Source: Dehalococcoidia bacterium (GTDB lineage Bacteria; Chloroflexota; Dehalococcoidia; GIF9; AB-539-J10). From it: a DNA stretch of 57,712 nucleotides. Under the pieces are notes generated by a model. The model saw nothing but the letters and a program-made list of their open reading frames with translations. It was not told the DNA's origin and made no database searches. The stretch is taken from contig JAGGYM010000058.1 in assembly GCA_021162545.1 (NCBI GenBank), forward strand, positions 1 through 57,712. The letters are read 5' to 3'. Positions 1 to 57,712 of this stretch are shown here, piece after piece. Every line of letters starts with the position of its first letter. The first letter of the stretch is position 1. The position numbers and the translations under genes were made by a program.

Positions 1-750
1 GATCTGGAGTGGCTCTATGACAGGCTCAAGAAGAAGGAGAAACTGCCCAGCACCGCTTTTGCTTCGCCATGGGAGACGTTACGGGTTTACCAGGAAGTAG
101 CTCGCCACTGTCAGTCGATTCTTTATATTTTTATGTCCTCATCCCTTACCAGGGGCTACCAGGCGGCTTTAGAGGCCAGGGAGATGGCCAGGGAAAGCCT
201 GCCAGGAGTGAGAATAGAAGTTGTTGATTCCCGTACGGTTGAGGCAGGAGAAACTCCTATCGTTATCGAGGCAGCCAGGGCAGCAAAGGAAGGCAAGGAT
301 CTCGACAATATCCTCGGCCTGGTTCAGGATAGAGTAGCGAAGGTGATCAATCTGCAGGCATTCGATACCCTCTTCTACAGGGACAAGATGGGCAGGATAT
401 TTAAGGCTAAACCCTGGGCCGATTCCGAGGCATCATGCCGCTTTAAGGCACTTCTTGAGATCGATGCCTCTACTAACGGGGTAACCAGGCCGGTAACGAG
501 GGCCAGGACCAAGAATCAGCTGCTGAGGAAGATGGTCGATATAGTTGTCGAGAGGGCCGGAGATAAAGGGATTCATGTTGCCATAGTTCACGCTAACGTC
601 CTTGAGCAGGCAGAGGCACTCAGGGAAATGCTTCTCTCGCGCTGCCAGTGCGATGAGCTTTGCGTCAGCGAGGCTTCCCCGGTAACGGCTGTTCAGACTG
701 GAGGCGGCTTGCTTTCGCTGGGATTCTATGGCAATGGTATCAGGCGGTGA
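1..750 (+). CDS. DegV family fatty-acid-binding protein (5' end outside window)
   Basis: Frame 1 is open from base 1 (DLEWLYDRLKKKEKLPSTAF...). DegV-like motifs: SSSLTRGYQAA, IEVVDSRT, MGRI, IVHAN, SPVTAVQTGGG. Confidence 0.85.
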   Translation, partial: DLEWLYDRLKKKEKLPSTAFASPWETLRVYQEVARHCQSILYIFMSSSLTRGYQAALEAREMARESLPGVRIEVVDSRTVEAGETPIVIEAARAAKEGKDLDNILGLVQDRVAKVINLQAFDTLFYRDKMGRIFKAKPWADSEASCRFKALLEIDASTNGVTRPVTRARTKNQLLRKMVDIVVERAGDKGIHVAIVHANVLEQAEALREMLLSRCQCDELCVSEASPVTAVQTGGGLLSLGFYGNGIRR

Positions 751-810
751 TAGTCCAGAATAGTTCCGGGCCAGCAGGTAGGCCAACATTGAGAAAGGAA
801 GGTTAAAACA

Positions 811-2001
811 ATGAAAATGGTGCTAAAGAAAGGAATCGTTTTGCTGCTGGCGGCAGTTTTCGCCCTTGGTGGGCTTGTTTCCTGTGCCAGCTATGGGCAG
901 GCAGAGTCATATAAGATAGGCGTCATTGCCTCACAGACGGGAGCCTACAGCGGGCTGGGAATGCAGTCGCTCGAAGGGATGGACATAATCGTCGATAAGA
1001 TCAACCTGGCAGGTGGCATAAATGGTATCCCTGTTGAGCTTGTGGTCTATGATGATAAGAGCAGCTCTGTCGAGGCGGCACGCATAGCCAAGAAGCTAGT
1101 AGATATAGATAAGGTTCACGCTCTCGCCAGTGGCACGGCAACGGCTATGTCTCGCAGCCTGGTCCCGGTGGCCAATGAAGAGCAAGTGCCCATGGTGATG
1201 CTTTCGGGCACCTCCTCTTTCGATGATGAGTTAGGGGCATGGTGTTTCAGGCCTTTTGGCAGCGAGGATGACTATATCGTGCTGTTGCTCAACTATTTGA
1301 GCAAAGAGGTGGGAGTTACCAAACTGGCTGTATTACTGGAGAACAGCGGCTATGGTCAGGGAGGAGATATATTTCTGCCCCAGCGAGTCTCTGATTATGG
1401 CATAGAGATTGTGGAGAAGCAGTACTTCAATCCCGACAGTATCGATTTGACGCCTCAACTGACAAATATAAAGACCTCTGATGCCGAGGCGATATTCATC
1501 TGGGGCACGGGCCCTGCGGGTGCCTTTGCAGTCAAGCAGGCGAGGGATTTGGATATAGCACTTCCTATAGTAGCAACATCTCCTCAGGGTTCTCCTGATG
1601 ACGTTAAAGCCTTTGGGAAGTACTATGAGATGGAGCCCTCCCTTGTCATCCTTGCTTCCAAGATCGACATCTGGGAGCAATTGCCTGATAGCGATTCCGA
1701 CAAGGCTATGTGCCAGGAGTTCGAAAGTTTGTGTGCCGAGAGAGGACATCCGGCAACTATGTGGAACATTGTCGGTGCCCAAATCATCATGCTGATCGAG
1801 GATGGCTTGAGAAGGGGGCAGCCCGATCTGGCAAACGTGCAGGAAGCCAGGAGCCAGCTCAAGGATGCCATAGAAAGCACTGGCAACCTCAGCCTCTTTA
1901 TGGCGAACTACACCATGTCTCCCACGGACCACTGCGGCAACGTGCTACCGAAGGACATGCTGGTTACCTTTAAGGATGGAAAGAAGGTTCTCGTGTCCTG
2001 A
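811..2001 (+). CDS. ABC transporter substrate-binding lipoprotein, branched-chain amino acid (LivJ/K-like) family
   Basis: Lipobox-like signal (GLVSC), KIGVIASQTG, INLAGGINGIPVELVVYDD, YGQGG motifs. Confidence 0.85.
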   Translation: MKMVLKKGIVLLLAAVFALGGLVSCASYGQAESYKIGVIASQTGAYSGLGMQSLEGMDIIVDKINLAGGINGIPVELVVYDDKSSSVEAARIAKKLVDIDKVHALASGTATAMSRSLVPVANEEQVPMVMLSGTSSFDDELGAWCFRPFGSEDDYIVLLLNYLSKEVGVTKLAVLLENSGYGQGGDIFLPQRVSDYGIEIVEKQYFNPDSIDLTPQLTNIKTSDAEAIFIWGTGPAGAFAVKQARDLDIALPIVATSPQGSPDDVKAFGKYYEMEPSLVILASKIDIWEQLPDSDSDKAMCQEFESLCAERGHPATMWNIVGAQIIMLIEDGLRRGQPDLANVQEARSQLKDAIESTGNLSLFMANYTMSPTDHCGNVLPKDMLVTFKDGKKVLVS

Positions 2002-2281
2002 TGCGCCCGATTAGCCATACCCCATATCAGAAGCTGCAATAGCATCCCGGTGTGATAGGGGCGCTGCCCCATACCGTTGAAACCAGAATCCAGAAGGCTT
2101 GTGCCCAGACGCCCTGTCACTTCCCTGAATATGTGCACCTCATCATCCTCTCCCATGAAGTCTGCCAGGGATAGCGTGGTCGAGTGGCCTCAACAATCGA
2201 TATAATTTATAATTGCAAATCCTGAGGAGGCAGCGAGATGACTCCAATCAGCAAGGAAATACGTGAGAAAGGTAGAAATTG

Positions 2282-2593
2282 ATGGCAGATAGCATTTCAA
2301 CACAGCAGGTTCAGCAGGCACTGAAAGAGGTCAGGCATCCCGAAATCAACAATACGCTCTCCAATCTGGGCATGCTTGGAGACGTCAGTATCACAGGTAA
2401 CAGAGTTACGGTTACCCTGATGCTTCCCGTCCTGGAGATACCTGCCCAGGTCAGGGACCATCTGACAAATACCCTGAGCCAAGCACTGGTTGCTCTGAAC
2501 GCAGACCTGCAAGCAGAGTTCAACCTGGTGGAGATGGGGCAGGAGAAACGCGCCAAATTCCTCGCCATGGCCCGCGAGGGTTGGTTAGGCTAG
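2282..2593 (+). CDS. DUF59 / Fe-S cluster assembly (SufT-like) domain protein
   Basis: ALKEVRHPEINNTLSNLGML...VTVTL pattern typical of DUF59. Confidence 0.7.
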   Translation: MADSISTQQVQQALKEVRHPEINNTLSNLGMLGDVSITGNRVTVTLMLPVLEIPAQVRDHLTNTLSQALVALNADLQAEFNLVEMGQEKRAKFLAMAREGWLG

Positions 2594-2686
2594 GATAAGG
2601 ACAACTCAACCGGTTGGGAGGAACCCCTCAAACGGCCTTTTTGCCAGGCCCAGCGTGATGATTACTCCAAGGAGCCTCTTTGAGCT

Positions 2687-3085
2687 TTACTCCTGGCTTT
2701 CCGGCAGTTGTGGCTGGGGAGAGCCAGACGTGAACTCATCTTTGCCCAGTGACACGAAGATAATGGCCAGTATTCCCAGGACGAGATAGGGCACCAGGGC
2801 ACAGATGGCTCCCGCCAGCGCCAGCCCCCACAACCTTCGCTTCAGCGAATAGATGCCGCCTACTATGGATACCGCACCCAGCACGATTATGGGTATGGCC
2901 GCGACGGTAAGAATTGACATAATACTAGAACCAACCATGGGTGGAATTTGCAGCGATGGGTCAGAAAAGATACAGGCGAATGTTCCTCCCATTACAAGAA
3001 GCAATATGCCGGCGATAACGACCAGAGATCCCGCAATGATGCTCAATATCCCCGCGGTAGTTGGTTTCCAGGTCTTGTTTTCCAT
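2687..3085 (-). CDS. Small multi-pass membrane protein; paralog of 22684-23028
   Basis: Starts MENKTWKPTTAGIL behind a GGAGG SD. Hydrophobic helices. Shares KTWKP.TAGIL, GGIYSLKR..WGLALAGAIC and ILAIIFVS.GK.EF with the paralog. Confidence 0.8.
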   Translation of the reverse strand: MENKTWKPTTAGILSIIAGSLVVIAGILLLVMGGTFACIFSDPSLQIPPMVGSSIMSILTVAAIPIIVLGAVSIVGGIYSLKRRLWGLALAGAICALVPYLVLGILAIIFVSLGKDEFTSGSPQPQLPESQE

Positions 3086-3346
3086 TTGCCACCTCCCTAT
3101 TCTATCTTTGTCGTCATCATTGTAACATTTGCTGGCAGATGAGCAAATGCTTTTATCCACGTCCACATTCATTTTATGCCCTCTCGCCATAGCGGACACT
3201 TTTCGTCATCGCGCGCGAAGCGGAGCAATTTCAGGCGGACGATTGACAACCAATGGGCAAGGTTGCTAGTGTTTCCCCAAGGATATCTCTACCAGGGGAG
3301 GAAGCAATCACAGCAAAGCGCGATTGAAAGAGTGGTTGAAAGAAGA

Positions 3347-3871
3347 ATGGGTACGGTGAATAACGAGAAAGTTCTCTATCGCGAAGTTCAGCACTTCCGC
3401 CAGGCGTGGTTGTGGGCTTTCCTGATCGCCATTTTGCTCATGGCTGTATATTCCATAGTTCAGCAAATGGCCTGGGGCAGGCCATTTGGCAGCAATCCCG
3501 CACCGAATGTTATCCTGATGGTGATAGTAGCCATTTTTGGCGTTGCTTTCCCCACTTTTTTCTACCTGATGAACCTGACCACGGAAGTTCACGGCGATGG
3601 CCTCTACTTTCGCTTCTTCCCTTTCCACCGTTCCTTTCGCGTAATCCCATGGAGAAATTTGAAAGAATGTGGAGTGCGGAATTACAGCGCTCTCAGAGAT
3701 TACGGTGGCTGGGGCATCCGGTATGGCAGGGAAGGCAAGGCCTATAACGTCAGTGGCAATCGCGGAGTGCAACTAAGACTAACCAACGGCGACATGATTT
3801 TGATCGGTTCTCAGCGGCCGGAAGAACTCTTTGAAGCCATTGATCTGGCCATTTCACACGGCAGCAGATAA
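3347..3871 (+). CDS. Membrane protein, DUF6141-like
   Basis: YREVQHFRQ, two TM helices, RFFPFH, YGGWGIR, KAYNVSGNRGVQL and IGSQRPEEL motifs. Start moved to the MGTVNN ATG. Confidence 0.75.
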   Translation: MGTVNNEKVLYREVQHFRQAWLWAFLIAILLMAVYSIVQQMAWGRPFGSNPAPNVILMVIVAIFGVAFPTFFYLMNLTTEVHGDGLYFRFFPFHRSFRVIPWRNLKECGVRNYSALRDYGGWGIRYGREGKAYNVSGNRGVQLRLTNGDMILIGSQRPEELFEAIDLAISHGSR

Positions 3872-3978
3872 AGACATCGTCATGGTGAAGATTGTTGTCG
3901 GTGAGCTTTTGGATATGCTGTATACTGTTTAACGCTGTGGTGAAAGGACACATTCCAGGACGATGACAGGAAAGCTGC

Positions 3979-4767
3979 TTACCTGCGGCAACATCCGTCC
4001 AGAAGAGAGCTAACCTCCTGAAAGGAAATTTCACGCACCTGTCCTTCCCTCAGTACACCTATTTTGAATGTTCCCATGCGAACCCGCTTCAGCGCCAGCA
4101 CGGAATGCCCCAGACTGTCGAACATGCGGCGCACCTGTCGCTTCCTGCCCTCGCGTATCGTCAAGCTGTAATTGAAAGGTGGCGATGCATTTACTTCCTT
4201 TACCACGGCGGAACTGGTGATGCCATCTTCCAGGAGAATGCCCCCTCTAAGTTTCTCTTTCTCCTTTGGCTTAAGTCTGCCCTCGATGGATATGAGATAT
4301 TCCTTCTCGTGATTGAATTTGGGATGCGTAAGCCGGTAGGTTAGCCTGCCATCGTTGGTGAGAAGCAGCAAGCCAGTACTATCCCTGTCCAGTCGTCCCA
4401 CGGGGTGCAGTCTCAGGTCTCGATATTTTGAAGGCAATATGTCCATGACCGTTTCGCGGCCACGGTCGTCTCTCGTCGTGGAAATGACGCCTGCAGGTTT
4501 GTTGAGCATCAGGTAAACAGGAGCTTCGGCTTTCAGCTTGACCTGCTCATCCCCTATAGTGACGGTGTCCCCTTCCACATCCACAGGGTGCAAAAGGTCC
4601 TCTACTGTCTCACCATTCACCCGTACATTGCCCTGCATTATGGCGCAGGCCACTCGTCGCCGGGAGCCTGCCCCACAGCTTAGCAGCACCCTGAGCAGCG
4701 TCATTGGTTTCTCTTCACTCCGTTTCATTTCTTTCCCGGGTTTCTTTCCCTTCGATTCTCCAGACAC
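3979..4767 (-). CDS. rRNA pseudouridine synthase, RsuA/RluB family
   Basis: S4-like N-terminus (SRR), LNKPAG, catalytic GRLD, LLLTNDG, EGRKRQVRRM. Confidence 0.93.
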   Translation of the reverse strand: MSGESKGKKPGKEMKRSEEKPMTLLRVLLSCGAGSRRRVACAIMQGNVRVNGETVEDLLHPVDVEGDTVTIGDEQVKLKAEAPVYLMLNKPAGVISTTRDDRGRETVMDILPSKYRDLRLHPVGRLDRDSTGLLLLTNDGRLTYRLTHPKFNHEKEYLISIEGRLKPKEKEKLRGGILLEDGITSSAVVKEVNASPPFNYSLTIREGRKRQVRRMFDSLGHSVLALKRVRMGTFKIGVLREGQVREISFQEVSSLLDGCCRR

Positions 4768-4919
4768 ATCAGCGGTTTTATTCTGTATCGCGGTGGTCGC
4801 TGGATTTAGATTTGCTCTGGTTTTCTCCGTCTAATCTTAGCTGCCCCGGCAAATTCTGTCACCTGCCACCACGGCACGGCCAGACAGGGTCACCGGCGAG
4901 AACACTCCAGCGCTGTGCT

Positions 4920-5150
4920 TATAGAGCATTGGGCTTCTTCGTCACCCTGGCGGGGGTAAGCATCGCCCTGCATTTTGTCTTTCTCCTGCCGGGAAAGTTC
5001 CTTCAAACCGTTGTCTTTGAAGGATTTCTCTTGAGACTCCTGGGAGGCGCGCTCGGTTTCTTCCAGGCAGCTATAGGGCTGGTGGTGGTTGCCCTCCTGG
5101 TTTATGCCTACCCCATTACGGAGTGGCTGAAACAAGCGGTGGTAAATTAG
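4920..5150 (+). pseudogene. Possible remnant (C-terminal half) of a CvpA-like membrane protein
   Basis: Hydrophobic frame LGFFVTLAGVSIAL...RLLGGALGFFQAAIGLVV with no convincing start or SD. RLLGG resembles the CvpA motif. Confidence 0.35.
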
Positions 5151-5203
5151 AGCTTCTTCCGGTGACAGGGGCAGCATATCCGGAGTTTATGGTTTTGCCG
5201 GGG

Positions 5204-5467
5204 CTACTCCTTCCGTTCCAGCTTTATGGTTACCGCGTTGGCAGCGTCAGGGCAGTCGAATTCAGGAAGCCCTCCCTCGCCTGGCCACGTTCCGCCGCAT
5301 TGCAGCATGATGATATAGGGAAAGATACTGTGGTAGAAATAACCACACAGTCCATCGGCAGTGCGCCCGTGCAGTTCAAAACTGTCTCCCTCCTTATGCC
5401 CCATGGCACAATTCCCCCTCGTCCTGGTGATGCTCCCGATTACCCTGCATCCAAAGTTCTCCGCCAT
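5204..5467 (-). CDS. TIGR04076 family protein
   Basis: GNCAMGHKEGDSF, GLC, FPYIIMLQCGG and CPD motifs; GGAGG SD. Confidence 0.85.
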   Translation of the reverse strand: MAENFGCRVIGSITRTRGNCAMGHKEGDSFELHGRTADGLCGYFYHSIFPYIIMLQCGGTWPGEGGLPEFDCPDAANAVTIKLERKE

Positions 5468-5544
5468 TTTGATAGCCCTCCTCTATGATATTCTTCTTCC
5501 CATAAGAGCATGGAAATAAGGGTGGTTGCGCATAGACAACGTGG

Positions 5545-5572
5545 AAAGAGGCAGGCTTCCGCCTGCCTCTTT
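5545..5572. terminator. GC-rich hairpin, probable intrinsic terminator
   Basis: AAAGAGGCAGGC-TTCC-GCCTGCCTCTTT, a perfect 12-bp stem. Confidence 0.65.
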
Positions 5573-5672
5573 ATTTTCCTGGAAGTGGTAACTGCACCAG
5601 CAATTTACCACCTGAGCTATGGAAAGCCTCCATCCTTTTGCTCAGAAAAGATGGATGAAGGTCTCCTGGCAG

Positions 5673-5816
5673 CTAAGCTTTCCCAATGCGGAATACTTTT
5701 GTGCCGCAGACGGCGCAGGTGCCCTGAGTGGCTGGCCTTCCGTTCTTAAGTGTGATTTGCTTGGGGTCTTTGATTTCCACCTTCTTCCTGCACTTCATGC
5801 AATAAGCTGTCGCCAT
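5673..5816 (-). CDS. DUF5679-like small zinc-ribbon protein (47 aa; not in ORF track)
   Basis: Hand translation MATAYCMKCRKKVEIKDPKQITLKNGRPATQGTCAVCGTKVFRIGKA*. Two CxxC pairs; AGGAGG SD upstream. Confidence 0.88.
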   Translation of the reverse strand: MATAYCMKCRKKVEIKDPKQITLKNGRPATQGTCAVCGTKVFRIGKA

Positions 5817-6210
5817 GGCATCTCCCTCCTCTTTACAAGATTTCCCTTATTCTTACCACAGGGGAAGCCCTACGTCAATAGCACAAGCCTGGTAAAAGCT
5901 TTTTCCTGGCTATTTTTCTGCTATGAGTGTGTCCGAGTAACATCTTAGTCAAAGCTAACCGGGACTGGAAAACAAGCTGCTCCAGCTATGGGGATGGAAT
6001 TGCTTAGACAAGCTCCCGGGAGCACCGGTGGCAGCCACCTCAAGACGGCGTTTGCCTGATATACAAAGAGACCGAGACGAAATTATCAGCCAGGCGTGCC
6101 TGAAACCTGTTTTTCCTGCGCGGATAGCTATGGGGCTTGACAGCCATCTATCGAGAACTTTAACATAGCCACAAGGACTAAAAGAGGAAAACTTAGCATA
6201 ATTTATTGAC

Positions 6211-6876
6211 ATGTTGGTTAATATCGCCTGGATCGCTGGAAGTTATCTTTTCGGTACGATTCCCTTTCTTGCTGCTCTGGCCAGGGCGAGCGGACTGAAC
6301 CCCTCACAGGAGGAAGACCTGCATATTGCCTTATGGCATAAAGTTGGCAAAGGCAGGGCTTTGCTGGGGGGCGCTGCTGACTTTATCAAGGGAATCATTC
6401 CTGTACTCGTTACTTTTAGCTTCGAGCTTCCGGTCATCGTGATTGCTTTTTCTGGCGCGGCTGCCATGGCAGGACAGATGTGGCCGCCTTCGCGCTCCGG
6501 CCACGGTGAGAGGGGCAATACCACTGGGGGAGGTGCCGTAATCACCCTGGCGCTGATGTTTCAAGCGTACTTCATTTTTCTTGCTCTCATACCCGCCATT
6601 GCCGGTGTTTCTCTGGCTCTGTTTCGCGAAACGGGCCCTTCAAAGTGGCTGCCCGTGGGCGCGCTTATAGGCTTCGCCGTGGCTCCCCTGGCTTCCTGGC
6701 TGTCTGGACAACCAGGGCACCTGACTCTGGGCCTTCTCGTCATACTCATTCTCATCGTAGTGCGGCGGGTAACCGCAGAGCTCAGGAGCGACCTCAAAAA
6801 GGACAGCGGTACCGGTAGAATATTGCTCAACAGATTTATTTTCGATCAGCCGTTTCTGGAAGGAGAAAAAAAATAG
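6211..6876 (+). CDS. plsY: Glycerol-3-phosphate acyltransferase PlsY family (divergent)
   Basis: SYLFGTIP, DFIKG, GQMWP and GERGNTT motifs; multi-TM. Confidence 0.75.
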   Translation: MLVNIAWIAGSYLFGTIPFLAALARASGLNPSQEEDLHIALWHKVGKGRALLGGAADFIKGIIPVLVTFSFELPVIVIAFSGAAAMAGQMWPPSRSGHGERGNTTGGGAVITLALMFQAYFIFLALIPAIAGVSLALFRETGPSKWLPVGALIGFAVAPLASWLSGQPGHLTLGLLVILILIVVRRVTAELRSDLKKDSGTGRILLNRFIFDQPFLEGEKK

Positions 6877-6948
6877 ACGCCTCCCTCCGGTTACCCCGGA
6901 AAACATCACGGAGATCGTCTTCAATTGACAGGTCACGGGAAAATTGTT

Positions 6949-7281
6949 ATGAGCTTTCCTGAAAGCATCGTTCAAAAAGTCTGGGAAAAGGGAATTATCA
7001 ATCTTACCAGCAACCCTGATATATGGCGTCAGGATATGTGCGGCGCCTGGATCGTCAGGGATGATTATGGCGATCGGAATTCACCGTACGGCTGGAAGAT
7101 AACCCGCATAGAACAGAAACCGAAAGCAGGTGGAGATGAAGTTGCTCATCTCCAGCCTCTCCACTGGGGAAACGAAGCCTCTGGTCAGGATGGAATCCTT
7201 ACCTGCAAAGTAGGGGCATGGGGAATAACGAACGTCCACCGGCGACAGGGCACTCAGACGGATATCGTCCTGCCGCAATGA
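6949..7281 (+). CDS. HNH endonuclease-like small protein, catalytic motif degenerate
   Basis: QKVWEKG...WRQDMCGAWI...YG.RNSPYGW...GG...LQPLHWGN matches a small HNH family, but IDH is ITR here. Confidence 0.6.
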   Translation: MSFPESIVQKVWEKGIINLTSNPDIWRQDMCGAWIVRDDYGDRNSPYGWKITRIEQKPKAGGDEVAHLQPLHWGNEASGQDGILTCKVGAWGITNVHRRQGTQTDIVLPQ

Positions 7282-8468
7282 GGGCATCGGACCCTGTTCC
7301 CACGGAACCCCGGCGGCAGCCTCAGTCTGGTACCGCATTCACAGTCTATCGTCCTGTACTTGTTGACCTTCCATAGCGCATCCGAAGTTTCCCGTTTGCG
7401 CTGCATCTCACCGGGTTCCTTTTTCCCCGCTGCGGGACTTGCTGCTCGCAGTGAAATCGCTCCCGCCGCGGAGATGGCAGAGCCGGGTATAATTCCTCTC
7501 CCGCCTTTCTGGTGAATCTGTTGGTAAGCCCGGTCGTATTCAGAGGGAGAGGCACCTCCCATGGCGCGGAGAATGCGTATCCTTTCCGAGATGGGTGGGT
7601 GAGTGCTGGAAAGGTCACTGGCCGCCATGCCTTTTTTGCGGAAGGGATTGACGATGTACATCGGCGCGGTGGCCTTGTTGGCCGATTTCAGCTGACAGGT
7701 GGAGGCACCCAGCTTTTCCAGCGCGGATGCCAGTCCATCGGGGTATCTGGTATAGAGGGCGGAAGAGGCATCGGCCAGGTATTCCCTCTTGCGGGAAACG
7801 GCAAAGTAAATCAGCTGTGCTGCGATCGGCGCCAGTATCATCAGCAGGAGGGCCACGGCGAGAATTATCAGCTGAGCTGCGCCACCGCCACCCTGAGAGG
7901 AAGAAGTTCTCCTCCCTCCGACCATAGCGTTGAAGAACATCACGCGCGAGGCGTACCAGGAGAGGATAACGATGGTTCCCAGGAGTATGCTGCACATGGT
8001 CATCAGCAGGACATCGCGGTTCTTGATATGGGCTAATTCGTGGCCGATGACGCCCTGGAGTTCATCGCGATTGAGCTTCTCCAGCAGGCCGGAGGTAACC
8101 GCCACCGCAGCCTTGTTGATGTCCCGTCCGGTGGCGAAGGCATTCAATGCCTGATCGTCGATGATGTATATGTCGGGCATCTTCTCCAAACCGGAGGCGA
8201 TTTTCATCTCCTCAACCACGTTATAGAGGCGGGGATGGTCATCCCTGCTTATTTTCTTTGCCTTTGCCATTCCCAGGAGTATGCTGTCGCCCTGGAAGTA
8301 GCCCACCAGATTCAATATGGCCCACACTACCAGGGCAATAATCAGGCCACCCATGCCGTTGCCAAAGAAATAAAGTCCCAGGACATAGCCAATAACGACC
8401 AGCAAGAGGGCCATGGCCACCACCAGTATCACCGATTTTCTCTGGTTGGATCCTATCTGTTCCCACAT
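7254..8468 (-). CDS. htpX: M48 zinc metalloprotease (HtpX-like) with C-terminal zinc ribbon
   Basis: NAFATG, HELAH (HExxH), SRKREYLAD, STHPP; C-terminal CECG...CPHCG. Confidence 0.9.
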   Translation of the reverse strand: MWEQIGSNQRKSVILVVAMALLLVVIGYVLGLYFFGNGMGGLIIALVVWAILNLVGYFQGDSILLGMAKAKKISRDDHPRLYNVVEEMKIASGLEKMPDIYIIDDQALNAFATGRDINKAAVAVTSGLLEKLNRDELQGVIGHELAHIKNRDVLLMTMCSILLGTIVILSWYASRVMFFNAMVGGRRTSSSQGGGGAAQLIILAVALLLMILAPIAAQLIYFAVSRKREYLADASSALYTRYPDGLASALEKLGASTCQLKSANKATAPMYIVNPFRKKGMAASDLSSTHPPISERIRILRAMGGASPSEYDRAYQQIHQKGGRGIIPGSAISAAGAISLRAASPAAGKKEPGEMQRKRETSDALWKVNKYRTIDCECGTRLRLPPGFRGNRVRCPHCGRTISV

Positions 8469-8486
8469 GGCTGAATGGCTCTTGTC

Positions 8487-9050
8487 CTAGGTGAAACTGA
8501 CTTTGGGCGTTTCCTTCTCGGCCGCTACCGTAATTTCAAAGAAATCATCGGCCTTGAAACCGGCCATGCCGGCTACCAGGCTGGAGGGAAATACCATGGT
8601 CTGGTTATTATATCTCAGCACGGAATCGTTGTAGTACTGACGGGAGAAGCTTATCTTATTCTCCGTCGAGGTGAGCTCTTCCTGCAGAGCCAGGAAATTC
8701 TGATTGGCCTTGAGGTCGGGGTAGCTTTCAGCTACGGCGATGAGCTTGCCCAGGGCAGCGCCCAGCTCGCTCTCGGCTCTGGAACGGACGCCCGCTCCCG
8801 AGGATGCTACCTGCTGGGCGAGATTGCGCGCCTTGGTTACGGCTTCCAGTGTCTCCCGCTCGTGTTTCATATAGCCCTTGACCGTTTCCATCAGATTGGG
8901 AATGAGGTCATGCCGTCGCTTGAGCTGTACGTCTATTTGCGCCCAGGCGTTCTTTACCTGGTTGCGCAACTTGACCAGCGCGTTGTAGAGAGCAACGAAG
9001 ATAACCGCGAGAATTACTACAATGCCACCAATTATGTAAGCTGCTAACAC
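8487..9050 (-). CDS. lemA: LemA family protein
   Basis: N-terminal TM, YNALV, AWAQIDVQLKRRHDLIPNL, ESYPDLKAN, YYND. Confidence 0.95.
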   Translation of the reverse strand: MLAAYIIGGIVVILAVIFVALYNALVKLRNQVKNAWAQIDVQLKRRHDLIPNLMETVKGYMKHERETLEAVTKARNLAQQVASSGAGVRSRAESELGAALGKLIAVAESYPDLKANQNFLALQEELTSTENKISFSRQYYNDSVLRYNNQTMVFPSSLVAGMAGFKADDFFEITVAAEKETPKVSFT

Positions 9051-9119
9051 TAAACACCTCCCTGAGAGTTCGCCTGTAATTTGCTTAAGGGATATTTCTC
9101 CAATGTTCTCCCACCTGAA

Positions 9120-9542
9120 CTATTCCTGTGCATGGAACACCTCTCCGAGGAAATTGATGATCTTCTGTGGCTCATTTTGTTCTTTTCCCGGACTCTTCAC
9201 CAGATGTTTTAGTAACTGCGCCAGCTCCCCACCATCAAACCAGAGCCCATCACCCCTGTCACAAACATCGATGAGCGTTCCAGGTTCCTTGCCCAGAATC
9301 GTCTTCTTCATTCTATGTCCACAGATAGGGCAACGGCGCTTCTTCTCCGATGATATCGCTTCAGGGAACTTGATGATTTCCGCAAGGCAAAGGCCGTGTC
9401 CTGCTATCTCCAGGGATTGCAGCATCAGCGCCAGCTCCCCTGCATCGAACCACACCCCACCACAGTCAAGGCAGTGATCGAGCTCGATGTCCTTGTACTC
9501 AACCACTATCATGTCGCTTTTACAGACAGGGCATATCATCAC
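9120..9542 (-). CDS. Double zf-TFIIB-like zinc-ribbon protein
   Basis: CPVC...LDHCLDCGGVWFDAGEL, repeated as CPIC...IDVCDRGDGLWFDGGEL. Confidence 0.85.
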   Translation of the reverse strand: MMICPVCKSDMIVVEYKDIELDHCLDCGGVWFDAGELALMLQSLEIAGHGLCLAEIIKFPEAISSEKKRRCPICGHRMKKTILGKEPGTLIDVCDRGDGLWFDGGELAQLLKHLVKSPGKEQNEPQKIINFLGEVFHAQE

Positions 9543-9668
9543 AATCCATCCTCACAGGTGATTGCCGATAGTTTATGGCCTACTGGGAAGGGGTGTCAAG
9601 TAAATTGTTTAACCAGAGAATCTTCCTAAGGAGATGCCTGCTTATCAAGTCCATGAATTGTATATTTC

Positions 9669-9697
9669 TTGACAGAGTTAAGCTGTTTGGCTAGAAT
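9669..9697 (+). promoter_or_regulatory. Sigma70-type promoter, leader copy 1
   Basis: TTGACA-17 bp-TAGAAT; the same arrangement is present in copy 2. Confidence 0.75.
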
Positions 9698-9770
9698 GAA
9701 ACCCTCGCCAGTTCAGGATGGGGTGGTTGTTCTGGACACCGGGGCAGAAATAAAATAAAAGGAGGATTTT

Positions 9771-9821
9771 ATGCTACGTGGGTGTGGTGTGTGTGGATGG
9801 GATAGCAATGCTTGCGGGTAA
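9771..9821 (+). CDS. Putative Cys-rich leader peptide uORF1, copy 1 (MLRGCGVCGWDSNACG)
   Basis: Strong AAGGAGG SD 5 nt before the ATG; same length and Cys/Trp positions as copy 2. Confidence 0.65.
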   Translation: MLRGCGVCGWDSNACG

Positions 9822-9863
9822 CGAATTATTTCTCAGCTTCTCATTGCCAGTAGAGTATCTGTT

Positions 9864-9962
9864 ATGCAATTTTTAATCTGCTCCAAACCTGCCAGGGACC
9901 CTGATTTCCCATCGTTCTCTTCCTTTCCCGTCGCATTCCCCAAATTCCTCAAGTACAGCTAG
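9864..9962 (+). CDS. Putative leader peptide uORF2, copy 1 (MQFLICSKPARDPDFPSFSSFPVAFPKFLKYS)
   Basis: 26/32 aa identical to copy 2, with three synonymous codon changes and no indels. Confidence 0.5.
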   Translation: MQFLICSKPARDPDFPSFSSFPVAFPKFLKYS

Positions 9963-9971
9963 CTGCGCCTA

Positions 9972-10006
9972 TCCCGGGGCTCATTTTTTGCCGCCGGGAA
10001 TTTTTT
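9972..10006 (+). terminator. Putative attenuator (intrinsic terminator in the leader), copy 1
   Basis: TCCCGG-GGC...GCC-G-CCGGGA stem followed by ATTTTTT, just upstream of the SBP SD. Confidence 0.6.
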
Positions 10007-10028
10007 ATCATAAATAAAGGAGGTAAGT

Positions 10029-11060
10029 ATGAAACATAAGACAAGTATCAAGGTCTTGATGGTCGTTCTGTGTGCCCTGCTGCTCCCCATGGCCATGATT
10101 GGCTGCTCTCCAGCATCGGAACCAACGCCAACGCCAACACAGGCAGGCCCCATCGTCTTTGGCGACATCAGTTGGGACAGCGCTCAGGTGCACAACCGTA
10201 TCGCCGCTTTTATCCTGGAGAATGGCTATGGCTACGAACCAGATTATATTCCTGGTGATACAGCCCCCCTGTGGATGGGTTTGGAGAAGGGTGACGTTGA
10301 CGTGATAATGGAATCCTGGACGGAAAACATACTTGAGATTTACAACAAAGCCATCGACTCTGGTGCCGCAGTCGATCTGGGGAGTAACTATCCCGACAGC
10401 GGGCAGGGGTGGTTGGTGCCCACCTACATGATTAAAGGCGACGCTGAACGCGGAATAGAGGCTACAGCTCCAGACCTCAAGACCGTTTTCGACCTGCCTC
10501 AGTACTGGGAGCTGTTCAAGGACCCGGAGGTACCTACCAAGGGGCGTTTTTTCAACTCCATCCCCGGATGGCAGTGCACCGAGATAAACAGCATCAAACT
10601 CAAGACCTATGGCCTGGATGAATCTTTCAATGACTTTCTTACCGGGTCGGGTGCAGCCCTGTCCGGTTCCATGGTCAGCGCCTATGAAAAGGGCGAGCCC
10701 TGGGTAGGATACTACTGGGAACCGACCTGGATACTGGGCAAGCTTGACATGACTTATCTGGAAGAACCGCCCTTTGACCAGTCAGAGTGGGATAACAAGA
10801 CCTATGGCTGTGCCTATAGTCCTGTCCAGGTCAACATCATCGTCAACACCGATTTTGCTGACAGCAATCCTCAGGTGGTGGAATTTCTCAGCAACTATGA
10901 GACTACCACCGCTATGGTAAACCAAGTCCTGTCCTATATGCAGGAGAACGAGGCAAGCACGAATGAAGCTGCCATCTGGTTCCTGCAGGAAAACGAAGAC
11001 CTGTGGACCAAATGGGTATCGCCAGAGGTGGCAGCCAAGGTCAAGGCTGCTCTACCATAG
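10029..11060 (+). CDS. Glycine betaine/choline-family ABC substrate-binding lipoprotein (ProX/OpuAC-like)
   Basis: Lipobox MIGC, PT linker, SWDS, MESW, GWLVPTY, PGWQC and GYYWEPTW motifs. Confidence 0.9.
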   Translation: MKHKTSIKVLMVVLCALLLPMAMIGCSPASEPTPTPTQAGPIVFGDISWDSAQVHNRIAAFILENGYGYEPDYIPGDTAPLWMGLEKGDVDVIMESWTENILEIYNKAIDSGAAVDLGSNYPDSGQGWLVPTYMIKGDAERGIEATAPDLKTVFDLPQYWELFKDPEVPTKGRFFNSIPGWQCTEINSIKLKTYGLDESFNDFLTGSGAALSGSMVSAYEKGEPWVGYYWEPTWILGKLDMTYLEEPPFDQSEWDNKTYGCAYSPVQVNIIVNTDFADSNPQVVEFLSNYETTTAMVNQVLSYMQENEASTNEAAIWFLQENEDLWTKWVSPEVAAKVKAALP

Positions 11061-11150
11061 ATGCGGGACTGACACTATAGATAAAAGTGCAACATGGTAA
11101 AGGTAAACCTCTCCTTGAGAGAGAGTTTCACCATAAGTTTGCGGACATGA

Positions 11151-11189
11151 GAGACTGTTCGGTGTTATGCCGAACAGTCTCCCTTCTTA
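11151..11189 (+). terminator. Probable terminator hairpin after SBP copy 1
   Basis: GAGACTGTTCGG...CCGAACAGTCTC 12-bp stem followed by a pyrimidine tail. Confidence 0.6.
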
Positions 11190-11384
11190 TCGAGGCGCAG
11201 CGGTGGCAGAGGATTCTTTGATGCCCATATATACCTGAAGGCAGGATGAGGCAAGTTCGTATAGAGCCTCGACTGGTCGCTTTGACAGCGATGCGCCAGA
11301 TTGGCTAAAATGAAAACCTCGTTAGTTCAGGATGGGCTGGTTGTTCCGAACACCGGGGCAGAAATAAAATAAAAGGAGGATTTT

Positions 11385-11435
11385 ATGTGGTATGTGTGTG
11401 ATGTGTGCGTGTGGTGCAGTTATACTTGCGGGTGA
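11385..11435 (+). CDS. Putative Cys-rich leader peptide uORF1, copy 2 (MWYVCDVCVWCSYTCG)
   Basis: AAGGAGG SD; C5, V7, C8, W10, S12, C15 and G16 conserved with copy 1. Confidence 0.65.
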   Translation: MWYVCDVCVWCSYTCG

Positions 11436-11477
11436 CGGGCTATTCCTCAGCCTCCCGTTATCGGTGAAGTATTCGTT

Positions 11478-11576
11478 ATGCAATTTTTAATCTGCTCCAA
11501 ACCTGTCAGGGCTCCCAATTTCCCATCGCCCGATTCCTTTCCCGTCGCATTCCCCAAGTTCCTCAAATACAACTAG
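11478..11576 (+). CDS. Putative leader peptide uORF2, copy 2 (MQFLICSKPVRAPNFPSPDSFPVAFPKFLKYN)
   Basis: Same offset from uORF1 (93 nt) and same length as copy 1; SD-like GGTGA upstream. Confidence 0.5.
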   Translation: MQFLICSKPVRAPNFPSPDSFPVAFPKFLKYN

Positions 11577-11585
11577 CTGTGCCTG

Positions 11586-11618
11586 TCCTGGGGCTTGTTT
11601 TGACGCCGGGAATTTTTT
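11586..11618 (+). terminator. Putative attenuator, copy 2
   Basis: TCCTGG...CCGGGA stem (G-U-preserving change versus copy 1) followed by ATTTTTT. Confidence 0.55.
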
Positions 11619-11640
11619 GTCATAAATAAAGGAGGTAAGT

Positions 11641-12672
11641 ATGAAACGTAAATCAAGTATCAAGACCTTGATGGTCGTTCTGTGTGCCCTGCTGCTCCCC
11701 GTGGCCATGATTGGCTGCTCATCAACGCCAGCACCAGAACCGACTCCAACGCCAACGCCGACACCAGCACAGGCAGAAACTATTGTCTTCGATGACGCCG
11801 GCTGGGACAGCATCCAGGTGCACAACCGCATCGCCGGATTTATCCTGGAGAATGGTTATGAGGGTTACAAGGCCGAGTACATACCGGGGGAGACCATCAT
11901 GCTGTTTACAGGTTTGGCTCAGGGAGACATAGATATCTGTATGGAGAGCTGGGAAGAAAACATACAGGAAGTCTATGACAAAGCCCTCGCTGCCGGAGAA
12001 ATAATCGACCTGGGCAGCAACTTCAAAGACAGCTGGCAAGGATGGCTGGTGCCCACCTACATGATTGAGAACGGTGACCTGCCAGCAGGTATGTCCGTAG
12101 AGGATTTATCCGAATACTGGGAGCTATTCAAAGACCCTGAGGACCCAACCAAGGGGCGCTTTCACAGCTGTGTACCCGGATGGGGATGCCAGGAGATAAA
12201 CACCATCAAACTTAAGAGTTACGGACTGGATGAGTACTATGTTGATTTCCTGTGTGGCTCAGGTGCAGCGCTATCCGGTTCCATGATCAGCGCCTATGAA
12301 AAGGGCGAGCCCTGGCTGGGCTACTACTGGGAACCGACCTGGGTCCTGGGCAAAGTTGACATGACTCGCCTGGAAGAGCCTCCTTATAATCAGACGACAT
12401 GGGAGACCGACAAGACTTGCGCTTATCCTGCCGCCAAGGTTAATATCGTGGTCAATGCTGACTTTGCAGACAGGGCGCCTGATGTGGTGGAATTTCTCAG
12501 CAACTATGAAACCCTCACTGCTACGAACAATGCTGTCCTGGCCTATATGCAGGAGAACGAGGCAAGTACCGAGGAGGCTGCCATTTACTTCTTGCAGGAG
12601 TATGAGGATGTGTGGACTCAGTGGGTGCCGGCGGATGTAGCCAGCAAGGTCAAGGCTGCTCTGCCCCAGTAA
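11641..12672 (+). CDS. Glycine betaine/choline-family ABC substrate-binding lipoprotein, paralog 2
   Basis: Same motifs as 10029-11060 (GWDS, MESW, PGWGC, GYYWEPTW); longer PT linker. Confidence 0.9.
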   Translation: MKRKSSIKTLMVVLCALLLPVAMIGCSSTPAPEPTPTPTPTPAQAETIVFDDAGWDSIQVHNRIAGFILENGYEGYKAEYIPGETIMLFTGLAQGDIDICMESWEENIQEVYDKALAAGEIIDLGSNFKDSWQGWLVPTYMIENGDLPAGMSVEDLSEYWELFKDPEDPTKGRFHSCVPGWGCQEINTIKLKSYGLDEYYVDFLCGSGAALSGSMISAYEKGEPWLGYYWEPTWVLGKVDMTRLEEPPYNQTTWETDKTCAYPAAKVNIVVNADFADRAPDVVEFLSNYETLTATNNAVLAYMQENEASTEEAAIYFLQEYEDVWTQWVPADVASKVKAALPQ

Positions 12673-12751
12673 TTGCATACGACAGTAAACAGGTAATGTA
12701 TAGAGGATACTCCTCCCCTGTGGAGAGCAGAGTTATCCCTGTGACTTAGAG

Positions 12752-12790
12752 AAAGGCTGCACGGCTTTAGCCGTGCAGCCTTTTTTCTTC
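12752..12790 (+). terminator. Intrinsic terminator (possibly bidirectional)
   Basis: AAAGGCTGCACGGC-TTTA-GCCGTGCAGCCTTT plus T-run, between convergent genes. Confidence 0.85.
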
Positions 12791-12912
12791 GTGGAAGATG
12801 CTCAATAAATACCTGCACCGTCGCGAATGCAAAAGAGATGCTTGAGTTTACATAATAATTTAATGGTGCCTCAGTAAAGCCGTCTGCGCTGAGGTCACCA
12901 TGAAAGTCAATG

Positions 12913-14214
12913 CTACTCCCCTGAGTGAACGGGGTTCAGCTTGCGGGGGGCTACCAGCCACATGAGCACAGCAGCTGCAATGAGGCAGCACAGGAATATG
13001 ATAAAAGCTATGGCGTAGCTGCCGGTCCTGTCGTAAAGGAATCCCGCCAGCCAGGGGCTGATGGCACCTCCCAGGGCGAAGCCCATGACGATAAATCCCT
13101 GGATGGAGCCGAAATGCTTTCCGTGGAACAGGTCCGCCACCACAGCGTAGAAGATGGGCCCTGTGGCGCCGAAACTCAGGCCGCTGCAGATGGCAAAAAG
13201 GAAGGGCATCCATGGTTGGGAAGTGTCCTTTATCAGAAACAGCAAAATTGAAGATGCTGCGCCCAGGAGACAGGCCGGTATGAATATCTTTTCCCTTCCC
13301 ACGCGGTCTGAGAGAGGGCTGCAAAAGGTGCCGGCGACAAAGGCGATGCCAAATGAGCTGTAGATGGTAGCAGCCGTCATGGAGTCGTACCCGGCATCCT
13401 TGAAGAAGTAAACCTGGTGCGCTACCGCTATTTGCTGCGCCATGCCCAGGAGAAGGAAAGCCGTCAGGAAAAGCAACCAGAACTGGCGGGTTTTCAGTGC
13501 TCGCAGCAGCGTCCATCCTGTCCTGTTCCATGTTTCCTCTCCACTCGCTGTGAACTGAAGTGCGCCATGAGCTTCCCTTTCATCCGCTGCCCGTGGCGCC
13601 GCCTCCGGCATGCCATCCGCTAAAAGCCCCTTGTCGCGGGGGCTGCGTCGCATAAAGATGGCGCAGGCGGGTGCGATGATAACGATAACGGCAATTCCTA
13701 TCATGATGTAGGCGTTCCGCCAGCCGAAGCTGGAAATCAGGAACTGGGAGAGGTAGGCAAATACCATGCTGCCACCGAAGGCGGCTCCCAGGATGCCAAA
13801 GGCCAGGCCGCGCTTTTTTACAAACCAGTTGGCTACTATAGAGGTCATGGGATTCCACCCCGTTACGCTCATCCCTATGGCCACCATAATTCCATAGAGA
13901 AGGTAAAATTGCCACTGAGTTGTAGCCATGCTGCATAGCATGACGCCTGCCCCCGTGATGACAGCGCCTACTGTCAGAACCACTCTTGGATTAAATTTAT
14001 CTATCAGGATGCCCACTACCGGTGCGCTCAGTCCATAGACCAGGACGGCCAGGGAGAACATCACCGCCGTGTCTCCTCTTCCCCAGCCGAATTCCTCCAC
14101 GATGGCAGGATAAAATACCGAAAAGGAATTTCTGACGGCATAGCTGAGAATTATAGCGATGAAGGCCACTACCAGAATGACCCAGCCATAGAAGATGCCC
14201 CGTCCGTTGTTCAT
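12913..14214 (-). CDS. MFS transporter (oxalate/formate antiporter-like)
   Basis: IFYGW, GILIDKFNPR, NWFVKKRGLA and SDRVGR motifs; about 12 TM. Confidence 0.9.
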   Translation of the reverse strand: MNNGRGIFYGWVILVVAFIAIILSYAVRNSFSVFYPAIVEEFGWGRGDTAVMFSLAVLVYGLSAPVVGILIDKFNPRVVLTVGAVITGAGVMLCSMATTQWQFYLLYGIMVAIGMSVTGWNPMTSIVANWFVKKRGLAFGILGAAFGGSMVFAYLSQFLISSFGWRNAYIMIGIAVIVIIAPACAIFMRRSPRDKGLLADGMPEAAPRAADEREAHGALQFTASGEETWNRTGWTLLRALKTRQFWLLFLTAFLLLGMAQQIAVAHQVYFFKDAGYDSMTAATIYSSFGIAFVAGTFCSPLSDRVGREKIFIPACLLGAASSILLFLIKDTSQPWMPFLFAICSGLSFGATGPIFYAVVADLFHGKHFGSIQGFIVMGFALGGAISPWLAGFLYDRTGSYAIAFIIFLCCLIAAAVLMWLVAPRKLNPVHSGE

Positions 14215-14521
14215 TTTCTTCTCTCTATTACCCCGCAGCTCCGGTGATGCAGCGAATATCCTACAGGGAAGGAACAACAGCTACCACCGGCGCGAAACCT
14301 GCAACCCTTTCCCTTTTTCCCTGGGAAACACAATTGTAGCGCAATCCACCCCATGAGATACAGGTCGCAGCAGGCAAAATTATAGTTTGCTAATTTCTGT
14401 AGCCTCTTCCCGCATGTGTAATTTCCGACTCTGGGATATAATTAGGGACGAAACATGCCAGGAAAAGGTTATTCTGATGTAGTGCCATGCGGGTAAATAT
14501 TCTTTAATTGAAGGTGAACAG

Positions 14522-15214
14522 GTGATTAAAGCAGTTTTCTTCGACCTCTACCAGACCCTGATACACTATGACCCGCCTCGTGAAGAGCTCGAGCGCAAAG
14601 TGCTCAGCGAGTTTGGCATAGAGGTAACCCTGGAGACCATCCGCCACGCGATTTTTGCAGCCGATGAGTTCATGTATCAGGATCTTGCCCGGCTGTCATG
14701 GAATAAGCGGTCCGCAGAGGAGAAGGCCGCTCTCTATGGCCGGTACCAGGTCTGCTTGCTCAAGGAGGCAGGTGTGGGCGCATCGCAGCAACTGGTGAAG
14801 GAAATTACGCGCAAGATGCAGCAAATCGATTTCAAAAAGGTGTTGTTCGACGACGTCAAGCCCGTCCTGACCCTCCTGAGAGAGAGGGGACTTACTCTGG
14901 GCATGATTTCCAACGTGGATAACGATATAACTCCCATGTGCCGGGAGCTCGGTTTGTCCGAACTGCTCCAGATAGTGGTAACCTCGCAGGACGTGGGAGT
15001 CGGCAAGCCTCACCCTGAAATATTCCAGGAGGCTCTTAAGCAGGCGGAGGTGCAGGCTGACGAGGCGATTTACGTTGGAGACCAGTATCAGATCGATGTA
15101 GAAGGAGCTAATGCGGCCGGCATGAAGGGCGTACTGCTGGACCGCGGTGAAGCGAGAGAAACGGTCCCTTCTCCCAAAATCAAGGGCCTCATCGAGCTGA
15201 TAAATTTCCTTTGA
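14522..15214 (+). CDS. HAD-superfamily hydrolase (subfamily IA)
   Basis: FFDLYQTL, ISN, KPHPEIF, YVGD...DVEGA. Confidence 0.9.
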   Translation: MIKAVFFDLYQTLIHYDPPREELERKVLSEFGIEVTLETIRHAIFAADEFMYQDLARLSWNKRSAEEKAALYGRYQVCLLKEAGVGASQQLVKEITRKMQQIDFKKVLFDDVKPVLTLLRERGLTLGMISNVDNDITPMCRELGLSELLQIVVTSQDVGVGKPHPEIFQEALKQAEVQADEAIYVGDQYQIDVEGANAAGMKGVLLDRGEARETVPSPKIKGLIELINFL

Positions 15215-15227
15215 GGAAGGAGAGACA

Positions 15228-16337
15228 ATGACAGACCTGCGAATTGAGAAACTGGCTGACCTCTTGGTCAACTATTCCACGGCGGTGCGCCCGGGAGACA
15301 GGGTATTAATCAATGGAAGTGCGCTGGCTGAGCCACTGCTCAGGGCGGTTTACACCAGGGTTCTTGCGGCGGGAGGGCTTCCCCTGATGCAGATTTCCCT
15401 TAATGGAATGGACGAGCTGTTCTTTCGCCATGCTTCGGACGAACAGTTGCAACACGTGCCCGAGCCACTCAAGCTGGCAATGGAAACATACGATGTGCGC
15501 ATCGCCATCGCTGCGGAGGATAACACCAGAGCACTAACAGGAGTGGACTCTTCCCGCATGGTACTGTACCAGAAAGCGCGCACGGAGTTGATGAAGGCCT
15601 TCATGAGGCGCTCAGCCGCGGGTGAACTGCGCTGGACGGTAGCAATTTTTCCCACCAACGCCTATGCACAGGACGCCGAGATGAGCCTGGAAGAGTACGA
15701 GGATTTCGTTTATTCCGCCTGTCTGCCTGATATGGAAGACCCCGTGGGCTACTGGCGGCGCTTCTCTTCCTGGCAGCAGAAAATCGTGAACTGGCTCAGT
15801 GGAAAGAAGCGCATACACGTCGTCGGTCCCGGGACGGACCTCAGCCTCAACATTGATGGCCGCCTCTTCGTCAACTGCGATGGCCGGTACAATATGCCCG
15901 ATGGCGAAGTTTTCACCGGGCCTGTGGAGGACAGCGTCGAGGGCCATGTTTACTTCTCGTATCCTGCCGTATACGGGGGAAGGGAGGTGACGGGGGTGCG
16001 CCTGTGGTTTGAAGGCGGCTGGGTGGCGAAAGCAAGCGCCGAAAAGAACGAGGACTTCCTGCTCAAGACCATCGACACCGACGAGGGTGCCAGGCGAGTG
16101 GGCGAGTTCGCCATCGGCACCAGCGAAGGCATCACGCGCTTCACGAAGCAAATTCTCTTTGACGAGAAGCTAAGCGGCAGTTTTCACCTTGCTCTGGGAG
16201 AGGGTTATCCCGAGACGGGCAGCAAGAACGAGTCGGCAATTCACTGGGACATGATTTGCAATCTGCGCGAGGGAGGAGAGATACGGGTGGACGACGAGTT
16301 GCTCTACCGCAATGGTAAATTTGTAATTGAGTTCTAA
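15228..16337 (+). CDS. Aminopeptidase, M29 (AmpS/PepS) family
   Basis: NMPDGEVFTGP, GEFAIG, LFDEK, HLALGEGY, SAIHWDMI. Confidence 0.93.
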   Translation: MTDLRIEKLADLLVNYSTAVRPGDRVLINGSALAEPLLRAVYTRVLAAGGLPLMQISLNGMDELFFRHASDEQLQHVPEPLKLAMETYDVRIAIAAEDNTRALTGVDSSRMVLYQKARTELMKAFMRRSAAGELRWTVAIFPTNAYAQDAEMSLEEYEDFVYSACLPDMEDPVGYWRRFSSWQQKIVNWLSGKKRIHVVGPGTDLSLNIDGRLFVNCDGRYNMPDGEVFTGPVEDSVEGHVYFSYPAVYGGREVTGVRLWFEGGWVAKASAEKNEDFLLKTIDTDEGARRVGEFAIGTSEGITRFTKQILFDEKLSGSFHLALGEGYPETGSKNESAIHWDMICNLREGGEIRVDDELLYRNGKFVIEF

Positions 16338-16579
16338 ACGCGTTTTTCCCGGAATCAAGCCACAAGCCCTCATGGAACAGACTGACATATAATACAATTA
16401 CTTTATGCCATTGTATGGAGGAACAGATTCGGGAGAAAACGGCCGGTGCTGCCTCGGAGAATGCGCAGACCAGTACTTTTATGCCATTGGCAAATGATTG
16501 CCGCCTGTGTGACACTAACGGCAGGAAGCGGCGTTCGCGCCGCAAGGGAAAGAATTTTTAACTTCAGGAGGTAAACCCG

Positions 16580-18274
16580 ATGAAAAAATATGCACTGGTG
16601 CTGCTGGTAGCAGTACTGACCCTTCTCTCCTTTGCCGGATGCACACCGTCATCATCCCCTCAGGTTGCCCTGCAATCTCCGGCAAACGGCAGCTCCGCTT
16701 CCTCGCTGACGCCCATACTGGCCTGGAACTGCAACGAGCCGAATGTCTCTTTCCGCATCCAGGTGGCCAGCGACAGCAACTTCCAGAACCTGGTCATCGA
16801 CCAGTCGGCTCTGCCCAGTCCAAGCTATGCCATACCTCCGAGCAGGCTAAGCAACAACCAGCCCTATTACTGGAAGGTAAATGCCAGCAAGGCGGGCCAG
16901 ACCAGCGAGTGGACACCCTACTGGTCCTTCAATATCACCTCCTCGGCAGGTGGCACCGCAACAGTAAAGGCCACACTCGACGGCAATCCCTGGTCAGGGA
17001 ACGTTAACTACACCCTGAGCGGGGCAAAGCAGCAAACCGGCACCTCAGTGGCCCAGAACCTCAGCGGCCTGACCCCGGGAAGCTACACCCTCGGATACAA
17101 CTCCGGCGGCCCCTCAGGAGCCTCGCTGAAGAACATCACCCCTTCGGCAACCCAGAACCTGCTCGTCAGCAGCGGCATTACTTTCACCCTCAACTTTGTT
17201 TCCCAGTCACCCAGCACCGTAGTGGTCCACGCCACCCTCGACGGCAATTCCTGGTCGGGGAAGGTGCACTACAACATAAACGGCCCATACACCGATTCCC
17301 TCTCTTCCGTGCCCCAGACCTTCGACAACATGTCCGCGGGAACCTATACCGTGGGCTTCCGCTCCGGCGGCCCCAACGGCGCAACCCTGAGTGAAATCTC
17401 GCCGTCATCCAGTCAAACCCTATCCAACGGCGGAATTATTACCTTCACCCTGAACTTCCACTCGCAATCCTCCGGCACCATAAAGGTCAACGCCATGCTG
17501 GATGGCAGAAACTGGTCGGGAAACATCAACTACACCGTAAACGGCCCATACGACGATTCCAGCTCCTACGTTCCCGACAGCTTCGGCGGCCTGCCCCGTG
17601 GAACCTACAGCGTAAACTACCGCTCCGGCGGCCCCAACGGCGCAACCCTGGCGGGTATCTCCCCATCACCCTCGCAGACCCTGGACACCAACGGCACCAT
17701 AACCTTCACCTTCAACTTCCAGTCGCAGACCAGCAGCGGCACCATAAGGGTCAACGCCACCCTCGATGGCCGGCAGTGGTCTGGTTACGTCAATTACGTC
17801 ATACACGGGCCTTATGACGGCTCCGGCTCCAATGTCCCCAACACCCTTGGCAGCGTACCGCCAGGAAATTACTCTCTGAACTACATTTCCGGAGGCCCCC
17901 AGGGAGCGGAGCTGGGCAGCATTTCACCTCAACCGAACCAGTACGTGAACCCCGGTGGCACTATCTCCTTCACCATGAACTTCCACTCGCAGGGCGGTGG
18001 CACCATAAACGTCATGGCTAACATCGACGGCAGTCCCTGGCAGGGAGAGGTTCACTACACCATACGCGGGCCTTACACCGATTCCAGTTCCTCTGCACCC
18101 GACCAGTTCACCGACTTGCCGGCCGGAACTTATACTTTGTCCTACACCTCCGGCGGGCCTCACCAGTGCGTGCTGGAAAGCATTTCGCCTTCGCCAACGC
18201 AGCAACTTTGCAACAGATGTATCATAACCTTTACCCTTAACTTCCACTTCCAGAGCGGCATCCTTCCCGAATAA
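16580..18274 (+). CDS. Surface lipoprotein with an N-terminal Ig/FN3-like domain and five tandem ~87-aa beta-rich repeats
   Basis: Lipobox FAGC; repeat unit roughly GTI.V.ATLDG..WSG.V.Y...GP...G.Y...Y.SGGP.GA.L..ISPS..Q......ITFTLNF. Confidence 0.85.
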   Translation: MKKYALVLLVAVLTLLSFAGCTPSSSPQVALQSPANGSSASSLTPILAWNCNEPNVSFRIQVASDSNFQNLVIDQSALPSPSYAIPPSRLSNNQPYYWKVNASKAGQTSEWTPYWSFNITSSAGGTATVKATLDGNPWSGNVNYTLSGAKQQTGTSVAQNLSGLTPGSYTLGYNSGGPSGASLKNITPSATQNLLVSSGITFTLNFVSQSPSTVVVHATLDGNSWSGKVHYNINGPYTDSLSSVPQTFDNMSAGTYTVGFRSGGPNGATLSEISPSSSQTLSNGGIITFTLNFHSQSSGTIKVNAMLDGRNWSGNINYTVNGPYDDSSSYVPDSFGGLPRGTYSVNYRSGGPNGATLAGISPSPSQTLDTNGTITFTFNFQSQTSSGTIRVNATLDGRQWSGYVNYVIHGPYDGSGSNVPNTLGSVPPGNYSLNYISGGPQGAELGSISPQPNQYVNPGGTISFTMNFHSQGGGTINVMANIDGSPWQGEVHYTIRGPYTDSSSSAPDQFTDLPAGTYTLSYTSGGPHQCVLESISPSPTQQLCNRCIITFTLNFHFQSGILPE

Positions 18275-18298
18275 GGTTGGCGTCCCTCTGAATAACAG

Positions 18299-18346
18299 CC
18301 GGGGGGAGGAGGAAGAACCTGGTTCTTCCTCCTCCCCCCGGTTTTT
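18299..18346 (+). terminator. Strong intrinsic terminator / perfect palindrome
   Basis: CCGGGGGGAGGAGGAAGAACC-T-GGTTCTTCCTCCTCCCCCCGG followed by a T-run. Confidence 0.85.
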
Positions 18347-18503
18347 CCCAGGCAGCCGACCCCGCCATCAAAGCGATTGCCGCGCCTCCGACTCGCAATG
18401 ACAGAAGGGGAATCCATTCCCATGAGCACATACACCGGGTTGCAAGAGATAAGCGGTTGGAATATACTTCCATTATAGAACTATTTCAGAGTGGAATTTA
18501 ATT

Positions 18504-19010
18504 ATGAGCGATTCAGAAAGTGAAATCTATGCCGACCGGGTGACTGCCCTGGTACAGAGTTTTGTGCGGATGTGGATCAAATTCGAGGCCATGTCACATG
18601 ATGAAATAGCCAAAGCGGGCAACCGCTTCAACGGGATGAGTTCTGCCGGCGAACCACGTGCCGCCAGCAACCAGGAGCTCTTTTACCGCGTGAGCAATTG
18701 CATCTACCATGATGAGAGCCTGACGATGGGAGAACTGGGCAGTGCCCTCTCTGTACCGCTCAGCACGGCAACGCGCATAGTCGACTGGCTGGTGGCCGAT
18801 GGATACGTCCGGAGAATAGCTGACCCCGGAGACAGGCGAGTGGTACGGGTGAGCCTCACGAATGCCGGCAAAGAACTCCACGAGGCCATTGAGAATTACA
18901 CGGGAAAGCGCGTCCAGCACATGCTGTCCTGCCTGACATCCGAAGAACAGGCCACGCTCTTCGCTCTCTTCCACAAGGTAGAGGCTGCCATGGAGAAAGT
19001 AGTGGAGTGA
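18504..19010 (+). CDS. MarR family transcriptional regulator
   Basis: TMGEL...LSTATRIVDWLV.DGYVRR..DPGDRRVVRVSLT.AG. Confidence 0.9.
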   Translation: MSDSESEIYADRVTALVQSFVRMWIKFEAMSHDEIAKAGNRFNGMSSAGEPRAASNQELFYRVSNCIYHDESLTMGELGSALSVPLSTATRIVDWLVADGYVRRIADPGDRRVVRVSLTNAGKELHEAIENYTGKRVQHMLSCLTSEEQATLFALFHKVEAAMEKVVE

Positions 19011-19073
19011 AAACTTTTTGTTGTTCAATATTCCATGAAGGGATAAGGCAGGCCAGAAGGTAACCGAGACGAA

Positions 19074-20345
19074 ATGAAATACATATCGGCGAAATCAGTG
19101 GCCGGGAACCTGGCGATATCCCTCTTCCTGGCCTTTAAGTCAATCGTCAAGGGCAACAGATGGGTGCCAATCCTGCTCGTCCTGGTCATGTCCTTCAGTT
19201 TTGTCAACCTCATTTTTACCTCCTCCATCATTACCGGCGTTATGCACACCATGGACGAACAGCTGGTCAATGCTGTGTTCTCCAATGTAATCATCAGCCC
19301 CCAGGAGAACGAGTATTATATCGACCACGTGAGCCAGATGGAAGAGAAGATAGCGCAGGTTCCCGGGGTAGCCGGCGTCTCGCCCCATTTGAACAACAAT
19401 GCCTTCTTCGAGTACAGGTGGAAGGAAAAAGATTCTCAGATGGACAGGGGCAAGAGCGGCGCCTGGGAGGTCATCGGCATTGACCCGGAAAAGGAAGCTG
19501 GAGTTACCACCGTTCACGACCAGATTATCGAGGGTAACTACCTGGACGCAAATGACAGGGACAAGATCGTGCTGGGCGTGGAAATAGCAGGCGGGAAAGA
19601 CGCCCAGAACGAACAGTTTCTCACTCTGGGAGGAGTGGGCATCGGTGATAAGGTGCGCCTGACCTACCCCAATGGAATACAGCGGGAATATACGGTCAAG
19701 GGCATCTTTCGCACCCGTGAAATGGCGCGAGCGGACAACCTGGCGTTCGTCAGCTTGAACGAGATGGCCTCGGTTATGGGCAGGGACATATTTCACGACA
19801 GAGCCACTCAGGTGCTGGTCAAGACCGCGCCAGGCGTGGACGAAGGCAAGCTTATCGAGGAATTTAAAGCTGTGGGCGTCGGGGGAGAAATCCGTAGCTG
19901 GTATGAATATGGCGGAGCCATGCGAAACACGATATCGACCTTCGAGATCATCGGTTCGCTCATTAACGGAGTTGGGTTGATGGTTGCCGCTATCGTAATG
20001 TTCATCGTGATTTACATCAATGTAATCAGCAAGAAGCGGCAGATCGGGATAATGCGCGCCATCGGCATCGCCCAGAGTACCATAATAGCGTCCTACCTCT
20101 TCCAGGCTCTGTTCTATGCCGCTTTTGGCGTACTATTCGGCTGGCTCGTGGTTCGTTTTTTGCTTCTGCCCTACTTCGTCAGCTATCCACTCGACCTGCC
20201 CATAGGGCTGGTAAGCCTGACGGTGCAGCCCCTGACAATGGGAACCTCTACGATAGGACTGATTCTAGCTGCCCTGCTGGCGGGACTCATTCCCGCATGG
20301 GCCATGATGAAGCAGAGCATCATCAAAACTATCTGGGGGAGCTAA
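19074..20345 (+). CDS. ABC transporter permease, MacB/LolE (FtsX-like) family
   Basis: One TM, a large extracytoplasmic domain, then KKRQIGIMRAIG and three TMs. Confidence 0.85.
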   Translation: MKYISAKSVAGNLAISLFLAFKSIVKGNRWVPILLVLVMSFSFVNLIFTSSIITGVMHTMDEQLVNAVFSNVIISPQENEYYIDHVSQMEEKIAQVPGVAGVSPHLNNNAFFEYRWKEKDSQMDRGKSGAWEVIGIDPEKEAGVTTVHDQIIEGNYLDANDRDKIVLGVEIAGGKDAQNEQFLTLGGVGIGDKVRLTYPNGIQREYTVKGIFRTREMARADNLAFVSLNEMASVMGRDIFHDRATQVLVKTAPGVDEGKLIEEFKAVGVGGEIRSWYEYGGAMRNTISTFEIIGSLINGVGLMVAAIVMFIVIYINVISKKRQIGIMRAIGIAQSTIIASYLFQALFYAAFGVLFGWLVVRFLLLPYFVSYPLDLPIGLVSLTVQPLTMGTSTIGLILAALLAGLIPAWAMMKQSIIKTIWGS

Positions 20346-20349
20346 TTTC

Positions 20350-21033
20350 ATGATTGTGGCACGAAATTTAAAGAAAATCTACGGGCAGGGACTATCTGCC
20401 ACGCATGCCCTGACGGGCGTCGATCTGAAGGTTAGACAAGGCGAGTTCGTAGCCATTATGGGCAGAAGCGGCTCGGGCAAATCCACCCTGCTGCACGCAC
20501 TCGGGCTTCTGGATATGCCCTCCAGCGGCGAGATTTACATCGACGGCGTGGACGTGCTGAAGTTGAAAGAGAGGGAGAAGGCCAGGTTCCGGCTGGAAAG
20601 GTTGGGCTACGTTTTTCAGGAATACTCTCTCCTGGGCGAATTGAACATCCTGGAGAACGTCTATCTGCCGGCTCTCTGCTCCACCAACCAGGAAAATCAC
20701 AGGAAGCGCGCCGCGGATATACTGAATGTCGTTGGTCTGGGAGAGAGACTATCCCATTACCCCGGCGAGATATCAGGAGGGGAACAGCAGAGGGTAGCCA
20801 TTGCCAGAGCTTTGATCAACGAACCGGGAACATTGTTCGCCGACGAACCAACGGCAAGCCTGGACGCAAACTCGTCGAAGGTTGTCCTGGAACTGTTCCA
20901 GGCGTTGAATAATGATTTGGGACAGACGATAGTCATGGTGACGCATGAGCCCGAGGACGAAAAATACGTGGACAGGGTAATATGGCTGAAGGACGGGCTC
21001 GTGGAGAAAGAAACTTTGCCTCAGGGCAAATAG
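20350..21033 (+). CDS. ABC transporter ATP-binding protein (LolD/MacB-like)
   Basis: GRSGSGKST, ISGGEQQRVAIARAL, ADEPT, VTHE. Confidence 0.93.
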   Translation: MIVARNLKKIYGQGLSATHALTGVDLKVRQGEFVAIMGRSGSGKSTLLHALGLLDMPSSGEIYIDGVDVLKLKEREKARFRLERLGYVFQEYSLLGELNILENVYLPALCSTNQENHRKRAADILNVVGLGERLSHYPGEISGGEQQRVAIARALINEPGTLFADEPTASLDANSSKVVLELFQALNNDLGQTIVMVTHEPEDEKYVDRVIWLKDGLVEKETLPQGK

Positions 21034-21114
21034 GGCAGGGCCTTATGGAAGTGATGGAGCACGACATATCCCGGCGGCATCGATACGCTACCGTTATCCC
21101 AGGGTTTGCCTGTA

Positions 21115-21339
21115 CTACTTTCTGCGCCCTATGTTCCTGTCGCTCTTGAAGCGTTCATAGAGCTCGGCAAGGTCAATTTCTCCCGACCAGACCTTGCCGA
21201 CATACCAGCCGGCCAGAACAAACAGCACCAGGATAACAGCCTTGCCCACACCGAAAATTAGCACGACCAGGCCCAGCACCAATCCGATTATGGCGCCTAT
21301 TGTCTTGGGGTTCAACCATCTGTTGTTGTTGTCATCCAT
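21115..21339 (-). CDS. DUF2273-like small membrane protein
   Basis: IGAIIGLVLG...FGVGKA...GWYVGK; typical companion of amaP/asp23. Confidence 0.75.
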   Translation of the reverse strand: MDDNNNRWLNPKTIGAIIGLVLGLVVLIFGVGKAVILVLFVLAGWYVGKVWSGEIDLAELYERFKSDRNIGRRK

Positions 21340-21908
21340 CAGCTAACGGCCAACCGCTTGGACCTTCCCGAATCGTATTTGATTTTGACATCGACCTGCG
21401 CCACGGGCAATCCCGTAAGCTGCTCTATGGCCGCCTTGACCCTGCTGCGCAGTTCGGGCTCGATTTCAAGTATGCTGCTGCCCAGATTCGCCGTGGTTTG
21501 ACATTCTATCAGCAAACCTACGGGGCTTTCCTCCACGATGGACTTGACATCGCGTACCCCGTGGACGGTGACAGCAACGTGCTCCACCAGCATGCAAATG
21601 CTTGCCACGTCTACGGTGGTGATGCCTTCAATAGAGGAACTTATCAGCAACGGAGCCGGTTTGCGCGGGGGAGCGACTTCGACGGCCAGCAGGCCAATCA
21701 TAATTACAGCGATGATTGCGCTGATTGCTATGACGCTCACCATGCGAGCACCGCTGGTGCCGGCGACCCACCCCAGCGCTGATTTGGACCACTCAAACGG
21801 CAGAACGTCGGGTGAACATATCCCTGCGCTCACAAGAAGGACTATCACTGCCGCTGCCAGTATCAGCAGCGCCACCAGTATAATAATTACCCGGTTGAAA
21901 ACGGACAT
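21339..21908 (-). CDS. amaP: AmaP-like alkaline-shock membrane anchor protein
   Basis: MSVFNR plus two TMs and an Asp23-like C-terminal domain (IEQLTGLPVAQVDV); operon context. Confidence 0.75.
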   Translation of the reverse strand: MSVFNRVIIILVALLILAAAVIVLLVSAGICSPDVLPFEWSKSALGWVAGTSGARMVSVIAISAIIAVIMIGLLAVEVAPPRKPAPLLISSSIEGITTVDVASICMLVEHVAVTVHGVRDVKSIVEESPVGLLIECQTTANLGSSILEIEPELRSRVKAAIEQLTGLPVAQVDVKIKYDSGRSKRLAVS

Positions 21909-21967
21909 AAATATACTTTCTCCTTTCTCAGGATTTCAGCCGGCGAAAGCCACAGTCAAAACCGTGC

Positions 21968-22366
21968 TTATTCTACCTTTGCCATTTTCTCCGGCTTCTT
22001 CTCCTGGAATTCAACGCTTACGATGCGCAGGTTGATTTCTTTAGCAATGAGCCCGGTGATTTCCAGAAGGCGCATAGCTACTTTCTTGCGGACTTCGTTG
22101 ACCAGAGTGGGTATGTTAAACCCATAGATAACGCTCAGTTGCAGGTCAACAATGGCCTCTTTTTTGCCCACTTCAACTGCCACACCAACCCTGCTTTTTT
22201 CTCCGGTGCCTCCCAGATGCTCCGTCAGGGCGCGGCGGACGGAACTTTTCCCCAGGGTAGCGACTCCCGCTACTTCCTTGGCTGCCAGACCAGCTATTGA
22301 AGCCACGACCTCATCACCTATAATAGTTTCACCCTGCGTTATAATCTCTTCTTCTTTCTCCGCCAT
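21968..22366 (-). CDS. Asp23/Gls24 envelope stress response protein
   Basis: IGDEVVASIAGLAAKEVAGV, GVAVEVGKKEAIVDL, ITGL. Confidence 0.9.
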   Translation of the reverse strand: MAEKEEEIITQGETIIGDEVVASIAGLAAKEVAGVATLGKSSVRRALTEHLGGTGEKSRVGVAVEVGKKEAIVDLQLSVIYGFNIPTLVNEVRKKVAMRLLEITGLIAKEINLRIVSVEFQEKKPEKMAKVE

Positions 22367-22683
22367 CAGTATAAAACCTCCTCGCTCTAATTTTTGCTAT
22401 TCCCGAAACCTGATTTCCTCAGAAACTCTCTCCTCAGCTGCAATGCACCATCCATGGTGCTCCGGATATCTGCGAGTTTAGTCTGCTTCTCTGAGGATGT
22501 CAATAGCCCGAGAGGAAGATTACCGGTGTTCTATCGTTCTGACATCACTTAATCCTTCCGTGGAGTGAGATGCAGGGATAGAATAATTAAGATTTTGGCA
22601 AAAAAATTCTAGGAAAGCTATTTACTTTTCGCCAATAATTGCTACAATGGAAACCAGCAAATTAAAACCAGAGAGGTGAACGA

Positions 22684-23028
22684 GTGAAAACATGGAAGCC
22701 GATGACGGCAGGGATTTTAATGATCATTGCCGGGATAGTGGAAGCAATTTTTGGAATACTGGGTACCGTGATAGGTGGGGCTGTCGCTGGGTGGGTGAGC
22801 ATGCCTGGGCTGGGGGGACTGGTAGGGGTTACCGCTATCCTGATCGTGCTGGGAATAGTCGCCATAGTAGGTGGTATATACTCGCTCAAGCGGCAGACAT
22901 GGGGGCTGGCGCTCGCGGGTGCCATCTGCTCGCTGTTTGGCCCATGGTTTATCCTGGGAATACTGGCTATCATATTTGTCTCAATGGGCAAGAGCGAATT
23001 CTCCCAGGGCGGAGCTTCCGTATCCTGA
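22684..23028 (+). CDS. Small multi-pass membrane protein; paralog of 2687-3085
   Basis: GAGGTG SD and GTG start; shares motifs with 2687-3085. Confidence 0.8.
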   Translation: MKTWKPMTAGILMIIAGIVEAIFGILGTVIGGAVAGWVSMPGLGGLVGVTAILIVLGIVAIVGGIYSLKRQTWGLALAGAICSLFGPWFILGILAIIFVSMGKSEFSQGGASVS

Positions 23029-23131
23029 AACAAGAAGTCCCCTGGTAAAAATTACCGGGCATAATTGTGTGCGGCCGAAGGCGACAAATGTCTTCGGTCG
23101 GTGAAAAATGGAGAATAGTCTGACATGAAGC

Positions 23132-23160
23132 TTGACGGCAGGCTATATCTGCAATATTAT
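23132..23160 (+). promoter_or_regulatory. Sigma70-type promoter
   Basis: TTGACG-17 bp-TATTAT upstream of the 23271 gene. Confidence 0.5.
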
Positions 23161-23270
23161 ATATATGTGTACGAGGAATCCCATGGGAATTTCAGTGCCT
23201 GAAATAGTGGCAGGCAGGTGAAAGTTTGCGGACGGGCAGGTTGTACAGGTAGTGAAGTTTAGCGGGTGAA

Positions 23271-24572
23271 ATGAAAAGAAGATTACTGGCTGTTTTTACT
23301 GTTGTTTGTCTTATCGTGGTGGCACTGGCAGTGCCTTCTCTTGGCGCTCAGGAGCAGCAGACTATAGTTCTGGACAGGGCATCCATTCCAGGAATTTTGC
23401 CCGGCTCGAGCTTCTACTTCGTCAAGACCGTGGAGAGAACCGTGCACCTTGCTTTTGCCTTCAACGCTCCCAAGAGATCCGAACTGACGTCACAATTTGC
23501 CTTTGAGGATGCTTTGGCCATCGAAGAGTTATGCCAGATGAGAGAATATAGCCTTGCGGCGCAGCACTGTGACCAGTTCCTGAATCACTTTCAGGAAGCA
23601 GTTAGCTGGCTGGAGAGGACGATAGAGGAAGGGAAGGGCAACCAGAAAATGGTTGAGGAACTGAAGGAAGACCATTTTCGCCAGCAGCAGATTTTAGTCG
23701 ATGTGCTGGAGAAAATGCCAGAGGAGAAAAGCGGGGCAGTCTTCAATGCCATTGAAGGTTCAAACTGCAGCATGGAAGATGCCATCAAGACGGCCGTAGG
23801 AGAGCAGGAGGCGAAGCAATTTCGCCAGGAAGTCAACCTCCAGCTTGCCGATGTAAACGAGCTGATACAAACGCAAATCAGTGAGAAGCCGGAGACAGGC
23901 GAGCCCGAGGAGACACTACCGCTCAATCATGCACCGTCCATCGTCAATTTCCTGTCCGATGCGAAGCGCGTGGACTGCTTGGAAAAGTGCAATATTATCT
24001 GTGAGGCCCAGGATGACGATTACGACCCGTTGAGCTATGCGTGGTCAGCAAGCGGAGGCGATATCTCCATCACCGGTAAGGATCCAGTAGTTACCTGGAC
24101 TGCTCCAGAGAATGATGGCAAGTGTACGATCAGCGTGACGGTTAGCGATGGGAAAGGTGGAGAGACAACGGCATCACTGGACATTAGCGTGGCGACTGTT
24201 CCCCCTCTTACTATCGAGAAATTTCTCCTTACACCGGAGGACCCTGGTCATTTTACCATGCCAAACGCCTTTACTGAGAACTTTACCATTCTATGGAAGA
24301 AGAATTGCAGCATCGAATGCGTTATTACCGGTAGCCGCGATGTGAACTATGAGTGGTCGGTCAATCACGGCGATATCATTGCTAACGAGGCTGAAGCTAC
24401 ATGGATCGCACCCGATTACAAGACAGACATTACTACCGTCACCGTGGTCGTGACCGACGACTATGGCGGCAAGGTTACGGAGCAGATAACCTTCAAGGTA
24501 TCAGATTGCCCCGTCTGTTTCAGCCATGACTGTCTTGGAGAAGAGCTTCCGCTGGTTTACTACCCTGACTGA
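23271..24572 (+). CDS. Secreted protein with a DUF5667-like helical domain and two Ig/PKD-like domains
   Basis: Signal peptide; PGILPGSSFYFVK (DUF5667-like); NHAP...LSYAWS.SGG...WTAP...VTVSDGKGG repeats. Confidence 0.75.
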   Translation: MKRRLLAVFTVVCLIVVALAVPSLGAQEQQTIVLDRASIPGILPGSSFYFVKTVERTVHLAFAFNAPKRSELTSQFAFEDALAIEELCQMREYSLAAQHCDQFLNHFQEAVSWLERTIEEGKGNQKMVEELKEDHFRQQQILVDVLEKMPEEKSGAVFNAIEGSNCSMEDAIKTAVGEQEAKQFRQEVNLQLADVNELIQTQISEKPETGEPEETLPLNHAPSIVNFLSDAKRVDCLEKCNIICEAQDDDYDPLSYAWSASGGDISITGKDPVVTWTAPENDGKCTISVTVSDGKGGETTASLDISVATVPPLTIEKFLLTPEDPGHFTMPNAFTENFTILWKKNCSIECVITGSRDVNYEWSVNHGDIIANEAEATWIAPDYKTDITTVTVVVTDDYGGKVTEQITFKVSDCPVCFSHDCLGEELPLVYYPD

Positions 24573-24692
24573 CCCGTATTTCAGTTTTTTCCTCAGGTCC
24601 CTGGACAGGTCGGCGATTTCGCCCTTGTAGTTGAAACAATCTCCGCAGTAGAGTCCGCAATAGCCAATGAGGTTCTCTCTGCCTTCGCTCAT
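24573..24692 (-). pseudogene. Truncated DUF3795-like Cys-rich protein
   Basis: AAGGAG SD, then MSEGRENLIGYCGLYCGDCFNYKGEIADLSRDLRKKL. Only the N-terminal ~40 aa remain before the frame runs into the convergent gene. Confidence 0.65.
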
Positions 24693-24744
24693 TTTTCTGT
24701 CACTCCTTGTTCTACAATTTCATGGCAGCAGATAGCGCGCAGAT

Positions 24745-25761
24745 TTAGATGTACCGGCCCACGGATTTAGCAATTGCTCTCAGTTTCTCCATCAGCCTGG
24801 AGAAATCCGAGGGTGTAAGGGCCTGCAATCCATCTACCAGAGCTTCTTTGGGATTGGGATGTACCTCGATGAGCAAACCGTCGGCGCCGGCGGCAATGGC
24901 TGCTTTGGCCATTGCCGGAACGAGGGAGTAATGCCCGGCAGCGTGGCTGGGGTCAACTATTAAGGGCAAGTGGCTGGATTTCTTGACCACGGGAATGGAA
25001 CTGATATCGAGGGAGAAGCGAATGCTGTTCTCGAAGGTCCTGATGCCTCGCTCGCAGAGAATTACCTTGTTGTTGCCCTCCGCCAGGAGATAGTCAGCCG
25101 CGGTGAGCCATTCGGTGACGGTGGCCGAGAGCCCCCGTTTCAGTACTGCGGGGCATTTCTTTTTGCCTACCTGCGTCAACAGGGCGTAGTTTTGCATATT
25201 TCGAGCCCCGATCTGAAGAACGTCGGCGTATTTAGCTACCTGATTGACGTCATGAGTATCCACCACTTCGGTGATGACGGGCACGCCAAATCGTTCCCTG
25301 GCCTGTGCCAGCAATTCCAGTCCTTTCTTCTCCAGCCCCTGGAAGCTGAAGGGAGAGGTGCGCGGCTTGAAAGCGCCACCTCGCACGATGCAGGCTCCGG
25401 CAGATTTGACGACCTCGGTGGCCTCCATCAGTTGCTCTTCGCTCTCCACGGCGCAGGGGCCCGCCATAATTACTATGCGCCTGCCCCCGATTTCGATGTC
25501 ACCAACGGACACTACGCTATCCTCCGCCTTGAATTCCCGCGAGGCGAGCTTGTAGGGCTTCATAATGCGGGATACGCTTTCCACGCCGGGGAGTACGGCG
25601 AAAATATCCGTGGACAGCTTTCCCGTATCCTTTCCCAGTATAGCCACCACCGCCTTGTCGGTGCCCGAGTTCAGCTGGACATCCAGGTCCAGCGACCGGG
25701 CCCGCTGTATCACCTCGTCTATTTCATCCTGAGTGGCATTCTTTCTCATCTCTACTATCAT
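24745..25761 (-). CDS. aroF: 3-deoxy-7-phosphoheptulonate (DAHP) synthase, class I-beta with N-terminal regulatory domain
   Basis: AGPCAVES, GGAFKPRTSP, QIGARNMQN, LCERGIR, VDPSH, IEVHP; start at MIVEM behind GGAGG. Confidence 0.93.
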   Translation of the reverse strand: MIVEMRKNATQDEIDEVIQRARSLDLDVQLNSGTDKAVVAILGKDTGKLSTDIFAVLPGVESVSRIMKPYKLASREFKAEDSVVSVGDIEIGGRRIVIMAGPCAVESEEQLMEATEVVKSAGACIVRGGAFKPRTSPFSFQGLEKKGLELLAQARERFGVPVITEVVDTHDVNQVAKYADVLQIGARNMQNYALLTQVGKKKCPAVLKRGLSATVTEWLTAADYLLAEGNNKVILCERGIRTFENSIRFSLDISSIPVVKKSSHLPLIVDPSHAAGHYSLVPAMAKAAIAAGADGLLIEVHPNPKEALVDGLQALTPSDFSRLMEKLRAIAKSVGRYI

Positions 25762-25923
25762 AACGACCTCCAATGGCGTAAGATTGCATTCTCTTTGTCT
25801 GGCCTTATGATAGGCAATTTGGGCGCACGAAGCAAATGGTCCACGCGTTGGAAAACGCCCTGGCACAGTGCCCTTTACAGGCTTATCACATGAGGTTGTT
25901 TGACGGTGGTGATACTCGATGCC

Positions 25924-27201
25924 TCACCGGCTAATGCTGCAATCCTTTCCGCTTTTTGACTGGCTCCTGCGGCGCAATACCAGTATAGCGGGCATCGATA
26001 TCGCATAGAGCGATAAGAAAATGATAAAAGCCCAGTGGTAACTACCGGTAACGTCATAGATGTAGCCTGCCATGAGGGGCCCGGTAGCAGTTCCAATGTG
26101 TTCCATCAGAAGCGCTGCTCCGAGTATGGCGCCATAGGAAGATAATCCAAAGGTAGTACTGGTAAGCATCGACAACGTTGGCAGCCAGCTGCCTGCCCCA
26201 ATCCCCATGACAATAGAATATATCCATATTAGAGACAGCGGCGAAGTCGGTTTTATGTTCATAATCAAAATTATGGCCACTATTTGAAGAGTGAGCCCGA
26301 TGGCACAAGCATACTTCGCCTGAATGCGGTCGCAAAGCCAGCCAAAGGCGAGTTTGCCGAAGGCGCTTCCCATGCCAACACATCCCAGGGCGCCAGCCAC
26401 CATCGCCGTGGGAAATCCGATATCTTCAAGATGGGGAGCCTGGTTTTGAATAACTCCTACGTGACAGAATGCGTTTAAGAGGAAAGACATCCCGATTAAC
26501 CAGAAGCTCAAAGAGGCAAAGGCCATCTTTGCGTTTGGTCCCGTGGTATTAACAAGTTCAGCATCCGGTGTCCCGTTTTCCTCCGGAGATGTTGCCCCAT
26601 CGGGGTAAAGTCCCATATCCGATGGCTTTGTCCTGATCACAAATAACGCTGTGGGAACAATCGTCACTATTATCAGCAATCCCATCGAAATATACGAGAT
26701 TCTCCACGACCACGTAGGGATGAGATAGCCTCCAACGAGCAGTGCTATCACCATGCCACCTATACCCAGTCCCGCTGACATTATGCCGATGGCCAGCCCT
26801 CTTCTCTTTTCGAACCAGTTGGAAACAGCAACGCTTGCGGGAGCTATGCCTATAGCTGCTCCACCAATTCCTGCGATGGCATAGCTAAGATAAAAATGCC
26901 ACAACTCCTGCATCAATCCCAGCAAGATAAAGCCAATCCCCATCATGAGAGCACCTGCGAAGATGACTCTTCTCACCCCATAGCGATCAACTATCCTGCC
27001 CACCACGGGAGAAAATATTCCCATGCTGAGAAAAAAAACGGTGAAGGCACCCATTATCTCGCCCCGGCCCCACCCCATGTCAGCTTCGAGGGGTTTGACG
27101 AACAGGCTGAAGGTGAAGAAACCGCACCCCTGGCTGATGAAGATGCACAGGAAGGCAGCAGCCAATACCCAGTAGCCGTAGAATATCTTCGGTCTTCTCA
27201 A
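25924..27201 (-). CDS. MFS transporter (paralog of 12913-14214)
   Basis: IFYGY, GRIVDRYGVR, NWFEKRRGLA, GWLCDRI. Confidence 0.9.
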   Translation of the reverse strand: MRRPKIFYGYWVLAAAFLCIFISQGCGFFTFSLFVKPLEADMGWGRGEIMGAFTVFFLSMGIFSPVVGRIVDRYGVRRVIFAGALMMGIGFILLGLMQELWHFYLSYAIAGIGGAAIGIAPASVAVSNWFEKRRGLAIGIMSAGLGIGGMVIALLVGGYLIPTWSWRISYISMGLLIIVTIVPTALFVIRTKPSDMGLYPDGATSPEENGTPDAELVNTTGPNAKMAFASLSFWLIGMSFLLNAFCHVGVIQNQAPHLEDIGFPTAMVAGALGCVGMGSAFGKLAFGWLCDRIQAKYACAIGLTLQIVAIILIMNIKPTSPLSLIWIYSIVMGIGAGSWLPTLSMLTSTTFGLSSYGAILGAALLMEHIGTATGPLMAGYIYDVTGSYHWAFIIFLSLYAISMPAILVLRRRSQSKSGKDCSISR

Positions 27202-27482
27202 GATGTGCTATTCTCCCATAGACTCATATTGTCGCCACCTATTGCACCGATGCTGATTACTCCGCAGAACAATCAACAGGGAAAACTTTTCCACGAAAAT
27301 CAATCTTAACATCAAAATCAAAGGCAATATATACCCCAAAACGACAAAACGCTCTTAATCATGACCTGCCGTAATCATTCACCGAAGAGTGGTATCAATT
27401 CACCTCAACTGCTACATGAAGCCCGCGCTGGACAAACAGTCGCTGAAAAGGATAATATTACTTTCTTAAACAGGAGGTAAGA

Positions 27483-30400
27483 ATGGAGCTAACGCGCAGA
27501 GATTTCCTGAAGTTTTCTGGTGGTGGTGCCGCAGGGATTGCCTTCTTTGGGTTTCTTGACCCCGCCTCGCTTATTGAGGCGGCCCCTATGGATATCCCCC
27601 TCAGGAAAGAAAAAATCGGCGAGAAAACCACGATATGTCCTTATTGTGGTGTGGGGTGCAGCCTGATAGTGGCTGCTGTAAATGGTAAAGCCACAAACAT
27701 TGAGGGAGACCCTGACCATCCTATCAACCAGGGGTCGCTGTGCAGCAAAGGCGCTGCCGTCATTCAGGTGACCAATAATCCCAGGCGGATAGGCAGCGTT
27801 CTCTACCGGGCGCCGGGCGCATATGACTGGGAGGAGAAATCCTGGGATTGGGCTATAGACCGCATCGCCCGTAACATCAAGAAAACGCGCGATGAGAACT
27901 GGACTCATACCGATAGTAAGGGACGCGTTGTCAACCGCACCGAGGCCATAGCCAACGATGGCAGTGCGGTAGTTAACAACGAAGAGGCCTATCTGATAAC
28001 GAAGCTCTGTCGCACCCTGGGCCTGACCTACATCGAACACTGTGCCCGGCTCTGTCATTCTTCTACCGTTGGCGCTCTGGGCGCATCTTTCGGGCGAGGC
28101 GCAATGACCAACCACTGGATCGATCTTAAAAATGCCGACTGTATTATGGTAATCGGGAGCAATGCCGCGGAGAATCATCCGATATCCTTCAAGTGGATAA
28201 CCAAAGCGATGAAAGAGAGGAACGCCAAGCTCATCAGCGTTGACCCTCGCTTCACCAGGACATCTTCCAAAGCAGATATATATGCCAAAATGAGGTCGGG
28301 CACCGATGTGGCGTTCATCGGCGGGATGATCAAATATGTAATTGAAGACATAGAGAGTAATCCCGGCAACTACAATATGACCTATGTTAAACAATATACC
28401 AATGCGACTCTGTTGGTGGACCCCAAGTTTGAAGGGCCGGCAGACCTGGATGGCCTCTTTACCGGTTATGACCCGGCTAAAAGGGAATACGACAGGTCAA
28501 CGTGGGCATATCAAATGGACGATAAGGGAATTCCCAGACGAGACCTTTCCCTCAAGGACCCGAATTGCGTTTTCCAGATTCTTAAGAAGCACTTCGCCCG
28601 CTATGACGTGGACACGGTGTGCAGCATCACGGGAACTCCCAAAGACACCTACATGAAAGTTATCAAGACATATGCGGCAACAGGCAAGACGGGCAAAGCG
28701 GCCACGATCGTCTATGCTATGGGTGCGACTCAGCATACCAATGCCGTCCAGATGATTCGTTCGTACGCTGTATTGCAATTGCTGCTGGGCAATATAGGAG
28801 TGGCCGGTGGTGGAATCAACGCGGCCAGAGGACAATCCAACGTTCAGGGGTCAACCGACCACGCCATCCTCTACCACATCCTTCCGGGCTACCTCAAGAC
28901 ACCCAGCCCTGACGACGTAGACCTGGAAACCTATCTCAAGAATCACACGCCCACGAGCGATGACCCCGAGAGCGCTAACTGGTGGCAGAACTATAAGAAA
29001 TATATGGTTAGCCTGCTCAAGGCGTGGTATGGCGACGCGGCCGTAGCTCCCAACTTTGCTTATGAGCATCTGGCCAAAGTTGAAGGTGACCACTCCCATA
29101 TCGCCATAACTGAGGCGATACACAAGGGAATAATAAAGGGCCTCATCTCATGGGGACACAACACCGCCGTTTCCGGCCCCAACGGCAATATGGAAAGGGC
29201 CGACCTGGACAAGCTCGACTGGGTTCTAGTCTCGGAGCTCTGGGAATCAGAAACTGCCGCCTTCTGGAAAAGGCCGGGAGTTGATCCGGGCAAGATAAAT
29301 ACCGAGGTTTTTCTCCTTCCCGTCAAGGCGTCGATGGAAAAGGAAGGCAGCATTACCAACAGTGGCAGATGGAGCCAGTGGCGCTATGCCTGTTGCGATG
29401 CTCCGGGAATGGCGCAGACGGACCTCTGGGTATTTACCAGGCTCGTCGAGAAATTGAAAGAGCTTTATGCTCAAGAGGGAGGCACCTACCCCGACCCCAT
29501 TCTAAACCTGACATGGGATTACGGGCATGACCCCGATGTTCACCAGGTTGCCAGAGAAATCAATGGCTATGACCTTACCACGGGCAAGCTCCTTCCCAGC
29601 TTTACCAAGCTCCGGGACGATGGTTCCACGACCTCGGGCAACTGGCTCTACTGCGGCAGCTACACCGAAGCCGGCAACATGGCGGCACGGAGGGACCTGA
29701 CCCAGACACCATCCCAGGCAAACATCGGACTTTTTCCCAACTGGTCATGGTGCTGGCCGGTGAACCGCCGCATTCTCTACAACAGGGCTTCGGTTGACCT
29801 CGAAGGAAATCCCTGGAACCCGGAGGCAGCGGTGGTCATCTGGAATCCCCTGCTTTCGAAATGGGAGTGCGATGTTCCCGATGGAGGCTGGCCTCCGATG
29901 GCGAATGAAGGAACCCGGCTTCCTTTCATCATGACCTCTGAGGGCAGAGGGCATCTCTTTGTCCCGGGCAAGGCACTTAAGGACGGGCCCGTGCCGGAGC
30001 ATTATGAGCCATGGGAAAGCCCGGTGCAGAACCTTATGTCCGGTACTCAAAGCGACCCCGTGATTACAATATGGGATTCCGACATGGATTTCAAAGGCGA
30101 ACCTAATAAATATCCCATCGTTTGTACCACATTCCGTCTCTCAGAGCACTGGCAGGCAGGGCAAATGACGAGAAATTTGCCCTGGCTGGTAGAGCTCATG
30201 CCGGAGATGTTCGTTGAAGTGGGCGAGGAGCTGGCCAGGGAAAAAGGCATCGTGAACGGGCAGAAAGCCATTGTGGAGTCGGCCAGGGGAAAGGTCGAGG
30301 CGGTGGCTATGGTTACCAGGCGTTTTACGCCCTTCATGATTGGAGGCAAGAAAGTTCACGAGATTGGTATGCCCTGGCACTGGGGATACATGGGTTTATC

Positions 30401-30500
30401 CAAGGGCGATAGCGCCAATCTCCTTACTGCCAACATAGGTGATGCTAATACCACGATTCCCGAATACAAGGCCTTCCTGTGTGATATCAGACCGGGGTGA
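27483..30500 (+). CDS. fdnG: Formate dehydrogenase alpha subunit (Mo/W-bisPGD), Tat-exported, Cys ligand
   Basis: TRRDFLK Tat motif, CPYCGVGC...C Fe-S motif, ARLCHSST active site, FGRGAMTN, RGQSNVQG, PEYKAF. Confidence 0.95.
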   Translation: MELTRRDFLKFSGGGAAGIAFFGFLDPASLIEAAPMDIPLRKEKIGEKTTICPYCGVGCSLIVAAVNGKATNIEGDPDHPINQGSLCSKGAAVIQVTNNPRRIGSVLYRAPGAYDWEEKSWDWAIDRIARNIKKTRDENWTHTDSKGRVVNRTEAIANDGSAVVNNEEAYLITKLCRTLGLTYIEHCARLCHSSTVGALGASFGRGAMTNHWIDLKNADCIMVIGSNAAENHPISFKWITKAMKERNAKLISVDPRFTRTSSKADIYAKMRSGTDVAFIGGMIKYVIEDIESNPGNYNMTYVKQYTNATLLVDPKFEGPADLDGLFTGYDPAKREYDRSTWAYQMDDKGIPRRDLSLKDPNCVFQILKKHFARYDVDTVCSITGTPKDTYMKVIKTYAATGKTGKAATIVYAMGATQHTNAVQMIRSYAVLQLLLGNIGVAGGGINAARGQSNVQGSTDHAILYHILPGYLKTPSPDDVDLETYLKNHTPTSDDPESANWWQNYKKYMVSLLKAWYGDAAVAPNFAYEHLAKVEGDHSHIAITEAIHKGIIKGLISWGHNTAVSGPNGNMERADLDKLDWVLVSELWESETAAFWKRPGVDPGKINTEVFLLPVKASMEKEGSITNSGRWSQWRYACCDAPGMAQTDLWVFTRLVEKLKELYAQEGGTYPDPILNLTWDYGHDPDVHQVAREINGYDLTTGKLLPSFTKLRDDGSTTSGNWLYCGSYTEAGNMAARRDLTQTPSQANIGLFPNWSWCWPVNRRILYNRASVDLEGNPWNPEAAVVIWNPLLSKWECDVPDGGWPPMANEGTRLPFIMTSEGRGHLFVPGKALKDGPVPEHYEPWESPVQNLMSGTQSDPVITIWDSDMDFKGEPNKYPIVCTTFRLSEHWQAGQMTRNLPWLVELMPEMFVEVGEELAREKGIVNGQKAIVESARGKVEAVAMVTRRFTPFMIGGKKVHEIGMPWHWGYMGLSKGDSANLLTANIGDANTTIPEYKAFLCDIRPG

Positions 30501-30572
30501 GGTGCGTAATAATATATAGAAAGGTCGTGATGTGACGAAAAATGGGTGTACCTGGAGCAATGGAGAAAGATA

Positions 30573-31379
30573 ATGGCTAAAGCGATGCTCAACGATGTTA
30601 CCATGTGTATTGGCTGCCGTGCATGTCAGATTGCCTGCAAGCAGTGGCATGACCTTCCTGCGGTAAAAACTCATAACCTGGGGACATTTGAAAACCCCCC
30701 TGACCTTTCGGCTGATACCTGGACCAGGATCCATTTCAGGGAATTCGATGACAATGGCACCTTGAAATGGCTTTTCAGCAAGCACCAGTGCCTGCACTGC
30801 ACAGAGGCATCATGCGTCGATGTCTGTCCTTCCGGCGCCCTCAAGCGGGACCCGCATTTCGGCTTCGTCACCTATAATGAAAACAGGTGTACCGGCTGCG
30901 GTTACTGCGTTGAGTTTTGCCCTTTCAAAATCCCCAGGATGGATGAACACGTCAGCAAGTTGCTGGGCACAGGGAAGATGGGAGGCAAGTGTGACTTCTG
31001 CTGCGACCGCGTGAGCAACGGTCTGGAGCCCGCCTGCGCCAAGGTATGCCCTACGGGAGCGATAAAGTTCGGTGAGAGGGATGCCCTGGTGATGGAAGGG
31101 AGGGAGAGAGTGGCAGCCTTGAAGGCGACTCATCCCGATGCCAATCTCTATGGAGAGTATGAACTCGGTGGCTTGCATATGCTCTATGTACTTGATAGGA
31201 AACCTGCGGTCTATGATTTCCCCGAGAACCCACAAAAGCCCGCTGCTGCCACCTCGCTGCCCATTGAGAAGTGGACCGGCATCGGTCTCGGTTTGCTGGC
31301 GGGTGCAGGTATCCTGACGGCATCGGTGGTTGCCCGGGCAAGGATGATTCAAGAGGAGAAAGAAAATGGCACAGAATAA
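30573..31379 (+). CDS. fdnH: Formate dehydrogenase iron-sulfur subunit
   Basis: CIGCRACQIAC, CLHC, CTGCGYC, KCDFC, PACAKVCP; C-terminal TM. Confidence 0.92.
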   Translation: MAKAMLNDVTMCIGCRACQIACKQWHDLPAVKTHNLGTFENPPDLSADTWTRIHFREFDDNGTLKWLFSKHQCLHCTEASCVDVCPSGALKRDPHFGFVTYNENRCTGCGYCVEFCPFKIPRMDEHVSKLLGTGKMGGKCDFCCDRVSNGLEPACAKVCPTGAIKFGERDALVMEGRERVAALKATHPDANLYGEYELGGLHMLYVLDRKPAVYDFPENPQKPAAATSLPIEKWTGIGLGLLAGAGILTASVVARARMIQEEKENGTE

Positions 31380-32109
31380 GAAGCAAAGAGGCCTGATACC
31401 ATCCGCCTTTCATACTATCGGCGATGTTGCCGGTACATTTCTCTTCAACTATCTTTTCGACGATCCCGAGAGAAAGGGCGTTATGCGCTTCAGCTTTCCG
31501 GCAAGGACCTTCCACTGGACAGTGGTGATTTTGGTCATGTTGCTGGGGCTGACAGGCCTGATTCTCTTCGTGCCCGGTTGGGGAGTGGCCTCGGTGGCGG
31601 GGTGGACGCGCATCGTTCACCGGATTTGCGTTTACATATCCGCCGTTGTTCTGGTAATTTACTTCATCACTTACCGTCAAAGCTGCCTGGCATATCTGAA
31701 GGAAGCTTTTACCTGGACGAAGGCCGATCTCGGATGGGTGAGAGCAGCGGTTGATTATTACCTTGGTGGTGATGAGAGCAAAATGCCTCCCCAAGGACAC
31801 ATAAATCCCGGCCAAAAGATATGGGAGCTCATTACCGTCGTCTGTGGAGCTCTTTTCATCATCACGGGGGCCGTGATGACCTTTGCCAAAGGCGCTGTAG
31901 CTCCGGGCGTCTTCCAGTGGTGTGTCTTTACTCACGATATCGCCTTCATCGTCGGTGGTGCCATGCTGATAGTACATATCGTGCTTGGCACGCTGCATCC
32001 CAGGATGAGCGAATCCCTTCGCTCGATGATAACGGGGAAGATATCCGTGCACTACGCCAAGAGCCACTATGGCAAGTGGTACGACAAGATAGCGGAGAAG
32101 CAATCTTAA
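31366..32109 (+). CDS. fdnI: Formate dehydrogenase cytochrome b (gamma) subunit
   Basis: Four TMs with heme His residues (RTFHW, IVHR, THD, VHI), PQGHINPGQK, SMITG...WY. Confidence 0.88.
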   Translation: MAQNKKQRGLIPSAFHTIGDVAGTFLFNYLFDDPERKGVMRFSFPARTFHWTVVILVMLLGLTGLILFVPGWGVASVAGWTRIVHRICVYISAVVLVIYFITYRQSCLAYLKEAFTWTKADLGWVRAAVDYYLGGDESKMPPQGHINPGQKIWELITVVCGALFIITGAVMTFAKGAVAPGVFQWCVFTHDIAFIVGGAMLIVHIVLGTLHPRMSESLRSMITGKISVHYAKSHYGKWYDKIAEKQS

Positions 32110-32112
32110 AAA

Positions 32113-32967
32113 GTGACTGTACAGGCAGATAGTCAGGTACTGGAACGGTTGCCGCAGTGGCAGGAACAGTCGCCGGGTTATATAGGCCTTCACCGGGAGC
32201 TCCTGCAGCTCAAGGTGGAATCTTCCCTCTTGCCCTTGCTGGAAGGGTACATTTCAGCAGCTGCACCAAAGCTCGCCTCCGCTGATAGCATTGCCCTTCA
32301 ATTTAGTGATTTACTTCCTCTCTGGACAGAGCTGGAAAGGCTGTTTCGCGAAGCAAGTTCCATCATTTGTGCCCGCATGCCCGACCAGTCTTCTGACGAC
32401 GCTTCTGCACTGATGCAGTTCGCAGGGCAACCATCGCTGATAAAGAGCACGGCCGAAAGCTGGTATCAGAATTCCCCCATGGCCGATGTGGCTGGAGAGA
32501 CGAACGTTGACCGGATGATACTTTCACTCTGCTTTAAAGCCGCCTTCCACCCCGTGCTGGTCAGGTATGCCGAAGTGCTGGCGCCACTGGTAAAGCAGGA
32601 CAGCTGGAGGAGGAATGTCTGCCCCGTATGCGGAGGCAGGCCGGATTTCGCCTTTCTCGACAAGGAAGCGGGTGCCCGCTGGTTAATTTGCTCCCGTTGC
32701 GACGCCGAATGGCTCTTTGCCCGCCTTAAGTGCCCTTTCTGCGAAACCCAGGACCAGGGCGCCTTATCCTATTCCACCGACGATAAACAGTTATACCGCC
32801 TTTATACCTGTGACCGCTGCCGGGCCTACATCAAAGCCATAGACCTTCGCTGCACCGAGAACGATGTCCTCCTTCCCCTGGAGCGCATCCTCACGCTCGA
32901 CCTAGACAGACAGGCAATAGAAGCAGGATATGCTCAGAGTTCGGCGTTTCCGGGTTCTGTTGAGTGA
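32113..32967 (+). CDS. fdhE: Formate dehydrogenase accessory protein FdhE
   Basis: CPVCG, CSRC..EW...R..CPFC, CDRC.AYIK, TLDLD. Confidence 0.9.
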   Translation: MTVQADSQVLERLPQWQEQSPGYIGLHRELLQLKVESSLLPLLEGYISAAAPKLASADSIALQFSDLLPLWTELERLFREASSIICARMPDQSSDDASALMQFAGQPSLIKSTAESWYQNSPMADVAGETNVDRMILSLCFKAAFHPVLVRYAEVLAPLVKQDSWRRNVCPVCGGRPDFAFLDKEAGARWLICSRCDAEWLFARLKCPFCETQDQGALSYSTDDKQLYRLYTCDRCRAYIKAIDLRCTENDVLLPLERILTLDLDRQAIEAGYAQSSAFPGSVE

Positions 32968-32998
32968 CTTGTTATTTTATTACCGTAAGGAGGTCATT

Positions 32999-33613
32999 GT
33001 GGAAAATAGAGTACAGTGGATTTACACCTCTCGCGACGACAAGGAATTACTCGAGCGCTACAACCAGTGGGCCAAGGACTACGATGCGGATCTCGAACAG
33101 GGCCATGAATATCAAGGGCCACAGCTTACTGCCGAGTTCTTCACCCGGTACGTACCGAATGGGGCAAGAGTTCTGGACGCTGGAGCCGGTACTGGCCTGA
33201 TGGGCGTGGCTTTGGCCGAATTGGGCTATCATGATTTAGTGGCCACGGATTTTTCTCAAGGCATGATCGACGAAGCACGCAAGAAGAACGTGTATCAGGA
33301 ACTCCACCAGATGGTGCTGGGGAAACCTTTAGACTTTGCTACCGACTGCTTTGATGCCATAGTGAGCGTTGGCGTGTTTACTGGGGCACACGCCCCAGCC
33401 AGCTCTTTTGATGAACTGGTTCGTATTACCAAACCAGGCGGACACATTATTTTCACTCTGTCCACCGAAGCATATGAGAACTCCGGGTTCAAGGAAAAGC
33501 TGTTTGCTCTGGAATCGGAGGGTAAGTGGAAGCTCATGGAGACAAGTCAGAAACAACTACTTACTAAAGAAGGTGCTGGCGTGTACCATCAGGTCTGGAT
33601 ATACCAGGTCTGA
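32999..33613 (+). CDS. Class I SAM-dependent methyltransferase
   Basis: YNQWAKDYD, VLDAGAGTG, SVGVFT, RITKPGG; AAGGAGG SD with GTG start. Confidence 0.88.
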   Translation: MENRVQWIYTSRDDKELLERYNQWAKDYDADLEQGHEYQGPQLTAEFFTRYVPNGARVLDAGAGTGLMGVALAELGYHDLVATDFSQGMIDEARKKNVYQELHQMVLGKPLDFATDCFDAIVSVGVFTGAHAPASSFDELVRITKPGGHIIFTLSTEAYENSGFKEKLFALESEGKWKLMETSQKQLLTKEGAGVYHQVWIYQV

Positions 33614-33815
33614 CAGATGAACTCAGGACACAGGACTTCAGGTGTCAGGACGTTACCCGTAACCTTTGTGGGGAAAGTGAGCCCGTTAGCCTGTTCACCA
33701 AGCGATCATTGAATCCGCATTCCCTAAAAGGTGGCAGGTCCAAATGGACAGGACTGCCTGATTAAAATAGGAGTATCCCACAGAGAGTTGCATTTACAGC
33801 TAAAGGGAGGAAGTC

Positions 33816-34655
33816 ATGCTAAAGCTGTCTCGAGTATCACCGCACGAGTGGGAGTTCGTCTATCCTGATATATACGGTGACTTGATGGACGAGTTCCACA
33901 GGGGGTGTGAACTATATGAGGAAGGCAATCTTGACGAAGCTGAAAAGATTTTCCAAGCAGTGCTCACTCAGATGCCCGACCATTTAGACGCAATCCATCA
34001 TTTGGCTCTGGTTCTATCCGATCGAAATCTATTAGACGAGGCACGAGATCTCTGGGAACAAACTGTCCGTATTGGTCACAAGGCATTCCCCCAGGATTTC
34101 GAAATAGAGAGAGACCTCCTTGAATGGGGATGGCTAGATAACAGGCCTTTTCTGCGATGCCTTCATGGATTGGCCCTGGCCAGATATGAGGACGGAGAAA
34201 CAGAGGAGGCTCTGAAGCTATTTCGGGAGTCACTCTCTTTGAACCCCGGAGATAATCAGGGTATTCGAGCCATGGCAGTAGAAGCATTGTTCGAGCTAGG
34301 AAGATTTGAAGATGCTCTTGAGATTACCATGAAGTATCCTAATGACATAATGCCCGAGACCATCTACGGGCGCGCCCTGATTCTTTTCAAGCTGGGGCAG
34401 CGACAAGAAGCGACTGCAGCACTTCAGAAAGCTATTGGATATTTACCCCTGGTAGGGAAAGAACTTCTGAAGACTAAACACCGGCTGCCCAGAACAGCGC
34501 GCCCGGGTACGGTTACCCTGGGTGGTGCTGATGAGGCTTACGATTATTGGGAACGTTCGGGCCGATTCTGGGAGGAAGATACTGCAGCGCTGGAATGGTT
34601 GAGAGAAATAATGAAGCAGACCGACCCCAAGGCCCATCGAGGTAAGTACCGATAG
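33816..34655 (+). CDS. Tetratricopeptide-repeat protein
   Basis: TPR-like helices; WGWLDNRPFLR and NPGDNQGIR motifs; GGAGG SD. Confidence 0.75.
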   Translation: MLKLSRVSPHEWEFVYPDIYGDLMDEFHRGCELYEEGNLDEAEKIFQAVLTQMPDHLDAIHHLALVLSDRNLLDEARDLWEQTVRIGHKAFPQDFEIERDLLEWGWLDNRPFLRCLHGLALARYEDGETEEALKLFRESLSLNPGDNQGIRAMAVEALFELGRFEDALEITMKYPNDIMPETIYGRALILFKLGQRQEATAALQKAIGYLPLVGKELLKTKHRLPRTARPGTVTLGGADEAYDYWERSGRFWEEDTAALEWLREIMKQTDPKAHRGKYR

Positions 34656-34872
34656 TAGTATTTTGATGACTACAGCAATGACCATTTGTCAGAGACAGAA
34701 AGACATTTGTCCAGGTTAGGCACTGAATTAAACAATAGCCTGTTCTGTTACCCGATTGCACAGACTGCCAGATTGGATTATCTGTGACCTCTAAACTATG
34801 GTTTTGCAGGGCCGTTGAAGCATCCCTTGAGCATTGTTTTCTAGCGCCATTGTTTGATTCTGACATGCTCCT

Positions 34873-35208
34873 TCCATAACCGGTGTCCGGTATGCGCATG
34901 TGCCTTTTGGCCCGGCGCCTGACAACTATGGAATATACTATGGCACGTTGCGTTCCAGGGAAGAGATAGAGTTACTGGAGGAGCTATACCCCAACGGCAA
35001 TGCAGGTGAAATTATCAGGGCGGTAAAAGAACCTGATTTGAACGTGTTTTCCGCTGGCGAACTTCGTATCATGGCCTCCGTTAAGGAACATTTTGAAGGA
35101 TTCAATGCCAGCAGAATAAGCCGCTTCTCTCACCAGGAGGTGGCTTACCAGGAAACGGACAACGGCGATATCATCTCCTATAACTACGCCAATCAGTTAA
35201 ATCTCTAG
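34873..35208 (+). pseudogene. C-terminal fragment of a Panacea (DUF4065/SocA-like) antitoxin
   Basis: SITGVRYAHVPFGPAP...SRFSHQEVAY...ISYNYA. In-frame TGA at 34861; N-terminal KL motif and start are missing. Confidence 0.75.
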
Positions 35209-35245
35209 TTCTTCGAAGTAGTGACGTTCTCTCTGGAAACTGGTC

Positions 35246-35920
35246 TCACCATCCAAATATTTTCTTTAACCGCTCTATTAGCGAAGTTGAGCTCTCAGGT
35301 GGCAATCCCTGTAATCCGTGCAGTTTATTTATCGTTTTCCGCCACCAATATTTGCGCAATGCTTCTCTCCGACCTAGTAGTTTTCTTAAAACTAAGTCAT
35401 ACTCACATATAATTCTTCTGCCGGTTCCTAAAACCGTTATTCGTAGAAGATATTGGCTAATATTGGGTTCCTCTCTGCTTTTGAGGTAAGCCCATATATC
35501 ACTGAATTTTTTATCAATGCCCTGAAAGGCAATAGTAGCGTGGAAGGCGTGGTTTCTCTGACTATCCCAAGCCTGGCCAGTAGATACCTTTCTCAATTCT
35601 TGGGATAATTCCCACCTTAAATTTTCTAGCTCCTCAGAAGGAGTTATATCAAAATATATAACCTTTGGGGTTTTATTAAAATAACTGAATCCTTTAATCT
35701 TGAAGGGGACTAAAGCATATCTTAGCCCTACCTTCTCTACTGCCGAAATCACCTTCCTGATATCATCAGTTCTGCCTGGGCCATACAAGGAAATATGAGG
35801 TACTACCCTTTTCCTTGTGACACCTCGAACTCGAAATTTCTTAGCGACAGAATATACAACGTCTCTCGCGTATTCTTTTGCATATCCGTGCATCCGGAAT
35901 TCAACTAAAAAGTGAGCCAC
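35246..35920 (-). CDS. 2H phosphoesterase (2'-5' RNA ligase/LigT-like) with C-terminal amphipathic tail
   Basis: Two HxS/T motifs (PHISL, FHATI); ends SLIERLKKIFGW. Confidence 0.85.
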   Translation of the reverse strand: MAHFLVEFRMHGYAKEYARDVVYSVAKKFRVRGVTRKRVVPHISLYGPGRTDDIRKVISAVEKVGLRYALVPFKIKGFSYFNKTPKVIYFDITPSEELENLRWELSQELRKVSTGQAWDSQRNHAFHATIAFQGIDKKFSDIWAYLKSREEPNISQYLLRITVLGTGRRIICEYDLVLRKLLGRREALRKYWWRKTINKLHGLQGLPPESSTSLIERLKKIFGW

Positions 35921-36049
35921 GAGCGTACCTATAATGTTAAAATGTTCTATTTACCCAATGTTGCTTCTATTTATCGCCGGATTCTCTCTATTCATCCTGA
36001 ATCACTGTCGTTTCTCAGGCTAATATTCCGCCTCCAAATTTTTATTATA

Positions 36050-36508
36050 TTAAGTGAACCATTCAAGTAACCTGCTCAAAAAGCTTGTTCTTCTTCTCCC
36101 CAGGCTGCTCTTCTTCTTATAGCTGTAATACTTCTCAATAATTTCCCTGGTTACACCCGAAATATGAACTCCTGAGTCAGGTTTGTAAAAAGCAACGTAC
36201 TCGATCTCATGTCGAGGACTTGGGTTACCATGAGCTTTGACCAAGCACACAGTGTGATGGTCCTGGAAATAGCCATGACCGTGCGATTTTGATATTCTTC
36301 CTCTATGCCTGAACAAGTATTTTGCATAGTAGGGTTTTAAGCTTGTCTCTTCCCATAATTCTCTCATGGCGGCTTCAATTCTCGGCTCGCCTCTGTTAGC
36401 CCCACCACCAGGCAGTAAAAAGATCTTGCTTCTACCTGCCGTAACAAGGATGCCTTTTTCTGTCTCGACAATTGCTGTTCCTCTACGTCGTTTTTTTACT
36501 TCAGACAT
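36050..36508 (-). CDS. NUDIX hydrolase with C-terminal amphipathic tail
   Basis: LPGGGANRGEPRIEAAMRELWEETSL Nudix box; AAAGGAG SD before MSEVKK; ends SFLSRLLEWFT. Confidence 0.9.
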   Translation of the reverse strand: MSEVKKRRRGTAIVETEKGILVTAGRSKIFLLPGGGANRGEPRIEAAMRELWEETSLKPYYAKYLFRHRGRISKSHGHGYFQDHHTVCLVKAHGNPSPRHEIEYVAFYKPDSGVHISGVTREIIEKYYSYKKKSSLGRRRTSFLSRLLEWFT

Positions 36509-36552
36509 TAGCCGCACTCCTTTCCAACTGATATCCCCCGGCCCGGGCAATC

Positions 36553-37134
36553 TTAGTCCTCAAAGATTTCCCTAGGCTCGTAGGTTTCCTGTCCTTCAAA
36601 AGTGAGGTAATCCAACTCCTTAAAGTTATGGACACGAGCCACGACATTCCGGGGGAATCGCCTTGTTCTCTCGTTATATCGTTGGGCGACCTGGTTATAT
36701 TCCAATCTGGTCTTGCGGAGCCTTCGCTCTACTTCAGAATCCCTTTCCATCAGAGAGATGTGCATTTGATCAGCTTTGAGGACTGGATACCTTTCAAATA
36801 CGGCCTGAAGCTTCAGATAGTTATTCTCTACCTCAGAAGCGAGCTTGACCTTTTCATTAAGGTCTGTATCTTTTGTCCATCTGCTTCTGGCTTCGATAAC
36901 GTCCCTCAATGCTTTATATTCATGGACATCATACTTCTTTGCTATTTGTGCCAGTGCATGAACATTATCCAGCCTCTCCTGCATAATTACGTCAACATCT
37001 GCAAATTTCCGTTGGGCCCTTGTGATCCAGTACTGGAACTTATTGTAAATGCCTATCCATGACTTGCCCAAAATCCCGAGTGCTATCGCGATGATGATAC
37101 CAACCACCAGCCAGATTATTGTTGCTACTGACAT
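36553..37134 (-). CDS. LemA family protein (divergent second copy)
   Basis: N-terminal TM, YN, ADVDVIMQER, HE, ERYPVLKAD, YNQ, FP.N.VA. Confidence 0.85.
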   Translation of the reverse strand: MSVATIIWLVVGIIIAIALGILGKSWIGIYNKFQYWITRAQRKFADVDVIMQERLDNVHALAQIAKKYDVHEYKALRDVIEARSRWTKDTDLNEKVKLASEVENNYLKLQAVFERYPVLKADQMHISLMERDSEVERRLRKTRLEYNQVAQRYNERTRRFPRNVVARVHNFKELDYLTFEGQETYEPREIFED

Positions 37135-37144
37135 AACTCACCTC

Positions 37145-37315
37145 CTAGACTGAGAAATAGTCCTTATTGCTGAGCTTTTTTGGCTTAATTTCAGCTTCAA
37201 AATAGCAAATCATCTGCTTAATTGCCTCTTGCTTAGTATTGAGGTCATGCACCAGTTTATATACCTCGACAATCTTATCCTCTTCTTTTGATAGGTCTAT
37301 TTGAATCTTAGCCAT
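37145..37315 (-). CDS. Small ribbon-helix-helix / DUF2683-like protein (56 aa; not in ORF track)
   Basis: MAKIQIDLSKEEDKIVEVYKLVHDLNTKQEAIKQMICYFEAEIKPKKLSNKDYFSV*. Alternating beta-strand followed by two helices. GGGAG SD; its stop overlaps the LemA SD (TAGGAGGTGA). Confidence 0.7.
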   Translation of the reverse strand: MAKIQIDLSKEEDKIVEVYKLVHDLNTKQEAIKQMICYFEAEIKPKKLSNKDYFSV

Positions 37316-37360
37316 ATTCCCACTCCCTTACGAGCAATTTATATACGTTATCTACTTATA

Positions 37361-37415
37361 ATATGCTATAATACCTTGATATATTATATCATAGCATATC
37401 ATTTTTATTATGCAA
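37361..37415 (-). promoter_or_regulatory. Promoter with overlapping inverted-repeat operator
   Basis: Minus strand TTGCAT-16 bp-TATGAT. Inverted repeat ATATGCTAT (37361-69) / ATAGCATAT (37391-99). Confidence 0.5.
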
Positions 37416-37612
37416 GAGGTCTTGGCCTGCCCATCCTGGAAATAGGACCACCTTGAATGCGCGGCTCCTGTTAGGATTTCACAACCACAGGCTATTGCCC
37501 AAGCCTGGCGGCAGGGGTACAATGACTATTGTAGGGGCACCCTTCCAAATCCTTGACAATAGAACAAATTGTTTCAATCCACCAGCTATATTCTGTCTGG
37601 GATGTCATTCGA

Positions 37613-38254
37613 CTACTTGTTCTTGAGTTTCCTCTGGTACTTGTCGGTAAAGCGGTTCTTTCTATAGACAAAAGTTCGGCCTTTGAGTTGTTTGCCAGCG
37701 TTAAAATCTCTGATGCGTTCTTTTACCCACCCAGAGAGGTCTTTGTAATCTACATCATGCCACTCGTGATCCTTAACCACTTGCGTTTTAGAAGATCCAA
37801 TAGCCTCTCCGTTGGTTTGGTCCTCGGCGAACTGTGGTTTGCCTACTCCAGCTTGCTCTCCCGCTAGATGGTAACCAACTGCGCTCAGCAGTACAGGAAG
37901 GTGCTTTGCAATCGGCGGAGGGAAACCATCCAACCACTGGGGGGTAGATAGGAAAAACGCCAATTCTTCAGGCATAATGTCTTCTGTGCGAAATGGGATT
38001 ATTGGGATACTTTTAGTTCTCGCCATTGCAACTTCCTGACCTACGCCCTCCGCCACATCAGCGTTGTGTGAGAATATGAGAACTAACAGACGGCTTTCTT
38101 TGAGTGCCTTAGCTAGTTGAGTGTGATATCCAACGCCGGGGATTAATTCTGCATCGATGAAGCATTCGATTCCGTTCTGCTCCAAGTATTCGTGAACTTC
38201 ACGCGCGATTCCCGCATCTTTCTTAGCATAACTGATAAAAATATCATGGCTCAT
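37613..38254 (-). CDS. TIR domain protein (TIR_2) with an unassigned basic C-terminal domain
   Basis: HDIFISY, CFID, LVLIFS, QEV (catalytic Glu position), PIIPFR, QWLD. Confidence 0.88.
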   Translation of the reverse strand: MSHDIFISYAKKDAGIAREVHEYLEQNGIECFIDAELIPGVGYHTQLAKALKESRLLVLIFSHNADVAEGVGQEVAMARTKSIPIIPFRTEDIMPEELAFFLSTPQWLDGFPPPIAKHLPVLLSAVGYHLAGEQAGVGKPQFAEDQTNGEAIGSSKTQVVKDHEWHDVDYKDLSGWVKERIRDFNAGKQLKGRTFVYRKNRFTDKYQRKLKNK

Positions 38255-38366
38255 GGCAACATTAGTAGCACAATCAATGTCATATCATAATCTTTCTGTA
38301 AAAGCTCTTACGCAGGCACCTCCAGCGTTAAGCATTCTACACCGCTACCAAATCCTTTTCAATCTT

Positions 38367-38618
38367 TGGAGTGAACCCCTGAAACTGGACACTCCAGGTC
38401 AGGGAGGTTGGGCAGGATAGAGACCTGTCCCCTTTTCTATACCAGTTGCAGTGAGAGTTTCTCAATTGACGGCCTCTCCGGCCATGGCAAACTCCATGGA
38501 AGTAAGGCTGCACACTCCATCAGAAAGGTCAATTTGCTTCAGGTCAAGCGGGGTATTGGGATCTTGCTACCTCCGCACAGGTTTACCCAAGAGATGTCCT
38601 GACTTTCTCCCTGCACAA
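38367..38618. mobile_element. Orphan IS ends / remnants (IS3-like end at 38367; another TG-terminated end near 38618)
   Basis: TGGAGTGAACCCCTGAAACTGGACAC resembles IS3-family termini; no transposase ORF. Confidence 0.35.
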
Positions 38619-38979
38619 TGTTGGCGGGCACCTAAAACCGGCCAGGGAAGGGCACCTCAAAAGCGGCCACTTAAGCAAGTAGACTGTGGCACACTTCATC
38701 GTAAAAGCAATGGAGGTGCCAGTGGGAAATCATCTTAAGATGGCTGACAAGCAACGGATACAGGCACTACTTGAACTTGGCTGGAGCTATCGCCGAATTC
38801 AACGGGAGACCGAGCTACGTCGGGAGGCGGTAGCCAGGTATGACTCCCGGCGAAATCCAAAAGCGGCCAAAGTGCCCACCGGCTCGGCAATCGCCTGTGA
38901 GCCGTACCGCGGCATCATTAAGGCGGCGATAGAGCAGGGACTGAGCGCCCAGCATATCTGGCAGGACCTTCAGGAATAT
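38619..38979 (+). mobile_element. istA: IS21-family remnant: left end plus truncated istA
   Basis: TGTTGGCGGGCACCTAAAACCGGCCA-GGGAA-GGGCACCTCAAAAGCGGCCAC repeated terminal motifs; N-terminal HTH frame NHLKMADKQRIQALLELGWSYRRIQRET...GLSAQHIWQDL. Confidence 0.8.
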
Positions 38980-39112
38980 TGAGGTGGTTCCCAAATTTTG
39001 GACAGGTTGTTAAGTGTAGGTTCTGCCCCTTTAGGAGAAACGGGCTACACAACCGTAGGAGAAAGCAGGAAGCCTCTCATCGTAGGTGGCACTAAAAACG
39101 GAGAATACCTCA
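38980..39112. mobile_element. 133-bp MITE-like, internally deleted IS3-family element
   Basis: Begins TGAGGTGGTTCCCAAATTTTGGAC and ends GTGGCACTAAAAACGGAGAATACCTCA (imperfect IRs, both TGAGGT); coincides with the istA truncation. Confidence 0.55.
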
Positions 39113-39226
39113 ACGGGACAATCATATTTCTATGTTGGATCTCAGAGAATGTGGAAAGCACGCTAAAACAGGGACACTCCACGGTGGTCTGCTATATAAA
39201 TACGGGAAACAGGGAGGTGATGGCTA

Positions 39227-39772
39227 ATGAACACATAACAGTTATTCAGTGAAATTGATTGTTATTTTCTAGCAAAGCGCGACTACATCCAGCAATTTAC
39301 TTCCTCGGAGCGTCAGGTAGAGGGATGGTTCAAGGGTGAACTGATTCATCTTTTCACTTCCCTACAAGCTAAAGGGGAATTGGAGGGGTGGGAACCCGAA
39401 GTTGTGATACCAGGACTCGGCAAAAAGAAGGTGGACTTCAGGGTAAAGTTGGACAATGGCTTTGCTTGGCTAGAACTTAAGAGCTTATATCATGGACAGC
39501 AACGAGAACAACCGATTGACCTCGGGATATATTTTTACAAGGATAGTGTGGGTATCTGGGGTGATGTGCAAAAACTGGCGTCTGTTGAGGGAGGCCATGG
39601 CTACTGCATTATGTTCATATACCCCAAACCAGAGGTGGCCCGATGGCAAAAACTTCTAACGAAATACAGAAAGCTGATAGGGAATTACACGTTCCAAGAA
39701 AAAAGCAACATGTCCCAGTTTCCAAGTGGTCTTTACATTGCCAAGATTGAGATAGCGCAAGGTAGCAACTAG
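39227..39772 (+). pseudogene. PD-(D/E)XK nuclease-like protein interrupted by a nonsense codon
   Basis: GGAGGTGA SD, ATG AAC ACA TAA, then an open frame QLFSEID...EGWFKGE...KKVDF...WLELK to 39772. Confidence 0.6.
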
Positions 39773-39948
39773 TACATCGGTTGGATTATATTGTGTAGTG
39801 TCTCTGTTTTAAGCGCTCTAGATTTTGTTGGTTTTTATCACACAATAGCCCAGAATGTTGAGCCTGCGATAGTAAGGTTACCTACAATACAGGGAAATCG
39901 CCCTGTTTTTCTTAAAATGATAACCGCCTTCTGATATGATTAAGCAGA

Positions 39949-41250
39949 ATGAAGCTGACGGTTCACCGGGGCACGCACGAGATTGGCGGAAGCTGTGTTG
40001 AGTTGTGCTCCAACTCCGAGAGGGCACGAATAGTCATCGATGTTGGTATGCCTCTGGTAACATCGAATGGGTCACCGTTCGAATGGCGCCACTATAAAGA
40101 CCTCTCTCAAGAGCAGCTTCTGGAGCATAAGATACTTCCTTCAGTTGATGGGTTATACAGTCACCAGAAACCTTCTGTTTCCGCCGTGGTACTCTCCCAT
40201 GCACACCAGGACCACTATGGATTTTTCCGCTTCATCCACCCGGATATCCCGCTGTATATGAGTCTCGGTACAGAAAGCCTTGTAGAGATTTCCAATCTAT
40301 TCCTTGGCACCGGGGTCAACCTTGACCAGGCACAAGTATTTACTATGTGGCAGCCATTTCAAGTGGAAGAATTCACTATCACTCCATACTTGATGGATCA
40401 CTCGGCGCCGGACGCTGCTGCATTTCTCATTGAGGCCGACGGGCAACGTTTATTCTACACCGGTGACTTTCGCGGCCATGGCCGCAAGCAGGTGCTGCTT
40501 GAAAGACTACTTGAGAATCCTATATCTAATGTAGATTGCCTGATAATGGAAGGCTCAATGATTGGCAGAGAGAAAGGCCAGTATCATGATGAGGTTGCTG
40601 TAGAGAGAGCAATTCATAATATTATCGCTGAACAGCAGTCTTATACTTTTGTTTTCTGCTCGTCTCAAAATCTGGATAGGCTGGTATCGATTTATCGTGC
40701 GGTCAAGCGGGCTGGCAAGATGCTTGTCATCGACCTTTACACAGCCTTCGTCCTAGATAAACTAGGTTCCATTTCGTCTAACATCCCACAATTTGACTGG
40801 GGAGAGATCCGCGTACTCTACGCATATTCCCATGCACGCAAGCTGGCGGAATATGACAAAAAGCTACTCTACAAATATAAGCAGGCCAAAATCGGATGGG
40901 AAGAAATACAGGCGACTCCACAAGATATGGTGATTCTTAGCAAGGACAACTTTTACTTCCGTAGAATAATCCTTCCGAAACTGGGAGCAGGCGGTGGAGC
41001 CAGGGCAATTTACTCTATGTGGCATGGATATCTAGAAAGGGCAGACTTGCCACAATTCCTTTCATTCCACAATATTGATCTGATAGAAATCCATACCAGT
41101 GGGCATGCATATGTCGAAGATCTCAAAAAACTAGCCTGTACCTTAAATCCCCGTTGTCTTGTACCTATTCATACCTTCTATCCGGAGCAGTATGGAAGCC
41201 TGTACAAGAATATCGTTCAGTTGGACGATGGCCAGATCTATTATTTGTGA
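39949..41250 (+). CDS. Metallo-beta-lactamase/beta-CASP hydrolase (RNase J-like)
   Basis: EIGGSC, SHAHQDH, DHS, YTGDFR, HTSGH, PIHT. Confidence 0.9.
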   Translation: MKLTVHRGTHEIGGSCVELCSNSERARIVIDVGMPLVTSNGSPFEWRHYKDLSQEQLLEHKILPSVDGLYSHQKPSVSAVVLSHAHQDHYGFFRFIHPDIPLYMSLGTESLVEISNLFLGTGVNLDQAQVFTMWQPFQVEEFTITPYLMDHSAPDAAAFLIEADGQRLFYTGDFRGHGRKQVLLERLLENPISNVDCLIMEGSMIGREKGQYHDEVAVERAIHNIIAEQQSYTFVFCSSQNLDRLVSIYRAVKRAGKMLVIDLYTAFVLDKLGSISSNIPQFDWGEIRVLYAYSHARKLAEYDKKLLYKYKQAKIGWEEIQATPQDMVILSKDNFYFRRIILPKLGAGGGARAIYSMWHGYLERADLPQFLSFHNIDLIEIHTSGHAYVEDLKKLACTLNPRCLVPIHTFYPEQYGSLYKNIVQLDDGQIYYL

Positions 41251-41274
41251 GGTAATTTGTAAGGAGGCAGCAAA

Positions 41275-42156
41275 ATGGAGCAGGCGATGGTTATCAAGCA
41301 CTATCTGGAACTAGATGCGGAGCGATGGAAGAAGACAAAGAGGGATCTCCTGCCATTAGTGAGACTTATCAACAACTCCGGGGGAGAATACAGCCTTCAA
41401 CTTCGCGAAGGCTACTTCAACATCTATTATCAGGGCAATTCACTTGCACTGGTCAGACCAAATAAAAATGGGACTTATACCGCCTCTATACACAATAAAT
41501 TTGCTCGGGATGAAACGTTAGAGAAGCTGAAACGATACTCGTCTTCTCAACATGCAGGGAATCACAATAAATATGTATCTTTCACTATTCGGCCTCAGAA
41601 TCTTCACCAGTTCTTTCAGAAGAGCAATATCAACAGCCTGAGTAGTAAAATACGGGCAGTGCACAACGGGGAAGAAATAACCTCTGAGCAGGTCTTAATC
41701 ACTGACAACCCACCATCCAGGAAATTCATCATCATTGACCGCCAGGTAGCAGACCATGTTAACAGAGCCCAGATAGACTTACTGGCACTCAGGAGGGATT
41801 CAGCAGACAAACCTTTCCACTTCCTGATTATTGAAGTAAAGCAGGGAAGAAACCCTGAGCTTCATGAGAAGGTCGGCAGGCAACTGAGCGGGTATGTTGA
41901 CCACATCAGAAAGTACATAAAGGACTATGTCGCCTGCTATAAAGAGAACTATCGACAAAAGAAGGAACTCGGTCTTTTCGATTCCAGCTTGCCGGACACC
42001 ATCGACATCGATGTTGAGGAGGAAACGGTGGAAGGAATGGTAGTCGCCTGTGGGTACTCACAGCTCGGAAAGGAGGCTATCAAGAATCTTCGTCAAAAGA
42101 TGACGGAAAACAAGTGGGTTTTCAAGGTGGAGCAACCAAAGCTGACATTACGCTGA
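41275..42156 (+). CDS. Hypothetical protein with PD-(D/E)XK nuclease-like motif
   Basis: QIDLLAL...LIIEVK.G motif; N-terminal LQLREGYFNIYYQGNSL; AAGGAGG SD; 24 bp after the MBL gene. Confidence 0.6.
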   Translation: MEQAMVIKHYLELDAERWKKTKRDLLPLVRLINNSGGEYSLQLREGYFNIYYQGNSLALVRPNKNGTYTASIHNKFARDETLEKLKRYSSSQHAGNHNKYVSFTIRPQNLHQFFQKSNINSLSSKIRAVHNGEEITSEQVLITDNPPSRKFIIIDRQVADHVNRAQIDLLALRRDSADKPFHFLIIEVKQGRNPELHEKVGRQLSGYVDHIRKYIKDYVACYKENYRQKKELGLFDSSLPDTIDIDVEEETVEGMVVACGYSQLGKEAIKNLRQKMTENKWVFKVEQPKLTLR

Positions 42157-42301
42157 GTAACAAAGATTGCTGCTAAAAGCCCATGGCAACCCGGCCGAAA
42201 GGGGAGCAGCAGGCGCTGCAGAAATACAGCAAGACAGCAATGCATAAATGCGAGCCCGAGGCATAAGAAAAATCGGGCCGTGCCGGGGGAGTCCGTGCGT
42301 C

Positions 42302-42331
42302 TTGAAAAGAGTTCGAGTTACAGGATATACT
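42302..42331 (+). promoter_or_regulatory. Sigma70-type promoter for the CBS / ATP synthase operon
   Basis: TTGAAA-18 bp-TATACT. Confidence 0.45.
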
Positions 42332-42361
42332 TTACAATCTAGCTGCTGAAGGAGAGAAATC

Positions 42362-43030
42362 ATGTTTATACGTGATGTGATGAAGGCCGATGTGATTACC
42401 GTAACGAGCGATACCAGCGTCTATGATGCTCGTGAAGCCATGCGCTCGCACAGAATTGAACGCCTGCCCATAATGGATGAAGGAAAACTGGTGGGCATAT
42501 TGACCAAGCATGAAGTGCTGAAGGCTTTGCCCCCCCCGGGCATGGCCCGGAGCATCTGGGAATATAGCCTTATTTTGCACAAAACGAAGGTAAAGGATCT
42601 CATGAAGACCCCGGTAGTTACAGCCGATCCCGACATGACCGTGGAGGACGCCGTATCCCTGGCCCAACGGGAGAAAATCGGTTGTCTTGTCATTATGAAG
42701 GACAATAAGCTGGCAGGCATCGTCACTACCAATGATTTCTTTTACAAAATTCTTAACCCGCTGCTCGGCATAGGAATGAGCGGGGTACGCCTGTATGTTC
42801 ACCAGTGCGATGATGCCAGGAGCATGCAGGACGTTCTGGAATCCATTGCCAGACATGGCATGGGTATAGTGAGCGTGCATTCTCTTCCTTCAGCTGTGGC
42901 AAACAGGCATGACCTGGTTGTCCATCTGGACGCGGAAGATGCCAGCCAGGTCGTGACGGAACTTGAAGGCAAGGGCTATTCAATCGAATTGCGCTCACAC
43001 CACGCTGGAGGTAGCCTGAACAAAATTTAG
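42362..43030 (+). CDS. CBS-pair plus ACT-like domain protein (AcuB-like)
   Basis: Two CBS repeats (RLPIMDEGKLVGILT; IGCLVIMKDNKLAGIVT) and a C-terminal ACT-like region. Confidence 0.85.
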   Translation: MFIRDVMKADVITVTSDTSVYDAREAMRSHRIERLPIMDEGKLVGILTKHEVLKALPPPGMARSIWEYSLILHKTKVKDLMKTPVVTADPDMTVEDAVSLAQREKIGCLVIMKDNKLAGIVTTNDFFYKILNPLLGIGMSGVRLYVHQCDDARSMQDVLESIARHGMGIVSVHSLPSAVANRHDLVVHLDAEDASQVVTELEGKGYSIELRSHHAGGSLNKI

Positions 43031-43058
43031 CGGCAATACCCAGGGAGACATTATTGTT

Positions 43059-43373
43059 ATGGAAAACATTGCTAGTGGTGTAAAATCTCTGGAAGCTGAA
43101 GCTGAAAAGATAATCGAGGAAGCTAAAGCCGGTGCTCATGACATCCTTCTCCGCTCCAGGAAAGAAGCAGAAGAGATTCTTTCCGCTGAATTTCCACTGG
43201 ATGATGCCAGGGCGGAGTGCGATAGGATTGTGGCCGGAGCTAGAGAAGAGGCAGAGAACAGGGTAGAGCTTTCCAAAGAGAAAACTTCTGAAATCAGCAC
43301 CAATGCCAACAAGAAAATAGAAAAAATTGTGGAACGGATAGTGGATATTATCATTGGGACAGAGTCAGCGTGA
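43059..43373 (+). CDS. A/V-type ATP synthase subunit H/G (peripheral stalk)
   Basis: Glu/Ala/Lys coiled coil; first gene before subunit I. Confidence 0.8.
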   Translation: MENIASGVKSLEAEAEKIIEEAKAGAHDILLRSRKEAEEILSAEFPLDDARAECDRIVAGAREEAENRVELSKEKTSEISTNANKKIEKIVERIVDIIIGTESA

Positions 43374-45367
43374 TACCTTTAATCGTTAATACACCTGATC
43401 CTATGCTCAGGGTCAGAGTGGTGAGCACCAGGGACAGCACCGATACGGTGCTGAAAACTTTACATAAAGTTGGCACCCTGCACATTGAAGAGAGCACGGA
43501 ACTGAAGCCCATCGACAGGAAGGCCATCGACCAGGAAAGGGGAGAAATTTCCGAATTGCTGGCGGGCATTGAAGAGGTACTGGCCTGTATTCCTGCGGGA
43601 GAGAGCGTATCTCCGGGCCAGGACGTTGAAGTTATCTATACCAGGCCCTTTACTGAAGTGGACAGCGAAATAAGGATGCTCTGCACCAGGCTTGTTAAGA
43701 TGCACCGGCAATACTCCAGGCTTGAGGGAGAAAGTGAACGGCTGGCTAGCCTGAAGAAACGTCTGAGTTCCCTGGAACAACCGCCGGACGCCAGGCTGGG
43801 GGATTTGAATTTTTGCGGAAGTTATCTTTTTTCCGGAGTCTTTGCAATTCCCGTCGAGCTGTATGAAACCCTGCATGCCAGGGTTAAGGATTACCCGTTT
43901 GAAGATATTGCAGCCACGGTTGGAAACGAGACGGTCTTTTATCTTATAGCTAGAACCAGGGACAAAGAATTTATAGAAGCTACGGTTAGGGAGATGAGAG
44001 GCGAAGTTCTTGAAATACCGGACGAAGATTTGAGTCTGGGGGAATTCTTTCAATCGGTTGAGGACAAAATCAGCGGTCTTATGGAAGAGTCCTCGAAGCT
44101 TTATGGTGAGATCGTAGCTGCAACCAGAGAGAACCTGGAGAAACTGGTCCTCTTCAGAGAAGCGCTGTCGGCGGAAAGCGAAAAACTGTCAGCCCTGGAG
44201 AAAGCATGTGCAGCGAAATATGTCACCTTAATCGAGGGGTGGTTCCCCGAAGCCAGCGGGGAGGCCGCGATTTCAGAAGTCAGGCAAAATACAGAGTATG
44301 TCTTTATCGATACCAGGAAACCGGAGCCGTCGGAAGAACCTCCTACCAGGCAGAGGAACGCCCGCGGGCTCAAGCCGTTCCAGGTCATCGTAAACTTATT
44401 TGCAATTCCCAAATACAGGGAATGGGACCCCACGCCGGTAATAGCTTTTTCCTTTGCCCTTTTCTTTGGCCTGATGCTGGGCGATGTGGTTTATGCTCTC
44501 ATTGTAATGTTGTTTGCCTATAAGGGCTTGCGCTTCTTCGTTGACGATCCTGATAGTGAAGGCGTCAGGTTGTTTCAGAGAATACTCTATATCAGCAGCG
44601 GCGTGGCGCTGGTCATCGGCTTGCTCACAGGAAGTTATATGGGGAATATTTATGCCTTCTTCGGCATTGAAAGTCTGGCGCTTTCCGAAGGGGTAGAGCA
44701 ACTACTTGGCAACCCCCTGTCGTTCATAGTGCTCTCATTGTTCATAGGTCTCATTCATGTGAATACAGCTCACGTGCTGGCACTTATCGCGGGGATAAGG
44801 AAAAAAGAAAAAGGAATAATACCCGGTAAGGCAGGCATATTTATCCTGCAGCTCGCGGGAATACCCTGGACTATGCATTCCTTGCTCGGAGTTGATATCC
44901 CCCTGCTGACAGCACCGGTTTATTCTGCTTTGCTGTATGCTGTGGGTTTGGGCGTGATATTGATCGTTGCATCTTCCATTATGCAGAAGGGCATATTCCT
45001 GGGGAGCATCTTCTGGCTGTTTGATATTACCGGCATCCTGGGGGATGTCATGTCGTATTGCCGGCTGGCAGGGGTAGGTTTGGCTACATATTACCTGGCG
45101 TTCTGTTTTAACATGATGGCAACTTTGATATCAGGGATGATGCCTGAAGGAATAGTGCGACTAATTGCCGGCAGTTTAATATTCATTGTGATTTTGCTTA
45201 TTGGACATGCACTTAACCTGGTTCTCGCTGGAATTTGCTGTTTCGTCCACTCTCTCAGGTTGTGCTTTGTGGAGTTCCTGATGAAGTTTTATGAAGGGGG
45301 TGGTAGAGAATACAGTCCATTCCATCTGAGGAAGCGAGTATTTGTGCCGGCCAGAGGAAGAGCTTAG
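43370..45367 (+). CDS. atpI: A/V-type ATP synthase subunit I (a)
   Basis: EGW, PKYREWDP, FFGLMLGD, GDVMSYCRL (essential Arg), HSLRLCFVEF. Confidence 0.93.
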   Translation: MIPLIVNTPDPMLRVRVVSTRDSTDTVLKTLHKVGTLHIEESTELKPIDRKAIDQERGEISELLAGIEEVLACIPAGESVSPGQDVEVIYTRPFTEVDSEIRMLCTRLVKMHRQYSRLEGESERLASLKKRLSSLEQPPDARLGDLNFCGSYLFSGVFAIPVELYETLHARVKDYPFEDIAATVGNETVFYLIARTRDKEFIEATVREMRGEVLEIPDEDLSLGEFFQSVEDKISGLMEESSKLYGEIVAATRENLEKLVLFREALSAESEKLSALEKACAAKYVTLIEGWFPEASGEAAISEVRQNTEYVFIDTRKPEPSEEPPTRQRNARGLKPFQVIVNLFAIPKYREWDPTPVIAFSFALFFGLMLGDVVYALIVMLFAYKGLRFFVDDPDSEGVRLFQRILYISSGVALVIGLLTGSYMGNIYAFFGIESLALSEGVEQLLGNPLSFIVLSLFIGLIHVNTAHVLALIAGIRKKEKGIIPGKAGIFILQLAGIPWTMHSLLGVDIPLLTAPVYSALLYAVGLGVILIVASSIMQKGIFLGSIFWLFDITGILGDVMSYCRLAGVGLATYYLAFCFNMMATLISGMMPEGIVRLIAGSLIFIVILLIGHALNLVLAGICCFVHSLRLCFVEFLMKFYEGGGREYSPFHLRKRVFVPARGRA

Positions 45368-45382
45368 AGTGGAGTATAGAGA

Positions 45383-45862
45383 ATGCTAGCTGATCCCGTG
45401 TCTTTGGCTACTCTCGGCGGTGGTATCGCATTAGCTGGGGGTGTAGTAGGATCTTCACTGGGGATATCAAATGCGGCTTCTGCTGGCATAGCTACGTTGT
45501 CCAAAAAACCCGGGCAACTCAGGAACGTTATAATATTATCGTCTGTGCCAATGTCACAGACTTTCTATGGCTTGATAATGATGATACTTATCCTGACCAC
45601 GGTAATCCCCAAGATTGCTGCTATGCCAGATGCCGGTGGCAGTGGTTTTGCCGTGCTGGCTTGCAGTATTGTGGTTGGTTTTAGCGGAGCGTTCTCGGGA
45701 GCGTATAAGGGCTCTGTGCTAGCTGCAGGCATTGCATACCTGCCCAAGACAGAGGGAAAAATACTAACTAGCTCTCTGATGTTAGCGGTATTCGTTGAGC
45801 TAATAGCTGTGCTGGGGCTGGTATTTAGCATAATGGCATTAAGTATGTTAGGGCTCATGTAA
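45383..45862 (+). CDS. atpK: A/V-type ATP synthase subunit K (c), 4-TM, copy 1
   Basis: PMSQTFYG...GAYKG...AVFVELIAVLG. Confidence 0.88.
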   Translation: MLADPVSLATLGGGIALAGGVVGSSLGISNAASAGIATLSKKPGQLRNVIILSSVPMSQTFYGLIMMILILTTVIPKIAAMPDAGGSGFAVLACSIVVGFSGAFSGAYKGSVLAAGIAYLPKTEGKILTSSLMLAVFVELIAVLGLVFSIMALSMLGLM

Positions 45863-45883
45863 TAAATGTCTCGGAGGTGAAAG

Positions 45884-46366
45884 ATGATAATCAGTCCTGA
45901 GTCGTTTGCAGTTCTGGGAGGGGCTATAGCGTTGGCTGGTGGTCTCGCAGGGTCCTCGATAGGCATAGCCACTGCTGCTTCAAATGGAGTAGCCACATTA
46001 GCCGAGGAGCCAGGACAGTTAAGAAACGTTATCGTACTGGCGTCACTGCCAATGACGCAAACCTTCTATGGACTCATAATATTGATACTTATTCTAACCA
46101 CTGTAATTCCTAATCTGGTTGCTATGCCTGACGCCGGTGGCGGTAGTGGGTTTGCTGTATTTGCCTGCGGCATTATCGCTGCCCTTGCCGAAGGATTCTC
46201 AGGTGCATATCAGGGTTCCGTGTGTGCCTCGGGTATCTCGCTTCTGCCCAAAACGAAGGGGAAGATTTTGACCAACTCCATGATGCTTGCCGTCTTCGTT
46301 GAGCTAATAGGTGTCCTGGGGCTGGTTTTTACTATCATGGCTCTGAGCATATTGGGACTTTTCTAG
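45884..46366 (+). CDS. atpK: A/V-type ATP synthase subunit K (c), 4-TM, copy 2
   Basis: PMTQTFYG...GAYQG...AVFVELIGVLG. Confidence 0.9.
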   Translation: MIISPESFAVLGGAIALAGGLAGSSIGIATAASNGVATLAEEPGQLRNVIVLASLPMTQTFYGLIILILILTTVIPNLVAMPDAGGGSGFAVFACGIIAALAEGFSGAYQGSVCASGISLLPKTKGKILTNSMMLAVFVELIGVLGLVFTIMALSILGLF

Positions 46367-46381
46367 AGGTCATGTCGAGAA

Positions 46382-46954
46382 ATGGAAAAGATAAATGAAG
46401 CTGTCATTGCCAAAGTGAACGAGGAAGCTCGGGTTATAATTGGAGAGGCTGAGGAAAAGGCCCGCGAGGAGATGGAGCGGGCCCGGAAGCGGTGGGAGGT
46501 GAAAATCGAGGAGGAAAAGGCCAGGATACGGGAGTCGGCAGAAGAGGAAGTCGCCAGAATCCACGCCAGGTCTTCTATCGAAGCACGGCAGGAGATTTCG
46601 GCCAAAAAATCCGACGTCATTACCAGGATGATTGACATGGCGGAGAGTAAATTGTCCGCGTTCACTGCTGATGAGCGCTGTCTTTCGAAATTGATTGCCG
46701 AGTCGCTCGGTGGCCTCGGTGGAGAGAAGGCCAGGATTTATGTTTCCCCCAAAGACATGGCTACGGTGCAAAAACTCCTTGAGAGCGACCAAGAACTGGC
46801 AGGCAGGATAGTGGAGGTCAGGGAATTGAACTGCCTGGGAGGCGTTGTAGCTGAAGACATCGAGGGAAAACTCAGGATCGATAATACCTACGGGACCAGG
46901 CTCGAAATGCTGATGCCTCAACTGCTGCCGGAGATAAGCAAGGAGCTTTTTTGA
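46382..46954 (+). CDS. atpE: A/V-type ATP synthase subunit E
   Basis: Coiled coil plus LGGVVAED...RIDNTY.TRL. Confidence 0.9.
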   Translation: MEKINEAVIAKVNEEARVIIGEAEEKAREEMERARKRWEVKIEEEKARIRESAEEEVARIHARSSIEARQEISAKKSDVITRMIDMAESKLSAFTADERCLSKLIAESLGGLGGEKARIYVSPKDMATVQKLLESDQELAGRIVEVRELNCLGGVVAEDIEGKLRIDNTYGTRLEMLMPQLLPEISKELF

Positions 46955-46961
46955 GCTCCGG

Positions 46962-48008
46962 GTGAGGGTAATTTTGATTGACCCGCGGTACGCATTTATC
47001 TCGGCCTACCTGAAAGGGGAGGAGTCCACGGCCATCACCATGAACCAGATGGGGGAGATGCTGAGAATGGATAACATCCATGATGCGCTGGCACTGGTCA
47101 GGGAAACCGATGTGGGAAGTTACCTGGAGCAGCTTCCTGTCGAGACTTTCGATGATCTGGATATGCTTTTATGGCACTACCTTGCCAGTTGTGTCGGGTA
47201 TGCAGAATCGTTTAAGTTCTCGCCACCTGATATGGCAAGAGTGTCCAGAGCATATATGGCGAAGTACGACGTTCTGAACATTAAAGCTGCCTTGCTGGGT
47301 ATTTCGACCGGCAGAAAAGCCAGCCTGATCCCCGTAGGAGATATCTCTGACAGAGGCTTGCTGGACGAGCTCTCTGCTGCTGAGGATACCGGCAAAATCA
47401 TAGAAATACTCACCGCGTCCGGTTTGAGGGATTATGTGCCCGCAGTGGAGAGTTACACAAACGGTGAGGGGATAAAGGCACGGGCTCTAGCTGAAGCCAG
47501 ACTGGAAAGCGCATACTACAAAAGTCTGCAGCATATGATAAGGAGAGTAAAAGACGGTTCGGTACTTTTCCAGACCATGGGCATGATTATAGACCTGGCA
47601 AATTTGCAGATTGTCAGCAGGACCATTATTGCGGGCTTGAAGGTTGATGCAGTTCAATGCGCCATCGCCGGCGGGTATCTCATTACAGAGGATACCGTCA
47701 AGGAGCTGCTCTCGCTTAAACCGGCTGACCTGCACCGTCACCTGGAGGACACTCAATACTCTGATATAGCTGAAGAAATACTGCTTTGCCACGACAGAAC
47801 CAGGAGCATTACAGCCGTGCAGGATGTTATCGATAAGCACAGGTTCAAATTGCTCAGGGAGATGCTGGCCCCCAGGGTACTGTCCCCCCTGGTGATGTTA
47901 TGGTATATAGTTTCCAAGGAGACCGAAATAAGAAATCTGAGGCTAATCTTAAAGGCGGTAAACGATAACGTCTCAAGAGAGGAAATCAAGCCTTATCTGG
48001 TGTCGTGA
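46962..48008 (+). CDS. atpC: A/V-type ATP synthase subunit C (d)
   Basis: YAFISAYLKG, KYDVLNIK, IDLANL, KETEIRNLRLI. Confidence 0.88.
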   Translation: MRVILIDPRYAFISAYLKGEESTAITMNQMGEMLRMDNIHDALALVRETDVGSYLEQLPVETFDDLDMLLWHYLASCVGYAESFKFSPPDMARVSRAYMAKYDVLNIKAALLGISTGRKASLIPVGDISDRGLLDELSAAEDTGKIIEILTASGLRDYVPAVESYTNGEGIKARALAEARLESAYYKSLQHMIRRVKDGSVLFQTMGMIIDLANLQIVSRTIIAGLKVDAVQCAIAGGYLITEDTVKELLSLKPADLHRHLEDTQYSDIAEEILLCHDRTRSITAVQDVIDKHRFKLLREMLAPRVLSPLVMLWYIVSKETEIRNLRLILKAVNDNVSREEIKPYLVS

Positions 48009-48364
48009 GTATGATTCCTTTTAAAGAGTTAAAGATAGCCGTTATAGGAGACGAAGACCTGCTTGGCGGGTTGAGGCTGGCCGGCATCAGGGAATATTAC
48101 CCCATAGCAAACGACCATGATAAGCGCGAGAACGTCAGAAAAGCCCTGGAAGAATTGGTAAAAAAGTCCGACACCGGCATAATCGTTATGCCTGAAGATT
48201 ATCTGGGATATGCTGAAGACATAGTGTCACGGGTTAAAAAGGGGAATACCGCAACCCCTGTAATTGTGGAAGTTCCCTCAAAATCCGGCACAGCGTATCA
48301 AGATATCCCCGGGTATTATGGAACGTTCATGAGGAAATTTCTGGGATTTAATGTGGAACTCTGA
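48005..48364 (+). CDS. atpF: A/V-type ATP synthase subunit F
   Basis: KIAVIGDED...GLRLAGI, PVIVEVP. Confidence 0.9.
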   Translation: MSMIPFKELKIAVIGDEDLLGGLRLAGIREYYPIANDHDKRENVRKALEELVKKSDTGIIVMPEDYLGYAEDIVSRVKKGNTATPVIVEVPSKSGTAYQDIPGYYGTFMRKFLGFNVEL

Positions 48365-48484
48365 AGTGGCAGTTACCGGATGTTGCTATAAGGATGAAGC
48401 GGCCCGGAACAAGAGGTCAATGAACCTCTTAATTTATGTTTGCGGCAGGTGTCGCGATGGCAATAAGAGCAGGAGGCTAAATTT

Positions 48485-50239
48485 ATGGGAAAGATATGGA
48501 GAGTTTCTGGGCCCCTGGTTATAGCTGATGAAATGAAAGGCTCTCAGGTCTATGAGATCGTTGAGATAGGCAAAGCGGGGCTGGTGGGCGAGATAACGGG
48601 GCTGGATGGTGATAAGGCGATAATTCAGGCTCATGAGGACACCCTCGGTTTGAAGGTCGGGGATAAGGTAGAAGGAACGGGAAGAATATTGAGCGTGGAG
48701 CTGGGACCGGGAATCGTAGGTTCTATTTATGACGGGCTGCAAAAATCCCTGCTCACCCTGGTTGAGGAGAGTGGCTCATTTATCAAGCGGGGAGTGAAAG
48801 CCCTGGCGCTGGACAGAAACAAAAAATGGCATTTCACCCCGACGGTCAAAGCCGGAGATATACTCGGCGTCGGCAGCATCATCGGCACAGTTCCTGAGAC
48901 CAGCATCATCGAGCACAGGATAATGGTGCCGCCGGGATTTAAGGGCACGATACGGGAAATCCATGAAGGCGACTATACCGTTGATGAGACTGTGGCCTGG
49001 TTGGAGTATGAAGGTAAGGTATCTGAACTTACGCTTAAACAGGAATGGCCCGTGCGCAAGCCACGACCTTACGAGCAGAGGTTAGCTCCTTCAGGCTTGC
49101 TCGCCACGGGCATGAGGGTGATGGATTATATGTTTCCCCTGGCTCTCGGCGGCAAGGCTGCCATTCCGGGAGGATTTGGTACCGGGAAAACCGTTGCTTT
49201 GCAGCAACTGGCCAAATGGGCCCAGACGCATCTGAATATTTACGTTGGCTGCGGGGAGAGGGGCAATGAGATGTCGGATGTCCTCTACAGTTTCAGGAAA
49301 CTTAAAGACCCCAACACGGGAGAGCTGCTGCAGGACAAGGAGATATTTATAGCCAACACATCCAATATGCCCGTCGTAGCCCGTGAAGCGAGCATCTTCG
49401 TCGGGATAACCGTAGCTGAATATTTTCGAGACATGGGATATGATGTCTTGCTGATCGCCGATTCAACTTCGAGGTGGGCGGAGGCCATGAGGGAAATGGG
49501 AGGAAGACTCGAGGAAATGCCGGGAGAGGAGGGTTTTCCTTCTTACCTGGGTTCAAGACTTTCTTCTTTTTACGAAAGGGCAGGAATGGTTGAATGCCTG
49601 GGGCGTCCCGAAAGAAAGGGTTCGGTAACGGTAATCGGGGCCGTAAGCCCCCCTGGAGCCGACTTCAGTGAACCGGTGACTCAAAATACCCTCAGGATAG
49701 TGGATGCTTTATATTCCCTGGATGTTTCCCTGGCGAACAAACGGCACTTCCCCACGATAAACTGGCTTACCAGCTACAGCCTTTATACGGATGCAGTCGG
49801 GGACTGGTGGAACGGTGTTTATCCTGAATGGGCAAATACCAGAACTGCAGCGTTGAAGATATTGCAGCAGGAAGCCGAGCTGGAGGAAATTGTGAGGCTT
49901 GTCGGACCTGAGGCCCTGCCCGAAGGCGACAAGCTTTTATTGCTCGTTGCCAGGATGCTGCGCGAAGACTTTCTACAGCAGAGCGCTTACCATGAAATCG
50001 ATGCCTACTGTGCGCCGCTGAAGGCGGGGCTCATGATTACGACTATAATGAAATTTTACGAACTGGCCAGGGAAATGCTGAATTCGGGAATAAGAGTCGA
50101 GGAAATTCGCTCATCTCCCATGGTGTACAAAATATCCAGGATGAAGGATATTTCCAACGAGCTCTTTGAGCAAAAAGCAAAGGAGTTGTGGCAGGAAATG
50201 GAACAGGAGCTAGCAGCTGATAAAGGAGGAGTCTTATGA
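48485..50239 (+). CDS. atpA: A/V-type ATP synthase subunit A
   Basis: GGFGTGKT P-loop, [30 protein letters not shown]. Confidence 0.96.
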
Positions 50240-51642
50240 GTTTCTCTTCACTTTATATTAAAGAGGGGAGAGCAATCCGCAAGGCCAAGGGGGCTTTGCT
50301 CATAGTTGAAAGCATCCCCGGTGTAGAATTCAACGAGATAGTTGACGTTCAGCTTGGCAACGGCGAGATAAAGAGAGGTCAGGCGATAGATATTGGGGAG
50401 GAAGCAATTGTAATACAGGTGTTCGGAGGAGTCAGCGAAGTCGATCTCATCGACAGCAAGGTAAGATTCAAAGGAGAAACGCTAAAACTGCCGGTATCCA
50501 TTGACATGCTGGGGAGATTTTTCAACGGTATGGGAGAACCCATAGATGGAGGACCACCCATAATTCCCGATAACTATATGGAGGTCAACGGTGAACCCAT
50601 GAATCCTGCCGCGCGCCAGCCGCCTGCCGAGTTCATCGAAACCGGAATTTCAGTCATAGACGGACTGAACGCGCTGGTCAGGGGACAGAAATTGCCCATA
50701 TTCAGCGGGGCAGGTTTGCCTCACAACAGAATCGCAGCTCAGATAATAAGGCAGGCGACAGTGAAAGGAGAAGCGGGTAAGTTTGCGCTGGTATTTGCGG
50801 CCATCGGCATCAGTTACGATGAAGCCTCTTTCTTCATGAAGAACCTCGAGGGCACGGGCGCGCTGGAAAGAACAGTGGCCTTCATCAATACCGCATCGGA
50901 TCCCGTCATAGAGCGGATATCAACGCCGAGGATGGCTTTAACCGCAGCTGATTATATGGCATGGGAACAGGATATGCACGTCCTGGTCATACTTACCGAC
51001 ATGACCAACTATTGCGAGGCTCTCAGGGAACTCTCTTCGATGCGCGAAGAAATCCCTTCCAGAAGAGGATATCCGGGATACATGTACACCGACCTGGCCA
51101 CGATATATGAGAGAGCAGGCAGGCTTATGGGCAAAGAAGGTTCGATAACCATAATGCCCATTTTGACCATGCCCGATGATGATATCACGCATCCCATACC
51201 CGACCTTACCGGCTACATAACCGAAGGACAGATCGTGCTTTCACGAAACCTAGAAAGAAAGGGAATATATCTGCCCATAGACGTGTTTCTGTCCCTTTCA
51301 CGGATGATGAAGGAGGGAATCGGCCCGGGCAAAACCAGAGATGATCACAACAACGTCTTCATGCAGTCCTACGCCGCTTACTCTGAAGGATGCTATCTCA
51401 GAGAGATATCCACCATCATAGGAGCTGAATCGTTGAGCGAGAGGGATAAGGTGTATTTAACTTTTGCAGACGAGTTCGAGAGAAAGTTCGTCTCACAGGG
51501 TGAGTTCGAGAAGAGAAAGGTGGAAGATACGCTGGATATAGCGTGGAGCCTGTTCTCGATGCTGCCCGAAAGGGACCTGCGCTTAATCAGCGAAGAATTT
51601 GTCAGGAAATATCTCCCGAAAGGGGAATCGGGCAGCCCGTAA
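50236..51642 (+). CDS. atpB: A/V-type ATP synthase subunit B
   Basis: [41 protein letters not shown]. Confidence 0.96.
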
Positions 51643-51689
51643 CCTGGAACATCGAACTGGACGTGAAAAGCATGGCGAGGTCTCTGTAA

Positions 51690-52322
51690 ATGTCTCAACA
51701 GCTAATCAAGGTCAGGCCTACAAAAATTGAGCTGGTCAAGTTGAAGCGCAGGCTGTCTCTGTCTCAGAGAGTGCAAAAGATAGTTAAAGACAGACTTTCC
51801 ATCCTGACGATGGAGTTTTTGCAAATTGCACGAGAGACGGTGAAAGCCAGGGGGAAACTGGTTGAGTCGTTTGCGGAATCCTACAAGGCACTGTCGCTTG
51901 CCAGCGGGTATCATGGATACATAGCCCTGGAAAAGGAATTGCTGGCTGCCGAGACCGACCTGAGCATCATCACCGGAGCAAGAAATGTGGCGGGCGTGCG
52001 AATTCCCGCTTTTGAACTGGCAAAGAGCGAAAAGGCAATACAGCAATACAACCTGGCTGACACATCCGCCTGGGTGGACCGTGCAGCCCAATCGTCCGAG
52101 AAGTGCCTTGAAGCCATTGTTGAGCTAGCCGAGCTGCAGAGAAGCCTTGAGTTGCTGGGAAAGGAAATAAACAGGGCGAAAAGGATAGCCAACGCACTGG
52201 AGTATATTACCATTCCCAGCTTGCAGGCGACGATAAATTTCTTGAATCTGAAGTTCGAGGAAAGGGACAGGGAGGAGAAAACGAGGCTCAAGCGCGTGAA
52301 GATCCTGATCGGGGAGAGATAA
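51690..52322 (+). CDS. atpD: A/V-type ATP synthase subunit D
   Basis: PTKIEL, NVAGVRIP, KRIANALEY, EERDREE..RLK. Confidence 0.93.
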   Translation: MSQQLIKVRPTKIELVKLKRRLSLSQRVQKIVKDRLSILTMEFLQIARETVKARGKLVESFAESYKALSLASGYHGYIALEKELLAAETDLSIITGARNVAGVRIPAFELAKSEKAIQQYNLADTSAWVDRAAQSSEKCLEAIVELAELQRSLELLGKEINRAKRIANALEYITIPSLQATINFLNLKFEERDREEKTRLKRVKILIGER

Positions 52323-52326
52323 GAAA

Positions 52327-52809
52327 GTGTCTCAGGATTCGGTCTATGAAAAAGTGCTCCAGACCTGTCTGGCAGGTGAGCTCAGGGTGGTAAATTCCGG
52401 GCTGCCCAGGAGGAGGAAACCCCTATCCGTGCTCTTGCAGGAGAAATATCCCTGCGTGGAATGCAATGACGGCAGCTCCTATTTATTCAAAAAGAAAGAG
52501 CTGGCATACCTTGCGGGCATGGTAAGCGCCGGGGAACAGGAAAAGTTGTTGTTACCCATGCTTATAGAGATGGAAGCGGATCAGGCGGAAGTAGCGGTGA
52601 TATGTGTGGGCGAGGTGGAGAAAAAAGTACTATCGAGAATCCTTGACATGCCCCTGGCTTCCCGGGGCGGCAAGCTCAGAATATACCGGCCGCAGCTGGC
52701 TTTGATAAGGCGAGAGCTAAGAACCGCTACGCAGTACGTATTTTCCTCCAGCGTTATAGAGCGCAATATACCTGCCCAAAATGCATCGGGGCGGTCAGCA
52801 GCAGGTTAA
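52327..52809 (+). CDS. DUF61 (UPF0216)-like protein
   Basis: N.GLP.RRKPL..LL.E..P......DGS...FKKKEL, LPMLIE, YRPQL...R..L.T.TQY.F. Confidence 0.75.
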
Positions 52810-53066
52810 TCATCCGTTATTCCGTGGTCGTAAAGATAATCCACGGTGTCCTGAATAGTTCGTATTTTCTCTGCATCTTCGTCCGACATCTCTAATCGCT
52901 TGCCCTCCTGGCTGAACTCTTCTTCTATAGCAGTGATGAGCTCAATCAGGTCCAGTGAATCAGCGTTCAGGTCTTCGGTGAAAGATGTCTCAAGCGTTAT
53001 TTCTTCTTCGTCAGCATCCAGTTGTTCTACAATGAGTTTTTTCAGTCTTTCAAAGACGGTAGCCAT
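52806..53066 (-). CDS. acpP: Acyl carrier protein
   Basis: DLNADSLD phosphopantetheine motif; AAGGAGG SD. Confidence 0.95.
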
Positions 53067-53080
53067 GTTACCTCCTTGCA

Positions 53081-53506
53081 TTAAGTTTTATTGCTTATTG
53101 GTTTGTATTCCTGTGCTATCGAACCCAACACTCCATTAATTAAACGATACGAGGAGTCACCGCCAAAGCCCTTGGCCAGTTCTATAGCTTCATTTATAAT
53201 TACTCTGATGGGCGTGTTGCTGTTGAACAAAGCTTCAAAGATAGCAAGGCGCAAGATATTCCTGTCCACGATAGATATTTGCTCCAGGGGAAAAGCCGGG
53301 GCAAACCGTTTGATTATATCATCAAGCTCCGGTTTATTTTTCACTACTCCTCGGACCAGCTCTTTGATGAAGTCAGCCGACTCTAAAGGTATATCCTGCC
53401 TGCCAGCCAGGTTGGCCAGTATGCCCTGTATTGCATGCCCGGTGCAATCTGTTTCATAAAGCACCTGGAGGGCTATAATTCGTGCCTGCCGTCTTATCCC
53501 AGCCAT
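53081..53506 (-). CDS. nusB: Transcription antitermination factor NusB
   Basis: [39 protein letters not shown]. Confidence 0.95.
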
Positions 53507-53521
53507 AATCAACAACCCGTG

Positions 53522-54451
53522 CTAGACCGACAGCTCGACGATATCATCTTTTCCGGAGACATTCACGGTATTTACTTCCGGATTGATTCGCTTAATCAGG
53601 CCGGTGAGCACCTTCCCCGGTCCTATTTCATAAAAGGTGTTCACCCCATTGCGATGCATATATTCAACAGAGCGCTGCCACTGGATACAGTGGCGAAGCT
53701 GTGAAGGAAGTTCCTCCTTGATAGCAGCGATATCGGTCAGTACCGTGGCAGATGTATTGGCTATTACGGGGATTTGGGGAGCCAGAAAGGAGAAGCTGGA
53801 GAGCACGTCTCTGAATTCAGCGACAACCGGCTCCATCAAAGCGGAGTGAAAAGCTCCGCTTACCTTCAAGGGAATAACGCGAACTCTCCTGCTCCTGGCC
53901 AGCCTCCTGGCTTCGTTCAGAGCATCAACGGAACCACTGATTACAGTCTGTCCGGGGCAATTGATATTGGATATCTCTGTCCTGCTCTCAGCACATATCT
54001 CTGCAATTGTCTTTTCGTCCGAGCCTATCATGGCCAGCATGCCGCCGGGGGATTGCAGCCCAGCCTGGTACATCAGCCTTCCTCTTTCCCTCACCAGCTT
54101 GATGGCATCAGACAAACTGAGTACGCCGGCGGCTACCAGGGCGGTGTATTCGCCCAGGCTGTGACCGGCAACAAAGCGAGGTACAGGAAGCCCATTATGG
54201 TTGGATTCCTGCATAGCTCTGAGACAGGCGATGCTGGTGGCAAGTATCGCCGGTTGAACGTTGACCGTCCTGGTCAGCTCTTCCTCGGGACCATTGAAGC
54301 ACAGCTGAGATAAGGAAAATTTCAGAGTATCGTCAGCCTGGTCGAAAACTTCCCTGGCAGAAGAACATTGCTCATACAGGTCTCTCCCCATTCCCGCTTT
54401 CTGGGAGCCCTGCCCTGGAAAAACGTAAGCTAACCCGGGATTCTCAGCCAT
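53522..54451 (-). CDS. fabD: Malonyl-CoA-ACP transacylase
   Basis: FPGQGSQ, GHSLGEY, VSGAFHS, EIGPGKVL. Confidence 0.96.
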   Translation of the reverse strand: MAENPGLAYVFPGQGSQKAGMGRDLYEQCSSAREVFDQADDTLKFSLSQLCFNGPEEELTRTVNVQPAILATSIACLRAMQESNHNGLPVPRFVAGHSLGEYTALVAAGVLSLSDAIKLVRERGRLMYQAGLQSPGGMLAMIGSDEKTIAEICAESRTEISNINCPGQTVISGSVDALNEARRLARSRRVRVIPLKVSGAFHSALMEPVVAEFRDVLSSFSFLAPQIPVIANTSATVLTDIAAIKEELPSQLRHCIQWQRSVEYMHRNGVNTFYEIGPGKVLTGLIKRINPEVNTVNVSGKDDIVELSV

Positions 54452-54454
54452 ACT

Positions 54455-54655
54455 CTACGAAGATTTCTTCTTAGTTTTCTTAACTTCAGTTACTTGCCTG
54501 TTCTTATAATTGCCGCAGGTCGTGCAAACATGGTGGGCCAGCTTGAGACTATGGCATTGAGGGCATCTATCCAGGGAGGGAAGGCTCAGAGCGAGGTGGC
54601 TGCGCCTTTTCCCCTGTCGCGCGCTGGGATATTTTTTTTTCGGTAGAGGTGGCAT
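54455..54655 (-). CDS. rpmF: 50S ribosomal protein L32 (Zn-binding type)
   Basis: LPKKK...RRSH, CPQC...HHVCTTCGNY. Confidence 0.95.
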   Translation of the reverse strand: MPPLPKKKYPSARQGKRRSHLALSLPSLDRCPQCHSLKLAHHVCTTCGNYKNRQVTEVKKTKKKSS

Positions 54656-54661
54656 AACAAT

Positions 54662-55111
54662 CTATCTCCTTATTCCGGTGCAATCAGGCTTGCATAACAA
54701 TTTCATAGGTAAATTCAGAAGAATATACTGGCATATTAGCTCTCCCAAGTCAAGCAGGCGATTATCGTTCAGTGTAAACCCGGTAAAATCTTCCGGCTGA
54801 GAGGTTGTCAAATCCCCGGCATCATCATCTGTGGAGAAGAATTCCTCCTCTATGCTGCACTGCATGGGGTAAAGAAAGGTATCGAGGCAGCGGCTGCAGG
54901 TAAGTTCCAGCTCGGCAGTCAGCCTGCACTGAACCAGTATTCCCTGGCCCGTATTGGTAAAAGTTATCTTCCCTCGTACAGGTTCGCCGGCGCGCTCATC
55001 GAGTATCTCGGCTATATCGCAGCTGTGGCTGGTTCCTATGGGATCTTTCAAGAGCGGAGACACATCGATGGCCCCCTTGATAAATCCCTGCTGTATTTCC
55101 TCTATGGTCAT
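54662..55111 (-). CDS. yceD: YceD / DUF177 family protein
   Basis: CSRCL, LDL, LPMKLLCKPDC; canonical position upstream of rpmF. Confidence 0.88.
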   Translation of the reverse strand: MTIEEIQQGFIKGAIDVSPLLKDPIGTSHSCDIAEILDERAGEPVRGKITFTNTGQGILVQCRLTAELELTCSRCLDTFLYPMQCSIEEEFFSTDDDAGDLTTSQPEDFTGFTLNDNRLLDLGELICQYILLNLPMKLLCKPDCTGIRR

Positions 55112-55251
55112 GGCATATCAAGCAAATAACGCTTCCGTGAAGGCTTGTGCAACATGGATGAATATAAGATGTAGTATAATTATACTTTATCAGTCACCCG
55201 ATTGCTCGCCGGGAGACCGGCAGAGCGAGTTAAGTACCGGAGAAGAGGAAC

Positions 55252-56419
55252 TTTGTTTATCAATGATTTGAAGGCCGAAGTAATCCGAGCGGTGGATTTG
55301 CAGGAGCGTTCGCTCATCCAACTCAGCAGGAAGATTCACGACCACCCGGAAATGAGCTTCCAGGAAGAGAAAGCTGCAGCCTGGCTGAGCGATTACCTTC
55401 AGGATGGCGGATTTCTCCTGGAGAGAGGCATTGCTGGTTTGCCCACCGCTTTCCGGGCGACATACGGGCAGGGAGAACCCAGAATCGCTCTGCTGGCAGA
55501 GTATGACGCTTTGCCCGGAATGGGTCACGCCTGCGGACACAATCTAATAGCTGCTGCTGCTGTGGGAGCAGGCATGGCCGGCAAGCTCATCGTTGACAGC
55601 TTCGGTGGTAGCCTGGTGGTTCTGGGCACGCCTGGGGAAGAATCCTTTGGCGGCAAAATAGATATGGTGGAAAAAGGCATCTTCGATGACGTGGATGTGG
55701 TCATGATGGTACATCCCGCCACGCGGAATGCGACCAAGATACAGGCCCTGGCCTGCAGCTCACTTGACATAAACTTTTGGGGAAGGGCATCTCATGCCGC
55801 GGCCTGTCCCCAGCGGGGCATAAATGCCCTGGAGGCTCTCATCCTGTCCTTTAACTCCATCAACTCCCTGCGCCAGCACATAGATGAGGGTGCGCGCATC
55901 CACGGCATAATTACCAGCGGTGGGGAGGCGCCCAATATAGTTCCGGCTCACAGCGCAGCCAGCTTTATGGTACGGGCTCGTGATGATGTTTATCTTGAGG
56001 AATTGAAGATGATGGTCTTAAATTGCTTCCGGGGAGCGTCTCAAGCAACCGGAGCGAGATTGGAATACGGGTGGGGAGACAAATCTTATTCCGCCATGAA
56101 AAATAATCCGGCCATGGCGAATCTGTTCCAGCGCAACCTGGAGTCGCTGGGCCGCAGCATAGAGATTTCTGCACCCCTCTTCGTTGGCAGCACGGATATG
56201 GGAAACGTCAGCCAGGCAGTTCCCAGCATACATCCATGCATAGCCATTGCCCCTGATGAAATATCGCTGCATACGCCGGAGTTCGCTTCGGCAACAGATT
56301 CGGAAGAAGGTTACAAAGGAATGATGGATGCAGCCAGGTTGATGGCCATGACGGCGGCCGATATATTCGGTGACCCGGAAATCCTGAGAGAAATTAAGCG
56401 CGAGTTTTCGCACTCATGA
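55252..56419 (+). CDS. M20 family amidohydrolase (AbgB/M20D-like); start uncertain
   Basis: HDHPE, EYDALP, HACGHN, GTPGEE, GSTDMGNVS, HT.EF. Confidence 0.9.
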
Positions 56420-56564
56420 CCCAAGCTCTCATAACCTGAGTGACTTAAATACCGGCAGCAAGGAACTGCCCTGCAGATTGTCAAAGTCCTGTGGATGGCG
56501 TATTATTAAACAAAAGTGGCATTTACTTTAATAACAAAAGGCGCTATTAAAGTAGAGTTTAATA

Positions 56565-57712
56565 ATGGACACTGCACTCTTCAAAGATAGTTCCTCCGGT
56601 AAGCTTATCCGGGCCACTGGTGGGTACTGGGCTTTCGTGCCCAACCCATTGCCGCCCAGACTAGACTGGGATGATGCACTGGTATCCTTGCTATCTAATG
56701 CTGACATAGCTCTCGGGACTCTCTCCGGGCTCGGTGAAGCTTTGCCCAATCCACATCTTCTCATCTACCCTTTCATCAGGAGAGAGGCAGTGCTATCGTC
56801 GCGCATTGAGGGCACACAGTCCTCGCTTTCCGACCTTCTGCTATTCGAGGCAACCAGGGTCGAAAGACAGAGAGACGTCAAGGAAGTGCAGAACTATGTT
56901 CGTGCCATGGAGTATGGACTTAAGCGGTTGAATGAGTTGCCGCTAAGCTTACGGTTTATTCGTGAGTTACACAGCATTCTGATGGAAGGAGTGCGCGGTG
57001 AGCATGCTACTCCCGGTGAGTTTCGCCGGTCGCAAAACTGGATAGGCCCCACCGGAGCTAGCCTGAACAAGGCAACCTTCATACCACCACAGGTGACAGA
57101 GATGCAGGAGTGCCTTAGCCAGATGGAGAAGTTTCTTCATGCCAAAACCAGGCTGCCACCCCTTGTTCAGGCGGCATTGGTACACTATCAGTTCGAGGCC
57201 ATCCATCCCTTCCTGGATGGCAACGGGCGTATCGGCCGGCTTCTGAGCACACTTCTTTTATGCCAGAGAAATGTCCTCAGCAAACCATTGCTTTACCTCA
57301 GTGCCTTCTTTGAGAAGCATCGCCAGGAGTATTATGAGCTTCTTTTGAAAGTAAGCGGCAACGGGGCCTGGCAGGAATGGATTGAGTTTTTCTTGACAGC
57401 AGTGGCCGAGCAGTCCGGTGATGCGGTGTCAAGAGCACGGCGTCTCCAGGAGCTTCTACACACTTACTCCCAGGTCGTCAGGGAAAACCATTTGCCGCCG
57501 ACAGCGAGGGGACTAGTTGAGCTCATTTTTATGAAGCCGGTCATGAATACCAGAACCGTCCAGGAATTTCTCAAGGTGAGCTATCCGTCCGCTCAGAATG
57601 CGATAAACTCACTTGAGGAAGCTGGTATCCTGATTGAGATTACCGGGCGCAAGCGCGCCAGGGCCTATTCAGCCAGTGAAATTCTTAAGGTTCTGGATGG
57701 GGAAATAGCGCC
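56565..57712 (+). CDS. Fic family protein (class II, SoFic-like architecture); 3' end beyond window; not in ORF track
   Basis: Hand translation MDTALFKDSSSGKL...FVPNPLPP...EAVLSSRIEGT...FRRSQNWIG...HPFLDGNGRIGR...EITGRKR. Confidence 0.92.
   Translation, partial: MDTALFKDSSSGKLIRATGGYWAFVPNPLPPRLDWDDALVSLLSNADIALGTLSGLGEALPNPHLLIYPFIRREAVLSSRIEGTQSSLSDLLLFEATRVERQRDVKEVQNYVRAMEYGLKRLNELPLSLRFIRELHSILMEGVRGEHATPGEFRRSQNWIGPTGASLNKATFIPPQVTEMQECLSQMEKFLHAKTRLPPLVQAALVHYQFEAIHPFLDGNGRIGRLLSTLLLCQRNVLSKPLLYLSAFFEKHRQEYYELLLKVSGNGAWQEWIEFFLTAVAEQSGDAVSRARRLQELLHTYSQVVRENHLPPTARGLVELIFMKPVMNTRTVQEFLKVSYPSAQNAINSLEEAGILIEITGRKRARAYSASEILKVLDGEIA

Follow-up and report, generated by a model that had tools for sequence, protein, structure and literature searches.

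Duplicated leaders before two betaine-type binding-protein genes of an uncultured Dehalococcoidales bacterium are candidate transcription attenuators with two short ORFs

Introduction

What kind of control could be exerted by two similar, unusually organized leaders that precede two adjacent betaine-type binding-protein (SBP) genes in an uncultured Dehalococcoidales bacterium? Control of compatible-solute uptake is usually ascribed to osmolarity-sensing proteins or to c-di-AMP, including its riboswitch. The genes lie on a contig of 57,712 nucleotides (JAGGYM010000058.1, the window hereafter), for which a first-pass annotation had proposed a duplicated, attenuator-like leader with two short ORFs, uORF1 and uORF2. 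Here we examine this proposal by comparison of the two copies with each other, with a congener and with leaders of the same transporter genes across the Dehalococcoidales family.

Results

Two leaders of common layout precede the SBP genes

Leader A (9669-10028) and leader B (11282-11640) each comprise roughly 340-360 nt and present their elements in identical order, i.e. promoter, 5' hairpin, SD1, uORF1, hairpin H2, uORF2, terminator T2 with a U-run, and the SD of the SBP gene (Table 1). The duplication of a ~360-bp leader, as described in the first-pass annotation, was found again for all elements in both copies, and the alignment of A with B is indeed free of gaps from the first ATG to the second stop. 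In BLAST the copies share 83% identity over 342 nt (E 2.7e-98), and they are the sole two matches within the 1.39-Mb genome. Similarity sets in abruptly at the -35 box and amounts mostly to 0.78-0.92 per 60-nt window, dropping to 0.63-0.72 across uORF1 and the hairpin downstream of it. The SBP gene pair itself has a dS of 1.09, and the leader is thus conserved better than the genes it precedes. As the tract of high identity continues into the signal-peptide codons of the SBP genes, gene conversion between the copies is possible.

The promoters of leaders A and B are the best two among 7 promoter matches in the interval 9400-12900. A TTGACA promoter is likewise present at about -300 to -385 relative to the SBP ATG in 28 of the 33 leaders compared, while the sequence of the 5' hairpin is not conserved in other genera.

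Table 1. Positions of the leader elements and adjoining genes in the window
Feature	Position	Strand	Details
Leader A promoter	9669..9697	+	-35 TTGACA 9669-9674, 17-nt spacer, -10 TAGAAT 9692-9697; 11/12 matches
5' hairpin, leader A	9711..9737	+	In MFE folds; inside best-conserved A/B stretch (0.92)
SD1 AAGGAGG of uORF1, leader A	9759..9765	+	SD-like element at equivalent place family-wide
uORF1, leader A, 16 codons + TAA	9771..9821	+	Local extended form of family mini-ORF
Hairpin H2, leader A	9808..9858	+	Arms 9808-9824 / 9841-9858; holds uORF1 stop; ends 5 nt before uORF2 ATG
uORF2, leader A, 32 codons + TAG, without SD	9864..9962	+	ATG within conserved block YYGTTATG; 93 nt after uORF1 ATG
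C-rich, G-poor tract, possible Rho loading site	9871..9950	+	31 C, 9 G in 80 nt
TTCCCG, potential partner of T2 3' arm	9925..9930	+	Constraint folds
Terminator T2, leader A	9972..10006	+	Stem 9972-9980 / 9990-9999, T6 10001-10006; -16.9 kcal/mol, z -3.13
SD2 and SBP gene A, OpuAC/ProX-type lipoprotein	10017..11060	+	SD2 AAGGAGG 10017-10023, ATG 10029
Terminator closing SBP-A transcription unit	11151..11181	+	14-bp stem
Leader B promoter	11282..11311	+	11/12 matches
SD1 and uORF1, leader B, 16 codons + TGA	11373..11435	+	
Hairpin H2, leader B	11422..11472	+	-18.7 kcal/mol, z -2.52
uORF2, leader B, 32 codons + TAG	11478..11576	+	
Terminator T2, leader B	11586..11618	+	Stem 11586-11591 / 11606-11611, T6 11613-11618; -10.7 kcal/mol, z -1.31
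SD2 and SBP gene B, OpuAC/ProX-type	11629..12672	+	

uORF1 as a local form of a short ORF of the family

Within the window uORF1 is the least conserved part of the leader, and the peptides of A and B differ widely. Its position, however, is occupied by a short ORF in most relatives. Of the 26 SBP loci of the family for which 250 nt or more of upstream DNA were available, 23 have an SD, a start codon and an ORF of at most 23 codons about 200-260 nt ahead of the SBP ATG, and in 17 of the 26 this ORF has exactly 6 codons and a TGA stop. In the wider set of 33 leaders an ORF is found in 29, with the fixed 6-codon length in 20. All of these 20 end in TGA, a feature shared with tnaC, which is TGA-dependent. 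The short ORF is absent from 3 of the 26 loci and from 4 of the 33 leaders; those four retain the SD-like element but no usable start codon.

Several features are consistent with translation of this mini-ORF. Where the peptide is conserved, its codons vary synonymously for Gly (GGT/GGA/GGG), Thr (ACG/ACC/ACT) and Phe (TTT/TTC). Counted over the three codon positions, pairwise differences amount to 9/3/13 in genus g14 and 99/83/136 in genus g17, and the start codon lies 10 nt from the SD, just as it does in the g17 SBP genes. The hexapeptide follows patterns such as M-G-E-x-F-T, M-G-K-P-D-T and M-G-G-I-L-R/K, which are conserved within genera other than the window's. As to its location, the SD element is found no more than about 60-100 nt from the predicted transcript start. 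A motif search with the SD region matched 35 of 119 genomes, though the reversed-pattern control also matched often; the extra sites inspected were all in coding regions except one, which is a further SBP leader. These comparisons support the view that uORF1 represents, in the window, a short ORF that has been conserved throughout the Dehalococcoidales family.

The description of uORF1 as Cys-rich applies to the window, with 3 Cys codons in copy A and 5 in copy B, but not to the congener, whose uORF1 has none, and a Cys-sensing attenuator was rejected for this reason. Nor did regulatory codons of any one cognate amino acid form a conserved run, either in uORF1 compared with the congener or in uORF2 of six leaders of the genus.

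Pairing of H2 and T2 is largely maintained in the congener

Structural statistics for H2 and T2 were obtained from three related sequences, namely A, B and the congener. The 16 pairs of H2 are kept in 95.8% of cells, with 7 one-sided and 1 two-sided changes, although the region is the least conserved stretch of the leader. Its predicted stability varies, with z -2.52 in copy B and -2.28 in the congener as against -0.17 in copy A, where H2 is weak. The U-tract 3' of H2 is interrupted, so H2 would terminate poorly. On a congener-like contig the uORF1 stop adjoins a 9-bp hairpin, which is followed by a U-run (z -5.15).

The T2 stem is altered in the congener, where pairing is largely retained (88.9% of cells paired, 1 two-sided change); its folding energy is -11.8 kcal/mol there, and z values in copy B and the congener are -1.3 to -1.4. 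A gap of about 7-9 nt separates the uORF2 stop from the stem, 9 nt in leader A, and a brine-metagenome relative retains both the stem and this spacing. Our general terminator scan was restricted to loops of at most 8 nt and omits both T2s, since their loops exceed this limit; they were found by a separate scan and in folds. A predicted intrinsic terminator before the gene, covariation of T2 between window and congener, and H2 pairing kept in three sequences bear out the initial description of an attenuator-like leader.

In MFE folds under constraints mimicking ribosomes, T2 was lost solely with a ribosome at the uORF2 stop, and masking uORF1 alone left T2 in place. The first-pass annotation had further proposed that TTCCCG pairs with the T2 3' arm as an antiterminator. 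When the T2 5' arm was masked, the freed 3' arm did pair exactly there in copy B (11539-11543), and in the congener its partner overlapped the element, but in copy A it paired at 9739-9742 instead, and the antiterminator is a tentative candidate. Folding of the whole leaders was not more stable than that of shuffled sequences (z +1.29 and +0.60). Predicted pairing of the uORF1 region with the C/U-rich tract did not exceed that in dinucleotide shuffles (fractions 0.19, 0.51 and 0.32), and evolved pairing between the two was set aside as evidence. A candidate long-range helix, 9741-9748 / 9877-9884, has one compensatory change and was not seen in the other leaders of the genus that we inspected. 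Of note, the leader contains pyrimidine-rich motifs that could potentially pair with either SD.

uORF2 is maintained in the genus and rare outside it

In all six leaders of the genus examined, the ATG motif of uORF2 is followed by an open frame of 29-48 codons, and in five of the six this is the longest frame, the others mostly stopping early. The six include a diverged third leader, located before an unlinked ATPase/permease operon. Indels in uORF2 consist of -9 nt between window and congener, or, in a by-eye reading of the alignment, of an in-frame insertion plus a -1/+1 pair. On the other hand, no SD was found for uORF2, and its differences between A and B are distributed over the codon positions as 3/5/4 (dN/dS 0.5, which is not the minimum among the three frames), as compared to 70/49/140 in the SBP genes used as control. 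The chance of a 32-codon open frame at this place is roughly estimated at ~0.46; long open frames are likely here by chance because A and G content is low. Outside the genus comparable ORFs were detected in 4 of 29 leaders, and in other genera the homologous site does not read ATG. Hence, the expectation that both uORFs recur in relatives held for a short form of uORF1 throughout the family, whereas uORF2 as a second ORF is backed by its ATG motif and frame within the genus and lacks an SD, a codon-position bias and frequent counterparts elsewhere. In the window copies uORF2 contains 5-6 Pro codons.

uORF2 overlaps a tract with more C than G. The window copies have 31-33 C versus 9 G per 80 nt, a composition that as many as 5-6% of random genome segments attain, and most leaders have a tract of this kind 3' of the short ORF. 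The genome encodes Rho (RNA-binding domain 110 bits, 443-aa open frame).

The leader accompanies the transporter genes and matches no known RNA family

This genome encodes the transporter in three separate transcription units, each with a leader of this build. In the third leader the SD block is kept, but neither ATG nor GTG follows it at a suitable distance, and the open frame runs through the terminator. The latter arrangement resembles the coupled-translation attenuators of pyrBI and ampC, in which the ribosome reaching the terminator region blocks the hairpin; the window's uORF2 differs in stopping 9 nt before the stem. A profile built from A, B and the congener did not detect the third leader in its own genome, so that the kinship of the latter rests on layout and short motifs. 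The same profile gave no further match in scans of the genome collection (30 loci) and of metagenomes (46 loci). At least six genera retain the layout, and the congener leader, at 74% identity, has covarying stems.

No Rfam family matched the window at the gathering threshold, nor were there matches in the ATPase-operon loci. When the leaders were searched at E up to 10, a lone osmY match on the opposite strand (13.4 bits, E 9.7) was obtained, which we take as noise. The first-pass annotation had not recognized the leader as a described element, which agrees with these searches and with our literature searches, in which no leader of this kind turned up, be it for opuA-type genes or for Dehalococcoidia. 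Among 20 related loci Rfam detected one tRNA and the c-di-AMP riboswitch RF00379 in 4 Firmicute-type loci (67.8-84.2 bits), where it takes the same leader position before an OpuAC-type SBP gene; it has no similarity to the leaders described here. RF00379 gave no match in the window (gathering threshold or E up to 10) or in its own genome, while the control loci did match. Moreover, no DAC-domain gene was found in this genome or in 54 of 56 family genomes that are at least 90% complete.

Discussion

Our leading interpretation, which we consider about as likely as not, is that both leaders act as ribosome-mediated attenuators of transcription by way of two ORFs, representing a genus-specific elaboration of the short-ORF leader of the family. 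As part of this interpretation, the best reading of the wider pattern is that the short-ORF leader governs OpuA-type compatible-solute uptake genes throughout the Dehalococcoidales family. Ribosomes translating uORF1 would melt H2 and thereby free the SD-less start of uORF2. A ribosome at the end of uORF2 would cover the beginning of the T2 5' arm while keeping Rho off the C-rich tract, and RNA polymerase would then read into the SBP gene. When the leader is not translated, T2, possibly together with Rho, would end the transcript near 10006 and 11618. Our best guess for the input signal is the osmotic or ionic state, or aminoacyl-tRNA supply, acting on leader translation.

The most serious competitor, which we consider possible but clearly less probable, is an attenuator in which uORF1 alone is translated, the open frame of uORF2 having arisen incidentally within a spacer rich in pyrimidines. 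The 5' block of uORF2 would then be an RNA element, i.e. the U-rich tail of H2 as a degenerate first terminator, or the partner in a long-range helix, and translation of uORF1 would remodel H2 to control Rho loading on the C-rich tract and/or T2. This would agree with the short ORF being the sole feature conserved across genera, with the missing SD and coding signal of uORF2 and its absence from most genera, and with the presence of Rho and of the C-rich tract after the short ORF. The ATG block does resemble a U-rich post-hairpin tail in the congener-like and ATPase-operon leaders, and the helix 9741-9748 / 9877-9884 has its one compensatory change. However, T2 stays intact in folds when uORF1 is masked, the interrupted U-tract makes H2 a poor terminator, the long-range helix was not seen in the other genus leaders inspected, and the frame behind the conserved ATG is open in 6/6 genus leaders, where other frames mostly stop early. 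The same leaders could also be duplicated long 5' UTRs under no dedicated regulation, held alike by gene conversion and with incidental ORFs and hairpins. Identity running into the signal-peptide codons would fit a conversion tract, but a layout kept across at least six genera and in the congener, with stems that covary, makes this very improbable.

Two further explanations, both unlikely in our view, dispense with attenuation by leader translation. In STAB-SD elements, as in the hbs leader of B. subtilis, an SD-bound ribosome or 30S subunit protects mRNA from 5' exonuclease; similarly, such binding at the strong 5'-proximal SD, whether or not the tiny ORF is present, might guard this long leader, T2 being leaky or constitutive and not regulated. 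The four leaders that have an SD-like element without a usable start codon, the third leader with its SD block but no ATG/GTG ORF, and the proximity of the SD element to the predicted transcript start speak for such a stabilizer, whereas the fixed 6 codons plus TGA, together with synonymous variation, argue that translation and peptide matter, and it would be wasteful to keep an unregulated terminator immediately ahead of the SBP SD. Alternatively, the leader might be a new riboswitch or the target of an RNA-binding protein, with SD-like and anti-SD-like motifs as expression platform. It is specific to one transporter regulon, occupies the place of the c-di-AMP riboswitch in orthologous genes and has pyrimidine-rich motifs able to pair with either SD. 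Yet nothing beyond SD and short ORF is conserved across genera, whole-leader folding is not more stable than that of shuffles and Rfam gives no match. A riboswitch aptamer in particular was rejected after RNAalifold on 13 leaders of genus g17 yielded a single weak helix.

The view in the first-pass annotation that leader-peptide attenuators normally employ one uORF needs amendment, as two-ORF leaders have already been described. The Salmonella mgtCBR leader is reported to contain tandem attenuators, and its two short ORFs, mgtM and mgtP, to respond independently and additively; one of the ORFs is rich in proline codons, and hyperosmotic stress promotes expression (PMC3641672). Termination is described as Rho-linked in this case (PMC12360218). 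As far as these accounts describe it, mgtCBR resembles the present leaders in its length and in two short ORFs expected to set stem-loop choice and read-through, here tied to the stem-loops by the uORF1 stop within H2 and by the uORF2 end 9 nt ahead of T2, and its proline-rich ORF has a parallel in the Pro codons of uORF2. The leaders described here differ by belonging to another phylum, by the proposed cascade, by an intrinsic terminator before the gene, and by serving an osmoprotectant transporter rather than Mg2+/virulence genes. The likeness is one of design.

uORF-dependent Rho attenuation is reported for tnaC, speFL, mgtL, corL and cruR, with sensor peptides of 17-34 residues (PMC12360218). 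Judged from that account, the family leader shares with these systems a short uORF, here putatively translated, ahead of a ~200-nt spacer with the potential for Rho loading and then the gene. It departs from them in the 6 codons of the family ORF, in the stops of the window copies (TAA in A, TGA in B) and in having a predicted intrinsic terminator; the likeness is putative. For MgtL the intrinsic ribosome destabilization motif EPDP is described (PMC11282234). Some family mini-ORFs read MGEPDT or MGKPDT, and in g17 the third residue is acidic, which is a resemblance only; the window's uORF1 differs from MgtL, as described there, in having no EPDP-like motif.

A bolder and rather doubtful extension, to which we give somewhat more credence than to the stabilizer or the sensing RNA, is that the 6-codon ORF of the family constitutes a new ribosome-borne sensor, in which the nascent hexapeptide would translate the ionic or compatible-solute state into termination or ribosome stability. 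Such a sensor might have replaced the c-di-AMP riboswitch in the control of OpuA-type uptake in those Dehalococcoidales where c-di-AMP signalling was lost, and might have been elaborated in the window's genus to a two-ORF cascade on all three transporter units.

The same kind of gene that elsewhere is controlled through osmolarity or c-di-AMP thus has, in a widespread uncultured subsurface lineage mostly without c-di-AMP cyclase, a conserved and putatively translated leader, which would represent a different solution to its control. The leader provides a concrete cis-element of ~340 nt, its ORF having 6 to 17 codons, for a group with almost no known gene regulation, and the series from one-ORF to two-ORF leaders may show how attenuators gain complexity.

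Twin leaders precede two binding-protein genes

The window carries two tandem monocistronic units, each consisting of a leader (A, then B) and a gene for a binding protein (SBP) of betaine-type uptake. Promoter, 5' hairpin, SD1, uORF1 (16 codons), hairpin H2, uORF2 (32 codons), terminator T2 and SD2 follow each other in both leaders. All these elements, described in the first-pass annotation, were recovered at their positions, and alignment bore out that the copies are gapless from the first ATG to the second stop. Both SBPs match PF04069 (E 4e-60 and 4e-56) and score under the equivalog cut-offs of ProX and choline binders; their best solved relative is a glycine betaine/proline binder.

Positions of leaders, genes and related features (window positions unless a locus is named)
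Feature	Position	Strand	Remarks
ORFs directly upstream of leader A	8475-9047; 9103-9477		190 aa; 124 aa; no Pfam/NCBIfam match
Promoter-like site	9599-9570	minus	Directed away from leader A
Leader A	9669-10028
Promoter, unit A	9669-9697
Candidate helix	9741-9748 / 9877-9884		One compensatory change
C-x-x-C pair of uORF1	9783-9794; 11397-11408		Residues 5-8, both copies
H2	9808-9824 / 9841-9858		95.8% of 48 cells paired; 7 one-sided changes, 1 two-sided; z -0.17 (A), -2.52 (B), -2.28 (congener)
T2			Congener stem different; 88.9% of cells paired, 1 two-sided change; A, B, congener: -16.9, -10.7, -11.8 kcal/mol, z -3.13, -1.31, -1.37
SBP gene A	10029-11060		OpuAC-type
Terminator, unit A	11151-11181		14-bp stem
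Leader B	11282-11640
Promoter, unit B	11282-11311
SBP gene B	11641-12672
MFS transporter gene	12913-14277	minus	Monocarboxylate/oxalate-formate kind; convergent with SBP gene B
Coverage by brine-metagenome contig	9995-10207; 11356-11579		Run X6; ~88% alike
Third leader	contig C39, L141:2716-3139	minus	Before unlinked OpuA-type ATPase (ABC_tran + CBS) and permease operon
c-di-AMP riboswitches	L007:1185-1319; L012:4-135; L028:1-106; L088:560-703		67.8-84.2 bits

Over 342 nt the leaders share 83% identity (E 2.7e-98), and BLAST finds no other match in their own genome (1.39 Mb, 99.8% complete). Similarity begins at the -35 box. In 60-nt windows, identity reaches 0.92 across the 5' hairpin and SD1, drops to 0.63-0.72 where uORF1 and its downstream hairpin lie, and is 0.82-0.90 for the part that extends from the start of uORF2 past the terminator into the signal-peptide codons. 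Divergence is far greater between the mature parts of the SBPs (dS 1.09, dN/dS 0.18), and therefore the leaders are either constrained at the nucleotide level or homogenised by conversion. The brine-metagenome contig joins the 5' part of a copy-B-like leader to a copy-A-like terminator and SBP start, which suggests either that the relative has a single copy or that units A and B have recombined.

The matching ATPase and permease genes are located on a different contig from the SBP genes. In the family's other genera, the gene right after the SBP gene encodes the ATPase (e.g. G063:C19, G010:C5, G033:C82, G001:C21); the operon has therefore been split in this genome, each unit having its own leader. 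The third leader comprises a TTGACA promoter, an SD block, a strong 10-bp hairpin with U-rich tail (z -5.59) and a long pyrimidine/GU hairpin followed by T8, and has the same 8-nt motif around an ATG as the window's leaders. Downstream of its SD there is no short ORF with ATG or GTG. As the sequence profile search did not detect this leader, layout and short motifs are the basis for its kinship with the others.

A mini-ORF is conserved across the family

SBP orthologues were found in 28 of 119 genomes of this Dehalococcoidales family. The analysis covered every distinct upstream region of 250 nt or more, 26 in all, leaving out regions cut by contig ends or containing N-runs, operon-internal genes and exact duplicates. 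A strong SD, a start codon and an ORF of at most 23 codons, located ~200-260 nt before the SBP ATG, were present in 23 of the 26 regions; this mini-ORF had exactly six codons and a TGA stop in 17, and the remaining three had an SD-like element lacking a start codon. Seven further leaders were picked by eye or motif through a metagenome scan and pattern search and, being feature-selected, stay outside these counts. Across the full set of 33 leaders, the six-codon form accounts for 20; the ORF is of another length (3, 10, 16-17 or 23 codons) in nine and absent from four. Twenty-eight of the 33 show a TTGACA-type promoter 300-385 nt upstream.

The peptides are kept within genera, with synonymous variation: MGKPDT, MGEPDT and MGKEYT (Gly GGT/GGA/GGG, Thr ACG/ACC/ACT), M-[GRV]-[ED]-x-F-T (Phe TTT/TTC) and MGGIL[RK]. 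Compared pairwise, sequences of these three genera differ at the codon positions by 9/3/13, 99/83/136 and 3/7/8, respectively. Three points together argue that the mini-ORF is translated: its length stays the same across genera although the inner codons are unrelated, it varies in a coding-like manner, and its start spacing equals the one found in real genes of the same genus. At two other Dehalococcoidia SBP loci (L019, L085) the leader is long and rich in pyrimidines, and a very short ORF lacking an SD lies right where the transcript is predicted to begin; this may be a leaderless analogue of the mini-ORF.

uORF1 of the window is the same element as the mini-ORF. In our reading, its start lies earlier, a GU-rich stretch has been inserted, the ancestral TGA is lost and a new stop follows two codons on. 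The Cys-richness ascribed to uORF1 turned out to be a product of the GU repeat, and there is no Cys in the congener, a genome of the same genus with a 74%-identical leader. Both window copies contain a C-x-x-C pair; a CXXC motif is named for the copper-responsive CruR leader peptide in a review (PMC12360218). As the pair is missing in the congener, it is probably a by-product of the repeat as well.

Secondary structures and the reading frame of uORF2

Structures were compared among A, B and the congener. Jointly, the three helices reached a score attained by 8 of 500 column shuffles, a covariation signal that is only suggestive because it comes from three related sequences. A T-rich run ~28 nt before the SBP ATG occurs in four lower-GC genera with differing stems and was not seen in the GC-rich genus g17. 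On a contig similar to another congener, uORF1 has three codons, and a 9-bp hairpin with a trailing U-run (z -5.15) adjoins its stop; this is a plain predicted ribosome-sensitive terminator.

Evidence on the translation of uORF2 points both ways. Chance open frames are likely here because A and G content is low. uORF2 has no SD, its A/B differences distribute as 3/5/4 over the codon positions, and its dN/dS of 0.5 is not the best of the three frames. The conservation in more distant homologs that the first-pass annotation had called for applies to the short ORF after the SD and falls short for uORF2: ATG-started ORFs that span at least 24 codons and terminate 40-90 nt ahead of the gene exist in all four SBP leaders of the window's genus, but in only 4 of 29 leaders outside it, and other genera have ACG at the homologous site. 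Within the genus, all six leaders are open for 29-48 codons from the motif ATG, while the other frames mostly stop within 0-13 codons; the motif frame is the longest in five of six. The congener uORF2 carries an in-frame deletion of 9 nt, and the ATPase-operon leaders of the own genome and of a congener differ, as we read the alignment, by a 3-nt insertion and a frame-restoring -1/+1 pair. The frame ends 7-9 nt before, within or just past the last hairpin. Altogether, we give translation of uORF2 roughly even chances.

A proposed attenuation mechanism

T2 was present in the constraint folds of all three sequences (A, B, congener) when the RNA was free, when uORF1 was masked and when a ribosome occupied the uORF1 stop; only a ribosome placed on the uORF2 stop abolished it. 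In that state the 3' arm of T2 paired with the proposed antiterminator element TTCCCG in copy B, precisely at 11539-11543, and in the congener with a stretch overlapping the element; copy A showed no such pairing. Because the 3' arm of H2 lies 6-23 nt before the uORF2 ATG, intact H2 would block ribosomes at this start codon, and by its position it would be opened by a ribosome completing uORF1. Rho is encoded in the genome, and a tract within uORF2 (31-33 C vs 9 G in 80 nt) ranks in the top 5-6% of random genome segments; uORF2 translation would also shield this tract from Rho. Both the T2 and the Rho route predict that leader translation promotes read-through. The two-uORF attenuator envisaged initially is partly supported, its operation being a reading of sequence.

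Relation to known systems

No Rfam family matched the window or 11 related leader-bearing loci. At the same position before orthologous SBP genes, four Syntrophomonas-type loci carry a c-di-AMP riboswitch. In the own genome, neither this riboswitch nor a DAC-domain gene was found. Of the 56 family genomes with a completeness of 90% or more, 54 lack the DAC domain (c-di-AMP cyclase), including all searched from leader-bearing genera; the two exceptions belong to a genus without an SBP ortholog by query (E <= 1e-60).

Beyond the one uORF that leader attenuators normally use, a two-ORF case has been described: the Salmonella mgtCBR leader carries tandem attenuators, mgtM and the proline-codon-rich mgtP (PMC3641672), and a section heading of that paper states that hyperosmotic stress promotes mgtCBR expression. 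uORF-controlled Rho attenuation has been reviewed for tnaC, speFL, mgtL, corL and cruR (PMC12360218). The ribosome-destabilising EPDP motif of MgtL, as described in PMC11282234, resembles the mini-ORFs MGEPDT and MGKPDT (L071; L036 and L039 of genus g14). Our literature search found no such leader described for opuA-type genes or in Dehalococcoidia. Taken together, the comparison delineates a real and conserved leader family, which is apparently undescribed although its mechanistic kind is known. It would have its logic in common with mgtCBR and the uORF-Rho attenuators and no membership by descent, and it differs from them in lineage, in target gene, in its hexapeptide-sized ancestral ORF and in occupying the position at which other bacteria use a c-di-AMP riboswitch.

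Follow-up and report, generated by a model that had tools for sequence, protein, structure and literature searches.

What does a membrane protein of the LemA family have to do with two nucleotide hydrolases, and why do both of these unrelated enzymes end in similar helices? The question is raised by four genes in the genome of a Dehalococcoidia bacterium (G000; NCBI assembly GCA_021162545.1). They lie on contig JAGGYM010000058.1, in a stretch of 57,712 nucleotides that was analysed as a whole and that we call the window. A first-pass annotation had taken them for an autoregulated, membrane-localised module that processes nucleotide signals. Part of that interpretation has stood: the four co-oriented genes are real open reading frames (Table 1), the operon is recurrent, the tails are conserved and a palindrome lies in the promoter. 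The suspicion that the gap between the two enzyme genes separates transcripts has not. The four-gene cluster itself was correctly recognised, and two features of its surroundings were left unmentioned, namely a TIR gene upstream and the acquired island in which both reside.

Table 1. Features of the locus, with positions counted from the first letter of the window.
Feature	Position	Strand	Evidence
Low-GC insertion, 9.4 kb, GC 0.462	32932..42358		Absent from same-genus genome G149
Four co-oriented genes, RHH-like - LemA - NUDIX - 2H	37315 to 35246	minus	Open reading frames
2H phosphoesterase, GTG start, 224 aa	35246..35920	minus	PF13563, E 1.2e-16
NUDIX-2H spacer, 129 nt, remnant of a longer arrangement	35921..36049	minus	Match to TPR-2H junctions
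NUDIX hydrolase, 152 aa from likely ATG at 36508	36050..36508	minus	PF00293, E 2e-9
Divergent LemA, 193 aa	36553..37134	minus	PF04011, E 4.1e-31
RHH/DUF2683-like small protein, 56 aa, first operon gene	37145..37315	minus	Open reading frame and sequence
Promoter-like element and operator-like palindrome upstream of the RHH-like gene	37340..37415	minus	Conserved columns, inverted repeat
TIR-domain protein, 213 aa: TIR_2 (residues 5-111), linker, C-terminal domain	37613..38254	minus	PF13676

The operon is AT-rich, as had been noticed. Its GC content is 0.421, that of the genome 0.516, and of 2531 equally sized genome windows only 0.4% reach so low a value. The first gene had seemed to be unannotated; its exact sequence is indeed absent from the protein collection, where 269 homologous clusters are present. 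The TAG stop codon of this gene sits within the AGGAGG ahead of the LemA ATG, and the described overlap with the SD sequence is therefore real. The encoded protein has a mean column identity of 91% among 13 orthologues and is 75% identical to the Woesearchaeota copies. In the ESM Atlas, the clusters closest to it go by the name DUF2683 (score 0.99), and the nearest ones that bear a Pfam family belong to RHH_1, CopG and VapB (0.88-0.89). The NCBI name 'DUF2683 family protein' is carried by 2 of the 120 homologues among the matches listed. The best Pfam match is DUF6290 (14.5 bits against a cut-off of 27, E 0.04); none of the 13 orthologues matches an RHH or DUF2683 Pfam model at E <= 10, and a PDB profile search returned nothing meaningful.

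Upstream of this gene, TTGCAT (37415-37410) and TATGAT (37393-37388) are separated by a 16-nt spacer, and all 15 of the 15 upstream regions that were aligned agree in the -35 TTG and -10 TAT.AT columns. An inverted repeat lies over the -10 element, with 17-nt arms (37382-37398 and 37357-37373) that are 82% complementary. The palindrome of the window outscored 30 of 30 shuffles, and palindromes that outscore all 30 shuffles are found at 6 of 25 loci. The arms co-vary between loci, GCTAT/ATAGC here and GGTAT/ATACC in L057. As far as DNA sequence can tell, the conserved promoter and its palindrome fit the autoregulation that had been suggested.

The LemA protein is divergent, in line with its first description. 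It scores 108.3-108.7 bits against PF04011 (cut-off 26.2), covering profile positions 2-145 of 149. A canonical LemA at 8487-9050 scores 201.2 bits and shares 29% identity with it. This second copy adjoins an M48/HtpX-type peptidase at 7254-8468, just as had been stated. Our protein has its Pfam family and a single N-terminal transmembrane helix in common with the canonical systems, in which LemA has an M48/HtpX-type or TPM partner and of which the pair at 7254-9050 is an example, and with the membrane-remodelling LemA/MamQ family. In contrast to these, the island LemA always comes after the RHH-like gene, and the genes behind it encode nucleotide hydrolases and not a protease. Its mean column identity is 82% in 32 orthologues. 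The transmembrane helix is a hydrophobic stretch at about residues 4-23, ahead of the LemA domain. Since Lys and Arg follow this helix, the positive-inside rule suggests that the LemA domain is cytoplasmic. An inner-membrane LemA with a periplasmic partner, described in part of a preprint (10.64898/2026.10.21.759321), argues against this topology; the same part reports that the family remodels membranes and acts as an organising or interaction hub.

The NUDIX reading frame runs from 36550 to 36050, being open to a TTG at 36550, and its product scores 38 bits against PF00293 (cut-off 21.1). The Nudix box has the consensus G-x5-E-x7-R-E-U-x-E-E-x-G-U. Here the box is complete from G35 to L57 (G35-x5-E41-x7-R49-E50-L51-W52-E53-E54-T55-S56-L57), with S in place of the last consensus G, and across 32 orthologues G34, G35, E41, R49, E50, L51, E53 and E54 do not vary. 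Among proteins of solved structure the best match is 3f13 (E 3e-17), a Nudix protein that is itself uncharacterised. The nearest named NCBIfam models, RNA pyrophosphohydrolase and RNA deprotection pyrophosphohydrolase, are matched far below their cut-offs, as are all equivalog models of NCBIfam. The substrate specificity of this enzyme is not readable from its sequence. The 2H protein has 329 homologues and scores 61.6 bits against PF13563 (cut-off 27). Both H-x-S/T motifs seen earlier are present (H42-I-S44 and H127-A-T129), and both His residues are invariant in 25 of 25 aligned homologues. Foldseek searches with the AF2 model (pLDDT 71) gave 24 PDB matches at E <= 0.001, and all of the matches listed have the 2H fold. 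The top ones are the Arabidopsis Appr>p cyclic phosphodiesterase 1jh6 (E 4.3e-6), Usb1 and YjcG; the nearest named NCBIfam model, RNA 2',3'-cyclic phosphodiesterase, is again matched far below its cut-off.

The interval between the two enzyme genes had been given as 130 bp and regarded as a possible transcript boundary. It measures 129 nt. Its 3' part and the beginning of the 2H gene align with the junction between TPR and 2H in L004 (75% over 113 nt), and the region also matches L066 and L074 (88% over 35 nt). The spacer thus has its homologue in the stretch between the TPR and 2H genes of relatives, which makes it a deletion scar and not a designed boundary. No terminator-like site was found on the minus strand, and the NUDIX and 2H genes overlap by 13-16 nt in 11 of the relatives listed.

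The tails of both enzymes are real, amphipathic and conserved in relatives, and are not a product of chance. In the 2H protein, a conserved aromatic-basic helix (residues 190-203) is followed by a Pro-rich linker and the amphipathic tail (208-224); in the AF2 model, a low-confidence linker (204-212) leads to a terminal helix (213-221) apart from the core. Of the 120 best cluster representatives, at least 103 show the linker motif with 12 or more residues after it, about 12 others have a variant motif and 5 have no tail. The NUDIX protein ends in a basic linker and an amphipathic tail at residues 138-152, and the tail pattern ...R-h-x-E-W-[LF] is found in 28 of 37 complete orthologues. Neither of the two other NUDIX genes of the genome has a comparable tail. 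The hydrophobic moment, taken as the best 11-mer in the last 20 residues and ranked against 1364 genome ORFs, is 0.735 for the 2H tail (rank 17) and 0.667 for the NUDIX tail (top 60). A high moment is not specific, as 17 and 60 of the 1364 ORFs reach these values. The 103 2H tails have a median moment of 0.71, and 82% of them exceed the 95th percentile of the genome. Within the tails, polar positions vary freely and hydrophobic ones are kept.

Beyond amphipathicity, the two tails share the motif S-h-h-x-R-h-x-x-h-h-G-aromatic; the search pattern prescribed its hydrophobic positions but left the S, R, G and aromatic ones free. Because of this shared motif, the tails may dock to a common partner, instead of or besides binding lipid. 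They are kept without a LemA gene nearby at L005, L007 and the ANME and Methanosarcinales loci, and a similar helix is found at the N-terminus of free-standing metallophosphoesterases. Tails of the MinD type are transplantable C-terminal amphipathic helices, according to part of PMC8155659. Like the membrane-targeting sequence of MinD, the tails here are short basic amphipathic helices at the extreme C-terminus after a flexible linker, and they too appear to have been transplanted in evolution, onto unrelated enzymes and either protein end. Unlike MinD, they are carried by hydrolases and not by a dimerising ATPase, show no evident nucleotide-dependent switch and have a sequence motif in common. 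The genome has no true MinD for comparison.

The neighbourhood sample consists of 80 operon loci, 42 of them sampled by the 2H protein and 38 by the island LemA subfamily. On both sets, the co-occurrence check proposed earlier identifies the four genes as a recurrent operon. The LemA-sampled loci are close relatives whose LemA proteins are 78-91% identical, and the following counts from them are therefore not independent: RHH lies upstream of LemA in 27 of 27 readable cases among the 38 loci, NUDIX downstream in 28 of 36, NUDIX and 2H are both present in 13 of 20, and a 2H or metallophosphoesterase gene follows in 19 of 20. The order RHH-LemA-2H is also found in two Woesearchaeota genomes. Further slots are exchangeable, and cassette genes have been exchanged between close relatives. 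An ADP-ribosylglycohydrolase (ARG; PF03747, E 1e-54) occurs at six loci (L006, L010, L040, L069, L071 and L073) out of the 80 sampled plus the window region, with none in the window. A Macro-type gene stands between LemA and NUDIX in L052 (NCBIfam E 7.6e-8), and the window has no Macro gene. Other relatives carry a calcineurin-like phosphoesterase, either free-standing or fused to 2H, a uridine-kinase-like P-loop kinase, an HD-like protein with a conserved H..HD..D pattern, or TPR genes; L010 has vWA or chaperone-type accessory genes. Our literature search found no published description of the operon.

The surroundings of the operon add to this picture. The flanks of the low-GC insertion (27429-32931 and 42359-46360) map 135 nt apart on one G149 contig. 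The insertion holds the operon, the TIR gene, IS remnants, a Panacea-domain fragment, a methyltransferase, a TPR protein and an MBL-fold protein, with no integrase, conjugation gene or tRNA at the island. Of 401 genomes in the class, 9 have the 2H gene; none of the 12 other genomes in the family does. The cassette is horizontally acquired. No PADLOC defence model was matched by any of the enzymes, and 0 of 80 pattern matches were confirmed as relatives on viral contigs.

The TIR gene is co-oriented with the operon, 297 nt upstream of it, and is the only TIR_2 match in the genome (64.4 bits against PF13676, cut-off 28). TIR-domain NADases have a TIR fold with a conserved catalytic Glu. Residues E74, S62 and D66 of our protein are shared by all 9 of the 9 aligned TIR proteins with its C-terminal domain. 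This 55-aa C-domain (residues 160-213; 37616-37780) is rare: its profile finds 88 representative clusters among 1.84 billion, and it occurs in 1 of 401 class genomes, as a single copy in the source genome. The searches run gave it no structural match to any solved structure. The domain is present at 8 of the 80 sampled operon loci, where it is attached to the HD-like protein, the kinase and a DnaJ protein. The 65 carriers scanned include 8 TIR, 1 SIR2 and 1 Mrr protein; single proteins combine TIR with an HD-like domain (P0138, P0146) or, by alignment, with a kinase-like domain (P0150). Only 2 of the 42 2H-sampled loci and 0 of the 38 LemA-sampled ones have a true TIR domain next to them, so most operons work without a neighbouring TIR. 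The protein resembles Thoeris and other TIR defence in its TIR_2 domain with the conserved Glu and in weak matches to ThsB-type models (best E 8.8e-5), and it scores 30 bits against the NCBIfam Thoeris type III ThcB4 model (cut-off 220). Unlike Thoeris, it ends in an uncharacterised C-terminal domain, and no ThsA-type partner (SLOG with SIR2, Macro or a transmembrane part) was found among the 11 island proteins scanned.

Two known pathways come close to this gene set. In the disposal of ADP-ribose 1''-2'' cyclic phosphate (Appr>p), Tpt1/KptA, a 2H cyclic phosphodiesterase, a Macro phosphatase and a Nudix ADP-ribose pyrophosphatase act in this order. Section 3.4.5 of PMC9503650 discusses the pairing of 2H/cRec with Nudix; it assigns to 2H domains the resolution of the cyclic phosphate in 1''-2'' cADPr and to Nudix domains the cleavage of ADPr derivatives. 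Our operon is alike in that 2H and Nudix are encoded together, with Macro added in L052, and in that the 2H model matches no fold better than that of the plant Appr>p phosphodiesterase. It differs in being one repressor-headed operon with a membrane protein, membrane-anchor-like tails and a TIR link. Tpt1/KptA (PF01885), the classical source of Appr>p, has no match in the source genome (99.76% complete); as a control, the same family was looked for in 14 reference genomes and was detected in 3. The other pathway consists of ARG-centred operons, which section 3.8 of PMC9503650 predicts to counter viral ADP-ribosylation. Shared with these are a changing ADP-ribose-processing cassette (ADP-ribosylglycohydrolase, calcineurin-like phosphatase, Macro), a negative regulator, vWA or chaperone-type accessory genes in relatives (L010) and a patchy distribution. 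Here, however, the core is RHH-LemA with NUDIX and 2H and not ARG, and the regulator is a 56-aa RHH-like protein and not a Nudix-HTH or WYL factor. The word 'LemA' is absent from the main text of PMC9503650.

Our tentative reading, to which we give a little less than an even chance, is that of a self-repressed, membrane-associated cassette that degrades nucleotides of the ADP-ribose or cyclic-phosphate type and is tied to NADase conflict systems. The small RHH-like protein would repress the conserved promoter through the palindrome over its -10 element. With its single pass through the membrane, LemA would mark a site there, and NUDIX and 2H would be held at the inner face of the membrane by their short C-terminal amphipathic basic helices. 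There they may degrade small nucleotides in which a pyrophosphate bridge is combined with a phosphate that is cyclic or 2'-linked, most probably ADP-ribose derivatives (ADP-ribose 1''-2'' cyclic phosphate and related NAD-derived products, for example) or 2',3'-cyclic nucleotides, with AMP and ribose phosphates as the expected products. The adjacent TIR protein would be the most likely local source of the nucleotide, or a partner in the same conflict system, and the cassette its clearing, self-protection or signal-termination arm. The companions (Macro, ADP-ribosylglycohydrolase, metallophosphoesterase, kinase and HD-like proteins) and the TIR link fit the nucleotide-signal processing that was first proposed. 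No 2H enzyme is known to cleave the ribose-ribose glycosidic bond of TIR-made cyclic ADPR isomers, and the chemistry that leads from TIR products to 2H is therefore uncertain.

The same enzymes could serve housekeeping salvage near the membrane, of 2',3'-cyclic NMPs that RNA decay releases or of ADP-ribose left by NAD turnover, with no role in conflict and with the TIR gene as a chance neighbour in an accessory island. The set can be read as a cyclic phosphodiesterase, then a phosphatase (metallophosphoesterase or HD) and then a uridine-kinase-like kinase, and the very high conservation of RHH (91%) and LemA (82%), the lack of PADLOC matches and viral copies, and the absence of the TIR neighbour from most operons agree with this. 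We consider salvage unlikely on balance, given the patchy occurrence (9 of 401 class genomes, and missing from the same-genus genome), the location in a low-GC insertion, the exchange of cassette genes between close relatives, the position of the genome's single TIR gene as immediate neighbour, and a rare C-domain that ties operon enzymes to TIR, SIR2 and Mrr proteins, direct fusions included. If instead the 2H and NUDIX enzymes act after damage by ribonuclease toxins, 2H would open 2',3'-cyclic phosphates, NUDIX would remove NAD or other caps, and phosphatases and the kinase would reset the termini. Such RNA-end processing seems improbable to us: neither the operons nor the genome contain an RNA ligase, Hen1, RtcB or KptA, it is not obvious what membrane tethering would contribute to RNA repair, and the Macro and ADP-ribosylglycohydrolase partners indicate ADP-ribose. 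It does draw on the nearest named NCBIfam models of both enzymes, which are RNA enzymes (all far below cut-offs), on Usb1 and LigT-type RNA enzymes among the 2H fold matches, and on the 2H-Nudix-kinase neighbourhoods in phage RNA repair that are described in part of PMC9503650.

The tails and the island invite two further alternatives. The function may be as in our tentative reading, with tails that do not themselves bind lipid but are docking peptides for a common protein receptor (the cytoplasmic domain of LemA, each other or some other hub). Docking is favoured by the S, R, G and aromatic positions that two unrelated enzymes share, as well as by the description of LemA proteins as interaction hubs in part of the preprint 10.64898/2026.10.21.759321 and the dedicated small domain that other cassette enzymes have in place of a tail. 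We find it rather unlikely, since tails are kept with no LemA within reach (L005, L007, ANME and Methanosarcinales loci), their hydrophobic positions are kept while the polar ones are free to vary, and the helix may sit N-terminally on free-standing metallophosphoesterases. Very improbable, in our view, is that the genes are anti-defence cargo with which a mobile element destroys immune signalling nucleotides of its host. Phages use 2H and NUDIX enzymes in this way, as stated in part of PMC9503650, and the cluster does lie within an inserted island with IS remnants. Against this, no relative was confirmed on viral contigs (0 of 80 pattern matches), the island is without integrase, conjugation gene or tRNA, the operon has its own repressor-like gene and membrane protein, and its links go to effector-type proteins (TIR, SIR2 and Mrr) and not to mobile-element genes.

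Beyond our tentative reading of a membrane-associated clearing cassette lies a wider proposal, which we regard as doubtful. The RHH-LemA cassette and the TIR gene may together be one undescribed membrane-organised immune module. In such a module, a TIR effector (elsewhere SIR2 or Mrr) would be joined by changing nucleotide-clearing enzymes, effector and enzymes alike being recruited to a LemA-marked membrane site by the shared tail motif and by the new 55-aa domain as an adaptor. At the membrane, the cassette would confine or terminate NAD-derived signalling, and the module would have moved between DPANN or methane-cycling archaea and Dehalococcoidia.

The RHH-like, LemA, NUDIX and 2H genes are preceded in the window by a TIR gene that is absent from the first-pass annotation, and the five genes are consecutive, co-oriented and all on the minus strand. 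The cassette is about 2 kb long; adding the TIR gene makes it 2.7 kb. The AGGAGG ahead of LemA contains the stop of the RHH-like gene. What the first-pass annotation had stated about the sequence of the four genes holds throughout. The operon is AT-rich, as it had said (GC 0.421 versus 0.516 for the genome), and the canonical LemA and M48 peptidase pair it had placed elsewhere in the window is indeed present. For the LemA of the cassette, we infer a predicted topology from the positive-inside rule. A 144-aa ORF antisense to LemA is unsupported and was taken as spurious.

Features of the cassette, the surrounding island and other parts of the window
Feature	Position	Strand	Details
LemA + M48 peptidase pair	7254-9050		canonical
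Methyltransferase	32930-33613	+	left edge of island
Panacea-domain ORF, 102 aa	34900-35208	+	convergent with 2H
2H phosphoesterase	35920-35246	-	GTG start, 61.6 bits, both H-x-S/T motifs
NUDIX-2H spacer			129 nt
NUDIX hydrolase	likely ATG 36508, stop 36050	-	38 bits, complete Nudix box
LemA	37134-36553	-	108.3 bits
ORF antisense to LemA, 144 aa	36628-37062	+	taken as spurious
RHH-like protein, 56 aa	37315-37145	-
Intergenic region between TIR and RHH-like gene			297 nt
TIR protein	38254-37613	-	TIR_2, 64.4 bits
IS debris	38260-38982		between TIR gene and next ORFs
ORF of 98 aa	38686-38982		no Pfam match
Three island genes	39380-42156	+	130 aa, 433 aa, 293 aa
V/A-type ATPase operon, then DUF61 gene	43059-52809	+	complete; subunits I, two c/K, E, C, F, A, B, D

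The first-pass annotation had staked its proposal on LemA, NUDIX and 2H occurring together in other genomes, and this combination recurs. When relatives were sampled by 2H, with one genome per species, the 42 loci contained NUDIX in 11, LemA of the operon subfamily in six (two of which have no readable upstream sequence) and a small RHH-like protein in four. The carriers of the LemA-type operon in this sample are Dehalococcoidia and two Woesearchaeota, and NUDIX-2H pairs without LemA are found in ANME-1, Methanoperedens and Methanosarcinales. Sampling of metagenomes by LemA gave 38 loci with LemA proteins 57-91% identical; these are close relatives, and their counts are non-independent. An RHH gene lies upstream of LemA at all 27 of these loci with enough sequence, and NUDIX lies downstream at 28 of 36. 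For 20 loci, 1.3 kb or more of downstream sequence is available; 2H and NUDIX are each present in 16 of them and occur together in 13, and either a 2H or a metallophosphoesterase is found in 19.

Further genes are found between or beside the core genes of relatives. They encode a Macro-type protein (locus L052), an ADP-ribosylglycohydrolase (ARG; E 1e-54), a uridine-kinase-like P-loop kinase, a calcineurin-like phosphoesterase that is either free-standing or fused to 2H, a TPR protein, and a 370-aa protein that matches no Pfam family and, judging by its conserved H..HD..D pattern, may be an HD phosphohydrolase. Together, the accessory and core enzymes point to a predicted enzyme set that handles ADP-ribose derivatives as well as cyclic or terminal phosphates. 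One Chloroflexia MAG (L010, 1372-5672) has, in this order, genes for a VWA protein, a DnaJ protein and a kinase that both end in the 55-aa domain of the TIR protein described below, an ARG and a tailed 2H; LemA and NUDIX are missing there. The locus is like the ARG-centred systems of PMC9503650, which include vWA chaperones.

A gene for a large protein adjoins 2H or NUDIX-2H at five loci of Methanoperedens and Nitrosopumilaceae (L018, L028, L032, L041 and L043), upstream in four and downstream in L043. The product at L018 (2833-4551) combines an AN1 zinc finger with a CAP (cysteine-rich secretory protein) domain. At L043, from Nitrosopumilus, a 797-aa protein (2500-4893) has an N-terminal 2H fused to two AAA+ ATPase modules, and its gene is directly upstream of one for a protein of 2H-metallophosphoesterase length. 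Small predicted membrane proteins with similar N-termini are encoded 3' of 2H in some relatives (L046, 6477-7169; L061, 5849-6151); the window has no small membrane-protein gene after 2H.

The C-terminus of the TIR protein is a 55-aa domain with the pattern D-H-x-W-H ... W-V-K ... G-x-x-F-x-Y-R ... Y-x-x-R-L, which is present at 8 of the 80 sampled loci. Besides the two proteins of L010, it is C-terminal on the kinases of L069 and L071. The HD-like protein carries it twice where it is encoded within the RHH-LemA-NUDIX-x-2H operons of L046 and L065; its L053 counterpart has a single full copy, with the ORF stopping where a second begins. At L006, the gene order is TIR with the 55-aa domain, ARG and 2H, and at L025 a TIR-HD-like protein with this domain adjoins a 2H-metallophosphoesterase fusion. 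A word-indexed search with the TIR C-terminal region matched the query alone, and a profile search was used in its place. The profile found only 88 representative clusters among 1.84 billion proteins, and no other genome among 401 of the class. A Pfam scan of 65 of the 88 carriers identified PRK-type kinases (9), TIR (8), DnaJ (7), CAP (4), TPR (3), zinc-ribbon (2) and one each of SIR2, Mrr nuclease, protein kinase plus HD, VWA and ABM; five have weak matches to other families and 23 have no family, and one carrier with both PRK and DnaJ (P0137) is counted under both. The AF2 model of the domain has a pLDDT of 88. It has no Foldseek match in the PDB at E <= 0.001 (best 1.9), and a wide VIA-align search reached a best Z of 4.1 with no solved-structure match. 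We assign no fold to it, and this does not imply a new one.

From these shared domains, the TIR gene appears to belong to the same network as the operon. Residue E74 of the TIR domain is invariant in all nine aligned TIR proteins with the 55-aa domain. Tpt1/KptA is the textbook source of ADP-ribose 1''-2'' cyclic phosphate (Appr>p); it was not found in the window genome (1.39 Mb, 99.76% complete). Because of the 55-aa domain network, the lack of Tpt1/KptA and the fact that this TIR gene is the sole one in the genome, we think that the TIR protein most likely either supplies the substrates locally or acts as a partner within this system. However, a true TIR domain is found at only two of the 42 loci sampled by 2H and none of the 38 sampled by LemA, and the missing TIR neighbour at most operons counts against this assignment.

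Upstream of the RHH-like gene, all 15 aligned relatives have C-T-T-G-C-A-[AT]-A-A-T, a spacer and T-G-n-T-A-T-[AG]-A-T, followed by TA-rich sequence and a G-rich ribosome-binding site. The window has an inverted repeat of 17 nt that overlaps the -10 element. This layout returns at related loci, with changes in one arm compensated in the other, and in L057 the arms are perfect over 15 nt. The palindromes of 6 of 25 loci beat all 30 shuffles, which is suggestive, without being proof, of a conserved operator-like element. Since the left arm covers the -10 element, we consider a DNA operator likelier than an RNA hairpin. Sequence profiles do not establish the 56-aa protein as a member of the RHH family, and a PDB profile search gave chance-level matches only (best E 0.11); we call it RHH-like from its strand-helix-helix sequence pattern, its ESM Atlas neighbours and the NCBI DUF2683 name of two homologues. 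Further downstream, the NUDIX-2H spacer is the scar of a lost gene, since it matches the TPR-2H junction of L004, L066 and L074, and the NUDIX and 2H genes overlap by 13-16 nt in many relatives. No terminator-like site was found in it.

Both enzymes end in amphipathic helices, and the conservation of these tails, on which the first-pass annotation had made its membrane-targeting idea depend, is borne out. The 2H tail consists of Q-G-L-P, a Pro/Glu-rich linker and S-L-[IMT]-x-[RW]-h-[KR]-[KRQ]-h-F-G-aromatic, as seen in 23 of 25 aligned homologues. Among the best 120 cluster representatives, at least 103 have this motif, about 12 have a variant and five have no tail. Archaeal 2H relatives of 50-60% identity keep an amphipathic basic C-terminal helix with a different sequence. 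The NUDIX tail has a basic linker and then S-[IL]-[IL]-N-R-[IL]-x-E-W-[LF], and forms the C-terminal end of 28 of the 37 orthologues that are complete; the ends of two further NUDIX proteins read from the window genome differ. In the AF2 model of 2H (pLDDT 71), the core (residues 1-175) is followed by two more helices; then come a linker of low confidence (204-212) and, set apart, a terminal helix (213-221). Hydrophobic moments are 0.735 for the 2H tail (rank 17) and 0.667 for the NUDIX tail (rank 60) among 1364 genome ORFs, a measure without an internal positive control because a search of the genome found no MinD match above the cut-off. The median over 103 2H tails is 0.71. A comparable helix is N-terminal in free-standing metallophosphoesterases of related operons, and tails are retained at loci without LemA nearby. 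Alternatively, the tails could be docking peptides, which would change the mechanism and leave the function as it is. Beyond the hydrophobic positions imposed by the search pattern, S1, R5, G11 and an aromatic residue at position 12 are common to both tails, and this shared motif makes a common protein receptor possible; on balance, docking seems to us quite unlikely.

The cassette lies in an acquired island. In a genome of the same genus, the flanks (27429-32931 and 42359-46360) are only 135 nt apart, so 32932-42358 is a 9.4-kb insertion (GC 0.462). The island also contains a methyltransferase, a TPR protein, a Panacea-domain fragment, IS remnants, an MBL-fold protein and unknown ORFs. No tRNA genes lie at its ends, and the repeats there are short, two-copy ones such as chance would produce. 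The closest public relatives of the window genome are Dehalococcoidia and Chloroflexota MAGs; of 401 genomes of the class, nine have the 2H gene, which was not found in any of 12 other genomes of the family. The RHH-like protein is 75% identical between the window bacterium and Woesearchaeota. A 2H tree was built from the 27 rows that reach 170 aa and contain the first His motif, leaving out the cluster's other rows from L002-L043 (fragments and metallophosphoesterase ORFs). In it, Chloroflexota and one contig labelled Nitrospira form a clade (support 85/97) among archaeal clades; since the tree is unrooted, we do not name a donor.

As for the other contents, the left-edge methyltransferase matches PADLOC mad2 of the MADS system (E 1.6e-16), which may be general methyltransferase similarity only. 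The similarity of the Panacea ORF is limited to the C-terminal part of the SocA/Panacea antitoxin domain (positions 28-111 of the 113 in the profile), and its 25.4 bits fall below the 25.7 cut-off; it is probably a truncated gene. Copies of short stretches of the IS debris are found on further contigs of the genome, such as C67 (96% over 83 nt), and in the same-genus genome, where three contigs have them; the 98-aa ORF within it presumably resembles an N-terminal fragment of an IS21-type transposase. The three plus-strand genes, which are consecutive and may be a further accessory module, encode a 130-aa protein of no family, a 433-aa MBL-fold protein with the RNA-specificity (RMMBL) motif and a 293-aa protein with no Pfam or PADLOC match. 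Beyond the island, the ATPase operon lies in a Chloroflexota-type genome.

We tentatively suggest that this is a self-repressed, membrane-associated cassette that would degrade ADP-ribose-type or cyclic-phosphate nucleotides, tied to NADase-type conflict systems and paired in the window with the TIR gene. For the role of LemA we follow a 2026 preprint (10.64898/2026.10.21.759321), which reports membrane remodelling and hub behaviour for the LemA family. In the fold comparison, the 2H model scores best against the Arabidopsis Appr>p cyclic phosphodiesterase, and Usb1, YjcG and LigT-type proteins have fold scores within two orders of magnitude of this. A role in RNA-end processing strikes us as very unlikely. 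Plain salvage is a less remote alternative, and still an unlikely one. PADLOC has no match for RHH, LemA or 2H, nor for the metallophosphoesterase, ARG, Macro and kinase of relatives, and gives chance-level matches only for NUDIX (E 0.014) and for the relatives' HD-like protein (Cas3, E 0.0063). That the cassette is anti-defence cargo we regard as extremely improbable; on viral contigs, none of 80 pattern matches was confirmed. Among the papers listed by full-text literature searches, none describes the operon in its title or the opening of its abstract, and in the main text of PMC9503650, a long treatment of 2H, Nudix, Macro and ARG systems, the word LemA does not occur.

The role of LemA, a family of widespread membrane proteins, is only now emerging. 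If our reading of a membrane-associated, nucleotide-degrading cassette is true, one LemA subfamily would be tied to nucleotide metabolism or immunity, and the degradation of nucleotide signals in prokaryotes would be spatially confined by simple, transplantable helices on soluble hydrolases. Through the rare 55-aa domain, which is a new one, effectors of the TIR, SIR2 and Mrr types would be linked with HD, kinase and DnaJ proteins; the domain is a handle for discovering further systems. As the cassette is small and self-contained, its predictions on localisation, substrates, repression and phage challenge are directly testable. Found in both bacteria and archaea of anoxic sediments and vents, it bears on cross-domain gene exchange.
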